Source: an uncultured virus (IMG/VR IMGVR_UViG_3300024297_000002) (taxonomy: Duplodnaviria; Heunggongvirae; Uroviricota; Caudoviricetes). From it: a stretch of DNA of 64,000 nt. Position 1 is the first letter of the stretch. Each line of letters starts with the position of its first letter. Made by a program: the position numbers and the translations under genes. Below the pieces are notes generated by a model that was given only the letters and a program-made list of their open reading frames with translations, was not told the origin of the DNA and made no database searches. The DNA lies in the IMG/VR virus record IMGVR_UViG_3300024297_000002, one strand, 5' to 3'. Of the stretch, positions 1 to 64,000 are shown one piece after another.

Positions 1-33
1 ATATTCGAAAGTTTTGACTATTTTAGTCACGGA

Positions 34-1452
34 TTATACCTCTCTTACGAACCAGATATCTCCGTTATTACCGTCACTTGCCTGCGGAGCAATCGTACTA
101 ACATATTTCTCTGATCCTCCCCAGAACTCACCAAATCTTGCAACTTGTCCAATAGTAGGAACTGCCGTGCTATTAGTGTCTGTGGTTGTTATTGCGGCAC
201 CACTGCTGTCCCATGAACCTAAAGTGGCTGAAGTAACTTTTATGTTACCTGCTCCGGTTGTTTTTAAAACTTTTTGTCTGTTAGCATGACCATCTGCTGT
301 TGAGTCTGCATCTCTTATGATCTGTGAATATGAATTATTTTCTCCTGCTACCCAGTTATTTGCTGATACATCATAAAATAATCTTGCATCGTTTGTATCA
401 GATGTCTCAACAATAAGTCCTGCGTCTGCTTCTGAGTTTCCTGAATTTACTTTAATAAAAGCATCATCATACGTTGACACATTAGATGATGAAGAATTGT
501 ATTCCCCTGAGATGTTTAAGTTACCTGTGATAGTAACATCACCTGTTAGTGCTATTGCTCCTGAGGCTCCTGTGAATGCTAATGGAGTTTTTGTTGAACC
601 ACCATCATTGATTGTGAAAGATACATTTTTATCTTCACCTACGTTTGCAATCGTAACATTACCTGATGATCTTGTAATTTTAAATGCATCATTACTTGCA
701 TTTGCTCCAACAACTAAACCACCGTCATTGTTAATTTGAATTGCACCTGCTGTTGTATCAGATGCATCTGATCTTAAAAAGTTTCCACCTGCAATAACTG
801 TACCTGATGTGTTTGTTGTACCTGATACATCAAGTGCTGATGCTTGTGAAGTATTTCCTGTTAATTGAGCACCTAATGTTGAATTTAATGTAATACCTGC
901 ATTAATCTGTGCAAAACCATTTGATGTTTCTGTGTTATTGCTTGGTGTAAAAGAATTTTTTGAAAGTATTGCAACTCTTACGTTGTTTGCATACATTGAT
1001 GAAACTGTGTGTGAACCACCTGTGTATTGAATGTTTTCTATTTTCCAACCTGATAAAAGTTGTGAGTCTGAATATACAGGACCTACAAGTTTCCATGCTG
1101 AACCTGTGTAAGCATAAACCTGATTGTCATCTGTGTCTAACCATAAGTCGCCTGCCGCTCCTGTTGGTTCTGTTGATTGTGCTCTTGCGCCACCTGTTGG
1201 TTTAAATGACGAACCATCATAAACTTTCAAAGATGCTGATGCTGAATCATACCAAAGTTCACCTTTTAAAGGTGCAGTTGGAGCCGCGGATGAAGATGAA
1301 TTTTCTAATAATTTTACAAGGTTTTCGTTTAGTGCTTCTCCAAACCCTGAATAACTTTTTCCAAAAAGTGTTAAACTCGTTGAATTATTAACTGTACCAT
1401 CTGTAATGGTAGCAACTACTGTTCCGTCTGTTTTGTTAATTGTATAAGCCAT
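34..1452 (-). CDS. Tail fibre / baseplate-attached fibre protein (472 aa)
   Basis: N-terminus MAYTINKTDG...GKSYSGFGE..NENLVKLLEN...P.KGELWYD is paralogous to 1466..2986; Thr/Gly/Ser-rich beta repeats; C-terminal P...DG.NGDIWF motif; last gene of the baseplate operon. Confidence 0.7.
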   Translation of the reverse strand: MAYTINKTDGTVVATITDGTVNNSTSLTLFGKSYSGFGEALNENLVKLLENSSSSAAPTAPLKGELWYDSASASLKVYDGSSFKPTGGARAQSTEPTGAAGDLWLDTDDNQVYAYTGSAWKLVGPVYSDSQLLSGWKIENIQYTGGSHTVSSMYANNVRVAILSKNSFTPSNNTETSNGFAQINAGITLNSTLGAQLTGNTSQASALDVSGTTNTSGTVIAGGNFLRSDASDTTAGAIQINNDGGLVVGANASNDAFKITRSSGNVTIANVGEDKNVSFTINDGGSTKTPLAFTGASGAIALTGDVTITGNLNISGEYNSSSSNVSTYDDAFIKVNSGNSEADAGLIVETSDTNDARLFYDVSANNWVAGENNSYSQIIRDADSTADGHANRQKVLKTTGAGNIKVTSATLGSWDSSGAAITTTDTNSTAVPTIGQVARFGEFWGGSEKYVSTIAPQASDGNNGDIWFVREV

Positions 1453-1465
1453 ATATTACCAGTAT

Positions 1466-2986
1466 TTATAACCTTCCAACACTTATTAAAATGACACTTT
1501 CTTCTGCTGTGTCTTTGTTTTCCATTGCTTTTCCTACTATAGAACCCAATACAGGACTTAATGCCTTTTGAGCATGACCTGGCTGTGTTCCACAAGTAGT
1601 TAAAAGATCGCCTTTTGATACCATTCCATGAACTTTGCATTTAACTTTTCCTACAAGTGCAACTGGCAAACCGTCGCTGTCGCTGTTCATTAAGTAAGCA
1701 GGATTTTCACTTATAACACCTGCTACTCTTGTATCGTTTGATATTGTTGATTGTGTAACTTCTTTGTCTCCGCCAAATATTACAACTGTACCTACTTCGT
1801 AGTTTGCATCTGTTTCGTAATTTTCAGCCAAGTCGGCGTATTGAGCATTTGTTGCCGTTGTGTTTAAAATATTTGTTGAAGGATTGTAAGACAAATTTAC
1901 ATCTGTTGCTAATCCTAAATTTCCTGTTGCGGCACTTACAAATGGAATGAATCTTGACGCATTTGTAGTATTGTCTGCTGTTATTGTTGATGTTGTTGAT
2001 ATACTTGCTGTACCTGTAATGTTTCCTGTAACGTTTCCTGTAACTGCTCCTTGGAATGCTGTTGCTTTAACTGTTCCTACAACATCTAATTCTGTTGATG
2101 GTACTGTATTTTTAATTCCTATTCTGCCTGTTGATCCATCAATTCTTATCATCTCTGTTGATGTACCCGATACGTTTGCCTTAACAATTATATCTTTGTC
2201 TTGTGCAGATTGAGTTACTAACACATCACTGTTAGATACTGTAATTTGTAATTCTGATTGGTCTCCGATATAGATACCATCGTCTGTATCTAATGTTAAT
2301 CTTCCTGACATTGTGTCAGCCGAGTTAGATGTTAAAAAGTTTGCCGCCGAACTTCCACCCAATGCGTCTGCGTTTGTTGCCGTTCCGTGAAATTTTAAAT
2401 TTGCTATTGCTGTTGATAATGTAATACCAGGAAATATTGTTGGGAATCCTGTTATTGAAGTCTTGGGTATGAATGATGTTGTGCCATCATATACTGTTGC
2501 AACTAAACTTGAATTATTTTTAATTTCAGTAACTTTTTGTACAACGTCTCCTGAATCTGTTATAGTTGGAAATGTAAAACCACTTGTACTAGAAGAAGAC
2601 GGTCCTACAAGAACGTGTGAACTGCCGTTGTAAAAATATAATTGATCTGTGTCTGAATCAATCCAAATATCACCCGATGATTGTGTTCCAGGTGCTGTTG
2701 ATTGATAAGTTGCTCCACCTAACGGTTGAAACGTTGCTCCTGAATAAACTTTTAGTCTTTGATTTGTTTCATCATACCAAAGTTGTCCTTTGATGGGTTT
2801 TGTTGGTGCTGATGTATTTGAAAAATTTTCTAATAAGTGTAAAAAGTTTTCTGCAATGGTTTCTCCGTAACCAGAATAACCTTTTCCTACAAACTTAAGA
2901 TCTGTTTCAGAGTTTAAAACTGAATCTTGTACAATGTATTGAGAAACTGATGCTCCTCCGTTAGTCTTGTTTACAGTATACGCCAT
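1466..2986 (-). CDS. Tail fibre protein with C-terminal intramolecular chaperone / auto-cleavage (peptidase G2-like) domain
   Basis: Same N-terminal module as 34..1452; C-terminus AQYADLAENY...GTVV..GG.KEV...RVAGVISENPAYLMN...VALVGKV..KV...KGDLL...GSIVGKAME. Confidence 0.75.
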   Translation of the reverse strand: MAYTVNKTNGGASVSQYIVQDSVLNSETDLKFVGKGYSGYGETIAENFLHLLENFSNTSAPTKPIKGQLWYDETNQRLKVYSGATFQPLGGATYQSTAPGTQSSGDIWIDSDTDQLYFYNGSSHVLVGPSSSSTSGFTFPTITDSGDVVQKVTEIKNNSSLVATVYDGTTSFIPKTSITGFPTIFPGITLSTAIANLKFHGTATNADALGGSSAANFLTSNSADTMSGRLTLDTDDGIYIGDQSELQITVSNSDVLVTQSAQDKDIIVKANVSGTSTEMIRIDGSTGRIGIKNTVPSTELDVVGTVKATAFQGAVTGNVTGNITGTASISTTSTITADNTTNASRFIPFVSAATGNLGLATDVNLSYNPSTNILNTTATNAQYADLAENYETDANYEVGTVVIFGGDKEVTQSTISNDTRVAGVISENPAYLMNSDSDGLPVALVGKVKCKVHGMVSKGDLLTTCGTQPGHAQKALSPVLGSIVGKAMENKDTAEESVILISVGRL

Positions 2987-2989
2987 TTA

Positions 2990-3718
2990 TTAATATCCTG
3001 TGTTACCACCTGATGTAGTTCCACTTACTATATTACTTGTAGATGCTTGAGTTGAACTAGTTTCAGTGAAAGTTGTTAAACTTTGAATTCTTAATGTATA
3101 ATCTATTTGTATTAATCTGTTTAATGATTTTTGTACTGGGTGAAAGATAACGTGTGTTAACAATTTATTTGTTGTTCCGTTTTCTGTTCCTTCCCATGAA
3201 ACTAATCCTAATTCATCAAATACATAGTCGCCATTAAAGTTTGTTGTATTATCAAATGCCGCTTGTCCTGTTGGCTCTCCGTAATCTAGTGTGCAAGTAA
3301 CAACAATGTCAGTGTATTTGTTTCCTGCTGTGTGTCGCACTTCCATTTTGTTTCTTGTTGTATCTTTGTTTGTAGCAGAGTTATCATCAATTACTTTATA
3401 ATAAGTTTTTGAATATAACTTTGAATTAGTTCCTGTAGAGTTTGGAGTTAGGTAAGTTATTACACCTGTTGGATCGACAGTTGTTCCACCGTTTCCAAAC
3501 GCCATTTCATGTATGAATCCTGTTGATTTATTTGCTAATGAATTAGCCAAAGCCTGTGACATATTTTCATAGTGAATAGCATTTCTTTTATCCACCATTA
3601 CTTCACCGGTCTCTGGATCAAATATTTTGATATGACCAGACATCATAACGCCGTTCTCATCATCAGGCGTTTTTTCGTCTTTTTCTTTGTTATTTTCTTT
3701 TTTGGGTTCCTGTATCAT
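2990..3718 (-). CDS. Baseplate / tail-fibre attachment (collar-like) structural protein
   Basis: Motifs GHIKIFD..TGEV..DKRNAI, MAFGNGG, TCTLDYGEP, FDELGL, LLTHVIFHPVQKS..R.IQIDYTL; lies between wedge and fibre genes. Confidence 0.6.
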   Translation of the reverse strand: MIQEPKKENNKEKDEKTPDDENGVMMSGHIKIFDPETGEVMVDKRNAIHYENMSQALANSLANKSTGFIHEMAFGNGGTTVDPTGVITYLTPNSTGTNSKLYSKTYYKVIDDNSATNKDTTRNKMEVRHTAGNKYTDIVVTCTLDYGEPTGQAAFDNTTNFNGDYVFDELGLVSWEGTENGTTNKLLTHVIFHPVQKSLNRLIQIDYTLRIQSLTTFTETSSTQASTSNIVSGTTSGGNTGY

Positions 3719-3727
3719 CTATTGTAT

Positions 3728-6700
3728 TTATTCTGGTGTGTTTGTTGGCTCTTCCGCTATGAATCTAGCCGCAGTTGTCGTAGACTGGTTTAATCCTTTA
3801 CCATTTGCCGCTGTTGATGAGCCTTTCGTATACCATACTTGACCTTTCTTCATTAGTATTCTAATTTGTACGTTTGCCGCTACTGGATTTGTTAATACTA
3901 CGTTACTTCCACTAACAGTATAATTTACAGTACTACCGTCCTCGCTTGTCAACAACAATCGTTGGCCACCAATGAATATGTCTAATTGACGAGCGTCGGA
4001 CGGAGTAATTGTAGTGGCAAATGACACAGTTGACCCATCACTAACATAAGTGTTGGTGTATATTGTATCACTATAAGGCACGGTACTTTTACCGCTGGCA
4101 TCTACCACTTTTGTTCCGCCAATATGAGCCTTAATTCCTGTTCCAAGTGTTCCTCTTCTTATTTGAGATAACACATTACCTGACTTTTGGAAAAATTCTA
4201 TTCTTTCTTTATCTATAAAAATAACACCTGGCAATAATGTTGTACCATCTGCATCACCTAACACAGATGCATCTACAACTGTAATTGTTTTGTCTGCATC
4301 TGTTAAGTCTTGTGCCAGTGTTGTTGTTCCAGATTTTGCAATTCTTTTGTAGAATTGTCTGTTTAACATATCTTTAAACAATCTAAATCCTGTTTGTTTA
4401 GTCGATGATGGTACTGTAAAGTATAACACATCTATTCTATCTGCTGATGTAATTGTTTTGCCTGAAATTTTTACAACGTTTTCCGAAACTGTGTAATCAA
4501 ACCCTTGTTGCAATGGTTGATTGTTGAACCAAACATAAACAAAATTTGAATTCAATGGAGTATTGTACAATCTATGTTCACCTGATGCTCTGCCTTCTAA
4601 CACTTCACGTCTTGATTTCATTCCAAGAGCATTATTAAATGTTGTGGCACTAATTGTATCATTGTTGTTCAATGTTATACCATCAGTTGATAGTTGTGAT
4701 GTTTTGAGTATAATGTCTGTTCCAACATATGTATAGTGTGTATCTACATTTGTTGTGATTGCAATAACATCTGTTCCTGCAGGAGGTGTAATAAAGTTAA
4801 CTTGCTGATTACCAAAGTCGATTGTGTAATCTGTGTTTAGATCTTGCTCTGTTCCATTTACAAAAACTTCAACCTGACTTGCAAGTGTAATTGTTTTTGC
4901 CGGATCAATTGTTGAATCATCTGACAATCCAGATACAACTCCGTAAGCATATGTCGAACCATCACCTATGTAATAACTGTTGTCTGGACCTCTCAATACT
5001 TTTCCGTTGTGTTCTAAAATTGTTAATCCTGCGTATGGACCATAAGATCCAACTGGATATGTTAAAGTGTATCTGTTAGTTCCAGAAGAGTATGTAATTG
5101 TGTCTTGTCTGATTTCTGCATATGCTCTTCCTTGACCAACTGTTTGATTGAATCCTGCTATTTGAATTGATTTTCCAGATGCTGGTGCGGAATTAAACGT
5201 AAGTGTAAGTGCGTTTGCTGTTGAACTTGTTGTATATGCTGATGTAGGTATTCCATCAACTGTAACATAAAGTTGCGATAATGAACTATCTGGAGCAAAG
5301 TTTTCTCTTGTTCCTGTTTTAAAAACTTTTGTTGATCCATCTCCAACAAAATCATTTAGTACCATGTACTGTGATCCTGATATAGCAAAACTTTTAATTG
5401 TTAACCTTTGTCCTGACGTTGGTGCTGATCCAAATGTTATAGTTTCTGCTTGAGTATCAACTGTGTAATCTGTTAATCTTTTTGCTACATTGTTTACTAT
5501 AACTGATACTGCCGCCTGCGTTCCAGGTTTTTGACCAATATCAAAAGTCGTTTCCGTTCCGTCACATATGTAATTTTTTTCTACAATAAACGGTACTCCA
5601 GAGTCTGGTGCTGAATAAACTTGTATGTCTAACGTATCAAATATTTGTCCAGGAATAGATTCTTCAGGTGCGTAACTTGTGTCTGGAGAAACAAATTCAT
5701 CACCGTCTGTAATAACTTGATTTGGATCTACCCCTAGTGCTGATCCAAACATTCCTCCTGTAACTAATGAATCTAATGTTCTATCATCAGTTGGTGTTTG
5801 TACTCCGTCGTCATCGAATGGTATAAATTCAACTTTTACTCCGTTACCCGGTGCTGATCCTAAAGTGAATGATGTTGTAGATGAATCTCCTCTGTGTACT
5901 TCGTTAACCTGTCTTACACCATTTAGATATACTGTGAACACATCAGTTGGATTTGGAGCATCAGTGAATATAAATTGTGCTGTCGAGCCATCTCCGTAGA
6001 ATGTTCTAATTCTTGTTTTGCCATAACCATCCCAAGGTTCTTCAAACCATGGTGATTTATCAAATCCTTGTTCTCTGTTGAAATCTAAACCAGTAACTTG
6101 TACTCCACCATAATCTATACCTTCCATTAGTTGAGATAATTCTAATCCAGGCATTCCAGAATCTGGTGCGTACATACCTTGTATTCTTTCAGCGGCAGTA
6201 ATATAATTTTCGTTACCACGTAGTTTTGTTAAATTAGTATCTGTGAATGTTGTTCCTGTTGTAATTCTTTGTGTTGCTCTGTACAATTCGTTATCGTATC
6301 TTATTAATGTTCCATACTCATATGTTGTACTTGCTGTCCATGTTTTAACATCTGCAGATGATTTAATTCTATCAAATCTAATTGTTGTATCAAAATCTCT
6401 AACTAGATCGTTTCCTAGTACTGCTGATAATTTTGCAGTATCCGTTGGATTTGATCCATCTTCGTTTCCGCCTGTTACAATAACTTCAGGTGTAGTTGTA
6501 TATCCCCAACCTTGTGTATGTAAATTAACTTTTGTAATTTTACCTTGTGAAATTACTGCTGTTGCTGTTGCGTGAGTTTTAGTTCCAGGTGAAAATATTT
6601 TGTACGTACCTGGGTCTATTGCTTCTGCATGATTCATACTGCTGTTAGGCATATAAAAAGTTCTTGTTGGGTACTCATCAAATGTGTGTGAGTGTGATTT

Positions 6701-9700
6701 ACCTTGCCCACCGTTTTGTTTGTCAAAAACATTTGCATTTGATTGTATTGTGTAAACAGGATAGAAGTAACCGTAGTCTCCTGAACTTGCACCTGAAGAA
6801 CTTCTAGCAAGTACTGTGTATGGTCCTGAATCTTCTACTGTTCCTCCAACAAGACTTATTGTTGGAACTTTTGTGTATCCTGATCCTGCATTTGTTATTG
6901 TTAATGATTTTACGTGTTTTGTATAATGATCTTGCCACATTTTATACGGAAACTCTGTCATAAGTGTTGCATCAACGTCAGTATTTGGTTGAGGCGGTCT
7001 TACTTTAGATTTTGCGGTTTCATAGAATGGTGGTAAATCAAAGTCTGTGTTTAATCCGTCCTGTGTTTCAGTATTTGTATATTTTAATTTGTATTCACGT
7101 ATTTTTGTATGGAATGGTTTGATTTCATTTATGTACGATTCTACGTAATCATCTTTTCCTGTTGTATATGTTTTTCTTTGATTTAAAGGTCTTAAACTAT
7201 TTGTAATGTTTAAGAAAGATGATTTAAACAACCAGTTAACATATGGTTGTTCGGATAATACATATCTTAATCCTATAAAGAAAATTGTATTGTATTCTTT
7301 GTTTAAGTCGCCAACAAAGATATCATCACGTAATGCAGTTAAAATGTTTCTAGTTTCAATAATTGGTTCTCTGTCAAAGAAGTTTTCATCATATGTGTCA
7401 TCTCCTTCAAACCCTGAATCTTCAATTGTGTAGTCATATATTTTTGCAGATAGTTGAATTGTTCCATTTTGCGTTGCAACATTTTTAAAACCAGTTGCAG
7501 TTTTTTGATAAATTTTCCAACCGCCTGAATCTGATGTTACTACTTTAACGTAGTCTCCTACATTTACTTCTACACCGTCTAAATCATATTGGTAATCAAC
7601 CTGTTTGCTGATATAGGTGTCTGTTGATACTCCTGTGTCATACCAATCGTAGTATGCCCAAAAATCACTTGTTTTATATGTTTGAATTTTTGTTCTATTC
7701 CATGTGCCTGCAACTGCATTCCATTGATATATTGACCAGAATCCTGCCGCTGTTTCATCTGCTTTAACAAGATAATTTACGTTTCCGCTTAAATCTTTTG
7801 TGTTAACATAAGTTAAATCTTGATATGTATCAACTGACCCATCCCACTCTAGACTTTCTTTTGTAGGTTGTGGATCTGCTTTATCTAAATTTTTAAAACC
7901 AATTGCACCTATTAACGGTTTGGATTTTACAATAGTGTTGGCATACTGTATTATTTCTTTTAATGCTGTAAATCTGTCAATGTACCAACTTTGTCTAGGT
8001 CTTAGTTCAGTTCCGTATCTTCTATTAAGAGGTAAATTTGTATCCGGAACAGATGCTCCTAAACTGTCTGTACCTGTTAAACTATCCCACCATTTACTTT
8101 CTAATGCAGGTGTAGGCCTAATTGCTGGATCACCCTCTGCATATAATTTCCATACTTTATGAGAATCTATCTCGTTATCGTTTTCTCTGTAATCAACATT
8201 GAAAACAATATTATCATTCATTAATGTTTCTTTTACATTCCATAGAATTAGTTTATTTTTATCAGAAACTGCAAAATATCTCAATCCTGCTTTGTCTGGA
8301 TCTGTTATGATGTTACTGATATATGCACACGAGTTTGATCTTATCATTGTTGTTTGATCTAACGTTGGAACAACTGCAGAATTCTTAACCCAGAAATAAT
8401 AAAAATTTATAAATTCGTCTTTTGCAGAATCATATTTTTGTTTGATAGTAAATTGTGTATCGTCTATTGCTCTCGGTGTTCCAGAAATTTTATCTGTTAA
8501 TCCTGCCTGTGTATCTGCTAATCCGTTCCATTCAGAAGGTAATAATGTAGTTTCAATCCATTCATATATGTCAATAGTTGATCCAGGAAACAGTTTACCC
8601 CAATTTTTAGTTTTGTATTCTTGATCACCTTGTTCATACCATATCCATTTTGCTTTAGACAGATCCCACCATGTTTCGCCTTTGTGTTCTTCTGCCCATG
8701 CCGTTTCAGAATCTTCTGTTCCAAATGCATTATAATTGTATGTTGCTGGATCCCATGTAGTCTTATATTTGATTTCTCTGTCTGCCAATCCAAATATTCT
8801 TTTCTTTAATGGATCGTAGTAGTTTAACCAATCTTTAATTTTATTTGTTGCACGATCAAATATGAATGCTGATTCAATTCTGGTGTTGTTGACTAATGGC
8901 GTTTCTACTCTTAGACAATGCCAAGGAGTTCGACCAGATTTTGTCGAATCATAATGAGCGACAGATCCGTCATTAACATAAGTTGTTGATCCGTCTGCTG
9001 TTATACCGGCATCATCCGCTGGTGCACCAACAAATATGCTGTTGTCGGTTATGAATACTGATTGTCCAAATTGATCATTTGAAGAAACATTGTCATTTAC
9101 CAGTCTATCATCTAGTAGGTATTGAGTATCGTATTTTGTTGCTGTGAATACTGCCCCTGCTTCTCTGTTAATGTCTATTAACTGTGTGTCTTGCAGATCA
9201 AATGTAGTTGATCCTGTATCAAATTTCATTGTTCTAGGATTATCAGCACCTTGTGCCGCAATAATAATTTTATTACCTGAATGATTTATGTTTACTTTTG
9301 CACCGAATTTTACATTTGTCATGTCGCCTGCAGGAGTAATAGTTTGCTGTAATGTGTATGTGTTTGTAGATCCGTCTGCATTCCATTTGTAATAGTATAC
9401 TGCACCTGCATCATCTTTGAATGCTGTCGAACTGCCGTCTTGTACTTCTGTTCCTGGTGCACCGACTATAAGTGCTGATCCGTCTTTGCTCATTGCAATC
9501 GAATCACCAAATGCTGTGTTCTTTGAACTACCGTCTGCTGATATTCCTTCAAACACCTGCACTTCTGACCATGTGTACTGTGTAGAATCGTTATTTGTAT
9601 TACTTGTTCTTTTGAATATGTGTACTCTGCCTGCGTTGCCTGGAGATTTTGAACTCACTGCAAGAATATCTCCTGCATCATTTACTGCAACCTGATGCCC

Positions 9701-12700
9701 AAATCTGTGTCCTGCATTTACATTTGTTGGATATATTTCTGCTTCTTGTGTCCATGTATCGTATGTTGACCCATCTGTACCTACCGCCCATCTGTACATA
9801 TGAACTTTTCCTGTGTCGTTGTTTGCTCCAGGAGAACTTATGAACATATACTTGTCAGGAGTTTTTACTGTGCTGTTTTCACCTGGCTCTGCTACTGCAT
9901 GATCCCAACCAAAATGTAAATTTGCTAATGATGTTGAATCTTTTGGATACGGTGGATATATTGCTCCTCCAAGATCATATTCTATTTTTGAAGAGTTCCA
10001 TTTATACCATTTAACAAGACCTTGATCGTCATAGTGTGTACTACCGTCTACACTTTTATTATTGTATGGTGCACCTGCTACAAGATAATTTTCATCTGAA
10101 CTCAATGACAACGAGTAACCAAGTTTACTTGTACTGTCGTTATTTTCTGTCATTGTTTTTGTGTCTAATACTGCAAATGGCTCACCCGGTGTTGATTCTT
10201 TTCTAAAATAAAAATTGAGAACTCCTTGTGTGTCTGTTGGTGATGATGCAATTAACGTTCTGCCGTCATTTCTAGCAACTACTTGCCAACCAAAGTTTTG
10301 ACTGTTTTTTCTAGTAGGCGATTGTACTTGATTATAGTTTAACCATTCTTGTCTTTCATAAACTTTCCACGTTCCGGTTTCGTTATCTATAAAAACTTTA
10401 TCTCCCGGTATACCGTTTAATTCATCTTTAACTTTGTAATCATCAAAATCAATCTGATCATTTACATCATCTATTGTCGGAAATCTTACAGAAACAAATT
10501 TACTAACATCACCATAAGAAGTAACTGTTGATTGGTCTGTTATATTTGATAATTCTGATATATTTCCTATAAAATCAACACACACTTTACTTGATGATGC
10601 AACTTTTTTAATTGTAAACACTTTGTTAAGTGCAGTATTTTTAGATCCTGACACTAACATAAAATCGCCAACTTTAAATGTGTGGTATGTATTAAAACTT
10701 AATTCTAACTGTGTTCCTTCATTTATGCTTTGTAATTTTGTTAATCTTATAGGTGTTCTAGTAACTCTTAAAACGTCCCAGTCGTTTATTTTATTGTTTG
10801 CTACCCAAATTAAATCTTGGTTAGATACTCTGCTTACATTTAAGTTTAGTACATCTGCAATATTAAATGCTGTATGTTGTACGTCATCAAATCTTGGATA
10901 TCCTGCATTTTTATAGTACTGTACTGATTCTCTGTCTACTTCTGCTTTTTTGTAATTAAATGTTGAAAAAGTTGTTGATGCTTTGTACTCTAACGGTTTT
11001 TCGTACATTTCGACCGATGGTACAGTTGCTGATCTATTATAGTTTACTGCGTCATTTGTTGTGTCTAATAATTCAACACTTTGAGGATTGTGTAAGAATT
11101 TTGAATCGTCCATTTTAAATTGAACAGATTTTTTAGCATCAACATTTCCAAACTCGCCTGTTCTAATCATCCATTCTGGATATACTGATAATGTAATGTC
11201 TTCGTCTAAAAATTTTGCTCTTGCTAACTTATTAATTGCATTCTGTGTACCTTTTTCTCTAATAAATCCTTGATAAAATTTATATTGAGAAATATCGTTT
11301 ACAAATAGATTATTCAAATAATCTCTAGATTGATATCCAATCAAATGCTGTGCAAGTCCTTGCTGTACAGCATCAAAATTATCTGTTTCTAGATCATAGA
11401 AATCATTAAATTGTGCAATTTTATAATCAAAGTTAGGTATTAACTCTGGCGTAGGCTGACCAATTCTTGTGTAATTAGACAAATTAAACTCTTTACCTGA
11501 GTTATGATTAACTTTTGCCATGTAGTATTTTGCTTGATACTCTAACGAATCTCCAATTTTATAATCTGTGTTTGCATTCCAGAACGAAACTTCTGCTTTG
11601 TCGTACATAAATCCTGGCGAATGAAATCCTCCATTCCAGTTAGCAGTTTTCCAACCTACTAATTTTAGTCTCGACTGTCTAAATCCTGTTGCTGGATCAT
11701 AAATTATATCACTGAATACTGTTTTATTGTCAAACACCAACATATGTTCTTTTTCAACAGAGTGTAATTCCATTCCGTAAATTCCAACATTTTCGTTTTT
11801 TGATATTGCATTGAAAGTATTGCCTTCTCTTTTTACTGAAATATCTCTTTCGGAAATTGACCTTCCACCTGCATCTAACACAGTATAATTGTTATAAACG
11901 TTTTTTAATTTTCCTATTACAGAATTTGTTGTTTCTAAATTAAATCCACTTGCTCCCGGAGATACTGTTATGGCAGATCCGGCCGCCCACCCTTGTGTTG
12001 TCCAGTATAAAAACTCATCTATTGCTGTATTCCAGTTAAGTGTTTTATCTATTTCTTTTGAATATCTGTCAAATGCAAAGCCTTGAGATTCTAACCATTG
12101 TCCATATCCTTGTAAGAACTCGGCAACATCCTGCCTAGTTTCGAACAATGTTCCATATGTAACAGTTTCAACAGTATCTGAACGATCTTTATACACCGAT
12201 ACTCTTGCTGATCCTTGTACCTTAACAGTACTATTGCTATTTCTAATTGGCACATACATTTTAAATATTGGATTTGTTATGTCGTATCCTGTTACTCTAT
12301 AACCAGGTGCAATTGACGATCCATCACTCGATACTGTAGAATTTTTTTCTATCAGCACACCACTGTAATAAAACTTTTTAACAGGATTACTTGTTCTGAA
12401 ATATATTTTATAATTCTCAGTAGGTAAAAATTGTGAACCTGATGTAGATCCTGGAGATATCGAATCTGTTAAAATTTTTAAATTTGCTTTATCTGTGAAT
12501 CCACCTAACTTATATGCTAATTGTACATTTAAGTTTTTCATCTTATCATAATAAAAAGTTGCAGGATCTAACCCTTGCGACATCAAATAGTTAACTGCGT
12601 ATGGTTGATATCCTGATGTTTGATACCTTGTAACAACACCTGTTTCTGTATTAGTCGATGTTTCTAAATGATATTTTACTGTTGCTGATTTTTGTCTTAA

Positions 12701-15700
12701 TCCTGTGTCTGTTATTACATAGTTTCCTACTAGATTTTTAGAAAGTCTGCTTGGATCTAAGTATGCTCCAAAAAATTTGCAAGGTTGTAAAACTGCAAGT
12801 GCTTTAATAACTGCAAATGCAAAACTTGAACTTCTTCTCCATGCTGTTTCCGCCGGGCCATGATCACCAAACTTCCATGGTTGTTTAAGATTTGCTCTTT
12901 GCCATTTGCCAATAACGTTTGCCGGTAATGCCATTGTGCCTGACGAATTAACTGGAATTCTGTAAGACATTCCTGGTCTAGCATATCTTGTATCTATATT
13001 TCCTGTACTAGCATCGTATCCTCGTTCAATGTCGCTCCATAAAACTTCATTCCCTGCTGTGTATGGTGCTGGTCCATATTTGTCTTCCCATTTAGCAGGC
13101 TTTTCAGAATGTCCTAACATTTCCCATGGATGAGTATGAGGTCTATCAGTATCAAAATAGTAATTAAATATTCCTCTCCAATATCCTGCTTCGTTATCTG
13201 TTCCGTTGATATCTTTACTTGCAGAATAGTTGAAAGTGAACGGATCAGAATCTACATATCCCGAATTAGTTCTAAAGTCTACATTGTTTCTTCCTGCCCA
13301 TATATAAAAGTCTTCACTCATTACTCCATTGACTTCATTCCTTGTAAACAGATTAGTACTGTGAGCACCAGGAAGTACACTATGAATATTAAGTAAATCT
13401 TTGTTGTATGTTGATTTAATATTGTTGTAAATTCTTTTTTCTAATTCTAAAAGTAAATCATCTCTGAAATCACCGTATGCAATAGACCTAGAACCATCGT
13501 GTCCAACAATTACTTGTTGTGCTGTTCTATACGAGTTGTCAGTTTCTAGTGCCGGTGTAAACTTAGGATACATACCTAATTTTGTCGGAGTAGGTGGAAT
13601 GTAACTTCCTTCAGTATTGGAATAATCTTTAATTTTGATAATGTCGCCGGTTGCAAGTGCTGATACAAAATGTATACTGTCAACAGTTGTGCTAAAAGTA
13701 TAATCAGTACCTAATAATAATTGTATATCATTTTTATAAACGTATACTGCTCTGTTGCTTAATACTGTTGGATCAAAAATACTATCAATTGAATATTCTG
13801 TTGCTGACGGATCTTGTACTGTATATTTTCTTTCAGTTTTGGATTCTCCAAATCCAATCATATCTTCATAATAAAAAGGTGATGCAACATTTTTTGCATA
13901 CGTCATTTCAGTTAAAATTTCATCAACTCTATCTGCAACGTTACCTTCGTATGTTGATCCTGTCGCCTGTGTTAAAAAATTTTCTTTAAATTTTTGATAT
14001 TCTAAGTTCGAATGGTCTAATGCTGTAATAAAGTTTGCTTCTTTGTCAATTAAGTTGAACATCGCAGAAGTTATTGAACCTGCATGATTTTGTAGTGCAC
14101 CACCTGTTAAGAATGATTCCGGTTTGTCTCTTAAATTGGTAGGTCCTGGTATAACACCTGTAATATCAGTTGATCTGTTACTTACGTTGATAATATGATT
14201 AGAGATTTGTCCTAATGTAAATTCGTTCAACGAGTCATTAAGAGAATTGTTTGATAGTATATCTGGTATCTCATATGCACCTTTGTCTTTAAGTTTTGGT
14301 GCTGTTGACCAACAGAATAAAGATACAATATCGTGTAATTTTAATTCTTTAGCAAATTTAACAAATTTGTTTGATGTTCCGTTTACTAGTGTAAAATCTG
14401 TGTTAATTTTTTTAATTACACCATTTACTTTTACAGCAACTTCTAAATCAGTTAACGATGCTGAATTTTTATAAACATCAACTGCAAATAATTTTTTTTC
14501 TGTTGCTGTTGCAAAATGAGTTCTTTTTACTCTTTGTTTTGATTCTGTTAATCTTTCTTTCCAGTTTGTTCTAGGATTGTAAGTTGTTAATCCTGTAATT
14601 TCATGTGTGAATCCTGTTGATGTTGTTTGAGTAATAAAATCATCACCTGATTTATACTTAAATGTTCCACTGTTAACATCAGATTCAAAAACTAAATCAC
14701 CAACATTGTTAATTGTATTATATTTTACTTGTAATCCTAAAACGGTGTCTGTTATTGCACCTGCTGATATTTTATAAGAAAATAATTCCGAACCTGCAAA
14801 GTTTGTAGATGAGTATATTGAATCATCGCTGTAACTGATTCCGTTTTTGTCAAATACATCAAACAACGGTTGTTGATTTAATTTTGTTTTCTTTTGACCT
14901 TCTATCCATTGGCTTAAATTTTTATCAGGCCCGGCAGTAGTTGAAAAGTGTAAAGTTTTACCTTGATTTTTTTCTCCAAATTCAACGTATACTTGTTCTC
15001 CGTCAACTGGGTATGTATCATTGATTTCTGCTAGTTGCAAAGCAATAACTGTTGACCCTGCTACCTTAACAAAATTAACTTCGTAAATTTTATTTTTAAC
15101 AAGTTTATCTGTGTCAGCAGTAAACAATATTCTCATACCGTTTGTTACTTCTAGACCGTCAACATAATAACCTGTTTGGTTAACCATAGATGAGAATACA
15201 TCAGTTGTTACATCATCAACAAGTGCAACTGATTTTTTTGCTATTGTACCGTAATTAAACAATTGAAGACCAGAATCAAATTCTATAATTGGTCTTTTTG
15301 CTCTGTCATCTTCTGACAATGTAAATTCTGATCCGTTTGCTGTTGCTGTTGCTTCAATTACAGATTTATGAAACCATCTGTTGTATCTTGACCAAGCATT
15401 TTGATCTACTGAATCACGTTTAATTGTAATGTAATCATGTTTGTCCGGTCTATAGAATGATTTTGCATATGGTCTTGAATCAAAGCCAACTGAATCATAT
15501 AATATTGTAGTTTCTGTTGCATATGTTTCTGGAGTAATTAAACTGTCAACATCAGTTAATGTAATTTTACTTCCAACACCCTCGATGTAAAAAGATTTGT
15601 CTCCGTATTTTTCTGTATCAATTACATTTGATCCAAATCTTATTTTCATTCCATTGGATAAAACTGTTCCATTACACATTGTATAGTTTACTGCACCTAC

Positions 15701-16606
15701 AATATCTTCTGTTGTATTAATTTTAGTTGTTGACGTTTCTGTTTGAATTTTTATAACACCGTGCATCGCTCCATGATTACCACATTGATAAAACAAAGAG
15801 TCAGGAGCATCTGTTGGTACTGTAAATGTTATTGTTCCTTTATCTATACCGTCGTTTGTTACTCCTTTTGTGTACAATATTGATGTACTACCGTCTGATG
15901 CTTTACCCGACGACACCGGCTCTGTCATTATCCACAACGGATGTCCGACTGCGTCAATTTTAAATTTATATGTGTTACCTCTGTATAAAGTTATTGCAGG
16001 ATTATCTTTGGCTTCATGAGTTGAAAATCTATACACTCCAACTTTTGGAACAGTTACCGCAATCTCTGTTGTTGAACCTGTCGCAATTTTATCAACTAAT
16101 ATTGCTGTTGGACCATTTGGCAACCAATAGTATTCTCTAAAGTTAACAAGTTTATCTGTGTCAACATACGGATTCCAAGAATATGTTTTCTCTTTTGTTA
16201 ATCTGTCATGATTGTCCACTGGAGCATTAAAATAACCTAATTGATTTAAAAAATCATCATAAGTTGCTGTAAATTTAATTTTTTCATCAATAGTAGTTGA
16301 TGTTGTGTCAACATCTGCAACAGTTACAGTTGGTTCTAACTGATACTGTGTTCTGCTTTTAGTTGTTGCACCTAAGTAATTGTCTGTTATATTCCTAGTA
16401 TAAGAATCTAATCTTCCAATATAACCATCTAGTCGTTCAAGTTTTCCTTTTTGTATTGCAGGATCTAGTGTGCTACTTAAAAATTTTTCGTTTGCGTCTG
16501 TTCTGTAGTAATGAGGAAGATGTGCAACGGTTCTTCTATATTCACGACCGTTTTTGTCTGTGACTACTTCGTATCTTTTTGTGCTGTCAATTGCGTTGTC
16601 TGCCAT
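3728..16606 (-). CDS. Giant (4292 aa) baseplate wedge-associated multidomain virion protein (gp7 position)
   Basis: Uninterrupted ORF directly downstream of gp6; contains a cupredoxin-like domain, FG-GAP-like propeller repeats, short W..Y..G....Y carbohydrate-binding-like motifs and C-terminal Ig-like repeats. Confidence 0.7.
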   Translation of the reverse strand: MADNAIDSTKRYEVVTDKNGREYRRTVAHLPHYYRTDANEKFLSSTLDPAIQKGKLERLDGYIGRLDSYTRNITDNYLGATTKSRTQYQLEPTVTVADVDTTSTTIDEKIKFTATYDDFLNQLGYFNAPVDNHDRLTKEKTYSWNPYVDTDKLVNFREYYWLPNGPTAILVDKIATGSTTEIAVTVPKVGVYRFSTHEAKDNPAITLYRGNTYKFKIDAVGHPLWIMTEPVSSGKASDGSTSILYTKGVTNDGIDKGTITFTVPTDAPDSLFYQCGNHGAMHGVIKIQTETSTTKINTTEDIVGAVNYTMCNGTVLSNGMKIRFGSNVIDTEKYGDKSFYIEGVGSKITLTDVDSLITPETYATETTILYDSVGFDSRPYAKSFYRPDKHDYITIKRDSVDQNAWSRYNRWFHKSVIEATATANGSEFTLSEDDRAKRPIIEFDSGLQLFNYGTIAKKSVALVDDVTTDVFSSMVNQTGYYVDGLEVTNGMRILFTADTDKLVKNKIYEVNFVKVAGSTVIALQLAEINDTYPVDGEQVYVEFGEKNQGKTLHFSTTAGPDKNLSQWIEGQKKTKLNQQPLFDVFDKNGISYSDDSIYSSTNFAGSELFSYKISAGAITDTVLGLQVKYNTINNVGDLVFESDVNSGTFKYKSGDDFITQTTSTGFTHEITGLTTYNPRTNWKERLTESKQRVKRTHFATATEKKLFAVDVYKNSASLTDLEVAVKVNGVIKKINTDFTLVNGTSNKFVKFAKELKLHDIVSLFCWSTAPKLKDKGAYEIPDILSNNSLNDSLNEFTLGQISNHIINVSNRSTDITGVIPGPTNLRDKPESFLTGGALQNHAGSITSAMFNLIDKEANFITALDHSNLEYQKFKENFLTQATGSTYEGNVADRVDEILTEMTYAKNVASPFYYEDMIGFGESKTERKYTVQDPSATEYSIDSIFDPTVLSNRAVYVYKNDIQLLLGTDYTFSTTVDSIHFVSALATGDIIKIKDYSNTEGSYIPPTPTKLGMYPKFTPALETDNSYRTAQQVIVGHDGSRSIAYGDFRDDLLLELEKRIYNNIKSTYNKDLLNIHSVLPGAHSTNLFTRNEVNGVMSEDFYIWAGRNNVDFRTNSGYVDSDPFTFNYSASKDINGTDNEAGYWRGIFNYYFDTDRPHTHPWEMLGHSEKPAKWEDKYGPAPYTAGNEVLWSDIERGYDASTGNIDTRYARPGMSYRIPVNSSGTMALPANVIGKWQRANLKQPWKFGDHGPAETAWRRSSSFAFAVIKALAVLQPCKFFGAYLDPSRLSKNLVGNYVITDTGLRQKSATVKYHLETSTNTETGVVTRYQTSGYQPYAVNYLMSQGLDPATFYYDKMKNLNVQLAYKLGGFTDKANLKILTDSISPGSTSGSQFLPTENYKIYFRTSNPVKKFYYSGVLIEKNSTVSSDGSSIAPGYRVTGYDITNPIFKMYVPIRNSNSTVKVQGSARVSVYKDRSDTVETVTYGTLFETRQDVAEFLQGYGQWLESQGFAFDRYSKEIDKTLNWNTAIDEFLYWTTQGWAAGSAITVSPGASGFNLETTNSVIGKLKNVYNNYTVLDAGGRSISERDISVKREGNTFNAISKNENVGIYGMELHSVEKEHMLVFDNKTVFSDIIYDPATGFRQSRLKLVGWKTANWNGGFHSPGFMYDKAEVSFWNANTDYKIGDSLEYQAKYYMAKVNHNSGKEFNLSNYTRIGQPTPELIPNFDYKIAQFNDFYDLETDNFDAVQQGLAQHLIGYQSRDYLNNLFVNDISQYKFYQGFIREKGTQNAINKLARAKFLDEDITLSVYPEWMIRTGEFGNVDAKKSVQFKMDDSKFLHNPQSVELLDTTNDAVNYNRSATVPSVEMYEKPLEYKASTTFSTFNYKKAEVDRESVQYYKNAGYPRFDDVQHTAFNIADVLNLNVSRVSNQDLIWVANNKINDWDVLRVTRTPIRLTKLQSINEGTQLELSFNTYHTFKVGDFMLVSGSKNTALNKVFTIKKVASSSKVCVDFIGNISELSNITDQSTVTSYGDVSKFVSVRFPTIDDVNDQIDFDDYKVKDELNGIPGDKVFIDNETGTWKVYERQEWLNYNQVQSPTRKNSQNFGWQVVARNDGRTLIASSPTDTQGVLNFYFRKESTPGEPFAVLDTKTMTENNDSTSKLGYSLSLSSDENYLVAGAPYNNKSVDGSTHYDDQGLVKWYKWNSSKIEYDLGGAIYPPYPKDSTSLANLHFGWDHAVAEPGENSTVKTPDKYMFISSPGANNDTGKVHMYRWAVGTDGSTYDTWTQEAEIYPTNVNAGHRFGHQVAVNDAGDILAVSSKSPGNAGRVHIFKRTSNTNNDSTQYTWSEVQVFEGISADGSSKNTAFGDSIAMSKDGSALIVGAPGTEVQDGSSTAFKDDAGAVYYYKWNADGSTNTYTLQQTITPAGDMTNVKFGAKVNINHSGNKIIIAAQGADNPRTMKFDTGSTTFDLQDTQLIDINREAGAVFTATKYDTQYLLDDRLVNDNVSSNDQFGQSVFITDNSIFVGAPADDAGITADGSTTYVNDGSVAHYDSTKSGRTPWHCLRVETPLVNNTRIESAFIFDRATNKIKDWLNYYDPLKKRIFGLADREIKYKTTWDPATYNYNAFGTEDSETAWAEEHKGETWWDLSKAKWIWYEQGDQEYKTKNWGKLFPGSTIDIYEWIETTLLPSEWNGLADTQAGLTDKISGTPRAIDDTQFTIKQKYDSAKDEFINFYYFWVKNSAVVPTLDQTTMIRSNSCAYISNIITDPDKAGLRYFAVSDKNKLILWNVKETLMNDNIVFNVDYRENDNEIDSHKVWKLYAEGDPAIRPTPALESKWWDSLTGTDSLGASVPDTNLPLNRRYGTELRPRQSWYIDRFTALKEIIQYANTIVKSKPLIGAIGFKNLDKADPQPTKESLEWDGSVDTYQDLTYVNTKDLSGNVNYLVKADETAAGFWSIYQWNAVAGTWNRTKIQTYKTSDFWAYYDWYDTGVSTDTYISKQVDYQYDLDGVEVNVGDYVKVVTSDSGGWKIYQKTATGFKNVATQNGTIQLSAKIYDYTIEDSGFEGDDTYDENFFDREPIIETRNILTALRDDIFVGDLNKEYNTIFFIGLRYVLSEQPYVNWLFKSSFLNITNSLRPLNQRKTYTTGKDDYVESYINEIKPFHTKIREYKLKYTNTETQDGLNTDFDLPPFYETAKSKVRPPQPNTDVDATLMTEFPYKMWQDHYTKHVKSLTITNAGSGYTKVPTISLVGGTVEDSGPYTVLARSSSGASSGDYGYFYPVYTIQSNANVFDKQNGGQGKSHSHTFDEYPTRTFYMPNSSMNHAEAIDPGTYKIFSPGTKTHATATAVISQGKITKVNLHTQGWGYTTTPEVIVTGGNEDGSNPTDTAKLSAVLGNDLVRDFDTTIRFDRIKSSADVKTWTASTTYEYGTLIRYDNELYRATQRITTGTTFTDTNLTKLRGNENYITAAERIQGMYAPDSGMPGLELSQLMEGIDYGGVQVTGLDFNREQGFDKSPWFEEPWDGYGKTRIRTFYGDGSTAQFIFTDAPNPTDVFTVYLNGVRQVNEVHRGDSSTTSFTLGSAPGNGVKVEFIPFDDDGVQTPTDDRTLDSLVTGGMFGSALGVDPNQVITDGDEFVSPDTSYAPEESIPGQIFDTLDIQVYSAPDSGVPFIVEKNYICDGTETTFDIGQKPGTQAAVSVIVNNVAKRLTDYTVDTQAETITFGSAPTSGQRLTIKSFAISGSQYMVLNDFVGDGSTKVFKTGTRENFAPDSSLSQLYVTVDGIPTSAYTTSSTANALTLTFNSAPASGKSIQIAGFNQTVGQGRAYAEIRQDTITYSSGTNRYTLTYPVGSYGPYAGLTILEHNGKVLRGPDNSYYIGDGSTYAYGVVSGLSDDSTIDPAKTITLASQVEVFVNGTEQDLNTDYTIDFGNQQVNFITPPAGTDVIAITTNVDTHYTYVGTDIILKTSQLSTDGITLNNNDTISATTFNNALGMKSRREVLEGRASGEHRLYNTPLNSNFVYVWFNNQPLQQGFDYTVSENVVKISGKTITSADRIDVLYFTVPSSTKQTGFRLFKDMLNRQFYKRIAKSGTTTLAQDLTDADKTITVVDASVLGDADGTTLLPGVIFIDKERIEFFQKSGNVLSQIRRGTLGTGIKAHIGGTKVVDASGKSTVPYSDTIYTNTYVSDGSTVSFATTITPSDARQLDIFIGGQRLLLTSEDGSTVNYTVSGSNVVLTNPVAANVQIRILMKKGQVWYTKGSSTAANGKGLNQSTTTAARFIAEEPTNTPE

Positions 16607-16608
16607 CT

Positions 16609-19600
16609 TTAGTATCCAGCACCACTAACTGTTCCTGTTGAAGTGGATCCTGATACTGCTGATGTAGACCTTGTAGTCGTTGTTGTTGAAGTGGTCGATG
16701 TTACAACTGTTCCTGATGCTTGGAGTTGGTTTGCTCCTATGGCATCAATTATTGATACATCATCAACGGTGGCCCCACTAATGAATATTTCGTTTGATGT
16801 TCCTGATATTTGAAATAATGATCCAAACACTTGTCCTGTTTGATTTGGTACTATTACAACTGTTAATAAATGCGGTGCTAGTCTATTGTGAACGTGTGCC
16901 GCAAGTTCTGTAAAGTAAAAAGAATCTCCAAAATCAAAATTATTCAATGCAAAAAATTGATCTATTGTATCAACAACCATTGTTTTTATAATTGCATTTG
17001 AGATATTTGATTCAGGATTTTTTACAACTTTAAATGTTGCTTGAAATTCTTCTTCTGATTTTGTTCCAAATAATATTTTGTAAGATACAGGATGATAAAT
17101 TATTTGATCTGATAATCCTTTTACTGGATTTAATTTGTTTGAATAACTTATTCTTAATTGATCCGATGTACTCGGTGCTGGTTTTGTGCCACCTTGTTTA
17201 AGCCATTTTCTAAATAATGTATCATAAGATCTTTCTAATAGATATATGTCAACTATGTTTGATACCGAAGGATCTATTCTTGTATTGTTTCCAGCAAAAT
17301 GCTGATACTGGAAGTACAATGACGATCTTCCTTTTCGTGCATAATAATCTGTTGTTGTAACTAAAGAATTTGTTGTAGAACTATACTTTTTAATTACGTT
17401 TTCTGCTGTGTCGTAAAAATAAAATAACTGTCCGTCTGTATATGATCCAGGTAATGTAATACTAGATTCGTTCTGCGTTACGATAAAATTAGTTGCACCA
17501 TACGGTCTCCATCTTTCAATGTTGTTATCTGTTGATATGAATTTTTCATAGAACACCCATTTAGTTGCTTCGCTTAATGTAGGCTCAATCATTATTTCAA
17601 ATAATTCAGGATTATCAACAACACCGTCATCGTCTGAATCAAAGAAACCAACTTTTACTTTTCTGTTATCTTGATACCCATCTGCTTCTGATATAGTGTC
17701 AACTACTTGCCAAACATTTGGATAACCTACTGCGTTTCCTGTACTAACAAGTGTATTGTTTTTTAATAGTTTAATTGTATCTTTTTTGGTTTGTCCTGAT
17801 GTATAATCGTAAATTTTTTCTTGTGGATCAAAATGAAATTTGTTTTGTCCTGCTGATTCAAATATGTAATCTAATTTTCTGTATGATACTGTGTATGTTG
17901 ATCCGTCATTAGTAAAATTAAACCACCAACTTTGATCTAAATTTGTTCCTGATTCATCTCCCGCAAACCCTAAACTAAACGTATTGTTTGAACTAACATC
18001 TGTTGTTTTAATAACTTTCCATGTACCTGTTGTTTCGTCATACCTTAATGCAAAATTTTCATATGCTGTAATTCTATTTTGTAGATCTGCTTTTAATGTT
18101 GTACCTAATGCTGTTGCTAGTTGTGGAATAACTGCTTTTACGACTGCATTGTCTGGAATAACATCTGCTAATGTTATTGGTCCTAATCCCGACTCTAAAT
18201 TTCCAACACCACCGTTTGCTCCATCTCCAACAACTGAGGCTATTTTTGCCCAATGTCTATCTTGTGCTTCGTCTGTTGCTGAATCAACTAATTTTCCATT
18301 TTTAAATTTTCTCGTATCCGGTGAAGTAAATTTAACCAACGCACCTGGTTTTATGTATTTTAAATTTGATGTTGCATATTGACCTACTACTAAAGGACCA
18401 GCCGAATAAATGTATCCAGTGTTTGTGTTCGTACTTGTTGTTGTACTGTTCCAAGACGTTGTTAACAATGAGAGATCTTTTGCTCCATACTTGTTATAAT
18501 AAAACTGTCTTGAGTATGGTAATTTTATTTTTGTTTCTATTTTTGTGTTAAGTGTGTTAAGAATATCATTCTTGTTATTAAATGTAAAAGTAAATGAAGG
18601 TAATGTTTCTTCTTTATAAAGAACACCGTCATCGGCAATTACATTAACATTTGAATATGATCCTGTTGGGTCAACAATTTCTTTTGCTCTTGATATACCC
18701 GACGCCGTTCTGTTAACAGATCTAATTTTAATAATTTCTTGTGATGCTTTTAATGGTACAACATTGTAATCTTCTGCTGTAATCATTCTATCTTGTGAAT
18801 AATAAACCTGTGGTGCTTTTTCTCTAATTGATGCACTTGATTCTGATTGTGCAGAATTATAAAGTGTTTGTTGCAAACTTGCTCCAACAGTTAATGTTTG
18901 ATTTGCGCCATTCTTATCTAAGTATGGAATATTAAATTGTATACTTTGCATATCTGCAGGTTGAATTGTGTATCTTTCATTAGCACTTGTTCTGTAGTAT
19001 GCTCTGAATCTTCCCATAGGAATATCTGCAAAGTTGCCATCGCCAAATACTAGATCAACACTATCATTTGCTCTAGTAACTGTGTTGTAAATATTTCTCA
19101 CACTTGATTCAACTGAATTATAAATTGCGTTGTTACCTGCAAGTGCTGGAACGTTTTTCCATAAAGAATAAGGTTGGCCAAAATCATCTAATTGCCATAA
19201 CCAGACGTCTGAATCATTAATATTATTAGCACCTAACGGTTGTACTAAATTTGTTGTTGAATCTGTTATTGTAAAATCTTCTGCTTGTAATGTTCCTTCT
19301 TTGAACAAAGCAAAAAATCCTGTGTTGTTTGACGAATCACCTGCGCCGTCAGTCCTATATACGTATGAGAACGAACCACCCGGTAGAGGTAATCTTTCAT
19401 AAATGTAATCTTGTTTAAGTATTGTTGATGGAACAATTTCAAATTTTCTTGTTATACCGCTCACCGGTCTTGAAAAAGTATACATTGGTACATCTGTATT
19501 GCTAGATCTTGTTGCGTAAATTTCTGTAGATATGTTTCCGATCTTACCTGACTCTAATGGTTTTCCAAAAGTCTGTCCTGTTTGATTTAATCCTTCAAGA

Positions 19601-20073
19601 ATATTAATAAAGTGTTCTCTGTAATTTGGATTTGCCGCATCATTCCAACGTATTGTTAATCCTGCTAGACTTTGTCCTGCACTATCTTTTATTTCTTCTG
19701 TGGTTGATACTGATGTAAATTTTAACATTCCAACTGCCGGTTTATTTCTAGCGGCATTGTAGTTGATAAGTCTTGCTAATCTTAAAACTGAATCTCTTCT
19801 TGATGCTGTTTCTAGGAAATTTTCTCTTGCATTTAAATCAACTCTGAACGATAATGATTGTGCCACATAAGCAATTAGATCTAATAGTGCAACATACTCA
19901 GAACTTTCAACAAAGTCGTTAAAATCATCTGGATAATTTTCTTGCAGATATGCAACCATAGTTCTACGCATGGTTTCAAAATCATAAGATTTGAAATCCG
20001 CTGATTGGAAAGCAGTATAGATCTTTCTCCAATCCTCTGCTACTAATAATCTGTTTTGTCTTTTTGTGGCCAT
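16609..20073 (-). CDS. gp6: Baseplate wedge subunit gp6-like
   Basis: DFKSYDFE...DF.ESSE..LLDLIAY....L.F..D..ARENFLETA.RRDSVLRLA..INY; FGDG.F..IP; ES..SIRE.AP.VY..QDRMITAEDY. Confidence 0.9.
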   Translation of the reverse strand: MATKRQNRLLVAEDWRKIYTAFQSADFKSYDFETMRRTMVAYLQENYPDDFNDFVESSEYVALLDLIAYVAQSLSFRVDLNARENFLETASRRDSVLRLARLINYNAARNKPAVGMLKFTSVSTTEEIKDSAGQSLAGLTIRWNDAANPNYREHFINILEGLNQTGQTFGKPLESGKIGNISTEIYATRSSNTDVPMYTFSRPVSGITRKFEIVPSTILKQDYIYERLPLPGGSFSYVYRTDGAGDSSNNTGFFALFKEGTLQAEDFTITDSTTNLVQPLGANNINDSDVWLWQLDDFGQPYSLWKNVPALAGNNAIYNSVESSVRNIYNTVTRANDSVDLVFGDGNFADIPMGRFRAYYRTSANERYTIQPADMQSIQFNIPYLDKNGANQTLTVGASLQQTLYNSAQSESSASIREKAPQVYYSQDRMITAEDYNVVPLKASQEIIKIRSVNRTASGISRAKEIVDPTGSYSNVNVIADDGVLYKEETLPSFTFTFNNKNDILNTLNTKIETKIKLPYSRQFYYNKYGAKDLSLLTTSWNSTTTSTNTNTGYIYSAGPLVVGQYATSNLKYIKPGALVKFTSPDTRKFKNGKLVDSATDEAQDRHWAKIASVVGDGANGGVGNLESGLGPITLADVIPDNAVVKAVIPQLATALGTTLKADLQNRITAYENFALRYDETTGTWKVIKTTDVSSNNTFSLGFAGDESGTNLDQSWWFNFTNDGSTYTVSYRKLDYIFESAGQNKFHFDPQEKIYDYTSGQTKKDTIKLLKNNTLVSTGNAVGYPNVWQVVDTISEADGYQDNRKVKVGFFDSDDDGVVDNPELFEIMIEPTLSEATKWVFYEKFISTDNNIERWRPYGATNFIVTQNESSITLPGSYTDGQLFYFYDTAENVIKKYSSTTNSLVTTTDYYARKGRSSLYFQYQHFAGNNTRIDPSVSNIVDIYLLERSYDTLFRKWLKQGGTKPAPSTSDQLRISYSNKLNPVKGLSDQIIYHPVSYKILFGTKSEEEFQATFKVVKNPESNISNAIIKTMVVDTIDQFFALNNFDFGDSFYFTELAAHVHNRLAPHLLTVVIVPNQTGQVFGSLFQISGTSNEIFISGATVDDVSIIDAIGANQLQASGTVVTSTTSTTTTTRSTSAVSGSTSTGTVSGAGY

Positions 20074-20117
20074 AATACTTTATAAACGATATTTATAGTA
20101 TTAATTATGTGCGTATA

Positions 20118-20522
20118 TTAAGATAGGCGTAAAGATGTATCTCTGTCGAATTTGAATACCAACTTTTCAGTGATATTGTACGGAACATATGTCAAAGACG
20201 CCTGAATTGCAATACCGTGCTCATATTCTTCTACTATAATTTCATTAGTTGCTAGACGCTGATCTGCATTTAATTGCTCAGTTACGTCATCAATAATTAA
20301 TTGTCTTGTTGCTTCTGTTAATGGCTCAAATAAGGCATCGTATATAATAGTACCAAAAGCAGGATTTTCTACTCGTTCACCTTTTCTCACAGACAATCTG
20401 TTCATTAAATCTTGTTTGATTAACTCAAAATCATACAATTTAAAGTTGGAATTATCTGCACGTGAACTAAACCCTTTGTATGCATTTCCTCTTTTAGGTA
20501 TGTTGTTTTTCTCGTCAGCCAT
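20118..20522 (-). CDS. gp25: Baseplate wedge subunit gp25 (GPW/gp25 family)
   Basis: D.ELIKQDL.N.L..RKGERV.NP.FGT.I...LFEPL motif; lies between gp5 and gp6. Confidence 0.9.
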   Translation of the reverse strand: MADEKNNIPKRGNAYKGFSSRADNSNFKLYDFELIKQDLMNRLSVRKGERVENPAFGTIIYDALFEPLTEATRQLIIDDVTEQLNADQRLATNEIIVEEYEHGIAIQASLTYVPYNITEKLVFKFDRDTSLRLS

Positions 20523-20537
20523 TATTCATTGTCCTTT

Positions 20538-22988
20538 TTATTTTTTCTTCTGCCAACCCCAACCTTCGCCGGATTGTGCTTTTTTTAATGCTTCGTCTTG
20601 TGCTTTTTTAAAGTTTTCTTTACCACCCCATTCAGCATACATATCGTCACTATATAACTTATCAATATCATAAGATCCACTACTTGAACCAGTACTACTA
20701 GTATCAATATTTGAAAACATATCTGTATCAAACCCAAATATTTTTCCTATGTTTTTACTCACTGATGCTAAATTTTTGCCCAGTTTGTCTTTTATTGTAT
20801 TAGTTTCAGTAACTGCAACCACTTTATTTCCTACTATATGTTTGTGTACACTCTTTATCTTATTTACATCAACTGAGATTGACTCTTTTGTGATCGGGCC
20901 TTCTAGATGTGGTGAAACTATGGTTTCTGAATTTTTAACTATGGAATCTCCTAACACATTGGCAATACTTTTTGCACCTTCTGTTAATTTAGATAAATCT
21001 CCATCTAACGGAAGATTTTTAGTTTTGATTAGTTTTGATAGATCACCTTTTACGTTCAACAATCCATCTGTGTTTACAAAAACTTTATCTTTGAACATAT
21101 TTGTTGCATCACCTGAAACCAACGAATCTACAGATTCTTTAAACATAGACGAAATTTCATTTGCTGACGATTTTATTTTATTAATATCAAACGGACCAAC
21201 TGGTTTAATATCTTTTCCAAAATTATTCCATGGACCTGGAGCCTCTGGTTTTGCGTTTGCTAGATCAAATACTTTGGCATAATCTTTTGCAAATGATTCT
21301 GCAACTGATTGAATTTTTTCTATATCAATTGATTTTTCTAAATTCAAAGATTTAATCTTTTCTTCCAAATCTGCTTTTACTTGATCTGCTTTGATAACTT
21401 CATTTGAACTTGTTCTGTTTGATTGTGCAATACTTTCTGCATTATCAGGATTTTTAGATTTTGCTACAACATCATTGTCTGTTGCTGACGCACCTGCAAA
21501 TGTATTCATGCCTCTTGTTAATCCATAATGATATTCAAATGGCTCGTGTGTTGGTACTCTCATACCGTCCATAGACTCGTTGATGCCATCTTCCCATTTT
21601 AAAGGTTTTGGTTTAATTTTATTAGCAGAATTAACATCACCAATCGGTGTAACCAACGTATTTGTTCCTGCTGGATCTTCAGATAATAAATCTGTTCTTA
21701 CTAAATTTTTAACAACTTCTGCGTTCGGTGTAATTGTGTTATGGTGAACCTGTGTACCTGCAAGGTGAACCTGTCCTCCGGAATGATGTTCTTGACCTGT
21801 ACCTGCGTAAGATAATATTGCGCCTGCTGGTGCTTTAGTTGATAGCGACCCTCCAACTGCGTGTAATTTTATATCATTATCTGCAATTTGCTGAATGTCT
21901 CTTCCGTCAACAACAATTTTATCTTTTGCTTTCATTTTAATTTGTCCTTTGGCAAACATATTAATATTTGCATCACTATGAAAGTTTATGTTGTTTGTTG
22001 AACGTACATTTAATCCACCACCTGCGTATATGTCAATTGCTCCGTTGGCCGCTAATTGTACCCAAGATTCTCCTGTAGCAGATCCAATATAAATTACTCC
22101 TTCTGTGTCATGTAATAGTATTTGATGACCTGTTGAAGTTCTTAATCTAATATGCTGATTGTCTTGTTGGTAATCACCATCGTCCATAACAAATGTATGT
22201 CCGGGTAATCTGTTTACTTCTTGGTCTTGTGGATTATCTATTGCACCTAACTTGTATTTTTTTGCTGATGGAGATCTGTCTAACGGTCCTGGTGTACTAA
22301 TACCAAACACTGTACTAGGAGATTCTCTTCTTGCTGATGACGTTGTTGTTCCTCTAACATCATCTTGTATCAGTCCTTGCTTTCTTAATGTTTCTGCAAT
22401 CGGGTGTATGGGTTTTGAAATCTTATCGTAATTTCCGCCATTAACATTCCATGCTCTTTTGTTTACTTCTCCTGCAGGCACAGAACTTGTACCATACACA
22501 GTTTCTTTTGATAATCCTGCTGAATGATGACCTTTTACATCTTTTGTTTTAGTTTGTTCAGATGCCGCGATGCCAGGAACCATGTGATTTGCATATGCAT
22601 CTTGAATACATCCTATCCAAAATGCTTGATCAATTTTTCCTTCTGCAAAAATTACAAGTACTCTAGTATCTATGTCTGGCGGAGTTGCCCACATACCATA
22701 AGAGTGTTGTGTGTTTGCATAATCGTAAGGATCAGATTTGTTAGTTGCGTTCAAACTTTTTACACCATAGAACGGTGTTAGATATTGACAAGTTACTAGA
22801 TCAGATTGTGCAGGTTCAGTTGTTTTTGATAGAGCAGGAATAACAACTTTAATCCTACCCATTTTCTCTGGATCATAATTTTGTTTTACAATAGCAACAT
22901 AAGGACCTGAATCTATACTTGTATACGACTCTTCTTTTTTTGGTGCTTTAGTAGTTGCTACATCTCCACTTAAATGAATATTTGCCAT
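20538..22988 (-). CDS. gp5: Baseplate hub central spike gp5/VgrG-like (OB-fold plus beta-helix)
   Basis: V..N.DPEKMGRIKV.IP, YGMW..PPD..T.VLV.F..G OB-fold; GH.FVMDDG, RLRT..GHQILLHD beta-helix repeats; RVPTHEP motif. Confidence 0.8.
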   Translation of the reverse strand: MANIHLSGDVATTKAPKKEESYTSIDSGPYVAIVKQNYDPEKMGRIKVVIPALSKTTEPAQSDLVTCQYLTPFYGVKSLNATNKSDPYDYANTQHSYGMWATPPDIDTRVLVIFAEGKIDQAFWIGCIQDAYANHMVPGIAASEQTKTKDVKGHHSAGLSKETVYGTSSVPAGEVNKRAWNVNGGNYDKISKPIHPIAETLRKQGLIQDDVRGTTTSSARRESPSTVFGISTPGPLDRSPSAKKYKLGAIDNPQDQEVNRLPGHTFVMDDGDYQQDNQHIRLRTSTGHQILLHDTEGVIYIGSATGESWVQLAANGAIDIYAGGGLNVRSTNNINFHSDANINMFAKGQIKMKAKDKIVVDGRDIQQIADNDIKLHAVGGSLSTKAPAGAILSYAGTGQEHHSGGQVHLAGTQVHHNTITPNAEVVKNLVRTDLLSEDPAGTNTLVTPIGDVNSANKIKPKPLKWEDGINESMDGMRVPTHEPFEYHYGLTRGMNTFAGASATDNDVVAKSKNPDNAESIAQSNRTSSNEVIKADQVKADLEEKIKSLNLEKSIDIEKIQSVAESFAKDYAKVFDLANAKPEAPGPWNNFGKDIKPVGPFDINKIKSSANEISSMFKESVDSLVSGDATNMFKDKVFVNTDGLLNVKGDLSKLIKTKNLPLDGDLSKLTEGAKSIANVLGDSIVKNSETIVSPHLEGPITKESISVDVNKIKSVHKHIVGNKVVAVTETNTIKDKLGKNLASVSKNIGKIFGFDTDMFSNIDTSSTGSSSGSYDIDKLYSDDMYAEWGGKENFKKAQDEALKKAQSGEGWGWQKKK

Positions 22989-22992
22989 CTGC

Positions 22993-25785
22993 TTATAATC
23001 CTCCTAACACATGACCGTATGGTTTGCCTGTTTTTGGATCAATCATAATTCTTTTGTTGTTGTACTGTGCTGTTTTTTGTTTTACCAAAGGATCGTGCTT
23101 GTTGCCTTTAGTTTCTACTGTGTGTTTCACACCTTCTGAAACTGTGTGTTGGAATTGATCTGTGTTCATCATAATTTTTGCATCTTCGATAGTGATATCA
23201 TCTGAACTAGGATCATGAGGCTGTGTTGCAACTGTGTGCATTTTTCCATCAGGATGCCATCTTGATTGTGCGTTTTCACTGTATGAGAACGTACCGTTTG
23301 TTTTCTTTGACGTATCACCTTTAGGAATTTCAGGTTCAATGGAAGGATATGCTGTTGCATTTACTCCACCTTGGTTTTTAATTCTTATCATGTGAATGTC
23401 TTGTGTAAATCTTCCTTCTTCAAAGTTGCTGTCTACTTTATATACTTTATACAATCCCGAAAACCTAACATCTTTTCCTGATTCAGCAAAATTGTATTTT
23501 CCTGATTTTTCATTAAAGTCTGTTGGAAATTTAAAATCAAGTGTGCATAAAGGCTCTGCTTCGTCAAGAGAGAATGATCCTGTTTCTTCGCTCCATGTGT
23601 TTCCTTTTATGGTTCCCCATTTTTTAGATACCATAACAGGATTTTTTGGATCATAGTTTGGCTCGTATGCCATTGGTATGTATTGATCCGATCCTATCCA
23701 TGCTGGATCACCCATTATATTCATTGTTACTTTTATCATGTCTGCTAAAGGATTAGTTAGATAATCATAAAACTCTCTTGTTTTTGCAGACTTTTTATCG
23801 CTGTCAGACTCTCCGTTATTGACCGAACCCGACGATACTGGATGACTTCTGACTCCAAACAATTCATTTCCATATACGCCATCTCTGCCTACTATTGTTT
23901 TATCTTTTTTCTTGTCATTAAAATCTTTAATTTCTTTACTGTCATGATCTAGTGTATTAGCATCAGACATTCTTGCTTGAAAAAATGCATACTTGTAATT
24001 GATGTTTAGATCTAGTACATCTAAATTTTGACCTGTATAGATGTAATTGTATTTTTTCTTAACTAATTTCCCCCATTTGCCTGCACCGGTCAACCCTGGT
24101 GCAACAAAATTTCCTATATGTATAAGATATGGTTGTATGTGATAGTGTATTGTTTTTCTATGCATCTTATTGATACCATCTAAATCAGAATGTGTGTAAA
24201 CACTGGTAATAATTTTAAACCATGGCACATACTCTTTCATAACTGCTTTGTCGGCCGAACCTGGCACACCACCTTTGTATTCTGGTCTTTGTGATGCATC
24301 CATAGTTTTTTTCCAATACTTTTCTACAAAGTCTGTTGCTATGTCATTGTATGCATCAGTACGCATCATTATGGCTTCAATTGTTGCAGGTATTGATGAA
24401 TTATCTTTCATTTGTAAAGCCTTGATTGCTGGAGTATTTTTTATAATTGCATTCTGTAATCCAACATCAACACCTTCAAACTTTTTGTAATCAATTTTCT
24501 TTGATCCTATAGGCGGCAAATCAAATTTTCCAATATTCCAGAAAGTCATGGGATCTCCAGACGATTCTACTTTTTGACCTGCAAAATAAGGATCGTATGT
24601 TATTCTGTATTCGTCTTTAAATTCTCTTTGTTTTTTTGTTATTTCAGTATCTTGTATTTTGTCTATGCCGTTTATTATGGACTCAAACTGTTCTGCTATA
24701 TTTCTTCCTGTTACTTCGATTGGTCCTCTAACGTAGTTAAATCTGTTAACCATTGCAAACTCTGTGTAAGGTACAGCAGTCAGAGTATACTTCGAACCTC
24801 CTTGGTTTATATCAACTGTTGAGTTTACTAGTTTGATTGGATATTGTTTTTTTGTTAACCCCGGAACGCCTTTAACTACATTGCCTTTTGAATCATAACC
24901 TACAAATTCTAGTGTTAATAAAAATGGTGCATCCATGTGATCTATGTAACCACAATTAAGAGCCGCTCCACGTAGTTTTTCGTACAATGTTACACCAAAT
25001 GGTTCGGACAACTCAAAATCTATCTTGGTAAAATTCATTAGTTTTCTATCTTCGTTGGGTGCATGAATTCCTTCTACATTTACTCTTTCAAAATAGATAT
25101 CATGGTTGTCTTTTAATATGTCCGAAGAAAACTTTCTATACGGATCGTATTTTTTCCTAACTGCATCATCTCTTTCTGCGTTGGCTCTACTTTCGTGTAT
25201 ACTTCCTCCTTGCTCTGATTTAACAAAATTTTCGTTACTAAAACTTCCGCCGGTTCCTATACCACCTGATTTTGCAATAATATCGTGTGGTGTTTGAGTT
25301 ATTATGTTAGCAGGAAATCTCACGTCGCCTTCGGTTAAACCTGACAATGTCCAAATGTAATTGTAACTTGCAAATTGGTGTAATACATTAGTGTGAGTAA
25401 ATTGTCTTTCACTTTGTTGGTATCTATTACTATACATTTTTTTAGATTCAACAGAATTTGAATTTGTTGTTGCTTCTGATGTATCTACGTCTTTGACTGT
25501 TTCAGATTCTATATCGTGTATAAACTCTTCAGTTTTGTTCTGTAAACTTTTATTATTCTTATAAGAATTTTTATGAATATGACTTAGGTTGCTGTTTTCA
25601 AGTTTTTCTTCTACTGTGGCTCCGGATGCCGAGTCTGACGTTGTTGCTTCTGCTATGTCAGATGCAACTATTGTTTCTAAATCTAAAGCAAATAAATTTA
25701 CTCTATGTTCTTTGAAGTACGCCATCTTCTCGTCGTAGTTCATTTTTTTAAATGCTTGAATTTCTGCGGAAGTGAAATCTGCCAT
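22993..25785 (-). CDS. Baseplate hub protein (gp27-like, putative)
   Basis: Position between gp53 and gp5; N.LH.FASYNY..TL, F...EP.G..L, Y.YIYTGQN.DVL, I.GDP.W, FSGLYKV.KV.S.F..G.FTQ motifs. Confidence 0.6.
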   Translation of the reverse strand: MADFTSAEIQAFKKMNYDEKMAYFKEHRVNLFALDLETIVASDIAEATTSDSASGATVEEKLENSNLSHIHKNSYKNNKSLQNKTEEFIHDIESETVKDVDTSEATTNSNSVESKKMYSNRYQQSERQFTHTNVLHQFASYNYIWTLSGLTEGDVRFPANIITQTPHDIIAKSGGIGTGGSFSNENFVKSEQGGSIHESRANAERDDAVRKKYDPYRKFSSDILKDNHDIYFERVNVEGIHAPNEDRKLMNFTKIDFELSEPFGVTLYEKLRGAALNCGYIDHMDAPFLLTLEFVGYDSKGNVVKGVPGLTKKQYPIKLVNSTVDINQGGSKYTLTAVPYTEFAMVNRFNYVRGPIEVTGRNIAEQFESIINGIDKIQDTEITKKQREFKDEYRITYDPYFAGQKVESSGDPMTFWNIGKFDLPPIGSKKIDYKKFEGVDVGLQNAIIKNTPAIKALQMKDNSSIPATIEAIMMRTDAYNDIATDFVEKYWKKTMDASQRPEYKGGVPGSADKAVMKEYVPWFKIITSVYTHSDLDGINKMHRKTIHYHIQPYLIHIGNFVAPGLTGAGKWGKLVKKKYNYIYTGQNLDVLDLNINYKYAFFQARMSDANTLDHDSKEIKDFNDKKKDKTIVGRDGVYGNELFGVRSHPVSSGSVNNGESDSDKKSAKTREFYDYLTNPLADMIKVTMNIMGDPAWIGSDQYIPMAYEPNYDPKNPVMVSKKWGTIKGNTWSEETGSFSLDEAEPLCTLDFKFPTDFNEKSGKYNFAESGKDVRFSGLYKVYKVDSNFEEGRFTQDIHMIRIKNQGGVNATAYPSIEPEIPKGDTSKKTNGTFSYSENAQSRWHPDGKMHTVATQPHDPSSDDITIEDAKIMMNTDQFQHTVSEGVKHTVETKGNKHDPLVKQKTAQYNNKRIMIDPKTGKPYGHVLGGL

Positions 25786-25786
25786 T

Positions 25787-26086
25787 TTACAATCCTAGAT
25801 CGTTTTGCAAATTACTTAATTTTGGTATTCTTATTACAGTTCCTGGTTTGAAGTCGTATATTGGATCTTCTATTTCGTTTGGATTTCGTTGAGCAAACAC
25901 CCACCATAACCTTGGAGTACCATATAAGTCAAATGCCAATAGGTCTGGTCTGTATGCATATATTCTATCAATCTCATACTGAATATCATCTGCACCACCT
26001 GTTATAGGTCTAGGATTGAAAATACTTAAATGTGTATCTGTTTGTTCAGTGTTAAGATACGGAGATGTGTTTGAATATTTTGCCAT
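25787..26086 (-). CDS. gp53: Baseplate wedge gp53-like (LysM-like) protein
   Basis: YRPDLLAFDLYGTPRLWWVFAQRN...DPI.DF.PG..IRIP. Confidence 0.85.
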   Translation of the reverse strand: MAKYSNTSPYLNTEQTDTHLSIFNPRPITGGADDIQYEIDRIYAYRPDLLAFDLYGTPRLWWVFAQRNPNEIEDPIYDFKPGTVIRIPKLSNLQNDLGL

Positions 26087-26991
26087 TAAATGAATCCTAC
26101 CCCGTCTTTGTTTTGTAAATCACCAGATATAAAATCTTTCATATTAAATTTCTTAATTGTATCTCTAGAGTATACTGGTTGTAATTGTATTGTGAATAAA
26201 CTTTGTGTCGGTGCCCACGTTTCAGGAAGAGCACTATCTTGATCCATTGTTCTCATCTCATTTGGATTCATTGTGTCTGCACCTGAATTCATTGCTCCGC
26301 CCATTCCCATTTGACTTGTAGAAATATAATCTATTCCTTCTCTTAATTCACAAGTGAATGTACTGATAAAACAAGGAATATTTTTAAACACATGATTTCC
26401 GTATCCGTTGAGTGTACATATCGGAGGAGGATTTCCTCTGTTTGCATCACCTTCTTCTCCGCCAAAAAACATTTTTGTTGCCGATCTTAAAAAGTGTAAT
26501 GTTGCCACCCAATACAATGCGTCTTGTTGATTCTGTACTGGAAATTCTGCAACTATTGTCATGTTTGCAGGCTCAGAATTTTGATATGCGTAAAATGGAT
26601 AGTTGGCATGGGTTGTTGCTAATGGATTATAATTTGCATTGTGTTGCAAAATAACCGAAGGTGTTAATGGAAATATAATTCCGCCTTCTTCTGCCAATGG
26701 TCCCAAAATATTTGATTTTGATTGTGATTCAGTTTTACCGCCACCATTGAAAAAGAAGTTGTACATATCCTCTCCTTTACGTAGAGTTAGTTTGACTCTC
26801 CAATCTGTTTGCTTTGATCTTCTAGACCATTTTGCTGTTGTGTTTGCTGACATTGGCCCTTCACCACCAGGTGGTAAACCTGCGCCAAATAGACGGCCTA
26901 GTGTTCTACTAAAAATATTGCCCCCACTGGTTTTAAACACCTCTGTTAGGGTCTTCTTATCAGGACTAAATTTATCTTCAATATCTGCCAT
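26086..26991 (-). CDS. Tail tube initiator / baseplate-tube junction protein (gp48/gp54-like)
   Basis: G.IFP.TP.V...H.ANY....TH.NY....Y.NS; HFLRS.TKMF.G; GNPPP...L.GYG...F..IP....F; first gene of the baseplate operon. Confidence 0.65.
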   Translation of the reverse strand: MADIEDKFSPDKKTLTEVFKTSGGNIFSRTLGRLFGAGLPPGGEGPMSANTTAKWSRRSKQTDWRVKLTLRKGEDMYNFFFNGGGKTESQSKSNILGPLAEEGGIIFPLTPSVILQHNANYNPLATTHANYPFYAYQNSEPANMTIVAEFPVQNQQDALYWVATLHFLRSATKMFFGGEEGDANRGNPPPICTLNGYGNHVFKNIPCFISTFTCELREGIDYISTSQMGMGGAMNSGADTMNPNEMRTMDQDSALPETWAPTQSLFTIQLQPVYSRDTIKKFNMKDFISGDLQNKDGVGFI

Positions 26992-27001
26992 ATTTTTCCG
27001 G

Positions 27002-27030
27002 TTGCGTTTTCAGTTTAATAATTGTATACT
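27002..27030 (+). promoter_or_regulatory. Host sigma70-type promoter for the gp55-gp47-gp46 operon
   Basis: TTGCGT-N17-TATACT. Confidence 0.55.
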
Positions 27031-27037
27031 TTAACTA

Positions 27038-27045
27038 TATTTATA
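27038..27045 (-). promoter_or_regulatory. T4-type late promoter (TATAAATA) for the baseplate operon
   Basis: Exact T4 late consensus ~47 nt upstream of the 26991 start codon. Confidence 0.7.
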
Positions 27046-27151
27046 GGCACAATTTTAGGCGTATTTAATTCCCGTTACGGCACACTTTAACAGACCTGTT
27101 TGTGGTCAACTTTACAACAATTATAACAGCAATAGCAAAAAGCAAGGAAAA

Positions 27152-28195
27152 ATGAGAAGAGTAAAGTACCTAAATAACAGAGACCTACTAATACAAATAC
27201 ACAAAAGCAAGATGACCTATAGTTCATTTGTGGACGAGGGTGATGAGTTTTTTGATGTCATTGTGCCTGCAAAAGAAAAAATTAACATTAGATCCATTGC
27301 AATGGCTAAAAAAACAAGGGCCAAAAAATTAACACAGGAAGCATGGGAAAAAGCAAAAGAAGATGGCCAGAAAAAAATTAAATTAACTGACTTTACTGTT
27401 TCGCCTAGAAAAATTGATAAGACTGATTTAGTATTTAGAGTCATGACATTTGATCATATACCCGAAGATGCTGATAGAAAAAGAAATCCAAAGTCCGTGG
27501 CAGACAGACACGTTAAAGTTAACTTTCCTCCATACCAACATTATAAAATTGACAAAAAAGGAAAACTATACTGTGTAGGAAAATCACATTGGGAAGGTGG
27601 TATGTCAAATGGTAACTTCAAACTGGATGGTGGAAAGATTACAAACGAACTTGCAAGAATGTTTATGAAATTGTGTGAACGTTACGGTACAAGAGCAAAC
27701 TGGAGAGGTTACACTTATAATGACGAGATGCAATCACAAGCACTGATGCAATTATCACAGATTGGTTTACAGTTTGATGAATCAAAATCAGAGAATCCGT
27801 TTGCATATTATACTGCGGCAATAACAAATTCATTTACAAGAATTTTAAACATTGAAAAGAAAAATCAAAACATTAGAGACGACTTGTTAGAGCAAGAACA
27901 CATGAAGCCATCATTTACAAGACAGAATGCAAACGAGTTAGCAACTGAATCATATCAAAAGAAAGTTAAAAGTCTGCATGGAGCAGTAAGAATGGCAACA
28001 AAGACATCTATTAAAGAACTAAACAAAAAATTAAAAAAAGAAAAAAGAAACAAAATGAGAGATGAGGACGACGATAAAAAAATTACCGATACACTCCATG
28101 ATGACGAACACGAGATGTTAAAATACAAAGATATAAAACCTGAAGATATTAAACCTCCTGTAATGAAGACTTGGGGTACTAGAGGTAAGAAGTAA
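27152..28195 (+). CDS. gp55: Late-transcription sigma factor gp55-like
   Basis: YLNN.DLL, ...ERY..R.NWRGYTY.DEM...AL.QL......FDESKS.NPFAYYT..I.NSF.RIL..EKK.Q.IRD; directly upstream of gp47/gp46 as in T4-like phages. Confidence 0.9.
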   Translation: MRRVKYLNNRDLLIQIHKSKMTYSSFVDEGDEFFDVIVPAKEKINIRSIAMAKKTRAKKLTQEAWEKAKEDGQKKIKLTDFTVSPRKIDKTDLVFRVMTFDHIPEDADRKRNPKSVADRHVKVNFPPYQHYKIDKKGKLYCVGKSHWEGGMSNGNFKLDGGKITNELARMFMKLCERYGTRANWRGYTYNDEMQSQALMQLSQIGLQFDESKSENPFAYYTAAITNSFTRILNIEKKNQNIRDDLLEQEHMKPSFTRQNANELATESYQKKVKSLHGAVRMATKTSIKELNKKLKKEKRNKMRDEDDDKKITDTLHDDEHEMLKYKDIKPEDIKPPVMKTWGTRGKK

Positions 28196-28196
28196 T

Positions 28197-29219
28197 ATGG
28201 CTTTTTTTAAAAAGGTAGCCTGTTTCACGGACATACATTTCGGACTAAAAGGTAATTCTCGAGTACACAACGATGATTGCGAATCATTTATCTATTGGTT
28301 TATTGAACAAGCCAAAGCAGAAGGATGTGACACTTGTATATTCCTAGGTGATTGGCACCATCACAGATCAGCCACAAACGTTTCTACTATGAACTATACT
28401 GTTTCTAACATGGAACGTTTAGGTGCGGCATTTGAAAAAGTTTATGTAATGATGGGTAACCATGATTTATTCTACAGAGAAAAAAGAGAAATTAACTCTA
28501 TGGAATTTATTAGAAACATTCCAAACATTGTAATGGTTAACGAATGGATAGAAGACGATGACGTTGCAATTATTCCATGGATCGTAGGAGATGAATGGAA
28601 AAAAATTGCAAAAATGAAAAAGAAGTATGTGTTTGGACACTTTGAACTACCATACTTTAAAATGAATGCAATGATTGATATGCCCGATGTTGGTACAATC
28701 AAAACAGATCATTTCGCAGGATGTGAAAAAGTATTTTCAGGACATTTTCATAAAAGACAACAAATGAAAAATGTAACTTATATGGGTAATGCGTTTCCTC
28801 ACAACTACGCAGATGCCGGAGATGATGAAAGAGGAATGATGGTATTAGAGTGGGGTGGTGAGCCTAAGTATATTAATTGGCCTGATTGTCCAAAGTACAG
28901 ACATATTAAAATAAGCGAACTGTTAAAAAATGCAGACGATTTGCTAGACAAAAATATGTATGTTAGAGTTGGTTTAGATATTAAAATAAGTTACGAAGAA
29001 GCAAACTTTATTAGAGAAACATTCATTGACAAATACAATTTAAGAGAATTACAACTAATACCAGAACAGGTAGATAATGCACAACAACCGCTTGTTGAAG
29101 TACAAAAGTTTGATTCAGTAGATCAAATTGTTTTAAAACAACTGGAAGGTGTTGATTCCGAAACGTATGATAAAAACATCTTGATGGCAATTTATAGGAA
29201 TTTAGATGTTAACCATTAA
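28197..29219 (+). CDS. gp47: Recombination endonuclease subunit gp47 (Mre11/SbcD-like)
   Basis: Metallophosphoesterase motifs DIH, GDWHH, GNHD, GH, SGHFH. Confidence 0.92.
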   Translation: MAFFKKVACFTDIHFGLKGNSRVHNDDCESFIYWFIEQAKAEGCDTCIFLGDWHHHRSATNVSTMNYTVSNMERLGAAFEKVYVMMGNHDLFYREKREINSMEFIRNIPNIVMVNEWIEDDDVAIIPWIVGDEWKKIAKMKKKYVFGHFELPYFKMNAMIDMPDVGTIKTDHFAGCEKVFSGHFHKRQQMKNVTYMGNAFPHNYADAGDDERGMMVLEWGGEPKYINWPDCPKYRHIKISELLKNADDLLDKNMYVRVGLDIKISYEEANFIRETFIDKYNLRELQLIPEQVDNAQQPLVEVQKFDSVDQIVLKQLEGVDSETYDKNILMAIYRNLDVNH

Positions 29220-30981
29220 ATCATTATCAGTAAAAAACTTCATGAGTGTAGGTAATACTGCACAAGGTATTAATTTTGACAACAAAAGCCTTGTTCTAGT
29301 AATTGGTGAAAACATGGATCTAGGCGGTGACGATGCCGGTGCTAGGAATGGTACTGGTAAGACTACAATTATTAACGCACTATCATATGTGTTTTACGGA
29401 GAAGCATTAACAAGTATCAGGAGAGATAATCTTGTAAACAAAACTAACGAAAAAGGCATGATGGTTTCTGTGTCGTTTGTTAAAAACAATATTACATATA
29501 CTATTGAAAGAGGTAGAAAACCTCAAGTGTTTAGATTCTATGCAAACGAAATAGAACAGAATACAGAGAGTAACGAAGCACAAGGTGAGAACAAAGAAAC
29601 ACAGCAAGAAATAAACAAATTGCTTGGTATGACCCATGCCATGTTTAAAAACATAATTGCACTAAACACTTACACTTTACCGTTCCTTGCAACTAAACAA
29701 GGCGAACAGAGAGAAATTATTGAACAGTTGCTTGGTATAACACTCTTAAGTGAAAAATCAGATCTTTTAAAAGAACAAATGAAAGCAACTAAAAACGAGT
29801 TGCAAGAAGAAAAGATAAAACTAGATGCAAAAAATGCCTCTAACGAAAAAATACAAGAGTCTATCGAAAGTTTAAAAATAAGATCTAGTGCTTGGCAAAG
29901 TCAAAAAGATCAAGATTCTGTAAACTTTGCTCAAGCAATAGCAGAGTTAGAAAAAGTGGATATTAAAGCAGAATTAGAAGCACACAAAAAAGCACAATCT
30001 CACAGTGAAAATTATTTGAAACTACTGGGTTTACAAAAAGAAAAAGCATATCATGACGATGCGTTTACTAGAGCAGAAACAAATGTAACTAAAACCGAAT
30101 CTGATTTAAAATTTGCAGAACAGGCCAAGTGTCCAACTTGTGAACAATCATTGCATGATGAAAAACACAAACAACTAACTGATAATTTAATTGCTACACT
30201 GAATGAAAGTAAAGCAGACGTTACAAAAGCAAAAACTGATATTAATAATGTACAAAAGAGTATTGACGATATCGGCGATTTAGGACAAACTCCAGATACC
30301 TATTATGACAGCATTGATGAAGCATACAATCACAAAGGTTCATTAAAAGATTTACAAAGACAACTAGAACAAAACGAAGCCAAAGAAGATCCTTATGCAG
30401 AACAGGTAGAAGAACTAAACAAATCTGCAATACAAAAAATTGATTACACAATTATAAACGAACTCGAAGATCTAAACAGACATCAAGACTTTTTGTACAA
30501 ACTGTTAACAGCAAAAGATTCATTTATAAGAACAAGAATTATTGAACAGAACTTAACATATCTAAATCAAAGATTGGCATATTATCTAGGACAAGTAAAA
30601 CTTCCGCACACAGTTACATTCCAAAGTGACTTGACTGTGCGTATTGAAGAACTAGGTAGAGAACTTGATTTTGATAACTTGAGTAGAGGCGAAAGAAACA
30701 GATTAATATTATCTTTGAGTTGGGCATTTAGAGATGTATGGGAATCACTTTATCAACAGATCAACTTGTTGTTCATTGATGAATTGGTAGATGCTGGTAT
30801 GGACGCATCTGGCGTTGAATCTTCTATTGCTGTATTGAAAGACATGAGTAGAACACAGCAAAAGAATATTTTCCTAATATCTCACAAAGATGAACTGGTA
30901 AGCAGAGTGAATTCTGTACTGAAAGTAGTAAAAGAAAACGGTTTTACCAATTATGAAAATGATGTGGATATTATTGTTTAG
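29206..30981 (+). CDS. gp46: Recombination endonuclease ATPase gp46 (Rad50/SbcC-like)
   Basis: KNFMS, Walker A NGTGKT, coiled coil with CPTC zinc hook, LSRGE signature, LLFIDE Walker B, ISH. Confidence 0.95.
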   Translation: MLTIKSLSVKNFMSVGNTAQGINFDNKSLVLVIGENMDLGGDDAGARNGTGKTTIINALSYVFYGEALTSIRRDNLVNKTNEKGMMVSVSFVKNNITYTIERGRKPQVFRFYANEIEQNTESNEAQGENKETQQEINKLLGMTHAMFKNIIALNTYTLPFLATKQGEQREIIEQLLGITLLSEKSDLLKEQMKATKNELQEEKIKLDAKNASNEKIQESIESLKIRSSAWQSQKDQDSVNFAQAIAELEKVDIKAELEAHKKAQSHSENYLKLLGLQKEKAYHDDAFTRAETNVTKTESDLKFAEQAKCPTCEQSLHDEKHKQLTDNLIATLNESKADVTKAKTDINNVQKSIDDIGDLGQTPDTYYDSIDEAYNHKGSLKDLQRQLEQNEAKEDPYAEQVEELNKSAIQKIDYTIINELEDLNRHQDFLYKLLTAKDSFIRTRIIEQNLTYLNQRLAYYLGQVKLPHTVTFQSDLTVRIEELGRELDFDNLSRGERNRLILSLSWAFRDVWESLYQQINLLFIDELVDAGMDASGVESSIAVLKDMSRTQQKNIFLISHKDELVSRVNSVLKVVKENGFTNYENDVDIIV

Positions 30982-30988
30982 ATTTTAC

Positions 30989-31018
30989 TTGACAAAACCA
31001 GATCATACGTGCTTTAAT
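30989..31018 (+). promoter_or_regulatory. Sigma70-type promoter for the histone-like gene
   Basis: TTGACA-N18-TTTAAT, with the -10 preceded by TG (extended -10). Confidence 0.5.
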
Positions 31019-31058
31019 AAAAGATATATTAATTAATAATATAAAGAAGGATATAATT

Positions 31059-31250
31059 ATGTCAGAAACACATGAACAGATCATGACTGAGATTCAAACT
31101 TACTCTGAAGAGAATCAAAAATTCACAGAGAAAGGTGTTAAAGCAAGTGCCACAAGAGCAAGAAAGGCATTAGCATCTCTTTCAAAATTGATCAAAGCAA
31201 GAAGAAAAGAAATTCAAGAAGTTAAAAACGCGGCAAAGACAGCGGCGTAA
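31059..31250 (+). CDS. Histone H1-like (Hc1 family) small basic DNA-binding protein
   Basis: KF.EKGVKASATRARKAL..L.KL.K.RRKEIQE.KN matches the Hc1 N-terminal pattern; AAGGA SD. Confidence 0.75.
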   Translation: MSETHEQIMTEIQTYSEENQKFTEKGVKASATRARKALASLSKLIKARRKEIQEVKNAAKTAA

Positions 31251-31273
31251 TTTTTAATTATTGAGATCTCATT

Positions 31274-31308
31274 AAAGCCTGTGCAATTATGTTGTGCAGG
31301 CTTTTTTT
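31274..31308. terminator. Intrinsic, probably bidirectional terminator between convergent genes
   Basis: AAAGCCTGTGCAAT-tat-GTTGTGCAGGCTTTTTTT. Confidence 0.75.
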
Positions 31309-31741
31309 ACGACTCGAGAATACCTTTGCTTTTTTTCTCTCTGATAATTCCAGATCCGTGTATTCGCACTCTGATATGACCGTTGTAATAATCATCAGTC
31401 TCAAGAACTTTACGTGCAAATTGTTCTCTGGCTTCTATGTAGGATAGTTCTGCTCTGGATTTACAATAAAAAAGTATTTCTCGTGTAAATTTGTCTTTAC
31501 CAAGTTTTTGGACATCTTCGGTCAAAGCATCACTTGAACCAAAATACTCTTTCCAATCTGATTCCACTGTATATCTGCGTTTGTTGACTCTCCCTTTTAA
31601 CGGAGGTCTTGCTTTTTTGAACTCTGCTAACTTTTTACCAATATATTTCCTACCATTAGTTGTATTTGTGATCTGATACACGAACCCAACTACACCTTCT
31701 GGTACTTCATCTACTATTTCTTCTTTGTATGTCCACTGCAT
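31307..31741 (-). CDS. GIY-YIG endonuclease (Seg-like, catalytic domain only); probable start MQWTY at 31741
   Basis: GFVYQITNTTNGRKYIGKK...Y.GSS...F.REIL...L.Y.E...Q......YYN; TAAATA box 5 nt upstream of the ATG at 31741. Confidence 0.85.
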   Translation of the reverse strand: MQWTYKEEIVDEVPEGVVGFVYQITNTTNGRKYIGKKLAEFKKARPPLKGRVNKRRYTVESDWKEYFGSSDALTEDVQKLGKDKFTREILFYCKSRAELSYIEAREQFARKVLETDDYYNGHIRVRIHGSGIIREKKSKGILES

Positions 31742-31764
31742 ACTACTATTTAAAGCCAAAAAGA

Positions 31765-31793
31765 TTGACCTGTAAAAATGTTTATGTTATATA
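31765..31793 (+). promoter_or_regulatory. Sigma70-type promoter pointing into the non-coding structured locus
   Basis: TTGACC-N17-TATATA, with TG at the extended -10 position. Confidence 0.6.
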
Positions 31794-31799
31794 CAAGTG

Positions 31800-32222
31800 A
31801 TAGGCAACACAGCAAATTAAAATTTCTCATAGGCAAATATAGCATCTTCGTACATAAGGGAGTTACGGTGTAACAACACAGGCGAATCCCATGATGCAAA
31901 CAGCAAAAAATGATGAGGCTCTTAGAAAAAGATAAACCTCAGGTTTACCAAATACTATTGTGTAAGGGTTTGGTAGGCTCGCGTTGGATGAATGAGTTAA
32001 CGGGTACAGCACAACCGCCCGGCGAAAGCAACGATACACAATGACTACGATACTCGCCACAGATTATCAAAGTTAGTTCGGCTAGAAATAGCCGAATTAT
32101 GACTACTCATCTGCCACAGAATACGCAACACTAGAAGTTGCGTTAAAAGTTATTTTCGAGATTGCGTAAATTAGAAGTAAACTGAGCGTAAGCGAAAGTT
32201 TAGATGTCTTTAGACATCTTTT
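31800..32222 (+). ncRNA. Candidate large structured ncRNA (or RNA-primed origin locus)
   Basis: No credible ORF; at least eight stems, GNRA loops and G-U pairs favouring the + strand; 8-9 bp loop-to-downstream pseudoknot; internal direct repeats; upstream promoter; ends in a hairpin followed by T4. Confidence 0.6.
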
Positions 32223-32233
32223 AGTTGATGTGA

Positions 32234-32638
32234 TTACTCTTCTTCGTCGTCAACTTTGTTATACTTTTCAGATAGTACTGACTTTAATTCCGGTTCTTCT
32301 GATTCTTCAATATTGGAAACATCCTCATCAGTTAATTCTACTTCCTTATCCGGTTCAAAATCTTTGATTTTTTCTTTTGCGAGTTTTAATACTTCTTCCA
32401 TGGTTTCCAGTTTTGCTTTTAGTGTGGCGACCTTAAGTTTTAGTTCCTCGTTTTCCTGTTTTACGCCCGCGGCGTGTTTGCCGACATGGTCTACGTCTCT
32501 GGTAGCATTTTCTAATCGTATGAGTATCTGCTTGTTACGACTCTCTTTTTGAGAAACTGCCTGATGTAGGTGTTCCTTTTCAAGTGTTAGGTCTTTGATT
32601 GTATTTTTAAGTTCTAGGACTAGATCGCTGGTCGACAT
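32234..32638 (-). CDS. Coiled-coil protein with acidic C-terminus, unknown function
   Basis: Heptad-rich 134-aa ORF; TAAATA box 9 nt upstream. Confidence 0.6.
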   Translation of the reverse strand: MSTSDLVLELKNTIKDLTLEKEHLHQAVSQKESRNKQILIRLENATRDVDHVGKHAAGVKQENEELKLKVATLKAKLETMEEVLKLAKEKIKDFEPDKEVELTDEDVSNIEESEEPELKSVLSEKYNKVDDEEE

Positions 32639-32688
32639 ATGTTCATTTATTTAAAGAGGTCTGTGTTCCATTATAGTATACTATAATT

Positions 32689-32910
32689 CTAAAAAAATGG
32701 TTGTCCGGTTTTCTTGGCAGTTTCCAAGTTCTCTTTTATTATGTCTGCAATAATTTTTCTCTCCTCTACAGAAAGGTTTAGAGATTCTTGCCATGTCACG
32801 CCTCCTCGCATATACCAGCATATTTTAAGCAGTTCGTGTTTGATGTTTTTGGATTCATTTTCTAGATCCTTGAAATATGATAAAATGTCAGACTCCGTGA
32901 GTGTCAGCAA
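32689..32910 (-). CDS. Tail/baseplate assembly chaperone C-terminal ORF (gp51/gpT-like), probably reached by -1 frameshift
   Basis: CWYMRGGVTW.E...L..EER pattern; no ATG or SD; lies in the -1 frame of the upstream gene beyond a slippery site. Confidence 0.6.
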   Translation of the reverse strand: MLTLTESDILSYFKDLENESKNIKHELLKICWYMRGGVTWQESLNLSVEERKIIADIIKENLETAKKTGQPFF

Positions 32911-32912
32911 CT

Positions 32913-33770
32913 TTATCCGAAAAAATTTGCGTTATCAAACGTGATAGGTACTTGGTATGTTGCCGGTGCACCTTTCTTAATTTGCTCTTCTGTAGATTTT
33001 GCAGTCATGGGTTTCAATGAACCCTGCTGTCTTATTTTGACCAATGCGGCTTCTAACTCCTGAACCAATTTTGCATCTGCGTTCTCGATGAATTCACTTA
33101 TCTGTGCTGAATCAGATACTTCTTCACCGGCCGGTAGAGTTATTGTTTCAATGTTAGACAACAGCAATCTCGAATTCAGTTCTGTCAGTGTTTTAAAACT
33201 TTCATTGAACATTTTTGCCTTGTCTTCGTCTTTCAGTGTTGATGAATTGACCTGCATATATTTTCTTTGCTGTTCAAATGTTTTTAATTGTGTGTCAGTC
33301 ATCATTTTGTAAGTCAACGGTTTTACTTTTATTTTCATTCCGTTTGCCAATGTTGCTTCTTCCATGATTTTTGTGTTGTGTATCGTCTCAAGCATAGAGG
33401 GTAAGTTAACTGAATGATTGGTTGGTTCATTTATTAGTGGTACCTGGGTGCTCACTTCCATGCTTTCACCGTAACCTGCAATTCTGATTGCGATCAACAC
33501 AGTGTCCACATCATAGTTCACAAGTCTCCATGGGTCCTTGATATCAGGAATGCATGATTTGATCACATCCACTGTGGATTGTCCACTCATCATAGAATCC
33601 GGTGTCTTGAATGCTAGATCATCCTTGGCTGTCATGGGCAATACTGCGTGTTCGCCTGTTTCGGATGGTGTTACTATGTCATCGGAATAGTACTTTCCGC
33701 CAGATGGGAATTTTATATAGATTGCCGGCTGTCTATAAAATTTTGTTAAAGGGTTTGTTTTTTCTTCCAT
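32913..33770 (-). CDS. Baseplate hub / tail assembly chaperone (gp26-like)
   Basis: NPL..FYRQP.IY...PSGG.YY; V.PMTA.D....KTPD....G.....VI.SC.P; D.D..LIAIRIA.YGE; ends FD.ANFFG; adjacent to the tape measure. Confidence 0.7.
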   Translation of the reverse strand: MEEKTNPLTKFYRQPAIYIKFPSGGKYYSDDIVTPSETGEHAVLPMTAKDDLAFKTPDSMMSGQSTVDVIKSCIPDIKDPWRLVNYDVDTVLIAIRIAGYGESMEVSTQVPLINEPTNHSVNLPSMLETIHNTKIMEEATLANGMKIKVKPLTYKMMTDTQLKTFEQQRKYMQVNSSTLKDEDKAKMFNESFKTLTELNSRLLLSNIETITLPAGEEVSDSAQISEFIENADAKLVQELEAALVKIRQQGSLKPMTAKSTEEQIKKGAPATYQVPITFDNANFFG

Positions 33771-33780
33771 TTTTTTCTTC

Positions 33781-33821
33781 TATAAATATACTTTGTTAAC
33801 GTATGTATGTCTATATTTATG
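33781..33821. promoter_or_regulatory. Overlapping divergent late promoters
   Basis: TATAAATA on + (33781-33788) toward the tape measure; CATAAATA on - (33814-33821) toward the chaperone. Confidence 0.6.
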
Positions 33822-33847
33822 TGCGTATATAATGGTGGTATTAAACT

Positions 33848-36025
33848 ATGGATGAAACACAACTAAAACAGATGCTCAATGAGGCTTTCAGCACCGCTGA
33901 CCTCAAAAAGTTCAGGCAGGAGTTGGATAGATCCACAAAAGCATCTAAAGGAATTTCGGCAGAAGAGAAGAAATCACTGGAAAAACTGCTTAAAAGCAGA
34001 GAAGAATTAATAAAAGCATCAAACAATCTACAAGGGCACTTTGGCAAGTTCGGTAAACGAATGGGTATGTCAGAGACCATGGCATTCAAGTTTGGTAGAG
34101 CCGCAGAAACCACAGCAGGATTTACTGGTAAACTTGGATCGGCGATATATCAAGGCACAGGCCAAATACAAGACTTCACTAACACCCTAAAGGAGTTTGG
34201 TCCTATAGGAGAAATGTTTGCCAGAGTAGGTAGTGTTGTTGGATCTAGTCTGGATATGTACAGAACTCTGTCCGATGTTGGAGCATCGTTCAGCCAGAAT
34301 TTAATCACCATGAGAGAAACTGCCGCTCGAGCAGGATTACCCTTGGAAGATTTTGCAAACATGGTTGGAAAAAATTCAGAAGAACTCGCAAAACTTTTTG
34401 GAACAACATCTCAAGGTGCAGTACAATTTTCAAATCTTTCGAAAGCATTGAGGTCAACATACATTGAAGACCTTGCACCACTAGGACTTACAGTTGAACA
34501 GTTAAATGAACAACTACTAACATCATTTACACTTAATCGAAGATCAGGAATGTTCCAGCAGATGGACGATGCTCAAAGAATTGCCGCAGGTGCATCACTG
34601 ATCAAACAAATGGACAGGTTAGCAAAACTAACTGGTCAACAGAGAGATGCTCTTGCTGACGAAATGGAAGCACAACTTTCTAATGCTAGATTTTTAGCGG
34701 CACTAGGAGATATGTCTCCGGCTATCAGAGAACAAACACAATTATTTGCGGCCGGTATTGGTACTATTGCACCTGAACTATCAACAGGATTGCAAGACCT
34801 AATAGCAACAAGTGGAGTACCAGTTACTCAAGCGGCACAAGATCTTGTTAAAACTATTCCTGGTGCAACCGACATCATTAAACAATTAGAATCAGGTGGT
34901 ATTGATAATGTTGAAGCGATGAGACTATTAAAAATTGAAGCAATGAAATCTGAAGAGATGTTTAGAGATGTTGCAAAAACCGGTCAAGTAGAATTCATTG
35001 ATGGAATGTTTGTTGGAGTAAACAAATTAGCAACCTCTGTGTTGGATACTACTGCGGCAACAGATGAACAAAGAGAAGCGGCAAATAAACTTACACAAGA
35101 ATTAACAGAATTTCAAAACGCATCTAAAAATCTTTCAAGTGCATTCCAAGGAACTGAAACAAGTTTCTTAAAATTTATTGGAAACTTTTTAGGAACTGGT
35201 GTTGGATCACTTAACGATACAATGAATGGTCTTGCAGAAGACATTAAAAAAATGGGTGAAGGAACCCAAACTGCTTTATACGCCGCTAAAGAAATTGTAA
35301 CAACCGCTGGCAGTATGTTAAGAGAAACTGCACCTATCACGGCAGGAACTTATGCCGCATTAAAACTTTGGGCACCTTTAGGACCTGGAGGAATGGGTGG
35401 TGGTGGTTTTGGCAAAGGATTAAAGAATGTTGCCAAGGTAGGCGGTGGAGCAGTAGGTCTTAGTACCATGGCCATGGGAGGCAACATAGCAGACCAGGCA
35501 GATTCAACAGCCGGCAAAGCATTAGGAGTAGGATCAAGTGCGGCCGGTGGTGCATTGACAGGCGCCATGATAGGATCTGTTGTTCCAGTTGTTGGTACAG
35601 CAGTAGGTGCCGCGATAGGCGGAATACTAGGAGGAGTTTACGGATTGTTCAGAGCATCTGATTACGATGATATGGCCGCTGAAAAACTTGGATTGAACGG
35701 AAAAGCCAGAGGAACAGTAGGAACAACCGGTAATTTAAGAGAAATTAATGATAATTTGTCCACGATTCATGCAGGTGAAAGAGTACTAACCAAAGCAGAA
35801 ACAGATTCTTACCTTTCCAGCCAAGCAACCGGTGGTGACAACACAGCATTATTGTCAATGAATACTACATTTAATGCCATGAATACTAAAATGACAGCAG
35901 TCGTTAACGAAATGAAAACATTTAATAAGAACGTAAATACGTTGGTAAGTATTGACACAGATATTGCAAGAAATACAGATAAAACACAAAGAAGACTTGC
36001 AAACCAGAGTGAAAGTATTGTATAA
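33848..36025 (+). CDS. Tail tape measure protein
   Basis: Ala/Gln-rich helical protein (L..LAKLTG.QR); Gly-zipper hydrophobic segment GALTGAMIGSVVPVVGTAVGAAIGG; IHAGERVL motif; adjacent to the chaperone. Confidence 0.75.
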   Translation: MDETQLKQMLNEAFSTADLKKFRQELDRSTKASKGISAEEKKSLEKLLKSREELIKASNNLQGHFGKFGKRMGMSETMAFKFGRAAETTAGFTGKLGSAIYQGTGQIQDFTNTLKEFGPIGEMFARVGSVVGSSLDMYRTLSDVGASFSQNLITMRETAARAGLPLEDFANMVGKNSEELAKLFGTTSQGAVQFSNLSKALRSTYIEDLAPLGLTVEQLNEQLLTSFTLNRRSGMFQQMDDAQRIAAGASLIKQMDRLAKLTGQQRDALADEMEAQLSNARFLAALGDMSPAIREQTQLFAAGIGTIAPELSTGLQDLIATSGVPVTQAAQDLVKTIPGATDIIKQLESGGIDNVEAMRLLKIEAMKSEEMFRDVAKTGQVEFIDGMFVGVNKLATSVLDTTAATDEQREAANKLTQELTEFQNASKNLSSAFQGTETSFLKFIGNFLGTGVGSLNDTMNGLAEDIKKMGEGTQTALYAAKEIVTTAGSMLRETAPITAGTYAALKLWAPLGPGGMGGGGFGKGLKNVAKVGGGAVGLSTMAMGGNIADQADSTAGKALGVGSSAAGGALTGAMIGSVVPVVGTAVGAAIGGILGGVYGLFRASDYDDMAAEKLGLNGKARGTVGTTGNLREINDNLSTIHAGERVLTKAETDSYLSSQATGGDNTALLSMNTTFNAMNTKMTAVVNEMKTFNKNVNTLVSIDTDIARNTDKTQRRLANQSESIV

Positions 36026-36031
36026 TAAGTT

Positions 36032-37759
36032 ATGGCTTGGAAAAAATATTTTAAAGACGCGAACCTTTCTCCTATATCAGGAGACAATAGACCAAATTTT
36101 GCGAAGAGAAATTATTCTTCGTATCTACCCGATGTATATACAGGACATCCAAACAGAATTCAAAGATATTTTCAATATGATCAAATGGATTCAGATTCAG
36201 AAATCAATGCGGCACTAGACATACTTGCAGAATTCTGCTCACAAAAAAATACAGAGAACGAAACACCATTCGACATTGTGTTCAAGGACGAAGTTACTAG
36301 TCATGAAGTTAAACTTTTAAAGAAAGCACTTCAGCAATGGACAAAAGCAAATCAGTTCTCAAAAAGAATTTTTAGAATTTTTAGAAATGCATTGAAGTAT
36401 GGAGATTGTTTCTTTGTCAGAGATCCTGAAACAAACAAATGGCTTTACATCGACAATGCAAAAGTTGACAGAATTGTTGTTAACGAGTCAGATGGCAAGA
36501 AGCCTGAGCAGTATGTCATTAGAGATATCAATCCAAACCTACAAAGATTAAGTGCAACATCAATAACACCTAACCAAGTTTATGGTGGCGGTGGAACAAC
36601 TGGTGGTACCGGTAGTCAACAATATGCAGGAGCAGGACAAGGATCTAACATGACCAATGCCTCAACTGCCGCGGCTGGTGGTAGATTTTACAGAACAATG
36701 AATCAATACAGCATTAATGCAGAAAATGTTGTTCATTTAACAATGTCAGATGGACTAGACAACTTATTTCCGTTTGGACAGTCTGTATTAGAACAGGTAT
36801 TCAAAGTTTACAAACAAAAAGAATTATTAGAAGACGCAATAATCATTTACAGAGTACAAAGAGCACCTGAAAGAAGAGTGTTCTACATCGACGTAGGTAA
36901 TATGCCAACACACTTGGCGATGCAATTCGTTGAGAGAGTCAAGAATGAGATCAACCAAAGAAGAATTCCAAGCACATCGGGTGGTGTTAACTATGTTGAC
37001 GCAACATATAACCCTATGTCAATAAACGAAGATTATTTCTTTCCACAGACAGCAGAAGGAAGAGGATCTAAAGTTGACACACTGCCGGGTGGTACAAACC
37101 TCGGTGAGATAGATGACTTGAGATTCTTCACAAACAAACTGTTTAGAGGTCTAAGAATACCAAGTTCTTATCTTCCAACAGGTGCGGAAGATGGCGGACA
37201 ACAGTACAATGACGGTAGAGTTGGAACTGCATACATTCAAGAATTAAGATTTAACAAATATTGTATGAGATTACAATCAATGTTGTCACCTACATTTGAT
37301 AATGAATTTAAAATTTGGGTTAAAAACAAAGGTTACAATTTAGATAACGGTATGTTTGAAATTAAATTCAATCCACCACAAAACTTTGCGGCATATAGAC
37401 AGACAGAAATGGATCAAGCAAGAGTAAACACATTTACAGCAGTTGCAGATCTACCTTACATGAGTAAAAGATTTGCGTTAAGTAGATATCTTGGTCTTTC
37501 TGAAGAAGAAATGGCAAGAAATGCTGATCTTTGGGCAGAAGAAAATGCAGTATCACAAAAATCACAAACTAAATCAACACAATTAAGAAGCGGCGGAGTT
37601 TCACAAGCAGGAATATCAAGTGATCTAGATCAGTTTGAAGAACCAGAAGCACCAGATGGAGCACCACCACCGGAAGGAGAAACACCCGGCTCTAGTGGCA
37701 CAGGTGGAGGAACACCGGGAGGAACACCTCCTACTCCAGGCGGAACAAACACATTATAA
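36032..37759 (+). CDS. gp20: Portal protein gp20
   Basis: Y..MD.D.EI.AALDI; LLEDAIIIYRVQRAPERRVFYIDVGNMP; EDYFFP...GRGSKVDTLPGG.NLGEIDD..FF..KL.RGLRIP. Confidence 0.95.
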   Translation: MAWKKYFKDANLSPISGDNRPNFAKRNYSSYLPDVYTGHPNRIQRYFQYDQMDSDSEINAALDILAEFCSQKNTENETPFDIVFKDEVTSHEVKLLKKALQQWTKANQFSKRIFRIFRNALKYGDCFFVRDPETNKWLYIDNAKVDRIVVNESDGKKPEQYVIRDINPNLQRLSATSITPNQVYGGGGTTGGTGSQQYAGAGQGSNMTNASTAAAGGRFYRTMNQYSINAENVVHLTMSDGLDNLFPFGQSVLEQVFKVYKQKELLEDAIIIYRVQRAPERRVFYIDVGNMPTHLAMQFVERVKNEINQRRIPSTSGGVNYVDATYNPMSINEDYFFPQTAEGRGSKVDTLPGGTNLGEIDDLRFFTNKLFRGLRIPSSYLPTGAEDGGQQYNDGRVGTAYIQELRFNKYCMRLQSMLSPTFDNEFKIWVKNKGYNLDNGMFEIKFNPPQNFAAYRQTEMDQARVNTFTAVADLPYMSKRFALSRYLGLSEEEMARNADLWAEENAVSQKSQTKSTQLRSGGVSQAGISSDLDQFEEPEAPDGAPPPEGETPGSSGTGGGTPGGTPPTPGGTNTL

Positions 37760-37774
37760 GGTTAAATATAGAAA

Positions 37775-38011
37775 ATGAAACTATTTGAATTCTTTAGATA
37801 CGGTGAAGACGGCTTTGAGCAGGATAAAAATTACAATCCTGAACAAGATATTTCTATATTGGATAAAGCAGACACCAGAAAAACAAGACTTTCACTTAAA
37901 GATATCAAAGATATTAGATTATCTGCAGAAGAGCATGATGCTCAACAGCATGAAGAAGCCATCTTCGTTCAGAAGATGTATGGAGCACCACCAACAGAAG
38001 ATACATTATAA
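37775..38011 (+). CDS. Small head-module protein
   Basis: DTRKTRL.L..I...R......QKMYG; own TAAATA box; follows the portal gene. Confidence 0.65.
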   Translation: MKLFEFFRYGEDGFEQDKNYNPEQDISILDKADTRKTRLSLKDIKDIRLSAEEHDAQQHEEAIFVQKMYGAPPTEDTL

Positions 38012-38016
38012 GTGTA

Positions 38017-38631
38017 ATGGAAGTTGCATTTGTACTAGGTAATGGAGAGTCTCGAAAAGGCATCCAGATCGAGGAATTAAAGAAAATAGGCAAAGTGTTT
38101 GCCTGTAATGGAGTCTATCGTTCCGATACTCCTGACGTATTGGTTGCAGTTGACCCTAAAATGCTGTTGGAAATAGCAGAAAATGACTACATGGACAACA
38201 ATGTAGTATGGTCAAACTATAATGCTATGTACGAAAAGCACTCTAAGATAATGGAAAAGGTACAATTCTTTCAACCATCGTTAGGTTGGTCATCGGGTCC
38301 TACTGCTTTAAAGTATGCGGCAGATCATAATCCAAAAACTATCTACATATTAGGTTTTGACTATCAAGGACACTCAGATAAGCAGAATAAAAAATTTAAT
38401 AACCTGTTTAAGGATACAAGGAACTATAAAAAATCTAATGAAGAAGCAACTTTCTTTGGCAACTGGATGAATCAGACCAAACGGGTCTTAAAAGACTATC
38501 CGAACATAGAATTTGTTAGAGTAACTCCAAAGGGATGGTTCCGTCCGAACGATTTGGAGTGGAATAAAAACATAAAGCACGTAGATATTGAAGAATTTCT
38601 ACGGATACATAGTTTACAACTAAGGTTTTAA
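38017..38631 (+). CDS. Maf/MptE-like (DUF115) putative glycosyltransferase-fold protein
   Basis: AFVLGNGESR, FACN..YR...PD.LVAVD, SSGPTAL..A, IYILGFD motifs. Confidence 0.6.
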   Translation: MEVAFVLGNGESRKGIQIEELKKIGKVFACNGVYRSDTPDVLVAVDPKMLLEIAENDYMDNNVVWSNYNAMYEKHSKIMEKVQFFQPSLGWSSGPTALKYAADHNPKTIYILGFDYQGHSDKQNKKFNNLFKDTRNYKKSNEEATFFGNWMNQTKRVLKDYPNIEFVRVTPKGWFRPNDLEWNKNIKHVDIEEFLRIHSLQLRF

Positions 38632-38751
38632 TCAAGACCTACCAAAAATCCACCGTTTTTGTCATAAAGAACACCCTAATTGCGACTTCCTTGTTAAATA
38701 TGTATTACTTAATTAAGTTTAATGCCGAAATTAAAAAGGAGCACGAGTCAT

Positions 38752-39654
38752 ATGACACAACCAAGCAATAAGTTTGAATCATTGTTGGAATTGCTTATCA
38801 ACGAAGAAAACGATAAAGCAGAACAAATGTTTCACGAAATAGTTGTAGAGAAGTCTAGAGACATCTATGAGAACCTAGCATCTACAGAAACTAAAGAAGA
38901 GTCTGTTGAAGAGACTAAAGAAGAAGCAAAAGAAGAATCTAAAGAAGAAGTTAAAGAAACTGAAGCAACTGAAGAAAAAGTAGAAGAAACTTCAGAAGAA
39001 AAAGTTGAAGAAACTTCAGAAGAATCTAAAGACGAAACTGTTGAAGAAACTGCAGAAGAAAAAGCAGAAGAATCAGCAACAACTGAAGAAGAGTCAATTG
39101 AAGAAGTTGGTGGCGACGCTACTGATGATTTAATTAAAGACATCGCTTCAGATGAAGAAGGTGATGCAGAAGCATCAGCAGACGACATGGGTGCTGATAT
39201 GGATGCAGGCGCAGAAGATGGCGACACTGAAGAAAGAGTTGCGGATTTAGAAGATGCTTTAGAAGATCTTAAAGCAGAATTTGAAAAAATGATGGGCGAC
39301 AAAGACGGTGAAGATTCACCAGAAGAAACTGTTGCACCAGAATTAACTCCAGAAATAGGAATGGAAAGCAAAGAAGCAAAAGAAACAGTTAAAGAATACA
39401 AAGACACAAAAACTGCTGACAACGCCGACCATGCAGATGTTAAATCATCTCCTGTGGCTTCAAATGCAAAAGCACCGAATGGTACTTCAGCACACAAAAT
39501 TGGTGGTGCAGAAGAATCAGGAAGACCAGCACCAACATCTGCAAAGATGACTGATGCTAACACAGAGCCAAAAATGAAAGAAGTTAAAGCAGACCACAAA
39601 GATGGCGCTGATGCTTCTTCAAAAAAATCACCAGTAGTTGCCGCTAAAAAGTAA
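38752..39654 (+). CDS. Acidic prohead core / scaffold-like protein (probable start MTQPS at 38752)
   Basis: KFE.LLE..INEE..KA...FH.IVVEKSRDIYE; long Glu-rich tract; EERV.DLEDAL..LKAEF; AAGGAG SD before 38752; precedes the protease. Confidence 0.75.
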   Translation: MTQPSNKFESLLELLINEENDKAEQMFHEIVVEKSRDIYENLASTETKEESVEETKEEAKEESKEEVKETEATEEKVEETSEEKVEETSEESKDETVEETAEEKAEESATTEEESIEEVGGDATDDLIKDIASDEEGDAEASADDMGADMDAGAEDGDTEERVADLEDALEDLKAEFEKMMGDKDGEDSPEETVAPELTPEIGMESKEAKETVKEYKDTKTADNADHADVKSSPVASNAKAPNGTSAHKIGGAEESGRPAPTSAKMTDANTEPKMKEVKADHKDGADASSKKSPVVAAKK

Positions 39655-39680
39655 CAACTGGTTTTTAAAGGAGTCAACTG

Positions 39681-40310
39681 ATGTCTTTACATCTTAAAGA
39701 ACACTTAACGTACGATCAGGCTAGAATGTCTATTCTTCACGAAGGTGAAAATGGCAAAGACTTGTACATGAAAGGGATTTGCATCCAAGGTGGTATTAAA
39801 AATGCTAACCAAAGAATTTACCCAGTAAATGAAATTGGCAAAGCAGTTAAAACACTTAATGATCAAATCTCTTCAGGGTACAGTGTTCTAGGAGAAGTAG
39901 ATCATCCGGACGATTTAAAGATTAATTTGGACCGTGTGTCTCACATGATTACAGAAATGTGGATGGACGGACCAAATGGATACGGGAAGATGAAAATCTT
40001 GCCAACACCAATGGGTCAACTTGTCAAAACAATGTTAGAGAGCGGTGTGAAATTAGGCGTGAGTTCCAGAGGTAGCGGAAATATTTCCGAGTATGGAAAC
40101 GGCGAAGTTTCAGACTTTGAGATCATCACTGTTGATGTTGTGGCCCAACCTTCGGCACCAGGTGCTTATCCTACGCCAATTTACGAACACCTTATGAATA
40201 CAAAAGGTGGTAACATGGCAAAAGGACTGGCGGCAGAAGTGAGAAACGATAGCAGAGCACAAAAGTATCTTAAAGATGCTTTAACCAACATAATAAAGGA
40301 CCTAAAATAA
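39681..40310 (+). CDS. gp21: Prohead protease gp21
   Basis: GICIQG..KNAN.R.YP, LGE.DHP, RVSH.I, LGVSSRGSG, D.VAQPSAP.AY. Confidence 0.95.
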   Translation: MSLHLKEHLTYDQARMSILHEGENGKDLYMKGICIQGGIKNANQRIYPVNEIGKAVKTLNDQISSGYSVLGEVDHPDDLKINLDRVSHMITEMWMDGPNGYGKMKILPTPMGQLVKTMLESGVKLGVSSRGSGNISEYGNGEVSDFEIITVDVVAQPSAPGAYPTPIYEHLMNTKGGNMAKGLAAEVRNDSRAQKYLKDALTNIIKDLK

Positions 40311-41374
40311 TGATAGACGCAATATCTAAATTAGTCGAGTCCGGAGCAATTTCAGAAGATGTTCAAAAAGGCATCCAAGAGGCTTGGGATTTGAAAATTA
40401 AAGAAAACAGAGAAGGCGTTTCTGCAGAATTAAGAGAAGAATTTGCCAAAAGATACGAGCATGATAAAGCAAACATGATCGAAGCAATTGACAATATGAT
40501 GACTGATAAGTTATCAGAAGAAATTTCTAAATTCGTTGAAGACAGAAAAGCACTTGCTCAAGAGAAAATCGCTTATAAAGAAAACGTAGGCGCACACTCT
40601 GGAAAACTTCAGGAGTTTGTAATGACTAAACTTGCTGAAGAATTAAAAGAACTACACAGTGACCGAAAAGGTGTTCACGAAAACTTTAAGAAAATGGAAG
40701 AGTTTGTTGTTAATGCTCTTGCAAAAGAAATTAAAGAATTCCATGAAGACAAAAAAGGCGTTGTGGAAACTAAAGTCAAACTAGTTGCTGAAGCGAAAAA
40801 ACAAATGGCTAAGATGAAAGAAGCATTCATTTCTAAATCTGCTAAAATTGTTGAAGACACAGTTACTAGAAAATTGGGCGAAGAACTTGCTCAACTTAAA
40901 GAAGACATTACTAAGGCTAGAGAAACTAACTTTGGTAAAACTATTTTTGAGGCATTTGCATCTGAGTACCAGGCTTCTTATCTCAACGAGAAGTCAGAGA
41001 CTGCAAAACTAATGAAAGTTGTTGATGAAACAACACTGAAATTAGCAGACGCCGAGAAATCCATAGAAGAGAAAAAAGCGGTGATCGAATCCAAAGAGGC
41101 GGAAGCCAAAAGAACTGCGGATTTAATGGAACGTAAAGAAACTATGGCTGAGTTGCTTAGACCACTAGGCAAAGATAAAGGTGAAGTTATGAGTCAACTG
41201 TTAGAATCAGTTCAAACAGCAAAACTTGAAACGTCATTTAACAAGTATCTACCTCACGTGATGGCTGACAAAGCAGTTAAAGAAACTACAAAAGTACTTT
41301 CTGAAAGCGGCGGCGACAGAGCACAGAGGGATGATGCAGAAATAACAGACATCCGTAAATTAGCGGGTGTTTAA
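40310..41374 (+). CDS. gp22: Prohead core scaffold gp22
   Basis: Coiled-coil protein between gp21 and gp23; LREEFA.RYEHDK, FG..IFEAF..E, ends IRKLAG. Confidence 0.85.
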   Translation: MIDAISKLVESGAISEDVQKGIQEAWDLKIKENREGVSAELREEFAKRYEHDKANMIEAIDNMMTDKLSEEISKFVEDRKALAQEKIAYKENVGAHSGKLQEFVMTKLAEELKELHSDRKGVHENFKKMEEFVVNALAKEIKEFHEDKKGVVETKVKLVAEAKKQMAKMKEAFISKSAKIVEDTVTRKLGEELAQLKEDITKARETNFGKTIFEAFASEYQASYLNEKSETAKLMKVVDETTLKLADAEKSIEEKKAVIESKEAEAKRTADLMERKETMAELLRPLGKDKGEVMSQLLESVQTAKLETSFNKYLPHVMADKAVKETTKVLSESGGDRAQRDDAEITDIRKLAGV

Positions 41375-41400
41375 ACATAAACTAAAGGGGAAAGATACAA

Positions 41401-42570
41401 ATGTCAGAAATATTTGAATCTAAATGGAGCGAAACTAAAACCGCTCTTACTGAAGGTTTAGCGGGTAACAAGAAAAAGACTATGGACGTTGTGTTAGAAA
41501 ACACAAAAAGATATTTGTCAGAGTCTGCTACTGCTGGTGCTACAAGTGCCGGTAACGTTGCTACACTAAACAGAGTGATTCTTCCTGTAATCAGACGGGT
41601 TATGCCGACTGTAATCGCTAACGAAATCGTTGGTGTACAGCCGATGACTGGTCCGGTTGGACAGATTCACACACTAAGAATAAGATATGCAGATACATCT
41701 TCAGGTACAACATCGACTGTACCGGGTGAAGAAGCATTATCTCCATTCAAAATAGCAGAAGCATATTCTGGTGATAACTCTTCTACAAAAGCGGCATCTA
41801 CTGCGGCTTTAGAAGGATCAGCAGGAAAAAGATTGTCAATTCAAATCTTAAAGCAGGCAGTTGAAGCGAAAAGCAGAAAACTATCAGCAAGATGGACTTT
41901 TGAAGCGGCACAAGATGCTCAAGCACAACAAGGTATCGATGTAGAAGCAGAAATCATGGCGGCGTTAGCACAAGAGATTACTGCTGAGATTGACCAAGAA
42001 GTTATCCAGTCACTAAGATCTTTAGCGACTACTCAGGAAACTTATGATCAAGCGGCTGTATCAGGTACTGCAACTTTCGTTGGTGACGAACACGCGGCTT
42101 TGGCTGTGTTAATCAACAGAGTAGCAAACAACATCGCGGCAAGAACAAGAAGAGGCGCTGGAAACTACGCAGTAGTATCTCCAACTGCTTTAACTATTCT
42201 TCAATCAGCAACAACTTCAGCGTTCGCAAGATCAACTGAAGGTACTTTTGAAGCACCTACTAACACTAAATTCGTTGGTACGTTAAATGCTTCTATGAGA
42301 GTATACGTTGACGGTTACGCAACTGATGCCACTCCGGTATTAGTAGGATACAAAGGTTCAAGTGAAGCAGATGCTCCGGCATTCTACTGTCCTTACATAC
42401 CTTTAATGTCTTCAGGTGTTGTGTTAGATCCAGCAACTTTTGAACCAGTAGTAGGTTTCTTAACTAGATACGGTTACGTTGAGTTAACAAACACAGCGTC
42501 ATCACTAGGTAACGCGGCAGACTACGTTGGTGAAGTTGCAATCACAAACGGTAACTTGAAGTTTGCATAA
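41401..42570 (+). CDS. gp23: Major capsid protein gp23
   Basis: LPVIRRVMPTVIANEIVGVQPMTGPVGQI; AKSRKL.ARWT.EAAQD; EITAEID.E; FYCPYIPL; F.TRYG. Confidence 0.97.
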   Translation: MSEIFESKWSETKTALTEGLAGNKKKTMDVVLENTKRYLSESATAGATSAGNVATLNRVILPVIRRVMPTVIANEIVGVQPMTGPVGQIHTLRIRYADTSSGTTSTVPGEEALSPFKIAEAYSGDNSSTKAASTAALEGSAGKRLSIQILKQAVEAKSRKLSARWTFEAAQDAQAQQGIDVEAEIMAALAQEITAEIDQEVIQSLRSLATTQETYDQAAVSGTATFVGDEHAALAVLINRVANNIAARTRRGAGNYAVVSPTALTILQSATTSAFARSTEGTFEAPTNTKFVGTLNASMRVYVDGYATDATPVLVGYKGSSEADAPAFYCPYIPLMSSGVVLDPATFEPVVGFLTRYGYVELTNTASSLGNAADYVGEVAITNGNLKFA

Positions 42571-42598
42571 TCTATTTTGATTATTCAAAACTGAATTT

Positions 42599-42632
42599 AA
42601 AAGGGCGGACATTTTTTGTTCGCCCTTTTTTT
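42599..42632 (+). terminator. Intrinsic terminator after gp23
   Basis: AAAAGGGCGGACA-tttt-TTGTTCGCCCTTTTTTT. Confidence 0.85.
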
Positions 42633-42655
42633 GTTTAACAAGAGAGGAAAAAATT

Positions 42656-42772
42656 ATGAAAAAAATGCTTAAGAATAAATGGTTATGGGCAGGCGCAGTA
42701 GTAGTTGTAGCATTAGTGTTATGGCAAATGGGTATCTTTAGTCCAGCAGAAGTACCTGCAGACGCACAATAA
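42656..42772 (+). CDS. 38-aa single-pass membrane peptide (below the ORF-track cutoff)
   Basis: MKKMLKNKWLWAGAVVVVALVLWQMGIFSPAEVPADAQ; GAGAGGA SD; flanked by terminators. Confidence 0.7.
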   Translation: MKKMLKNKWLWAGAVVVVALVLWQMGIFSPAEVPADAQ

Positions 42773-42789
42773 TAAACAAATTTAAATCT

Positions 42790-42821
42790 TAAGGGCGATG
42801 CTTTTTTATCGCCCTTTTTTT
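42790..42821 (+). terminator. Intrinsic terminator
   Basis: AAGGGCGAT...ATCGCCCTTTTTTT. Confidence 0.85.
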
Positions 42822-42838
42822 ACGACTTAAATATCAAT

Positions 42839-43543
42839 ATGAAACATCTTTTTACTAACGGTTGTTCTTTTATGACTACAAGAAATACCCATGAATGTAG
42901 TATTCAAACACACGCCGGCATGGAAGTTGCAAAGCATTACAATCTTGAACACATTGGTATAGCAAAAGGTGGCAGAGGCATGGACAGAACTGCACTAACA
43001 ACTATAACATGGTGTGAAAAAAATAGAGCAATACTAGATGATACATTTGTATTAATAGAGTGGTCAACAGCATCTCGACTTGATTATCCGTCCAATGATA
43101 AAAACTTTAAGAAACTCGAAGGATTAGACACTTGTTGGCATTCATTAAAACTAAACGAAGAACCAACATTTGGATTCTTTTTTAAACAAAAAAATATGCA
43201 CTTCAATGAATACATAAGACTTAGATATTACCAAAATGTATTGCTGTTGCAAAATTATCTTAAAGTAAACAACATAAATTATCTAATGTATAACGGATTA
43301 GAAACTAGAAAAAATTACAGATCTTCTAATCCAGATTTCAAATTGTATGATGCAATCATAGATGACAAACATTTTTTTGATAAAACATTGTCTCATCATG
43401 ATTGGAATAATCCAAGTGAAACTTTTGCTAGACGTGAATATTTTGTTAGTGCAAATGATCACCATCCAACACAGAAAAGTCATGAAGAATGGGCACAATT
43501 ATTAGTTGCTCATATTGATAGAAATAACCTTTTAAAAAAATAA
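42839..43543 (+). CDS. SGNH hydrolase-like protein (putative esterase/acyltransferase)
   Basis: N-terminal NGCSF (block I), A.GG.G...., V.IEWS...R, C-terminal D.HP...SH..WA. Confidence 0.6.
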   Translation: MKHLFTNGCSFMTTRNTHECSIQTHAGMEVAKHYNLEHIGIAKGGRGMDRTALTTITWCEKNRAILDDTFVLIEWSTASRLDYPSNDKNFKKLEGLDTCWHSLKLNEEPTFGFFFKQKNMHFNEYIRLRYYQNVLLLQNYLKVNNINYLMYNGLETRKNYRSSNPDFKLYDAIIDDKHFFDKTLSHHDWNNPSETFARREYFVSANDHHPTQKSHEEWAQLLVAHIDRNNLLKK

Positions 43544-43706
43544 TATACTAACTTAATTGTATTTTTTTCACTGTCACTTGATCCACAGACAAAATATGAT
43601 GTTATTATATCCAAAAACTCGACTCTAAATATTTCACGTTTCGATTAATGAAACTTTTTGAGTAACAAAAGTTTTAGAAACTTTAACAAGAAAAAGGAGA
43701 TCCACA

Positions 43707-43940
43707 ATGGATATCATGAAACAAGTTAAAGGATGGGCGGCGGCACTCGCTGATGCAGGAATGAGTTTAATTGCATTGGGTATCGTTTTAGAAATTCTTT
43801 TCAACGGTCACGGTATTCCGTTCTGGCCACATATTTCTGTAATAGGAAATATCCAGGGCGTACTGCAAGGATTCTCAGACCAAGGTCTGTTAGGATTAGT
43901 TGCAGTTTGGATTTTATATCATATCTACAACAGAAAATAA
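43707..43940 (+). CDS. Small membrane protein with two hydrophobic segments
   Basis: AAGGAG SD; hydrophobic SLIALGIVLEILF and GLLGLVAVWILYHIY. Confidence 0.75.
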   Translation: MDIMKQVKGWAAALADAGMSLIALGIVLEILFNGHGIPFWPHISVIGNIQGVLQGFSDQGLLGLVAVWILYHIYNRK

Positions 43941-43965
43941 TATAAAAATCTAGAAGCGAAACCTT

Positions 43966-44007
43966 AAAGAGTGGTGTGACTGCTTAATCTTTTACACCAC
44001 TCTCTTT
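43966..44007 (+). terminator. Intrinsic terminator
   Basis: AGAGTGGTGTGA...TTACACCACTCT-CTTT. Confidence 0.65.
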
Positions 44008-44112
44008 AAATCAAAATTTTAATAAATACACACGTCTATAGAGAACTAACAATTATGTTAGACTTATGCGGAACCAACCGCGTAGACCTAAAACGTCAAG
44101 GAGGACAATAAA

Positions 44113-44535
44113 ATGGGAAGACCAATCAAAAAAAGTAAAATGTCTGGCGATGCAAATGCATTCGGTGGCAATCTTTCAGGAAAAATCGCAGTAACGGCTT
44201 ACAGACCATCAGGTGGTTCAAAAGTTGATTCAACTACGGCTTACATCGTTTCACAAAGAGGATCTCAAAAGTTTAAGATACACTTAGAAGATTCATCTGA
44301 AGCAGTGTACGAACTGAAAGCAGTTGCTCCAGGTTCATTAGCAAACACGTCAAACCAGTTCTGTGTACAACTTATATTAGATGACTCAACAGTTGCTTAT
44401 GTAAGTAAGTTTTTTAACAACACAGTACACTATGTTACGGCGGCAGGTGCAACAGGTTCTAAACCTTACACACTAAAAGCAGAAGGAACTGACATGGGTC
44501 AGGATTCTGGTAAAGCAAACATAGACGTTAGATAA
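44113..44535 (+). CDS. Putative virion (head-associated) structural protein
   Basis: MGRPIKK start, YIV.QRGS.KF; late promoter, strong AAGGAGG SD and its own terminator. Confidence 0.6.
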   Translation: MGRPIKKSKMSGDANAFGGNLSGKIAVTAYRPSGGSKVDSTTAYIVSQRGSQKFKIHLEDSSEAVYELKAVAPGSLANTSNQFCVQLILDDSTVAYVSKFFNNTVHYVTAAGATGSKPYTLKAEGTDMGQDSGKANIDVR

Positions 44536-44562
44536 TACTTAATCAAGTAAAAATCGTGCTTT

Positions 44563-44591
44563 TGGGGGAGTATAATGCTCCCCCATTCTTT
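44563..44591 (+). terminator. Intrinsic terminator-like hairpin
   Basis: TGGGGGAG-tataatg-CTCCCCCA-TTCTTT. Confidence 0.6.
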
Positions 44592-44607
44592 ACATAAATA
44601 ATAGCAA

Positions 44608-45450
44608 ATGGCAAAAACAGTAAGAAGTTCACAAGATTATACAATCAAAGCAGGTGCTGGCTCTAGTGGTTCTCATAGAATAACACTTGATGCTAGTGCT
44701 GTTAGAATACCTGGCAACTTATCAGTTGAAGGTACACAAACTACAATTAATTCAACTACACTAACTTTAGAAGATCAGTTCATGGAAGTTAACAGAAACA
44801 ATTCCACAGCAGGAACTGAAGACTCAGGAATATTTTTTAATCAAGGATCGAACAACGCACAAATATTTTTCTTTGATGCAGACCAAACAGAATTTGTATT
44901 AGGATCAACAACACATGGATCAACTATAAACACAATTTCAAACATCACCCCAGGGCAACTTAAAATAGCAACAACTCCAGCACAAGGTGATCATGCCGCA
45001 TCAAAAAGTTATGTGGACGCACAGGTATCAGGTGGTGGATTTAATATTGGATTCAGAGGAGATGACTCGGCGGTAGTAGCAGTTACCACTGGAAACTCGG
45101 TACATATTGCAGGAGCAACAAACTTGTCAACTGCGGCAACCGAACCAGACACAGTGACAATAAGTTTAAGCAGAGATTTAAATGGAATAGATTCTGTTAG
45201 TACTGACAGATCAAATCAGGATTTATTATTAACAGCAAATGGTACTGGATCTGTGGTAATTGATGACGTTTTATCGTTTTCAAACATGGCAACTGACCCA
45301 ACAGCAACAGCACAAACAAAAGTATACAACAAAACAGCCGGAGGCGGCGGAACAGGACTGTATTTTAGGAACAGTGCAATTGGTTCTGGTGCTGTAGGAG
45401 AACTGATAAGTAAAAGTAAAGCAACGGCATTAGCCATTGCATTAGGATAA
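44608..45450 (+). CDS. Fibre/appendage structural protein
   Basis: GNL.V.GT.TT.NSTTL.LED...VN motif; AASKSYVD; C-terminal EL.SK.KA.A.AIALG. Confidence 0.65.
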   Translation: MAKTVRSSQDYTIKAGAGSSGSHRITLDASAVRIPGNLSVEGTQTTINSTTLTLEDQFMEVNRNNSTAGTEDSGIFFNQGSNNAQIFFFDADQTEFVLGSTTHGSTINTISNITPGQLKIATTPAQGDHAASKSYVDAQVSGGGFNIGFRGDDSAVVAVTTGNSVHIAGATNLSTAATEPDTVTISLSRDLNGIDSVSTDRSNQDLLLTANGTGSVVIDDVLSFSNMATDPTATAQTKVYNKTAGGGGTGLYFRNSAIGSGAVGELISKSKATALAIALG

Positions 45451-45454
45451 AAGA

Positions 45455-45769
45455 ATGGCAATAACAAATTTTCAAGTAGCGGCAACAACTGGCTCAGCGG
45501 CCTTTACTGCATCTGCGGACACGGCAGTTACAGTAATCTACCTTACAAATAAAACTGATGGTGACGGAACTGTTGACATATATGTTACACCAAACGGTGC
45601 ATCAGTGAGTGCTAATCATCTAGTATATTCACAACTTACTATCAAGGCTAGAGACACTTATGTTATTGATACAGAAAAAATGATTTTAGAAACAGGTGCA
45701 AAAATTTATATTGCATCACCAGATTCAGCGGCACAGTTTAACGCAACAATATCAACTATAGGATTATAA
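45455..45769 (+). CDS. Small virion structural protein
   Basis: Beta-rich 104-aa ORF (I.ARDTY..DTEK.IL..G..I) cotranscribed with fibre genes. Confidence 0.6.
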   Translation: MAITNFQVAATTGSAAFTASADTAVTVIYLTNKTDGDGTVDIYVTPNGASVSANHLVYSQLTIKARDTYVIDTEKMILETGAKIYIASPDSAAQFNATISTIGL

Positions 45770-45773
45770 TCTC

Positions 45774-46196
45774 ATGGGTAGATATGTAAAAAACCCAGTG
45801 TTAGTAGCAGGAAGTTCAACAGGCGGAAGTAATGTTCTTCCAATTGGTACAACATCACAAAGACCTGCAACAGCATCAGCAGGAACAATGAGATATAACT
45901 CAACTCTTAATATGTTAGAATTCCATAACGGTACTGAATATGTTCAGTTAAGAGGTGCTGTTAATGGACAACACCTTGTTACAAAAGATCAATTCACACT
46001 CGACGGATCGACAGTTGCATACACATTAACATTAACTCCAAAACATGAAAGAAATATTTTAGTATTCCTAGAAGGAGTGTTTCAACCTGCAACAACGTCT
46101 TACACTGTGAGTTCAAATACGTTAACATTGGCATCAACTTCAATCGCAGATGCGACTAAAAAACTAACTGTACTACACGGTTTTGATTTTGCTTAA
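45774..46196 (+). CDS. Small fibre-adapter-like structural protein
   Basis: P.GTTSQRP...G.MRYN module plus one DGS...Y...ILVF.EGV.Q.....YTVS Ig-like module. Confidence 0.65.
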   Translation: MGRYVKNPVLVAGSSTGGSNVLPIGTTSQRPATASAGTMRYNSTLNMLEFHNGTEYVQLRGAVNGQHLVTKDQFTLDGSTVAYTLTLTPKHERNILVFLEGVFQPATTSYTVSSNTLTLASTSIADATKKLTVLHGFDFA

Positions 46197-46201
46197 TTAA
46201 A

Positions 46202-47122
46202 TTAAATTGGAGATACGTTTCCAATTTCGCACCAAGTTCCAGGTGCTCCAGATTTAACACACACCCACCCTAAAGATCTTCCAGGTTCAGGTTCTGAGTT
46301 CCAAACAATGTTTCCTTGTTCGTGATTGCCTGTGGTTGGCATATTTTTTGCATATGAATGAGTTTGTCCTTGATATCTTATTGCACCTGCAACTTCTAAA
46401 TCTTCTTTGGGTGCTTTTACTTTTATTCCAATTTTGTTATCATGAGAAACAAACAATGTTGGCTCACCGTTTGTACCTATAGAAAATTTATCTGAGGTAT
46501 CTGTACCAACAAATGGTGTATTTCCTATAACATCAAACACTATCTCTAATCCATCTTTTGCAATACCCAACACTCCTCCTGGATTGATAGAGTTAATACC
46601 TACCTTGCCTCCTTCAACAGTAAACGTATCAGATACATTCAAAGTTTTGAGAACACCAACTTCTGTTAGTTTAGATGTTTTTACTGAATTTCCTAGTTTG
46701 TCTTTCCATAATACTTCGTTTCCACCAATCCTAACAGAATTAGATAAATCTAAATCGGTTGCCGCGGCACCGTTGTAATATAATGTATCACAGTTGATTT
46801 GTCCTTTGATATGTACATCATTTTCGATAGTAATTTTGTCATCTGCAATAGTAATTTTATTATCAGTTGCACCGTCTTTTATACCTGTTGAAGCAAAAGT
46901 TGTTATGGTGCCACCATCAATTTTATCGCCCGATACTTCGTTATCAAACAAGTCGTTGTTTCTAGTTGAAAGTTTTTCTAGTGCTTCGGTCAGTTTTTTC
47001 TCAGTCCAATCTACACGAGTTTGAAGACTGTAATTATCGCTCGATAATCGGTCAAACCTGGCTTGAACTGCTTTATCTACTAGTTCTTTAACTAATTCGT
47101 TAATACTATTTTCTATGGACAT
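46202..47122 (-). CDS. Virion fibre-like protein
   Basis: SGDKIDGG.I..FASTGI.D; S.LT.VG.L..L.V; C-terminal P..G....G.IVWN..P.....GWVC...G.PGTW; own TATAAATA box. Confidence 0.6.
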   Translation of the reverse strand: MSIENSINELVKELVDKAVQARFDRLSSDNYSLQTRVDWTEKKLTEALEKLSTRNNDLFDNEVSGDKIDGGTITTFASTGIKDGATDNKITIADDKITIENDVHIKGQINCDTLYYNGAAATDLDLSNSVRIGGNEVLWKDKLGNSVKTSKLTEVGVLKTLNVSDTFTVEGGKVGINSINPGGVLGIAKDGLEIVFDVIGNTPFVGTDTSDKFSIGTNGEPTLFVSHDNKIGIKVKAPKEDLEVAGAIRYQGQTHSYAKNMPTTGNHEQGNIVWNSEPEPGRSLGWVCVKSGAPGTWCEIGNVSPI

Positions 47123-47179
47123 TAATGATATTTATAGTGTTGTTTTGAACGTCTAGAATAAAATAAATAATTGTTAGTT

Positions 47180-50100
47180 ATGGCAATACAGCGAATACCA
47201 GGTGAATTATTACAGTCTAATCTGACACGTAGTGGTGTGGATCTAGCCTTTGAAACGAACTTACTCTACTTGGATGTGAGTAACGGGCGTATCGGTATAG
47301 GTACGGACTCTCCTGGTGCATACAAATTAGATGTAAACGGCACAGCACGTTTTCAAAACAATGTAACAGTTAACGGTGACCTAACTGTAACTGGTTCAAC
47401 AACAACTGTAGATTCTAAAAATTTATCAGTTGAAGACAATATTCTTACACTAAATTCAGGCTCAAGTACAGCCACTTCCGCAGGTATAATGATCAATAGA
47501 GGATCTGCAGGTAACCCGGCTGTTTTGTATTGGGATGAATCAAACGATAAGTTCAAACTTGTAACAACAACATCAGATGGATCAACAACTTCTACCATAA
47601 CTGACTCAGCATATGCCAAATTGGCAGGTGCAGATCCTTCTGCCGCAGACGACTTTGTAACAAAAAGATATTTTGAGGCAAACGTCGCTGGCGGATCAGT
47701 TGTTGGAACAAACGTGACGGTCGGTACACCAGCCGACTCGAGTTTTGGTGATGGAGCATTAGTAACTCTAGGTACAGCAAGTTCTGTAACAGATGCACTA
47801 GATGATCTAAATGAAACAATGGAAAACATCAGAAACTCTACATATTTTAAATCTGTCAATTTTACTGCCGACGTCACAGCAGGCTCCGCCGGAATAACTG
47901 TAACACTTACCATAACAACAGTTGGAGGTGGAGCGGACAGATATAACATTGATTGGGGTACAGGCGAAACGGCAACAAATGCTACGTCAGACAGTACACC
48001 TTCTCACACTTATAGTTCAAATACAAATTCTCCGTTTACAGTTACGGTTAGAGCATACAACAGTTCCGCAACTTCAGGATCAGCGGGATCGTTTGCAGAA
48101 AAAACAAGAACAAATTATATTACAATTTACACAGCACAACCAGTACCAAACTTCTTTATGTACGCGGCATCATCAGGTGGTTCACCTATTACAACTGCTA
48201 ACACAGGTGCAACTGTTTATTTAGAAAATACAACAACCAATACAGGAATGGCATCAGTAACTTATGATATAGACTGGGGCGACAGTTCAGAAAATGCTAT
48301 TGCAAATGACGGAGCCGCTGGTGGTGTTGGTGGCGGAAGATTGGCACACACTTATACTAATAGTGCAACAGACGATGGATCTACAATTGGTACAGGTACA
48401 GGTGATACAAGATATGCACCTAAACTAACATTGAGAACACACACAACAGCAGATCCAAGTGCCATACCGGCAAATGTAACTAAAAACTTTGACGTGTACT
48501 CAACGCATACAGTTGTTTACTCTGTGGCAGACTCTACTATCAGAGGCATCAACGAAGAATCAACATCTGGTTTTCCTGTTACGTTTACTAACAACACAGC
48601 AACTAATCCAGGTCCTCAATCAACTTTCTCTGGCAACGTTTACAGTTGGAATTTTGGAGAAGGTGCAGGAAATCAAAATGTTAACGTTGGTTCAAACGCA
48701 AGTGGAGACACAAGTAGAACTATTGCAAACACATTCAATTTGTCTACCGCTCAACAAAATGCAGGAACGACTGTAACATATATTACTTCTTTAAGTTTAG
48801 CGAACGGACACAGCACATCACCTTTTGCGTCAGATATGAGAATTATTGTTGAGCCTGATCTACGAGCAAACATTGCCGCAACGGCAAATATTGTATCTAC
48901 AGGATCTTCAGATAACCAATATACGTTATATGATTTTACAGATCTAGATGGAGCCAACAGAGCATTAACAACATTTACAAACACATCTCAACACGCAGAC
49001 AACTACACATACGATTTCAAAGATGATTCATCTGACATAACAAATGTTGTAGAGAATGGATCTAATGCAGGTAGCATAGGTGCAACATTGGGCAAAGACT
49101 GGGCAGGAACATCTACTGGCTCATACACAACAAGATTTAGAGCATTCGGAACACCGGATACTATATTCCAAGATGACGAAGAAAACTTAACATTTACAAT
49201 GAAAGCAACTCCGTCTGCACCAGCAAATTTAAGTACAAAAAGTTTATCATTAAGTGATTCAGCACAAGGAAGTTCACCTAAACTATGTCACGGATTTGAT
49301 GATAACACAAGTTCATTCAGTACATTGGCCGCAGGAGCATCATTAAATTCGTCGACTGCAAGAAGATATACTTCAGGAACTATTGATACAAATACTGTAA
49401 GCAATTTTTATAATGGTGCATCGGGTACATTGAAAGCAGTTATCAATGCCGCCGACGATGGATCTAAAACATTCTCAGCATCTGAAGGCGAAACAGGCAC
49501 ATTTACATCATTGGTTGTAAGTTCAAATCCAGATTATGATACAGTTGTAGGCTCATATCCTCAACGGTTATATCTAGTTGCTTCTGCCAAAATTACAAAA
49601 GCACTAACAGGATATACAGTTGGATTAAATGCTGAAAGATTAGAACACTCTGCAACAGGAAATACTAATTTAGTACACGTGGTAAGAGACGATATAACAG
49701 CATCTCCAACAGCAGTGATAGGAACAGTGGCACAAGGCACAGCAGGATCACAGAGATATATTTCAGGAATACCATATTACAATTCAGGTTCACCAACAGT
49801 TACTATTACAGGTTCAACTGTGGCAAACTTTACAGGACAAGCATACAAAGATACAACTTCTCCCGTTGAAGTTGATCCTGGAACAGAATCAGAAGGCTCT
49901 GGAGATGTCATTAGCAACACAAACTTTACATATGCAAATGTAGATGGATCAACAACAATGTTAGCATCTGGTACTCCAAAAACAGACACAGGTGTAGGAA
50001 GTGCATACACATTAGGAGTACTTACGGTTCCGTTGTATTCTGGATCTAGAAAATCAGTTGGACAAATAAAAATGAGAGCAAGTAATTGTAATGGTACAAG

Positions 50101-50818
50101 TTCTTACAGTACATCTAACACTAATATTGCATTGTATACTCAAACACCTTCAGGTTTAGATAATGAGCAAGGCGGTATAACAGTTTCTGATTCACTAGGT
50201 GCTACATACGATGACGATGCTTTGAGAATATATGACTTTGCAAGTGCAACAACTGACACTCCATCTTATACTGGATCAACAAATTTTTACACAAACAATT
50301 TATTCACAGGTGCAAAAACTGTGGCAGGTACAAGAGAAGCAATAACAAGATTTGGAACAATTGGCTACAACACAACAAATTATTCAACAGGATATTTGCC
50401 AGCAGGTCCTGATTTAAACACAGGAAGAACAAGTGTTGCACATTATTATACTCTTGCATTTAGAAGATCAACAGTATCACAATTTTCAATGACACTATCA
50501 GGAAAAGTATCTGGCGTATTCATAGCATTACCAGGAGAGGGCACTGACACATCATCAGGAGCAAACGGTTGGTTGGATTGTTCAACACAGTACAACGGTG
50601 CCGGATTGCCGGGATCAGGATCAGGTGGTAACGGATCAGATGGTGTCGCAAAAACAGGTGGTGACAGAATTATTGATGGAACAACATATTCAAACCAAAC
50701 GTTTGACATGACATTAGGAACAGGAAGTATGTCTAACTCAACCGGTAATGTTTGTCTAGTAAGATTTAAATTAGAATCTGGTGATAGTATCACTGCATTC
50801 TCAATAGGAACAGTATAA
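47180..50818 (+). CDS. Large fibre/appendage protein with PKD/Ig-like repeats (probable start MAIQRI at 47180)
   Basis: Shared MAI.RI.G..L..NL.R.G.DLAFETNLL anchor; Y.IDWG....HTY and YSWNFGE PKD-like repeats. Confidence 0.75.
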   Translation: MAIQRIPGELLQSNLTRSGVDLAFETNLLYLDVSNGRIGIGTDSPGAYKLDVNGTARFQNNVTVNGDLTVTGSTTTVDSKNLSVEDNILTLNSGSSTATSAGIMINRGSAGNPAVLYWDESNDKFKLVTTTSDGSTTSTITDSAYAKLAGADPSAADDFVTKRYFEANVAGGSVVGTNVTVGTPADSSFGDGALVTLGTASSVTDALDDLNETMENIRNSTYFKSVNFTADVTAGSAGITVTLTITTVGGGADRYNIDWGTGETATNATSDSTPSHTYSSNTNSPFTVTVRAYNSSATSGSAGSFAEKTRTNYITIYTAQPVPNFFMYAASSGGSPITTANTGATVYLENTTTNTGMASVTYDIDWGDSSENAIANDGAAGGVGGGRLAHTYTNSATDDGSTIGTGTGDTRYAPKLTLRTHTTADPSAIPANVTKNFDVYSTHTVVYSVADSTIRGINEESTSGFPVTFTNNTATNPGPQSTFSGNVYSWNFGEGAGNQNVNVGSNASGDTSRTIANTFNLSTAQQNAGTTVTYITSLSLANGHSTSPFASDMRIIVEPDLRANIAATANIVSTGSSDNQYTLYDFTDLDGANRALTTFTNTSQHADNYTYDFKDDSSDITNVVENGSNAGSIGATLGKDWAGTSTGSYTTRFRAFGTPDTIFQDDEENLTFTMKATPSAPANLSTKSLSLSDSAQGSSPKLCHGFDDNTSSFSTLAAGASLNSSTARRYTSGTIDTNTVSNFYNGASGTLKAVINAADDGSKTFSASEGETGTFTSLVVSSNPDYDTVVGSYPQRLYLVASAKITKALTGYTVGLNAERLEHSATGNTNLVHVVRDDITASPTAVIGTVAQGTAGSQRYISGIPYYNSGSPTVTITGSTVANFTGQAYKDTTSPVEVDPGTESEGSGDVISNTNFTYANVDGSTTMLASGTPKTDTGVGSAYTLGVLTVPLYSGSRKSVGQIKMRASNCNGTSSYSTSNTNIALYTQTPSGLDNEQGGITVSDSLGATYDDDALRIYDFASATTDTPSYTGSTNFYTNNLFTGAKTVAGTREAITRFGTIGYNTTNYSTGYLPAGPDLNTGRTSVAHYYTLAFRRSTVSQFSMTLSGKVSGVFIALPGEGTDTSSGANGWLDCSTQYNGAGLPGSGSGGNGSDGVAKTGGDRIIDGTTYSNQTFDMTLGTGSMSNSTGNVCLVRFKLESGDSITAFSIGTV

Positions 50819-51852
50819 TGGCAATAACAGACGCAAAGAAAATTGATTATCTTTGGAAAAAAGTTGGATTTGGTGCAACTAAAACTGATACCAATGCGGC
50901 CAAGGCCGGTCCTAACGAAGCCATTGCATCTCCATTATTATTAAGAGGTGATAAAACCTGGAATGAGGCAAATTCTATTCCTGGCACGATGCCGGGGTCA
51001 AGTTCAGGTGTTGTCACTGTATATGGAACAGGCGCACCAGATGAAACAACAGCAGACAACACAGCAACAGCAAACAGAACATGGAAGACAGGATTAACTG
51101 ATTGGATACCACCAGAGTTTGGTGCAACATACGGTGTCAAAGTTTATATTCATACATCGGGTGATGCCGGCAATGCCGCGGCAAGTGGTACAAGAGTATT
51201 CCCAGGCGGATCTGGTAACAACGATGAATTCTTTTTTGATTATCAATCTGGTGTGTTACACTTTATTGGTACAAACTTACCTAACGGTGTAAACTTTTCA
51301 GGTAAAGCAGTTTACGTTTCAGGAGCAAGATACTCAGGAACTTTAGGTTTACATAATCTATCAACAGGAGGATCTATTGGTGACTTAACAATATCAGGTT
51401 CGACAATATCTGCTCCGTCAAATGCAGATATAACATTTGATAATGCAGGAACAGGTGGTTATGTATTTGAAGGAACATCTTCAATAACAATTCCAAAAGG
51501 TACAACTGCACAAAGGCCTTCTGCCGCCGAAGGTGTAATGAGATTTAATACAACAACAGGAAAATTTGAAGTATCTGAAGATGGTTCAACTTTTACAGAA
51601 CTAAGAACAGAACATACTTCACAGGAAGTTTCAAAAGATGTGTTTACCGGTGACGGATCATCAACTGTGTTTACATCTCCACACGTTGCTACACAACCTG
51701 AAAACTTAATTGTCTATATAGACGGAGTTATGCAGGAACCTGCAGAAAGTTATACAACAGATGGTTCAACATCATCAATCACAATAAGTGAGGCTCCACA
51801 CTTGGGAGCAAGAATTGTTATTATGTCCGGCTTCTCTGAAGCACAAATTTAA
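50818..51852 (+). CDS. Virion appendage protein
   Basis: K.DYLWKK.GFG..KT; FDYQSGVL.F; GTTAQRP module; C-terminal FTGDGS..F...IDGV.QEP Ig-like module; start overlaps the upstream stop. Confidence 0.65.
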   Translation: MAITDAKKIDYLWKKVGFGATKTDTNAAKAGPNEAIASPLLLRGDKTWNEANSIPGTMPGSSSGVVTVYGTGAPDETTADNTATANRTWKTGLTDWIPPEFGATYGVKVYIHTSGDAGNAAASGTRVFPGGSGNNDEFFFDYQSGVLHFIGTNLPNGVNFSGKAVYVSGARYSGTLGLHNLSTGGSIGDLTISGSTISAPSNADITFDNAGTGGYVFEGTSSITIPKGTTAQRPSAAEGVMRFNTTTGKFEVSEDGSTFTELRTEHTSQEVSKDVFTGDGSSTVFTSPHVATQPENLIVYIDGVMQEPAESYTTDGSTSSITISEAPHLGARIVIMSGFSEAQI

Positions 51853-52223
51853 ACTACTGAAAATCCTGTAGGTTGATAAACTAAATCAAAACTTTTATAT
51901 TCTCCATTTAAAGAATTTATAGTTCCAATCTTTGGAATAATTTCCCACTCGAATTCTGGTTGCCTCACAATGAATTCATACAAATCTTGTCCAGAAGAAA
52001 AATGTATCTTTACTCCTGCAACATTATGCTTGTAATCAACCTTGTAAGATTTTTTTAAGATTAATTTTGTAACATTTTCAATTTTTTGCATGAAGTGATT
52101 CATTTCTTGCATTATATCGGGTCTCTCTTGTAATGTTTCAACTGATCTATTACGAGCAAGTTGTGGCCACTGTACTGTAACTGTGTACTTGTAAAAAATG
52201 TCTTTATCTTTTTTGTTTTGCAT
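51849..52223 (-). CDS. Hypothetical protein
   Basis: 124-aa ORF whose start overlaps the end of 52204..52749. Confidence 0.55.
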   Translation of the reverse strand: MQNKKDKDIFYKYTVTVQWPQLARNRSVETLQERPDIMQEMNHFMQKIENVTKLILKKSYKVDYKHNVAGVKIHFSSGQDLYEFIVRQPEFEWEIIPKIGTINSLNGEYKSFDLVYQPTGFSVV

Positions 52224-52749
52224 AAGCGGTATATTCTTTATAATCCATTACATTTAAATTTTTGATTTCATCAAAGATTTTAATTTTGTTAACATTGGGT
52301 TTTCTCACATAATAAAACTTTGTTGTTGGGTTGTTTTCAGCAACTTTTATGAACAACTCTCTTTCTTTAAGATTTTCAATATCGTATCCAAAACAATAAA
52401 CAGCAGGATATTCACACCAACAGGCAAGTAATAACGATAACAACTGTGCTGAGCATTTATCTATGTCTATATCTATTGTTGCATTGTCTGAAAAACTAGG
52501 TACATATTCAATATTATCAAAAAACATATACTTCTTGTACAATGCTGTGCTGGTAACTAATGGTGTATTCCTTAAATTAGGGGAATTCAGCATATTTTGG
52601 AGTTCTAATTCATTATTTGTTACGGCGTATCTGCTACCTGTAGATTTGTTGGTCAGACCAGATACTATTAACTCGCCAGTCTTAAGGCAGTTTCTAGTGT
52701 CAAATTCGACTGTTAAATTTCCTGTAATAGATATATGCGTATATTTCAT
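52204..52749 (-). CDS. Divergent Maf/DUF115-like protein
   Basis: ISITGN, CSAQLLSLLLA.....AVYCFGYD, ...NP.TKFY.V pattern parallels 38017..38631; TAAATA box upstream. Confidence 0.4.
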   Translation of the reverse strand: MKYTHISITGNLTVEFDTRNCLKTGELIVSGLTNKSTGSRYAVTNNELELQNMLNSPNLRNTPLVTSTALYKKYMFFDNIEYVPSFSDNATIDIDIDKCSAQLLSLLLACWCEYPAVYCFGYDIENLKERELFIKVAENNPTTKFYYVRKPNVNKIKIFDEIKNLNVMDYKEYTAYAKQKR

Positions 52750-52846
52750 GTCTTAATGGTATTTAAGCATACAAAATTGGGTGGATACAATAAATATGTT
52801 ACATATTATATAATATAACTTTCGAAAGTTTAAGGAGAAACATACA

Positions 52847-55378
52847 ATGGCAATAGGAAGAATATCAGGACAGATGTTAAAAGCCAATCTTGAGAGATCA
52901 GGAACGGATTTAGCATTTGAAACGAATCTTTTAGCATTGGACGTGACTAACTCGAGAGTAGGTGTTGGAACAGCAAGTCCGGCCACTACATTTCACGTTT
53001 CTGCAACAGATTCTATAAGAGTACCATCAGGTACAACAGCACAAAGACCAGGCTCACCAGCAAACGGTGATATCAGATACAACTCAACAATTAGTAAAAT
53101 TGAAGGATACTCAAACTCAGGTTGGGCATCTATGGTTGGATCAGGTATTCAAAACATAGTTGAAGATACAACTCCTCAATTAGGTGGCGCTTTGGACGTT
53201 AACGGCAACGCATTAGTTTCAACATCAGATGGTAACATAGCACTTACACCAAACGGTACAGGTGAAGTTGACATTTCAAAAGTTGACATTGATAGCGGAG
53301 CAATCGACGGAACAGCAATTGGAGCCAACAGTGCTTCAACTGGTGCGTTCACAACTTTGGCATCATCAGGTAATACTACACTAGGTGACGCAAGTGGTGA
53401 CACAGTTACTTTTAATGCGGCAGGCATTACACTAGCAAATGCAACTACTGTAACAGGTACGTTTGCAGACCTTGGTACTGTAACAACAGCGGACATTAAC
53501 GGTGGTTCAATCGACGGTGCAGTAATTGGTGCGGCTTCGGCGGCGGCAGGTACTTTCACAAACTTAACAGCAAGTGGTACAACTATCTCAATCACAGATT
53601 CAAATGGATCTGGTGTTATTGATGGTGTTAACATTGGTGCCAACAGTGCAGGTACAGGAGCATTTACATCTGTAACTACTTCAGGTACATTGACAGTTGG
53701 TGGTAACTTAACAGTTAACGGTACTACAACAACAATCGATTCAGCAACATTAACAGTTGAAGATCCGATGATTCAATTAGCGAAGAATAACTCAGGTGGA
53801 GCGGCGAATGCCTTTGACCAAGGTTTGTTCTTTAACAGAGGATCATTAGACAACGTTTCATTCCTTTGGGATGAATCAGCAGACGAGTTTGTTGCGGCAG
53901 TAACAGCATCAGAGGATGGAACAACTGCAGGTAACGTAACTCTAGACAGTTACGCTGGATTAAGAGTTGGTGTTCTAAAAGGATCAGAACTACAAACTGG
54001 TACAATTAAAGCGGCAGACGGAACAGCAAGTTCAACAATAGCAAACTCAACAGGTGTACACACAATCGCTAGTTCAGTATTAACAACTACTGACATTAAC
54101 GGTGGTACAATTGATGGAGCAACTATTGGTGGTGCTACTCCGGGTGCAATCACAGGTACAACAATTACTTCAACAGGTAACGTTGTTTTTGGTGACGCAA
54201 CAGGTGACTCTGTAACAATTACAGGTAACTCAATTGTTTTATCAAACACACCAACAGTAACAGGAACTTTTGCAGATCTTGGTACAGTTACAACAGTTGA
54301 CATTAACGGTGGTACTATTGATGGAACATCAATTGGTGGATCATCTGCTTCAACAGGTGCATTTACAACAGTTGACGCTTCACAAGGTATTGACATTCCG
54401 GCTGACTCTCAATCATTGAGAATTGGTGCAGGTAATGACTTTACAGTACAGCACGATGGTTCAAACACAGCGATTGCAAACGCAACTGGTAACTTAACAA
54501 TTACTACTGCGGCAAGTTCAAGTGTTATCTTTAACGAAGCATCAGCAGACGTAGACTTCAGAGTAGAATCAAATGGTAATACTCATGGTTTATTTGTAGA
54601 TGCTGGCAATGACAGAGTAGGTGTTATGACATCTTCTCCAGGTTATGCTTTAGATGTATCAGGTTCAACTGATGCACTTAAATTACCGCAAGGTAACACA
54701 GCACAAAGACCTTCTGCAACAGCAGGTATCATCAGATACAACTCTCAAACTTCTAAGTACGAGGCTTGTAATGATGGATCTACTTACGTTGAATTAGCGA
54801 TAGCAGGTGATGTACCTTCTATTTCTAAAGTGAGTGCAACTGGAGATGGATCATCTACAGTATTTGGTTCATTCTTTGGATCAGCACCAGAAACAGTAAA
54901 CAACGTTTTAGTGTTTATTGACAACGTTATGCAGGAACCGACTGAGAACTACACAGTATCAGGAACAACAGTTACATTTACTTCTGCTCCACACAGTGGT
55001 GCAAGAATATTTGCTTTAACTGGTTTTGATAATACTGCGTTAGCGACAAGCGGTGTAGCAAGAACACAAACATCATCAGTATCATTTGAATCATCAGCGA
55101 CTACAATCGCTTCTTTCAACGCAACTTCTTACAGAGCGATGGAATGTATGATTACAATTACTGATTCAGCAAACACTGAATACTCAACACAGAAAGCACT
55201 TGTTATCCATAACGGAACAACTGCATTTGGTTCAGTATACTCAGTTGTTAACACTGGATCTACTGATTTAGCAACTATTAGTTTCAACCATGATGGTTCA
55301 AACACTGTTGAAGTTAAAGCAGTAAGTACAGGTGGCGCACAAACGGCACTAGTACAATACTCTTTACAAGCAGTATAA
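52847..55378 (+). CDS. Long fibre protein
   Basis: Shared MAIGRISG anchor; two GTTAQRP-type modules; many DINGG.IDG..IG..S...G.FT repeats; Ig-like module near the C-terminus; AAGGAG SD. Confidence 0.8.
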   Translation: MAIGRISGQMLKANLERSGTDLAFETNLLALDVTNSRVGVGTASPATTFHVSATDSIRVPSGTTAQRPGSPANGDIRYNSTISKIEGYSNSGWASMVGSGIQNIVEDTTPQLGGALDVNGNALVSTSDGNIALTPNGTGEVDISKVDIDSGAIDGTAIGANSASTGAFTTLASSGNTTLGDASGDTVTFNAAGITLANATTVTGTFADLGTVTTADINGGSIDGAVIGAASAAAGTFTNLTASGTTISITDSNGSGVIDGVNIGANSAGTGAFTSVTTSGTLTVGGNLTVNGTTTTIDSATLTVEDPMIQLAKNNSGGAANAFDQGLFFNRGSLDNVSFLWDESADEFVAAVTASEDGTTAGNVTLDSYAGLRVGVLKGSELQTGTIKAADGTASSTIANSTGVHTIASSVLTTTDINGGTIDGATIGGATPGAITGTTITSTGNVVFGDATGDSVTITGNSIVLSNTPTVTGTFADLGTVTTVDINGGTIDGTSIGGSSASTGAFTTVDASQGIDIPADSQSLRIGAGNDFTVQHDGSNTAIANATGNLTITTAASSSVIFNEASADVDFRVESNGNTHGLFVDAGNDRVGVMTSSPGYALDVSGSTDALKLPQGNTAQRPSATAGIIRYNSQTSKYEACNDGSTYVELAIAGDVPSISKVSATGDGSSTVFGSFFGSAPETVNNVLVFIDNVMQEPTENYTVSGTTVTFTSAPHSGARIFALTGFDNTALATSGVARTQTSSVSFESSATTIASFNATSYRAMECMITITDSANTEYSTQKALVIHNGTTAFGSVYSVVNTGSTDLATISFNHDGSNTVEVKAVSTGGAQTALVQYSLQAV

Positions 55379-55397
55379 TAGAATAACAGATTACACT

Positions 55398-55426
55398 AAA
55401 GGGCGGCTTTATGTCGCCCTTTTTTT
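55398..55426 (+). terminator. Intrinsic terminator
   Basis: AAAGGGCGGC-tttat-GTCGCCCTTTTTTT. Confidence 0.85.
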
Positions 55427-55580
55427 ACGACTTTTTAATAGTACAACACAAAAAACTCCAAAATAATGGTAAATATGTTTGTTGAGCAATTTGCTTAACA
55501 GTTTAACAATAATGATTTTGTTAAACTTAATTTAACCGATTAAATTTAAATTTAATCAATCATGTGGGAGACATGGAACC

Positions 55581-56594
55581 ATGACAGCAAGAAACTTTAG
55601 AGTACACAATGGTCTTGATTGCGGTGACGTATCTATAAATGCATCTTCAGGTGCATTAACAGGTGTGGCATCATTGACGCTAGATAATACATCGGCGCCA
55701 GGCGCAGACGGAGTATTGGCTAACAAAAAGTATGTTGATGATCAGTTAACTGCTAAAACTAGCATTGTATCTGGATCAAACAACGTAACAGTTGGTGGTT
55801 CATCAGTATCATTAGATATCGGTGGAACAGACCAACTTATCGCAACTGCAGGACTAGTAAGAATTACTGGTAACTTAACAGTTGACGGTACAAGAACAGA
55901 ACTAAACACTGCAACTTTATCAGTTGAAGACAACATGATAGAAGTTAACAGAAACGTATCAGCGGCTTCTGGTATGCCAAACTTCTCTGGTTTAAAAGCC
56001 AACAGAGGTGCAACATCATCAGCAACTGAAGAAGATCTTTTCTGGGTTTGGGATGAAACATTCGCAGACGACGGAACAACTGTTTACGGAAATGCAAGTG
56101 GTGCCTGGACAGCATACAGATCTGATGACGACTTATCTAACAAAGATTTAGTTGACATTAGAGCAAATGTTGTACACGCAAGAGCAACGTCGGCGGCTTA
56201 CGCGGACGTGGCGGAGAGTTTCGAAGCAGACGCTCCTATGTCAGAAGGCGCAGTAGTAACACTAGGTGGATCAGCAGAAATTACTGAATCACTAGGTGAT
56301 ATGAACAACGAAGTATTTGGTGTTGTTTCTACTCAACCAGCATTTATGATGAATGCAGAAGCAGGTAACAGCGAATCTCATCCTTTTATAGCAATGACAG
56401 GTAGAACTCCAGTGAGAGTTACAGGTACAGTTGCAAAAGGTGACAGATTAGTAAGTTCATCTGTTAAAGGTACTGCAAGAGCAGTAACTTCAGAAGAAGA
56501 TATCACTCCATTCCACGTTATCGGTAGAGCACTTGAGGCTAAAACTGATGCAGGAATTGGTTTAGTTAACGCAGTAGTTAGAACAAACAACTAA
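55581..56594 (+). CDS. Fibre protein with C-terminal intramolecular chaperone (peptidase G2-like)
   Basis: NFRVHNGL start; SAAYADVAE...G.VV.LGG..EI...VFGVVSTQPAFMMN...AMTGR.PVRV.G...KGDRLV...IGRALE. Confidence 0.75.
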   Translation: MTARNFRVHNGLDCGDVSINASSGALTGVASLTLDNTSAPGADGVLANKKYVDDQLTAKTSIVSGSNNVTVGGSSVSLDIGGTDQLIATAGLVRITGNLTVDGTRTELNTATLSVEDNMIEVNRNVSAASGMPNFSGLKANRGATSSATEEDLFWVWDETFADDGTTVYGNASGAWTAYRSDDDLSNKDLVDIRANVVHARATSAAYADVAESFEADAPMSEGAVVTLGGSAEITESLGDMNNEVFGVVSTQPAFMMNAEAGNSESHPFIAMTGRTPVRVTGTVAKGDRLVSSSVKGTARAVTSEEDITPFHVIGRALEAKTDAGIGLVNAVVRTNN

Positions 56595-56618
56595 TTTTAA
56601 GCATTAAACTAATATTAT

Positions 56619-56648
56619 AAAGGGCGGGTTTTTACTCGCCCTTTTTTT
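56619..56648 (+). terminator. Intrinsic terminator
   Basis: AAAGGGCGGGT-tttt-ACTCGCCCTTTTTTT. Confidence 0.85.
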
Positions 56649-56746
56649 ACGGCGGTATAAATACTGTTACTGCTGTCAGCCGGCAATGTAAAGGAGGCTG
56701 TGTGTAGTGTAATACTGCACTAACATAATTATAGAAGGAGCCAAGT

Positions 56747-59700
56747 ATGGCCATTGGTCGTATATCTGGGTCGGTCCTAAAGTCTAACATGACTAGGAAT
56801 GGAGTCGACCTTGCGTTTGAAACAAACCTATTATATCTTGATGTAACTAACTCACGGGTAGGTATTGGCACTTCGGAACCAGCAACAACATTTCACGTAA
56901 ACGGAACAATTAGAGGATCAGGCATTAACGTCAATAATGCTTACACTCTTCCTACATCTGATGGATCAGCAGGACAACAACTAACAACAGATGGTTCTGG
57001 AACTGTTACTTGGGCCGATGTAGATGGTTCATCAAACATATCATTTTCAGGTACAACAATGGCATCAGATGGAGCACTCACTCTTGATGCAACAACAGAC
57101 ATAACACTAGACGCCGGTGGTGCAGATATATTATTAAAAGATGACGGCACAGCATTTGGTGGTTTCTCAAACTCAGGCACAGACCTTGTAATCAAGGCAG
57201 GCACAACACCAACCACAGTTTTAACATTATCGAGCAACGGCTCTGCACAGTTTGAAAATATCAGTATTGCAGACAACACAATAACAACCACAGCATCAAA
57301 CTCAGACTTACAACTGAACACAGCAGGTTCTGGTGTTGTTACATTAAACGGATTGGATGCAATATACGGAAAAATTGAAGGAACAAATTTTACAGGATCA
57401 TTGCTACTGGGTCATGGAACCACAGGCACATTAGATGCGGCTACCAATAATACTGGAGTTGGAATTGGTGCCTTAGATGCATTGACTTCAGGAGATAACA
57501 ACACAGCAGTTGGAACAGATGCCGGTACCGCAGTTTCTACTGGAACAAGAAATACAATGATTGGTGCTGGTGCTGGAGATTCAGTTAATTCTGCAGTTAA
57601 TAACACACTGATAGGAAGTTTGGCCGGTGCCGCAATAGCAAATGCTGGTCATTATAATACACTTATTGGAAAAAGTGCTGGCCAAAGCCTTACTACTGGT
57701 GACGGTAATGTAATTATTGGAGTTGTCGAGGCAGATAGTAATACAGGAAATAGACAATTAAAAATTGCTGGTCACGATGGCACAAACACAACAACTTGGA
57801 TAAAAGGAACAAGCGGCGGCGCAATAACATTTAACAATGCATTTACTTTTCCTTCAGGAGACGGAAGTGCAAATCAAGTTTTACAAACAGACGGGTCTGG
57901 AAACGTAAGTTGGGGGAACGTATCTGTAGACAGTTTGGCAACAGGTGCCATAACATATGACGATAACAAAATTACAGGACAAAGATCAAATGAAAACATA
58001 GAAATTTCGGCCAACGGAACAGGTGTTATTGAAACATCATCAAGCATCATTCCAAAAACTGACAACTCTATTGACTTAGGATCTTCATCTAAAAGATTTA
58101 GAGAAGGTTACTTTGCCGCAGGTACAGTACACATTGGTGATCAAACAATTAAATCAACTGCAACAGGATTTGTATTTTCAGGATCAGTATCAACTAAAGG
58201 TGCTTCATTAACAAAAAATGATGATAGCACTTCAAGTGTTATTAAGAAAACAGGTATTGCTGACTCTGAGTCAACTGTTGAATCGTATGCCACAAGTGTT
58301 AATGATTCTGTGTTGTATTACATAGTAGCACGAGACGAAGTCAATGACATGGTAACTGCACAAAAGGTTACAACAGTTCATAACAACTCGACTGGTTTTG
58401 CATCAACAACACACGTTACAAAAACAGGATCATCGACAGATATGACATTTGATGGTTCTATATCTGGTGGTGCTATGAGATTGAGAGCAACAGGTGGTTC
58501 TTTTTCAAACAGTATTTCAGCATACAAAATAGCACTTGGTGATAATCATTCGTCGGGTACTAGTGGAAATACTGCAATCATTATTAATGCAGATGTTGAC
58601 AGTGCAACAGAAAATTTAGACACATGGGCACACGCATCTTATCGAGGTGCAAAATACTTTATATCAGTAAACGACGAAGCAGATGATGAATTAGAAACAT
58701 TAGAAGCAATGGTTACACACAACGGTTCTGGTGCATTTATTACTGTATACAACAATGTACGTACAGGATCTACCGGTTTAATCACACTTACAGCGGATAT
58801 AAGCGGGGCCAATGTAAGATTGCGTGGTACAGGTAGCAGAGCAAATCTAAACGTAAAAATGCACAGAATATTGCTGGCGGATGACGAAAATGCTTTTACT
58901 GGAAATCAAATGGCAATCATTCCTGCCACTACAATATCGTCTAGTGCAACTGCAATTGATACATTCAACGTAAACGATATACACGGAGCATTCTACTATG
59001 TAACATCAACAATAGCAAATGGCGATTCTTGCATGGCAGAAGTTGTAGTAGCAACCGATGGAACAGATGCATATGCAACAACAGGTCCAATTATCTCGTC
59101 TGAAGGTACAGATCAATTATCATTTGCGGCAACAATATCGGGAGATGTTGTAACAATTAGTGCGGCATCATCAAGTGGTGCTTCAACCACTGTTAATGCT
59201 TACAGAATAAATTTAAAAAGAGATGCTGAAACAAATGTTACGAACACAGTTTCTTTAAATGGTACTCAAACAATATCAGGAGCAAAAACATTCTCAGCAC
59301 CTATTGTTCTCAACACCACAACAACAGATGATTCATTAACAATAACAACAACGGAAGCATCAAACAGTGCGGCACCTGTTATATCATTAAAAAGAAACAG
59401 TTCTAGTCCAGCAGATGCAGATTACCTAGGACAGATAAAATTTAAAGGTGAGAACGATGCTGACCAAGAAGTAAACTATGCAAAAATTTCAGGTAAAATT
59501 TTAGATGCAAGTGACGGGTCTGAGGACGGAATATTAGAATTTGCATTTGCAAAAGGTGGATCACAAAACATATCAGGAAGATTTAGATCAGATTCATTGC
59601 AATTATTAAACGAAACAAGTTTTAGAGTAGCAGGGGGTCATGCAGAATTTGGTGTATTGGCAAGTGATCCTGGAGGATCGGCCGGTTATGCAAAAATATA

Positions 59701-59905
59701 TGCCAAAGACGAATCTTCAAGTGCTGAAATGTTTGTGCAAGACGAAGCAGGAAACGTTACTAAAATATCTCCACACAACGAAGAAGGTGAGTGGGAATAC
59801 TATTCAAGAAATACAAAAACAGGCAAAACTGTAAGGGTGAACATGGAAGAAATGATCCGAGATATTGAAAAACTTACAGGTAAATCTTACATCAAAAATA
59901 GTTAA
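56747..59905 (+). CDS. Long fibre/adhesin protein
   Basis: Shared MAIGRISG anchor; LP.SDG..GQ.L.TDGSG...W modules; N..IG..AG (YadA-head-like) repeats; three tandem D.....YR.A.Y.I-type domains. Confidence 0.8.
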   Translation: MAIGRISGSVLKSNMTRNGVDLAFETNLLYLDVTNSRVGIGTSEPATTFHVNGTIRGSGINVNNAYTLPTSDGSAGQQLTTDGSGTVTWADVDGSSNISFSGTTMASDGALTLDATTDITLDAGGADILLKDDGTAFGGFSNSGTDLVIKAGTTPTTVLTLSSNGSAQFENISIADNTITTTASNSDLQLNTAGSGVVTLNGLDAIYGKIEGTNFTGSLLLGHGTTGTLDAATNNTGVGIGALDALTSGDNNTAVGTDAGTAVSTGTRNTMIGAGAGDSVNSAVNNTLIGSLAGAAIANAGHYNTLIGKSAGQSLTTGDGNVIIGVVEADSNTGNRQLKIAGHDGTNTTTWIKGTSGGAITFNNAFTFPSGDGSANQVLQTDGSGNVSWGNVSVDSLATGAITYDDNKITGQRSNENIEISANGTGVIETSSSIIPKTDNSIDLGSSSKRFREGYFAAGTVHIGDQTIKSTATGFVFSGSVSTKGASLTKNDDSTSSVIKKTGIADSESTVESYATSVNDSVLYYIVARDEVNDMVTAQKVTTVHNNSTGFASTTHVTKTGSSTDMTFDGSISGGAMRLRATGGSFSNSISAYKIALGDNHSSGTSGNTAIIINADVDSATENLDTWAHASYRGAKYFISVNDEADDELETLEAMVTHNGSGAFITVYNNVRTGSTGLITLTADISGANVRLRGTGSRANLNVKMHRILLADDENAFTGNQMAIIPATTISSSATAIDTFNVNDIHGAFYYVTSTIANGDSCMAEVVVATDGTDAYATTGPIISSEGTDQLSFAATISGDVVTISAASSSGASTTVNAYRINLKRDAETNVTNTVSLNGTQTISGAKTFSAPIVLNTTTTDDSLTITTTEASNSAAPVISLKRNSSSPADADYLGQIKFKGENDADQEVNYAKISGKILDASDGSEDGILEFAFAKGGSQNISGRFRSDSLQLLNETSFRVAGGHAEFGVLASDPGGSAGYAKIYAKDESSSAEMFVQDEAGNVTKISPHNEEGEWEYYSRNTKTGKTVRVNMEEMIRDIEKLTGKSYIKNS

Positions 59906-60012
59906 TAAACTATATCATTTACGCATACCCGCCATTGCAAAAAAGCAATAGGAAAACGGTGTTTGATATGCTATATATACATGGAACCATTTCATACAAA
60001 GGATATTATTAC

Positions 60013-60198
60013 ATGACCGCAATAGCACAAGCATTGGGTAGAGCACTCAATCTGAATTTTTGGCAAAGTTATTTGCCGACATACTCAAACAATGATCAAC
60101 ATCTTATTCAGTATTTTAAAACTGAATACTCTAAAAATTGGAAACAAGCATACGAATATTACAAAAGTAACGGTTCAATGCCAAAAAATTGGTTTTAG
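60013..60198 (+). CDS. Small hypothetical protein (61 aa; probable start MTAIA)
   Basis: AAAGGA SD before the ATG at 60013; upstream TGCTATATA extended -10-like element. Confidence 0.6.
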   Translation: MTAIAQALGRALNLNFWQSYLPTYSNNDQHLIQYFKTEYSKNWKQAYEYYKSNGSMPKNWF

Positions 60199-60260
60199 GT
60201 GTTTGCCTATCAACTGATATTACGACACAGACAAATAACACAAAGTATTGAATATACTTT

Positions 60261-60692
60261 TTATGTTATAAGATCTAAAATTGTTTGAAGTTTACCCTTA
60301 ATGGATTTATTGTTAAGGGTATTTTTCAACCCAGCGTGTAAATTTTTAGGCCAACATTCAAACGCAGTCCAACAATAACCTGAATGCTCATTGTTTAATT
60401 TAGGAATAAATTCATTTTCAACAGCAAGTAAGTAAGTGTTAAAAGTAAATTTTTGATCGTTTGAAGTAAACAGTTCCAAAGGAATAGTTTTCTTAATAGG
60501 AGGCGTACTGCCAACTTCTTCTGCAATTTCTCTCTGCAAACCTTCAAATGCAGATTCATGGAATTTTGCCATTCCTCCACATAGTCCCCAAAGTCCTTTT
60601 GTTTTGTCGTCGGTTCTTTGTAAGAATAAAAATCTTTTTGTGTTGGTTGCATAAAACAATGCACCTGAACATATTATATTAGTTGGAGACAT
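60261..60692 (-). CDS. Nudix hydrolase
   Basis: Complete Nudix box G-MAKFH-E-SAFEGLQ-RE-IA-EE-VG; LN.EH..Y.W; LH.G. Confidence 0.9.
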   Translation of the reverse strand: MSPTNIICSGALFYATNTKRFLFLQRTDDKTKGLWGLCGGMAKFHESAFEGLQREIAEEVGSTPPIKKTIPLELFTSNDQKFTFNTYLLAVENEFIPKLNNEHSGYCWTAFECWPKNLHAGLKNTLNNKSIKGKLQTILDLIT

Positions 60693-60698
60693 ACTTGT

Positions 60699-60727
60699 AT
60701 TATAGCAAGATTAGTTTTTTAAGTCTA
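60699..60727 (-). promoter_or_regulatory. Sigma70-type promoter for the Nudix gene (leaderless)
   Basis: TAGACT-N17-TATAAT with extended TG; ATG only 6 nt downstream. Confidence 0.6.
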
Positions 60728-62167
60728 TGGATTATTAACGTCAGTACTTGGATCGTATTGTGTACTTCCACCATCTAACACCATTGTCCATTTACCAGCA
60801 ATATAAACACCTTCGTAAGATTTTAACCATTCAATACCATTCCATTTGTATTGTATACCTGTGTTTAAATTAGTGATATAATGTTGTGTTGAATCTGGAT
60901 TTGATGCATCAAAAACCACTGACCATTTTGATGTACTTGAATTGTATTGAATAATGTCGTTTGTACTTGCTTCTATATCTCCCCAAGCAGTTGTTGAATC
61001 ACCTAAATTATCAACAAGCAAATATCTTGTACCATTTGGCACACTAGATCCCGGATCAAAAGTTAAAGGATTTACTATTTTAGTAACATTTGGTAATGCT
61101 GGCGTGTTTGCAGGTATAGTATCACCGTCAATGTTGAACATTAGAATAGAATCATCTAGTGTTGATGTTGCTATTGTTCCTACAATTTCTTTGCCTTCTG
61201 GTGTTTGTAATTTTATTTGACTTACGCCATTTGTTATTTGTCCATATTGATTTAATATTGTGTTCCAATTTAGCGGTGGACCATATGTAGTGAATGCATC
61301 TAATTTATTGCCATGATCAACATTTGTATGATAACCATCACCACCTGTTTTTGCATTATCTCCTGTTGTTCCTAATAGTCTTAATTGGTTTCCTGTAAGC
61401 AACACATGGTATTGTTTTGGAGTAACATAACTTCTCGATATTAATGATCCATCAATTAATCCTTTGTTCATGGCACCTGTGCCTGAATCATCGTAAATGC
61501 TCATAATAATTTTTTGTATAACACCCAGTTTAGAAACTTTGACAGGTGGAGATAACCATATTGGCATTGAAAATTGCATAGTTGCAACATCTATCTCTGT
61601 ATCAGCACCAATTGGTATTGTTCTGTTACTAAAATTTATGCTTGTTAATTCGATATAACTTAGACTTGTCCAGTCGATATAATTGTCAGACTTTTGTATT
61701 TCAAAATCTGGATTGAATAGATATAAAATCTGCTCTAATATTTGCAATTTCATATCTGTATTTGTTGAAAATATATCTGCTGTAACATTTAATCTAAATG
61801 GAGAAGGCATTATTTTTTGTACTGTGTATCCTGCTCCTAATTTATTTGTATATTGTTTGGTAGTTTCGTCGTAATGTCTTTCTTTTAAATGTTGTTTCTC
61901 GATATGATAGGGATTCTGCATTCTTTCTCTATCGTATTCTAAACCGGATATGTATGCGGCTATTCTTGGCGCAGATTGTAAAAAGTTTTCTGATCCATTC
62001 TTGATAATATTTGCAACCTGTCTAGTCATATCTCCGTATACTACCGGAACTTGACGTAGATTAACTTCGCCGTTTTTCCCTTTTCCTTGCTCTATAGAAA
62101 AATTACTCAATACTCTAATAAATTGAGTTACAAATTTTCTAACTTGTCCTTCGTAAAAGTGTAACAT
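60725..62167 (-). CDS. gp15: Tail sheath stabilizer / terminator gp15-like with C-terminal extension
   Basis: FY.GQ.RK...QF.R..SNF; VPV.YGD; P.I..YI..LEYD.ER; P.P..L....DI...NT..KLQI.EQIL..FNP. Confidence 0.8.
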   Translation of the reverse strand: MLHFYEGQVRKFVTQFIRVLSNFSIEQGKGKNGEVNLRQVPVVYGDMTRQVANIIKNGSENFLQSAPRIAAYISGLEYDRERMQNPYHIEKQHLKERHYDETTKQYTNKLGAGYTVQKIMPSPFRLNVTADIFSTNTDMKLQILEQILYLFNPDFEIQKSDNYIDWTSLSYIELTSINFSNRTIPIGADTEIDVATMQFSMPIWLSPPVKVSKLGVIQKIIMSIYDDSGTGAMNKGLIDGSLISRSYVTPKQYHVLLTGNQLRLLGTTGDNAKTGGDGYHTNVDHGNKLDAFTTYGPPLNWNTILNQYGQITNGVSQIKLQTPEGKEIVGTIATSTLDDSILMFNIDGDTIPANTPALPNVTKIVNPLTFDPGSSVPNGTRYLLVDNLGDSTTAWGDIEASTNDIIQYNSSTSKWSVVFDASNPDSTQHYITNLNTGIQYKWNGIEWLKSYEGVYIAGKWTMVLDGGSTQYDPSTDVNNP

Positions 62168-62169
62168 TC

Positions 62170-63339
62170 TTAATTGTCAGCCTTTGGTTTTAATGCATCT
62201 GATAATGATTGTCGTTGTTCAACTGTTAAACCGTTAATTGTTTTTGTTCCAGATGTATTAGTAAATTGTGTTTTGAAATTTTTTCTTGTGTCGTTGTTTG
62301 TTGTTGTTAATCTAATTGAATCTTCTACCTTTATCCATCTTGTACCATCATAACGGAATAATCTATTAGGCAAAAAGTCTGTTCTTAAGAAGTAATCACC
62401 TTTGTTCTTGTCTGTTGCCGGGAAAGAAGTACCAAACCCTGATGGATAACCATTTGGTGCAACACCGTCGCCGTCATAATAAAATCCATAAGAAGAACTT
62501 GCTGGTGTATCTATGGTTGAATTAACAGGTTTATCGTTTGATACTCTGTCTGAATTGTTATTAACATTATCAGTTCTCACATTACCTTTTTCATCAATAG
62601 GAGTAACATAATATTGCTTATAATTAAATCCTGATTTGGGTGCATCTGCTTCTGCTTGATTTATTATTGCATCGTTTATTTCTTTTTCTTTGTTAAATGA
62701 ACTCATGTAACTTGCAAGAGATCCTGTGTCTTTTGCATCACCTAATATATCTTTAAATTCTTGTGAATCTACTAGGGTTTTCATTTTTAATCTTAATAGG
62801 TGTGGCCACCAAGTTTGTGAAAATCCTTCTGCCGCTCTGTTTACATCTTCTACAACATAAAATCTTTTTAATGCAATTGGTATATTTTTATCTAAAGAAA
62901 AATCATCTTTCATGTGAGGGAATTCTATAACATCACCACTCATTGGTTTTCTACCTAATCTTTCAACTGTATCATTTAAATGAACTGTTAAAAATAACGT
63001 ATCGTTCTGTAAGAACATTCCAAACTGAGACAAATTAAAATCAGCATCTTGTACATTATAAATTCCTCTAATTGTGTAAACATCAGGAGAATATTTTCTA
63101 TCTCTGTTTTCTAAAAATAATAAATCTTGTATTGTTAATTCGTTAATTTCGCTACCAGCATAATTAGGTTGAGTAGGGGAAGCATTTCCGTCTTTTTGCA
63201 GTTCTCCCTGGTCATACGGTCCTAAATACTTGTGAATATTTAGGTCAGTTCCGCCGACCTGAAACATCTCATTTATGTTACGATCGTGAAATTTGTAATC
63301 GTTTCCTTTTTCTGGTTTGAATAAAGATAATCTTGGCAT
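62170..63339 (-). CDS. gp14: Neck protein gp14-like (probable start MPRLSL at 63339)
   Basis: IQDLLFLENRDRKY; F.LSQFG.FL..D; GDVIE.PH; YVVEDV..A.EGF; adjacent to gp15 and gp13. Confidence 0.75.
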   Translation of the reverse strand: MPRLSLFKPEKGNDYKFHDRNINEMFQVGGTDLNIHKYLGPYDQGELQKDGNASPTQPNYAGSEINELTIQDLLFLENRDRKYSPDVYTIRGIYNVQDADFNLSQFGMFLQNDTLFLTVHLNDTVERLGRKPMSGDVIEFPHMKDDFSLDKNIPIALKRFYVVEDVNRAAEGFSQTWWPHLLRLKMKTLVDSQEFKDILGDAKDTGSLASYMSSFNKEKEINDAIINQAEADAPKSGFNYKQYYVTPIDEKGNVRTDNVNNNSDRVSNDKPVNSTIDTPASSSYGFYYDGDGVAPNGYPSGFGTSFPATDKNKGDYFLRTDFLPNRLFRYDGTRWIKVEDSIRLTTTNNDTRKNFKTQFTNTSGTKTINGLTVEQRQSLSDALKPKADN

Positions 63340-63383
63340 ATCACACATATTTATTGAAAGCGAACCATGTGGTAAATATGTAT

Positions 63384-64000
63384 ATGTCAGAATTACAAAC
63401 AGGTCAACAAGAGATATTTGATTACGTTAAAAACAGCCTTGGTGAAGGTATGATTGACGTTGAATTGGATCCTAAACATTATCAAACTGCTTTAGAAAGA
63501 GCAATAAACAGATACAGACAAAGATCATCAAATGCTGTTGAAGAATCGTATGCTTTTTTAACACTAAAGAAAAACGAAAACACTTACATTTTACCAGATG
63601 AAGTAATTAACGTAAGAAAGTTATTTAGAAGAACAGTAGGTTCAAGAACTGAAGGCGGAGAAGGTGGAACATTGTTTGAACCATTTAACCTTGCATACAC
63701 AAATACGTATTTGTTAAGAGCAGGAGCAACAGGCGGACTTGCTACATATTTTGCTTTTGCATCATACCAGGAATTAGTGGGAAAATTGTTTGGAAGTTTC
63801 ATACAATTCCATTGGGACGTAGCAACTAAAAAACTTACAATAACACAAAGACCAAGAGCAGACAACGAAACTATACTAATGCACACTGACAACTATAGAC
63901 CAGACATAACATTGTTCAAAGATATCTATTCTAAACCATGGATCAGAGACTATACTTTGGCAGTTGCAAAAACTATGTTAGGTGAAGCAAGAGGAAAATT
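63384..64000 (+). CDS. gp13: Neck protein gp13-like, truncated by the window end (absent from the ORF track)
   Basis: Manual translation MSELQTGQQEIFDYVKNSLGEGMIDVELDPKHYQTALERAINRYRQRSSNAVEE...WIRDYTLAVAKTMLGEARGK; GGTAAATA box 5 nt upstream. Confidence 0.85.
   Translation, partial: MSELQTGQQEIFDYVKNSLGEGMIDVELDPKHYQTALERAINRYRQRSSNAVEESYAFLTLKKNENTYILPDEVINVRKLFRRTVGSRTEGGEGGTLFEPFNLAYTNTYLLRAGATGGLATYFAFASYQELVGKLFGSFIQFHWDVATKKLTITQRPRADNETILMHTDNYRPDITLFKDIYSKPWIRDYTLAVAKTMLGEARGK

Follow-up and report, generated by a model that had tools for sequence, protein, structure and literature searches.

A stand-alone gene for a structured RNA with twin variable words in a lineage of uncultured marine T4-like phages

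Introduction

Large, intricate RNAs are rare in bacteria and their phages, and past cases have been ribozymes, guide RNAs (HEARO/IscB) or self-assembling cages (GOLLD and ROOL). The RNA described here resembles GOLLD and ROOL in being several hundred nucleotides long, in combining many helices with pseudoknots, in being carried by phages and in having no assigned function. It is smaller, however, and matches neither family's covariance model at any threshold tried. Its most distinctive property, a pair of words that are identical within one RNA but vary between RNAs, has to our knowledge not been reported for GOLLD or ROOL. RNA-only particles of GOLLD and ROOL are the subject of a cryo-EM paper (PMC12286853).

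A second group with which the RNA invites comparison is formed by the OMEGA RNAs (HEARO/IscB omega RNA and TnpB reRNA). As in these systems, a large structured RNA adjoins a small nuclease gene, and one clade even has the RNA running into the 3' end of the nuclease ORF. An omega RNA is defined by an IscB or TnpB neighbor and a guide at its end, whereas the neighbor here is SegE_GIY-YIG, a nuclease of the GIY-YIG rather than the RuvC or HNH type. There is also no transposon end, no terminal guide of 15–20 nt and no HEARO match, and the variable part is an internal 7–9-nt word that occurs twice. T-box riboswitches likewise display a short, hypervariable, exposed word on a scaffold, with a triplet followed by a conserved purine, and the present RNA lies directly upstream of a tRNA-linked gene in 30 of 70 loci. 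On the other hand, it has no T-box sequence, Stem I or antiterminator, no match to RF00230 and no conserved UGGN in the alignments, its word is present twice and co-varies over at least 7 nt, and the copy in the analyzed DNA stands alone with a terminator. The likeness to T-boxes thus comes down to a triplet plus A.

Short sequences that recur within one RNA are known from several other systems. In type III antitoxin RNAs (ToxI) and CRISPR repeats, short identical sequences recur at fixed spacing, and the present RNA shares this arrangement within one transcript. In this case, however, only about 20 nt are repeated rather than the whole unit, the intervening piece is a conserved hairpin and not a spacer, and we know of no cognate endoribonuclease. 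In the DRT2 defence ncRNA and in retroviral R repeats, the two copies must be identical, whatever their sequence. The two short direct repeats of the present RNA are mutually identical in the same manner, but no reverse transcriptase is found among the ORFs of the analyzed DNA, which is one part of the phage genome.

Results

The RNA gene lies in the longest ORF-free gap (31742–32233, 492 nt) of the window, by which we mean the whole 64-kb stretch of phage DNA that was analyzed. The sole other gap above 250 nt measures 268 nt, and the description of this gap as the largest non-coding stretch in an earlier note on the sequence was therefore correct. Complete genes bound the RNA on both sides, with gp46-like and Hc1 genes upstream and an opposite-strand gene downstream. 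Immediately upstream and divergent from it is a SegE-type GIY-YIG gene of 144 aa from its ATG (31307–31741, − strand; Pfam PF19835, E 7.5e-37, residues 3–123). All features described below are on the + strand.

A sigma-70-type promoter was read from the sequence at 31765–31793. It consists of TTGACC (31765–70), a 17-nt spacer and TGT-TATATA (31785–93), in which TATATA occupies 31788–31793 and the preceding TGT is placed as in an extended −10 element. The TTGACC-N17-TATATA promoter claimed previously is thus present, one base away from the position then implied. The promoter sequence GATTGACCT is retained in 10 of 13 distinct close relatives, and is absent from the consensus-scan list because the scan rule demands a T at the last −10 position. 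Covariation on 51 sequences, the excess of G-U over A-C appositions and contigs from RNA libraries together define an RNA gene of about 425 nt at 31799–32222, with the 5' end predicted from the promoter and the 3' end from a terminal hairpin and T run. This hairpin (32202–08/32213–19, the whole element spanning 32202–32222) had been predicted, and it was recovered both by a terminator scan, which lists it as 32202–32219 followed by TTTA, and in the alignment of relatives. In relatives with a gene immediately downstream, this hairpin is mostly not followed by a T run. At the other end, the alignments reveal a 5' leader (31802–31835) with two near-invariant AGGCA boxes (31802–06 and 31831–35), for which no pairing partner was found in the alignments. 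Some relatives have three such boxes.

Transcription was assessed using assembled contigs, not raw reads, from marine metatranscriptomes. Contigs of four studies cover the RNA without a single differing letter, spanning 31803–32113, 31803–32090, 31811–31961 plus 32016–32187, and 31819–32076, such that the RNA-library contigs start at 31803, 31811 and 31819. None of the metatranscriptome contigs lies on the neighboring GIY-YIG gene. Assembled contigs cannot show strand, ends or abundance. Their depth and uncovered parts were not counted as expression level or as absent transcription. One of the contigs ends at 32113, the first base of the second copy of the twin word described below; this is a single observation.

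Relatives of the RNA were found at no fewer than 139 IMG/VR loci, with 87 distinct full-length copies. The core pattern is present in at least 120 IMG/VR stretches, and further diverged copies were recovered with nhmmer and a covariance model. The carriers form a lineage of uncultured marine T4-like phages, which are probably giant. To evaluate the structure, 51 copies were aligned with MAFFT and scored against a model of 94 pairs, giving 4563 cells, and a wider alignment of the core comprised 67 sequences. Of these cells, 93.0% were paired, as compared with 33.7–38.2% after sliding the partners by 1–3 columns, and compensatory change on both sides was seen at 51 of the 94 pairs. None of 500 shuffles attained any of the five pairing measures, and RNAalifold independently returned 35 of 57 pairs as compensated. 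G-U cells outnumber A-C cells by 425 to 111, which fixes the + strand as the one that folds, in agreement with the strand proposed before. The single-sequence folding signal is modest (z = −2.29 for the + strand and −2.03 for the − strand), and the case for structure therefore rests on covariation and not on folding energy.

Judged from these alignments, the RNA folds into at least 14 helices tied together by a long-range pseudoknot; four of its stems are capped by GNRA loops, and one hairpin loop of 11 nt is invariant. The 5' domain (31842–31897, alignment of 51) contains H1 (31842–46/31893–97), H2 (31858–60/31888–90) and H3 (31868–71/31876–79). The first two, proposed earlier as GCATC/GATGC and GGGA/TCCC, held up well in the 51 relatives, with 96.5% of cells paired and three of five pairs changed on both sides for H1, and 95.1% paired and three pairs changed on both sides for H2. 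In place of the GTTAC/GTAAC hairpin that had been drawn inside them, the relatives conserve GTGT-AACA-ACAC as H3, all four pairs of which are compensated, yet only 64.7% of its cells are paired in the MAFFT alignment. Next in the alignment comes the H4 hairpin (31914–31941), TGAGG/CCTCA with an inner CTT/AAG, in which 98.8% of cells are paired, as anticipated, and the GC at 31918–19 is invariant in 67 of 67 core sequences. It is directly followed by the long hairpin H5 (31942–31979), formed by 31942–52/31969–79 and an inner 31955–56/31965–66. This corresponds to the 12-bp stem previously placed at 31942–53/31968–79 (96.1% paired, 11 of 13 pairs compensated).

The H5 loop (31957–64) supplies the 5' strand of pseudoknot PK1, and its partner in the alignment is TACACAAT at 32035–32042. 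This pairing was proposed in the earlier note, and the alignment bears it out, with 97.8% of cells paired and six of eight pairs compensated. An alignment-free count agrees: a complementary run of at least 7 nt is present in 57 of 67 sequences, represented by 28 distinct words. Between the two PK1 strands, the core (31982–32033) consists of CGTT/AACG (31982–85/32030–33) enclosing H7 (32001–05/32017–21), whose loop is the 11-nt ACAGCACAACC (32006–16), and H8, GC-GAAA-GC (32022–29). The string GGGTAC.GCACAACCGCC shows no variation in any of the 67 sequences, but it doubled as the search pattern. The claimed CGGGT/GCCCG stem, which is H7, and the H8 hairpin are both paired in 100% of cells, the latter with two of two pairs compensated. 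The enclosing CGTT/AACG is paired in 97% of cells but shows no both-side changes. Downstream, the predicted 11-bp hairpin with a GAAA loop was recovered as H11 (32074–32099; 99.1% paired, five of 11 pairs compensated). A second long-range pair, ATGAGT/ACTCAT (PK2), is weak in comparison, since 85.7% of its cells pair but only one pair is compensated. The proposed ACGCAAC/GTTGCGT appears as a variable hairpin, H12 (32123–32143), with 86% of cells paired in a region rich in insertions and deletions. Finally, the H13 module (32179–32201), AAACT-GA-GC-GTAA-GC-GAA-AGTTT, is read from the alignment as a stem that leads through a GA/GAA internal loop to a second stem with a GNRA cap. Its helices are paired in 94.5% (five of five pairs compensated) and 100% of cells, and the module persists in divergent clades.

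The gene encodes a structured RNA whose family is absent from Rfam. With the 4227 models of Rfam 15, no match at the gathering score was obtained in the 64-kb window or in 14 divergent loci, and 20 members searched at E ≤ 1 likewise returned nothing. Relaxing the threshold to E ≤ 10 brought up only four snoRNA-like matches in the gap, with 12–17 bits against cut-offs of 38–60. ARAGORN found no tRNA or tmRNA gene in the window, and the RNA, lying between complete genes and lacking an Rfam match, does not qualify as a group I or II intron. The proposal of an undescribed phage structured RNA made from the + strand and its own promoter has accordingly been substantiated by covariation, G-U asymmetry, the absent Rfam match and contig cover. 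Similarity to cultured phages was not seen: blastn matched the gap to none of 50,697 phage records, and with a query of 71 nt from the core, E ≤ 10 produced chance similarities to coding genes and nothing else. In bacterial genomes, an 18-mer from the core occurs at 54 places, as compared with about 70 expected by chance on a rough estimate. Only five of the 54 proved to be true copies by nhmmer, all of them on short marine MAG contigs with unrelated labels. Carriage by bacteria was rejected, with the five MAG copies read as mis-binned phage DNA, and no host was assigned from them. The region in syntenic position in Pseudomonas phage PA5oct, about 1 kb of poorly coding DNA at roughly 75.8–76.8 kb, was likewise rejected as a homologue after nhmmer --max at E ≤ 10 and covariance model R1 both returned nothing there. 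A 17-nt look-alike box can be seen in that region by eye only. Structured-RNA candidates from IMG/VR named 'DNAVirus_X' are 29–151 nt long in the portions of PMC10690425 covered, and the core 18-mer is absent from the searched supplements of that paper; fragments of the RNA may be listed in its alignment files.

The feature that sets the RNA apart is a pair of single-stranded words of 7–9 nt that are the same within one RNA and different between RNAs. In the alignment, repeat unit 1 (32042–32068) comprises TGACT (32042–46) and a hairpin (32049–52/32065–68) with the twin word GCCACAG in its loop (32056–62). Repeat unit 2 (32100–32119) comprises TGACT (32100–04), ACTCA (32105–09; possibly the PK2 partner of 31993–97) and a second GCCACAG (32113–19). 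The spacing of the words is fixed at 52–62 nt, and they flank the conserved GAAA hairpin H11. The twin 7-mers agree completely in 48 of 51 sequences, with matches at 354 of 357 letters, whereas the mean after shuffling was 261 (sd 7) and none of 2000 shuffles reached 354. The two words occur in 11 combinations among the 51 sequences, and in nine of these they are identical. For four of the six word positions scanned (1, 2, 3 and 7), the best-correlated column of the whole alignment is the twin column; positions 4 and 5 are uninformative because the twin ties with several other columns. Position 6 is A in 51 of 51 and, being invariant, fell outside the correlation scan. The rule also holds in divergent clades, although the words there are different ones (AGATGAT, TGGTAAT and GGAAAA, among others).

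No recurring site complementary to the twin word was found in the RNA or within 2.5 kb on either side of it, and the 64-kb window shows no enrichment of the word and its complement (seven matches versus 3.8 expected, two of the seven being the RNA's own copies). In three large contigs, words of 8 or 9 nt gave 4 versus 0, 7 versus 4 and 11 versus 4 matches relative to a reversed-pattern control, a mild excess, with the RNA's own two copies included in each count. In a 196-kb contig, an 11-nt pattern with one mismatch allowed gave 10 matches versus 8 in the control, and this pattern missed the RNA's second copy. Taken together, the counts across the four large contigs offer no usable signal for a complementary third site. 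The words co-vary, no complement to them was found within the RNA or beside it, and a partner acting in trans is therefore implied.

Discussion

We rate the RNA as a new class whose function is assigned by inference only. The explanation we favor, with a probability of about 0.35, is that the gene specifies a trans-acting adaptor with a lineage-specific twin word. The RNA would be made early from a host-type promoter, and its conserved scaffold would display a single-stranded word of 7–9 nt twice, on either side of the invariant GAAA hairpin. One partner, encoded neither in the RNA nor beside it, may read both copies, and would most likely be a nucleic acid recognized by base pairing, for example a host RNA. 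The scaffold itself may bind a phage protein, for which the adjoining GIY-YIG nuclease and the transferase-like protein found in many relatives are candidates. Against the adaptor stand the searches for a partner, which returned none, and the length of the word, since 7 nt is short for a guide. The twin rule would fit equally well with a dimeric protein, or with a process that merely needs two identical copies. A stronger version is put forward more tentatively. In it, a fixed scaffold of ribozyme size would make the RNA a novel programmable adaptor, and each lineage would re-tune the twice-shown address to its own target and thereby direct the adjacent GIY-YIG nuclease, in which a DNA-binding domain is missing, or an aminoacyl-tRNA-dependent transferase.

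An OMEGA-like arrangement, in which the RNA would serve the neighboring GIY-YIG nuclease as partner or guide and provide its target recognition, the two words addressing both strands of an inverted-repeat target, appears unlikely. The evidence for a partnership between the two, as the earlier note had suggested, is adjacency. Of 71 RNA loci, 57 have a GIY-YIG gene no more than 1.3 kb upstream (47 divergent, 10 co-directional), and conversely 45 of 58 GIY-YIG loci contain the RNA, to which the covariance model adds two. In the co-directional clade, the GIY-YIG stop codon falls inside the first helix of the RNA, in the 5' domain, and guide RNAs of TnpB likewise overlap the 3' end of the nuclease ORF. 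The Pfam domain, moreover, occupies residues 3–123 of the 144, and the nuclease has a catalytic domain only. However, 11 of the 71 RNA loci have no GIY-YIG gene, and the protein family is present in 554 phage records, including four cultured phages (Melnitz, P-HM1, phiM7 and Cellulophaga phi4:1) whose loci have neither a large adjoining gap nor a covariance-model match. An inverted-repeat target was not seen in the window, and a literature search on RNA-guided GIY-YIG enzymes came up empty. Because all relatives belong to one syntenic lineage, the adjacency of either the nuclease or the transferase-like gene may reflect inherited order or an insertion hot spot.

Quite unlikely, in our estimate, is that the RNA binds a tRNA, with the word triplet and the invariant A pairing with the anticodon loop of one host tRNA and thereby regulating or assisting the downstream transferase. 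An ORF of 257 aa follows about 25 nt past the last hairpin, on the same strand, in the 30 loci with a tRNA-linked gene mentioned above, where the hairpin mostly lacks a T run. In two more loci, a 27%-identical homologue sits upstream in divergent orientation, where the GIY-YIG gene would otherwise be. The predicted fold of this protein (pLDDT 80.8) is matched best by aminoacyl-tRNA-dependent transferases, namely ATE1 (E 1.2e-6, TMq 0.51), L-PGS, A-PGS, MprF and FemX, with acetyl-CoA GNAT acetyltransferases (VipF, Eis) also appearing lower in the ranking, below about E 6e-4. In addition, neighboring word types differ by single triplet changes (CAC to UAC or AUG to GUG, for instance). On the other hand, the window's own clade has no transferase-like gene within 64 kb and its RNA ends in a terminator; the Rfam and UGGN results given above show no T-box; and no tRNA genes are present in five related contigs totaling 476 kb. 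Word position 2, which would face position 37 of the anticodon loop, is G in eight of 51 main-clade sequences and in most divergent-clade word types, and position 37 is almost always a purine. The word as a full complement of the anticodon loop was rejected, as it fails at position 37 for many word types.

It seems improbable that the RNA is a processing substrate or ribozyme in which the words mark two cleavage or ligation sites and release a piece of about 57 nt containing the GAAA hairpin, as a small or circular RNA. It is true that the hairpin between the identical words is the best conserved one and that their spacing is fixed. The pseudoknot, several GNRA loops and the invariant 11-nt loop resemble a catalytic core, and the contig end at 32113 coincides with the start of copy 2. 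However, contigs cannot reveal RNA ends, no known self-cleaving family matches, and such free variation is not expected of a site that a protein or ribozyme core reads. A self-assembling RNA-only particle like GOLLD and ROOL, which the RNA recalls as a large, ornate, phage-carried molecule of unknown function, is very improbable given the lack of a sequence or structure match to their Rfam families and exposed words that are not self-complementary in most members. Nothing was found in favor of the R-loop replication primer that had also been considered. An element acting at the DNA level, such as an iteron origin or recombination site, could be imagined from two direct repeats of about 20 bp around an 11-bp inverted repeat, and a missed protein gene from a 44-codon ORF at 31910, but both were already disfavored and are hardly credible, as both the compensatory changes and a G-U to A-C ratio of 4 to 1 point to selection on a + strand RNA and the ORF stops after four codons in most relatives.

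With more than 100 natural variants and dense covariation, the family permits a confident secondary structure and gives cryo-EM or chemical probing a starting point. The twin words offer an experimental handle, as swapping the word should re-target the activity of the RNA. The RNA adjoins two enzymes of unexplained specificity, a GIY-YIG nuclease reduced to its catalytic domain and a divergent protein resembling aminoacyl-tRNA transferases. If the programmable adaptor is real and the nuclease is its effector, it would be an RNA-guided GIY-YIG enzyme; if the effector is the transferase, it would amount to an RNA-specified choice of tRNA outside the ribosome.

A covarying RNA in the largest gap of the window

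The window is the part of a T4-like myovirus genome that carries structural and recombination genes. By simple tiling, ORFs fill 95% of it, and the biggest hole (31742-32233, 492 nt) lies among genes for a gp55-like late sigma factor, SbcD/gp47, SbcC/gp46, an Hc1 histone-like protein and a SegE-type GIY-YIG protein, together with two small genes and those for a T4-type baseplate hub, a tape-measure-like protein, gp20 portal, prohead protease and gp23 capsid. The second-largest ORF-free gap (42571-42838, 268 nt) is directly downstream of the major capsid gene, and one 4292-aa ORF occupies 3728-16606 on the minus strand in the baseplate/tail region.

The structured RNA gene in the hole (31799-32222, plus strand) follows a promoter read from the sequence on the same strand (TTGACC at 31765-70, a 17-nt spacer and TGT-TATATA to 31793) and closes with a 7-bp plus-strand hairpin (32202-19) and a T run, identified from the sequence and a terminator scan. 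RNAalifold applied to a MAFFT alignment of 51 main-clade copies predicted 57 pairs, and 35 of these have changed in a compensatory way. An explicit model of 94 pairs in 18 helices, including both long-range pairings of the earlier note, was also counted: standard pairs occupy 93.0% of 4563 cells, versus 33.7-38.2% when the 3' partners were slid by 1-3 columns, and in 51 pairs both sides have changed. Out of 500 shuffles, not one matched the model on any of five measures, but related sequences can outscore shuffles even without structure, so stronger evidence comes from the slid control and from how many pairs are compensated. The helix (31868-71/31876-79), the hairpin around 32056-62 and the helix at 32123-43 were poorly aligned by MAFFT, and their lower figures are uncertain.

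The observation in the earlier note proved right in nearly every detail. The loop pseudoknot it proposed (31957-64/32035-42) is paired in 97.8% of cells, with six of eight pairs compensated, and an alignment-free check found a complementary run of at least 7 nt in 57 of 67 core-domain sequences, divergent clades included, using 28 different words (mean run 7.1 versus 5.1 after shuffling). Its second long-range pair, ATGAGT/ACTCAT, is weak: 31993-97/32105-09 is 85.7% paired, with one compensated pair. G-U exceeds A-C in helix cells (425 versus 111), which makes the plus strand the one that encodes the RNA, as had been proposed. Minimum free energy lies below that of shuffled controls, with a modest signal (z-score -2.29 for the plus strand, -2.03 for the minus), and by itself would not carry the claim of a structured RNA. 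Relatives do not keep the 44-codon ORF at 31910.

Absence from known families and presence in RNA libraries

No Rfam 15 model (of 4227) matched the window at gathering score; relaxing the threshold to E<=10 brought up just four matches in the gap, all snoRNA-like and far under their cut-offs. Rfam likewise matched none of 14 divergent relatives and, at E<=1, none of another 20 members, and ARAGORN called neither a tRNA nor a tmRNA. No prior description was found in the literature. In a survey of IMG/VR intergenic regions (PMC10690425), candidates are 29-151 nt long, and fragments of the RNA may already be among its large alignments. With covarying helices and no Rfam, tRNA or tmRNA match, the proposal of an undescribed structured phage RNA is supported.

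A run search with a 601-nt stretch around the RNA listed 20 runs from 16 studies that contain some of it, 14 of the 20 being on record as RNA. Four RNA runs from four studies were compared with positions 30800-33200 of the window, and zero-mismatch contigs cover 31811-32113; 31803-32090; 31811-31961 plus 32016-32187; and 31819-32076. One RNA-library contig runs on from 32187 to 32337, some lie on the Hc1 gene, and none on the GIY-YIG gene. For the proposed transcript, such assembled contigs establish presence in RNA libraries and starts near the predicted start; strand, true ends and abundance cannot be read from them.

Distribution among phages

An IMG/VR search from the GIY-YIG protein kept 80 of 579 related stretches, in 19 of which blastn detected the gap at 70-100% identity. 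Using the invariant core word as a search pattern added at least 120 further stretches. The word occurs in 139 of 200 loci, and 109 of the 139 hold a full-length copy (87 distinct); locus L095, where alignment placed the match inside a coding gene, was dropped. Searching with a profile and with a covariance model built on the core domain brought up more-diverged copies without the exact word. Bacterial genomes have 54 matches to the word, about chance expectation by our own estimate. Only five are real copies (L230, L238, L250, L251 and L253), each on a short contig from a marine MAG bin. The bins carry the labels Neomarinimicrobiota, Rickettsiales, Pacearchaeota, Pseudobdellovibrionaceae and Betaproteobacteria, and the contigs are probably mis-binned phage DNA.

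The window's capsid protein is 68-72% identical to its counterparts in two jumbo phages, PA5oct and Phosso, and the gp46/47 DNA also matches Atu_ph07. A related 196-kb contig is rated 55% complete by CheckV, so these genomes are probably ~350 kb. Searches of cultured phages by blastn, core query and covariance model did not detect the RNA. At the syntenic place in PA5oct, between SbcC and the baseplate hub (NC_071039.1 ~75.8-76.8 kb; L260:4290-5320), a stretch of ~1 kb whose annotated ORFs are all tiny follows a TTGACA-N17-TATAAT promoter and holds a box, TAGGCAATATAAGCGTC, resembling the window's TAGGCAAATATAGCATC; parts of it match three places in every PA5oct-like genome, and neither nhmmer nor the covariance model showed homology to the RNA. 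Some GIY-YIG loci without a detectable copy nevertheless contain several AGGCAAAC-like boxes, and downstream of the GIY-YIG gene they have a stretch with little coding, for example L041:4400-4950, which may be a more diverged RNA or a different one.

Neighboring genes and candidate partners

The order gp46, (Hc1), GIY-YIG, RNA, ..., hub is kept throughout. Two genes ahead of the RNA, the Hc1 gene (31059-31250, plus strand; 63 aa; chlamydial histone H1-like, Pfam E 1.6e-12) is conserved. Of 71 loci with sufficient sequence, 57 have the SegE-type GIY-YIG gene (31307-31741, minus strand, in the window) at most 1.3 kb upstream of the RNA; it is divergent in 47 of them, the window's own arrangement, and co-directional in 10. 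Three loci carry it farther off, and 11 lack it. In one co-directional example the GIY-YIG stop codon falls inside the first helix of the RNA. Viewed from the protein side, the RNA is present in 45 of 58 GIY-YIG loci with enough flank, and the covariance model adds two. The protein family is wider (554 phage records, mostly cyanophages), and the four cultured phages examined had neither a large gap beside the GIY-YIG gene nor a covariance-model match. Every locus comes from a single syntenic lineage, so gene and RNA may lie side by side through inheritance, or because the place is a hot spot for insertion, and not through partnership. We consider it unlikely that the RNA is a partner of the GIY-YIG protein.

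A second neighbor bears on a tRNA-linked role. In 30 of 70 loci, a 257-aa ORF on the same strand starts ~25 nt past the last hairpin of the RNA (as at L099:2729-3502, plus strand), and two further loci have a divergent, 27%-identical homologue upstream, at the usual GIY-YIG place; homologues occur in 34 of 70 related loci and not in the window. Where this gene is next, a T run is usually missing after the last hairpin; the window's clade has no such gene in 64 kb, and there the T run is present. The protein has no Pfam match. A structure search with its AlphaFold model (pLDDT 80.8, 20-sequence alignment) placed ATE1 first (E 1.2e-6, TMq 0.51), then L-PGS, A-PGS and MprF, and FemX, all aminoacyl-tRNA-dependent transferases; acetyl-CoA GNAT acetyltransferases (VipF, Eis) were lower matches, and TM-scores were modest. 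Five related contigs (G002-G006, behind L150, L128, L114, L105 and L129), 476 kb together, yielded no tRNA gene, an absence that is probably unusual for phages of such apparent size. We rate a tRNA-linked role slightly below partnership with the GIY-YIG protein.

Twin words

After the core, two ~20-nt direct repeats, TGACT...CTC-word and TGACT...TCT-word, flank an invariant 11-bp GAAA hairpin. The 7-mer words (GCCACAG at 32056-62 and 32113-19 in the window) are the same at both sites within one RNA and different between RNAs. They are identical in 48 of the 51 main-clade copies, and the other three differ at position 7 only; nine of 11 word combinations are identical pairs, and 354 of 357 letters agree, versus 261 (sd 7) with the second site shuffled among sequences. 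Divergent clades keep the rule with unrelated words: AGATGAT, GGATGAT, TGGTAAT, TGGTAAAG, GGCAAGTT and GGAAAA. Since the 4 nt directly upstream differ between the sites in all members (CTC versus TCT), it is unlikely that simple gene conversion from one repeat to the other accounts for the rule. A mutual-information scan covered six of the seven word columns, position 6 being invariant; at positions 1, 2, 3 and 7 the strongest correlation is with the twin, and no third column shares it, while at 4 and 5 the twin is tied with several other columns.

No complementary site, G-U allowed, recurs in the RNA or within 2.5 kb on either side; word enrichment is not clear in the window, and large contigs show at most a mild excess over controls. 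Among the remaining explanations, a processing substrate or ribozyme is slightly less likely than a tRNA-linked role, an RNA-only assembly less likely again, and a DNA-level element very improbable. Our best guess, at a probability of roughly 0.35, casts the RNA as an adaptor working in trans, its twin words addressing a partner through base pairing. In our reading both copies would be single-stranded and read by one trans-acting partner, and either that partner differs between phage lineages or the lineages pick different targets.
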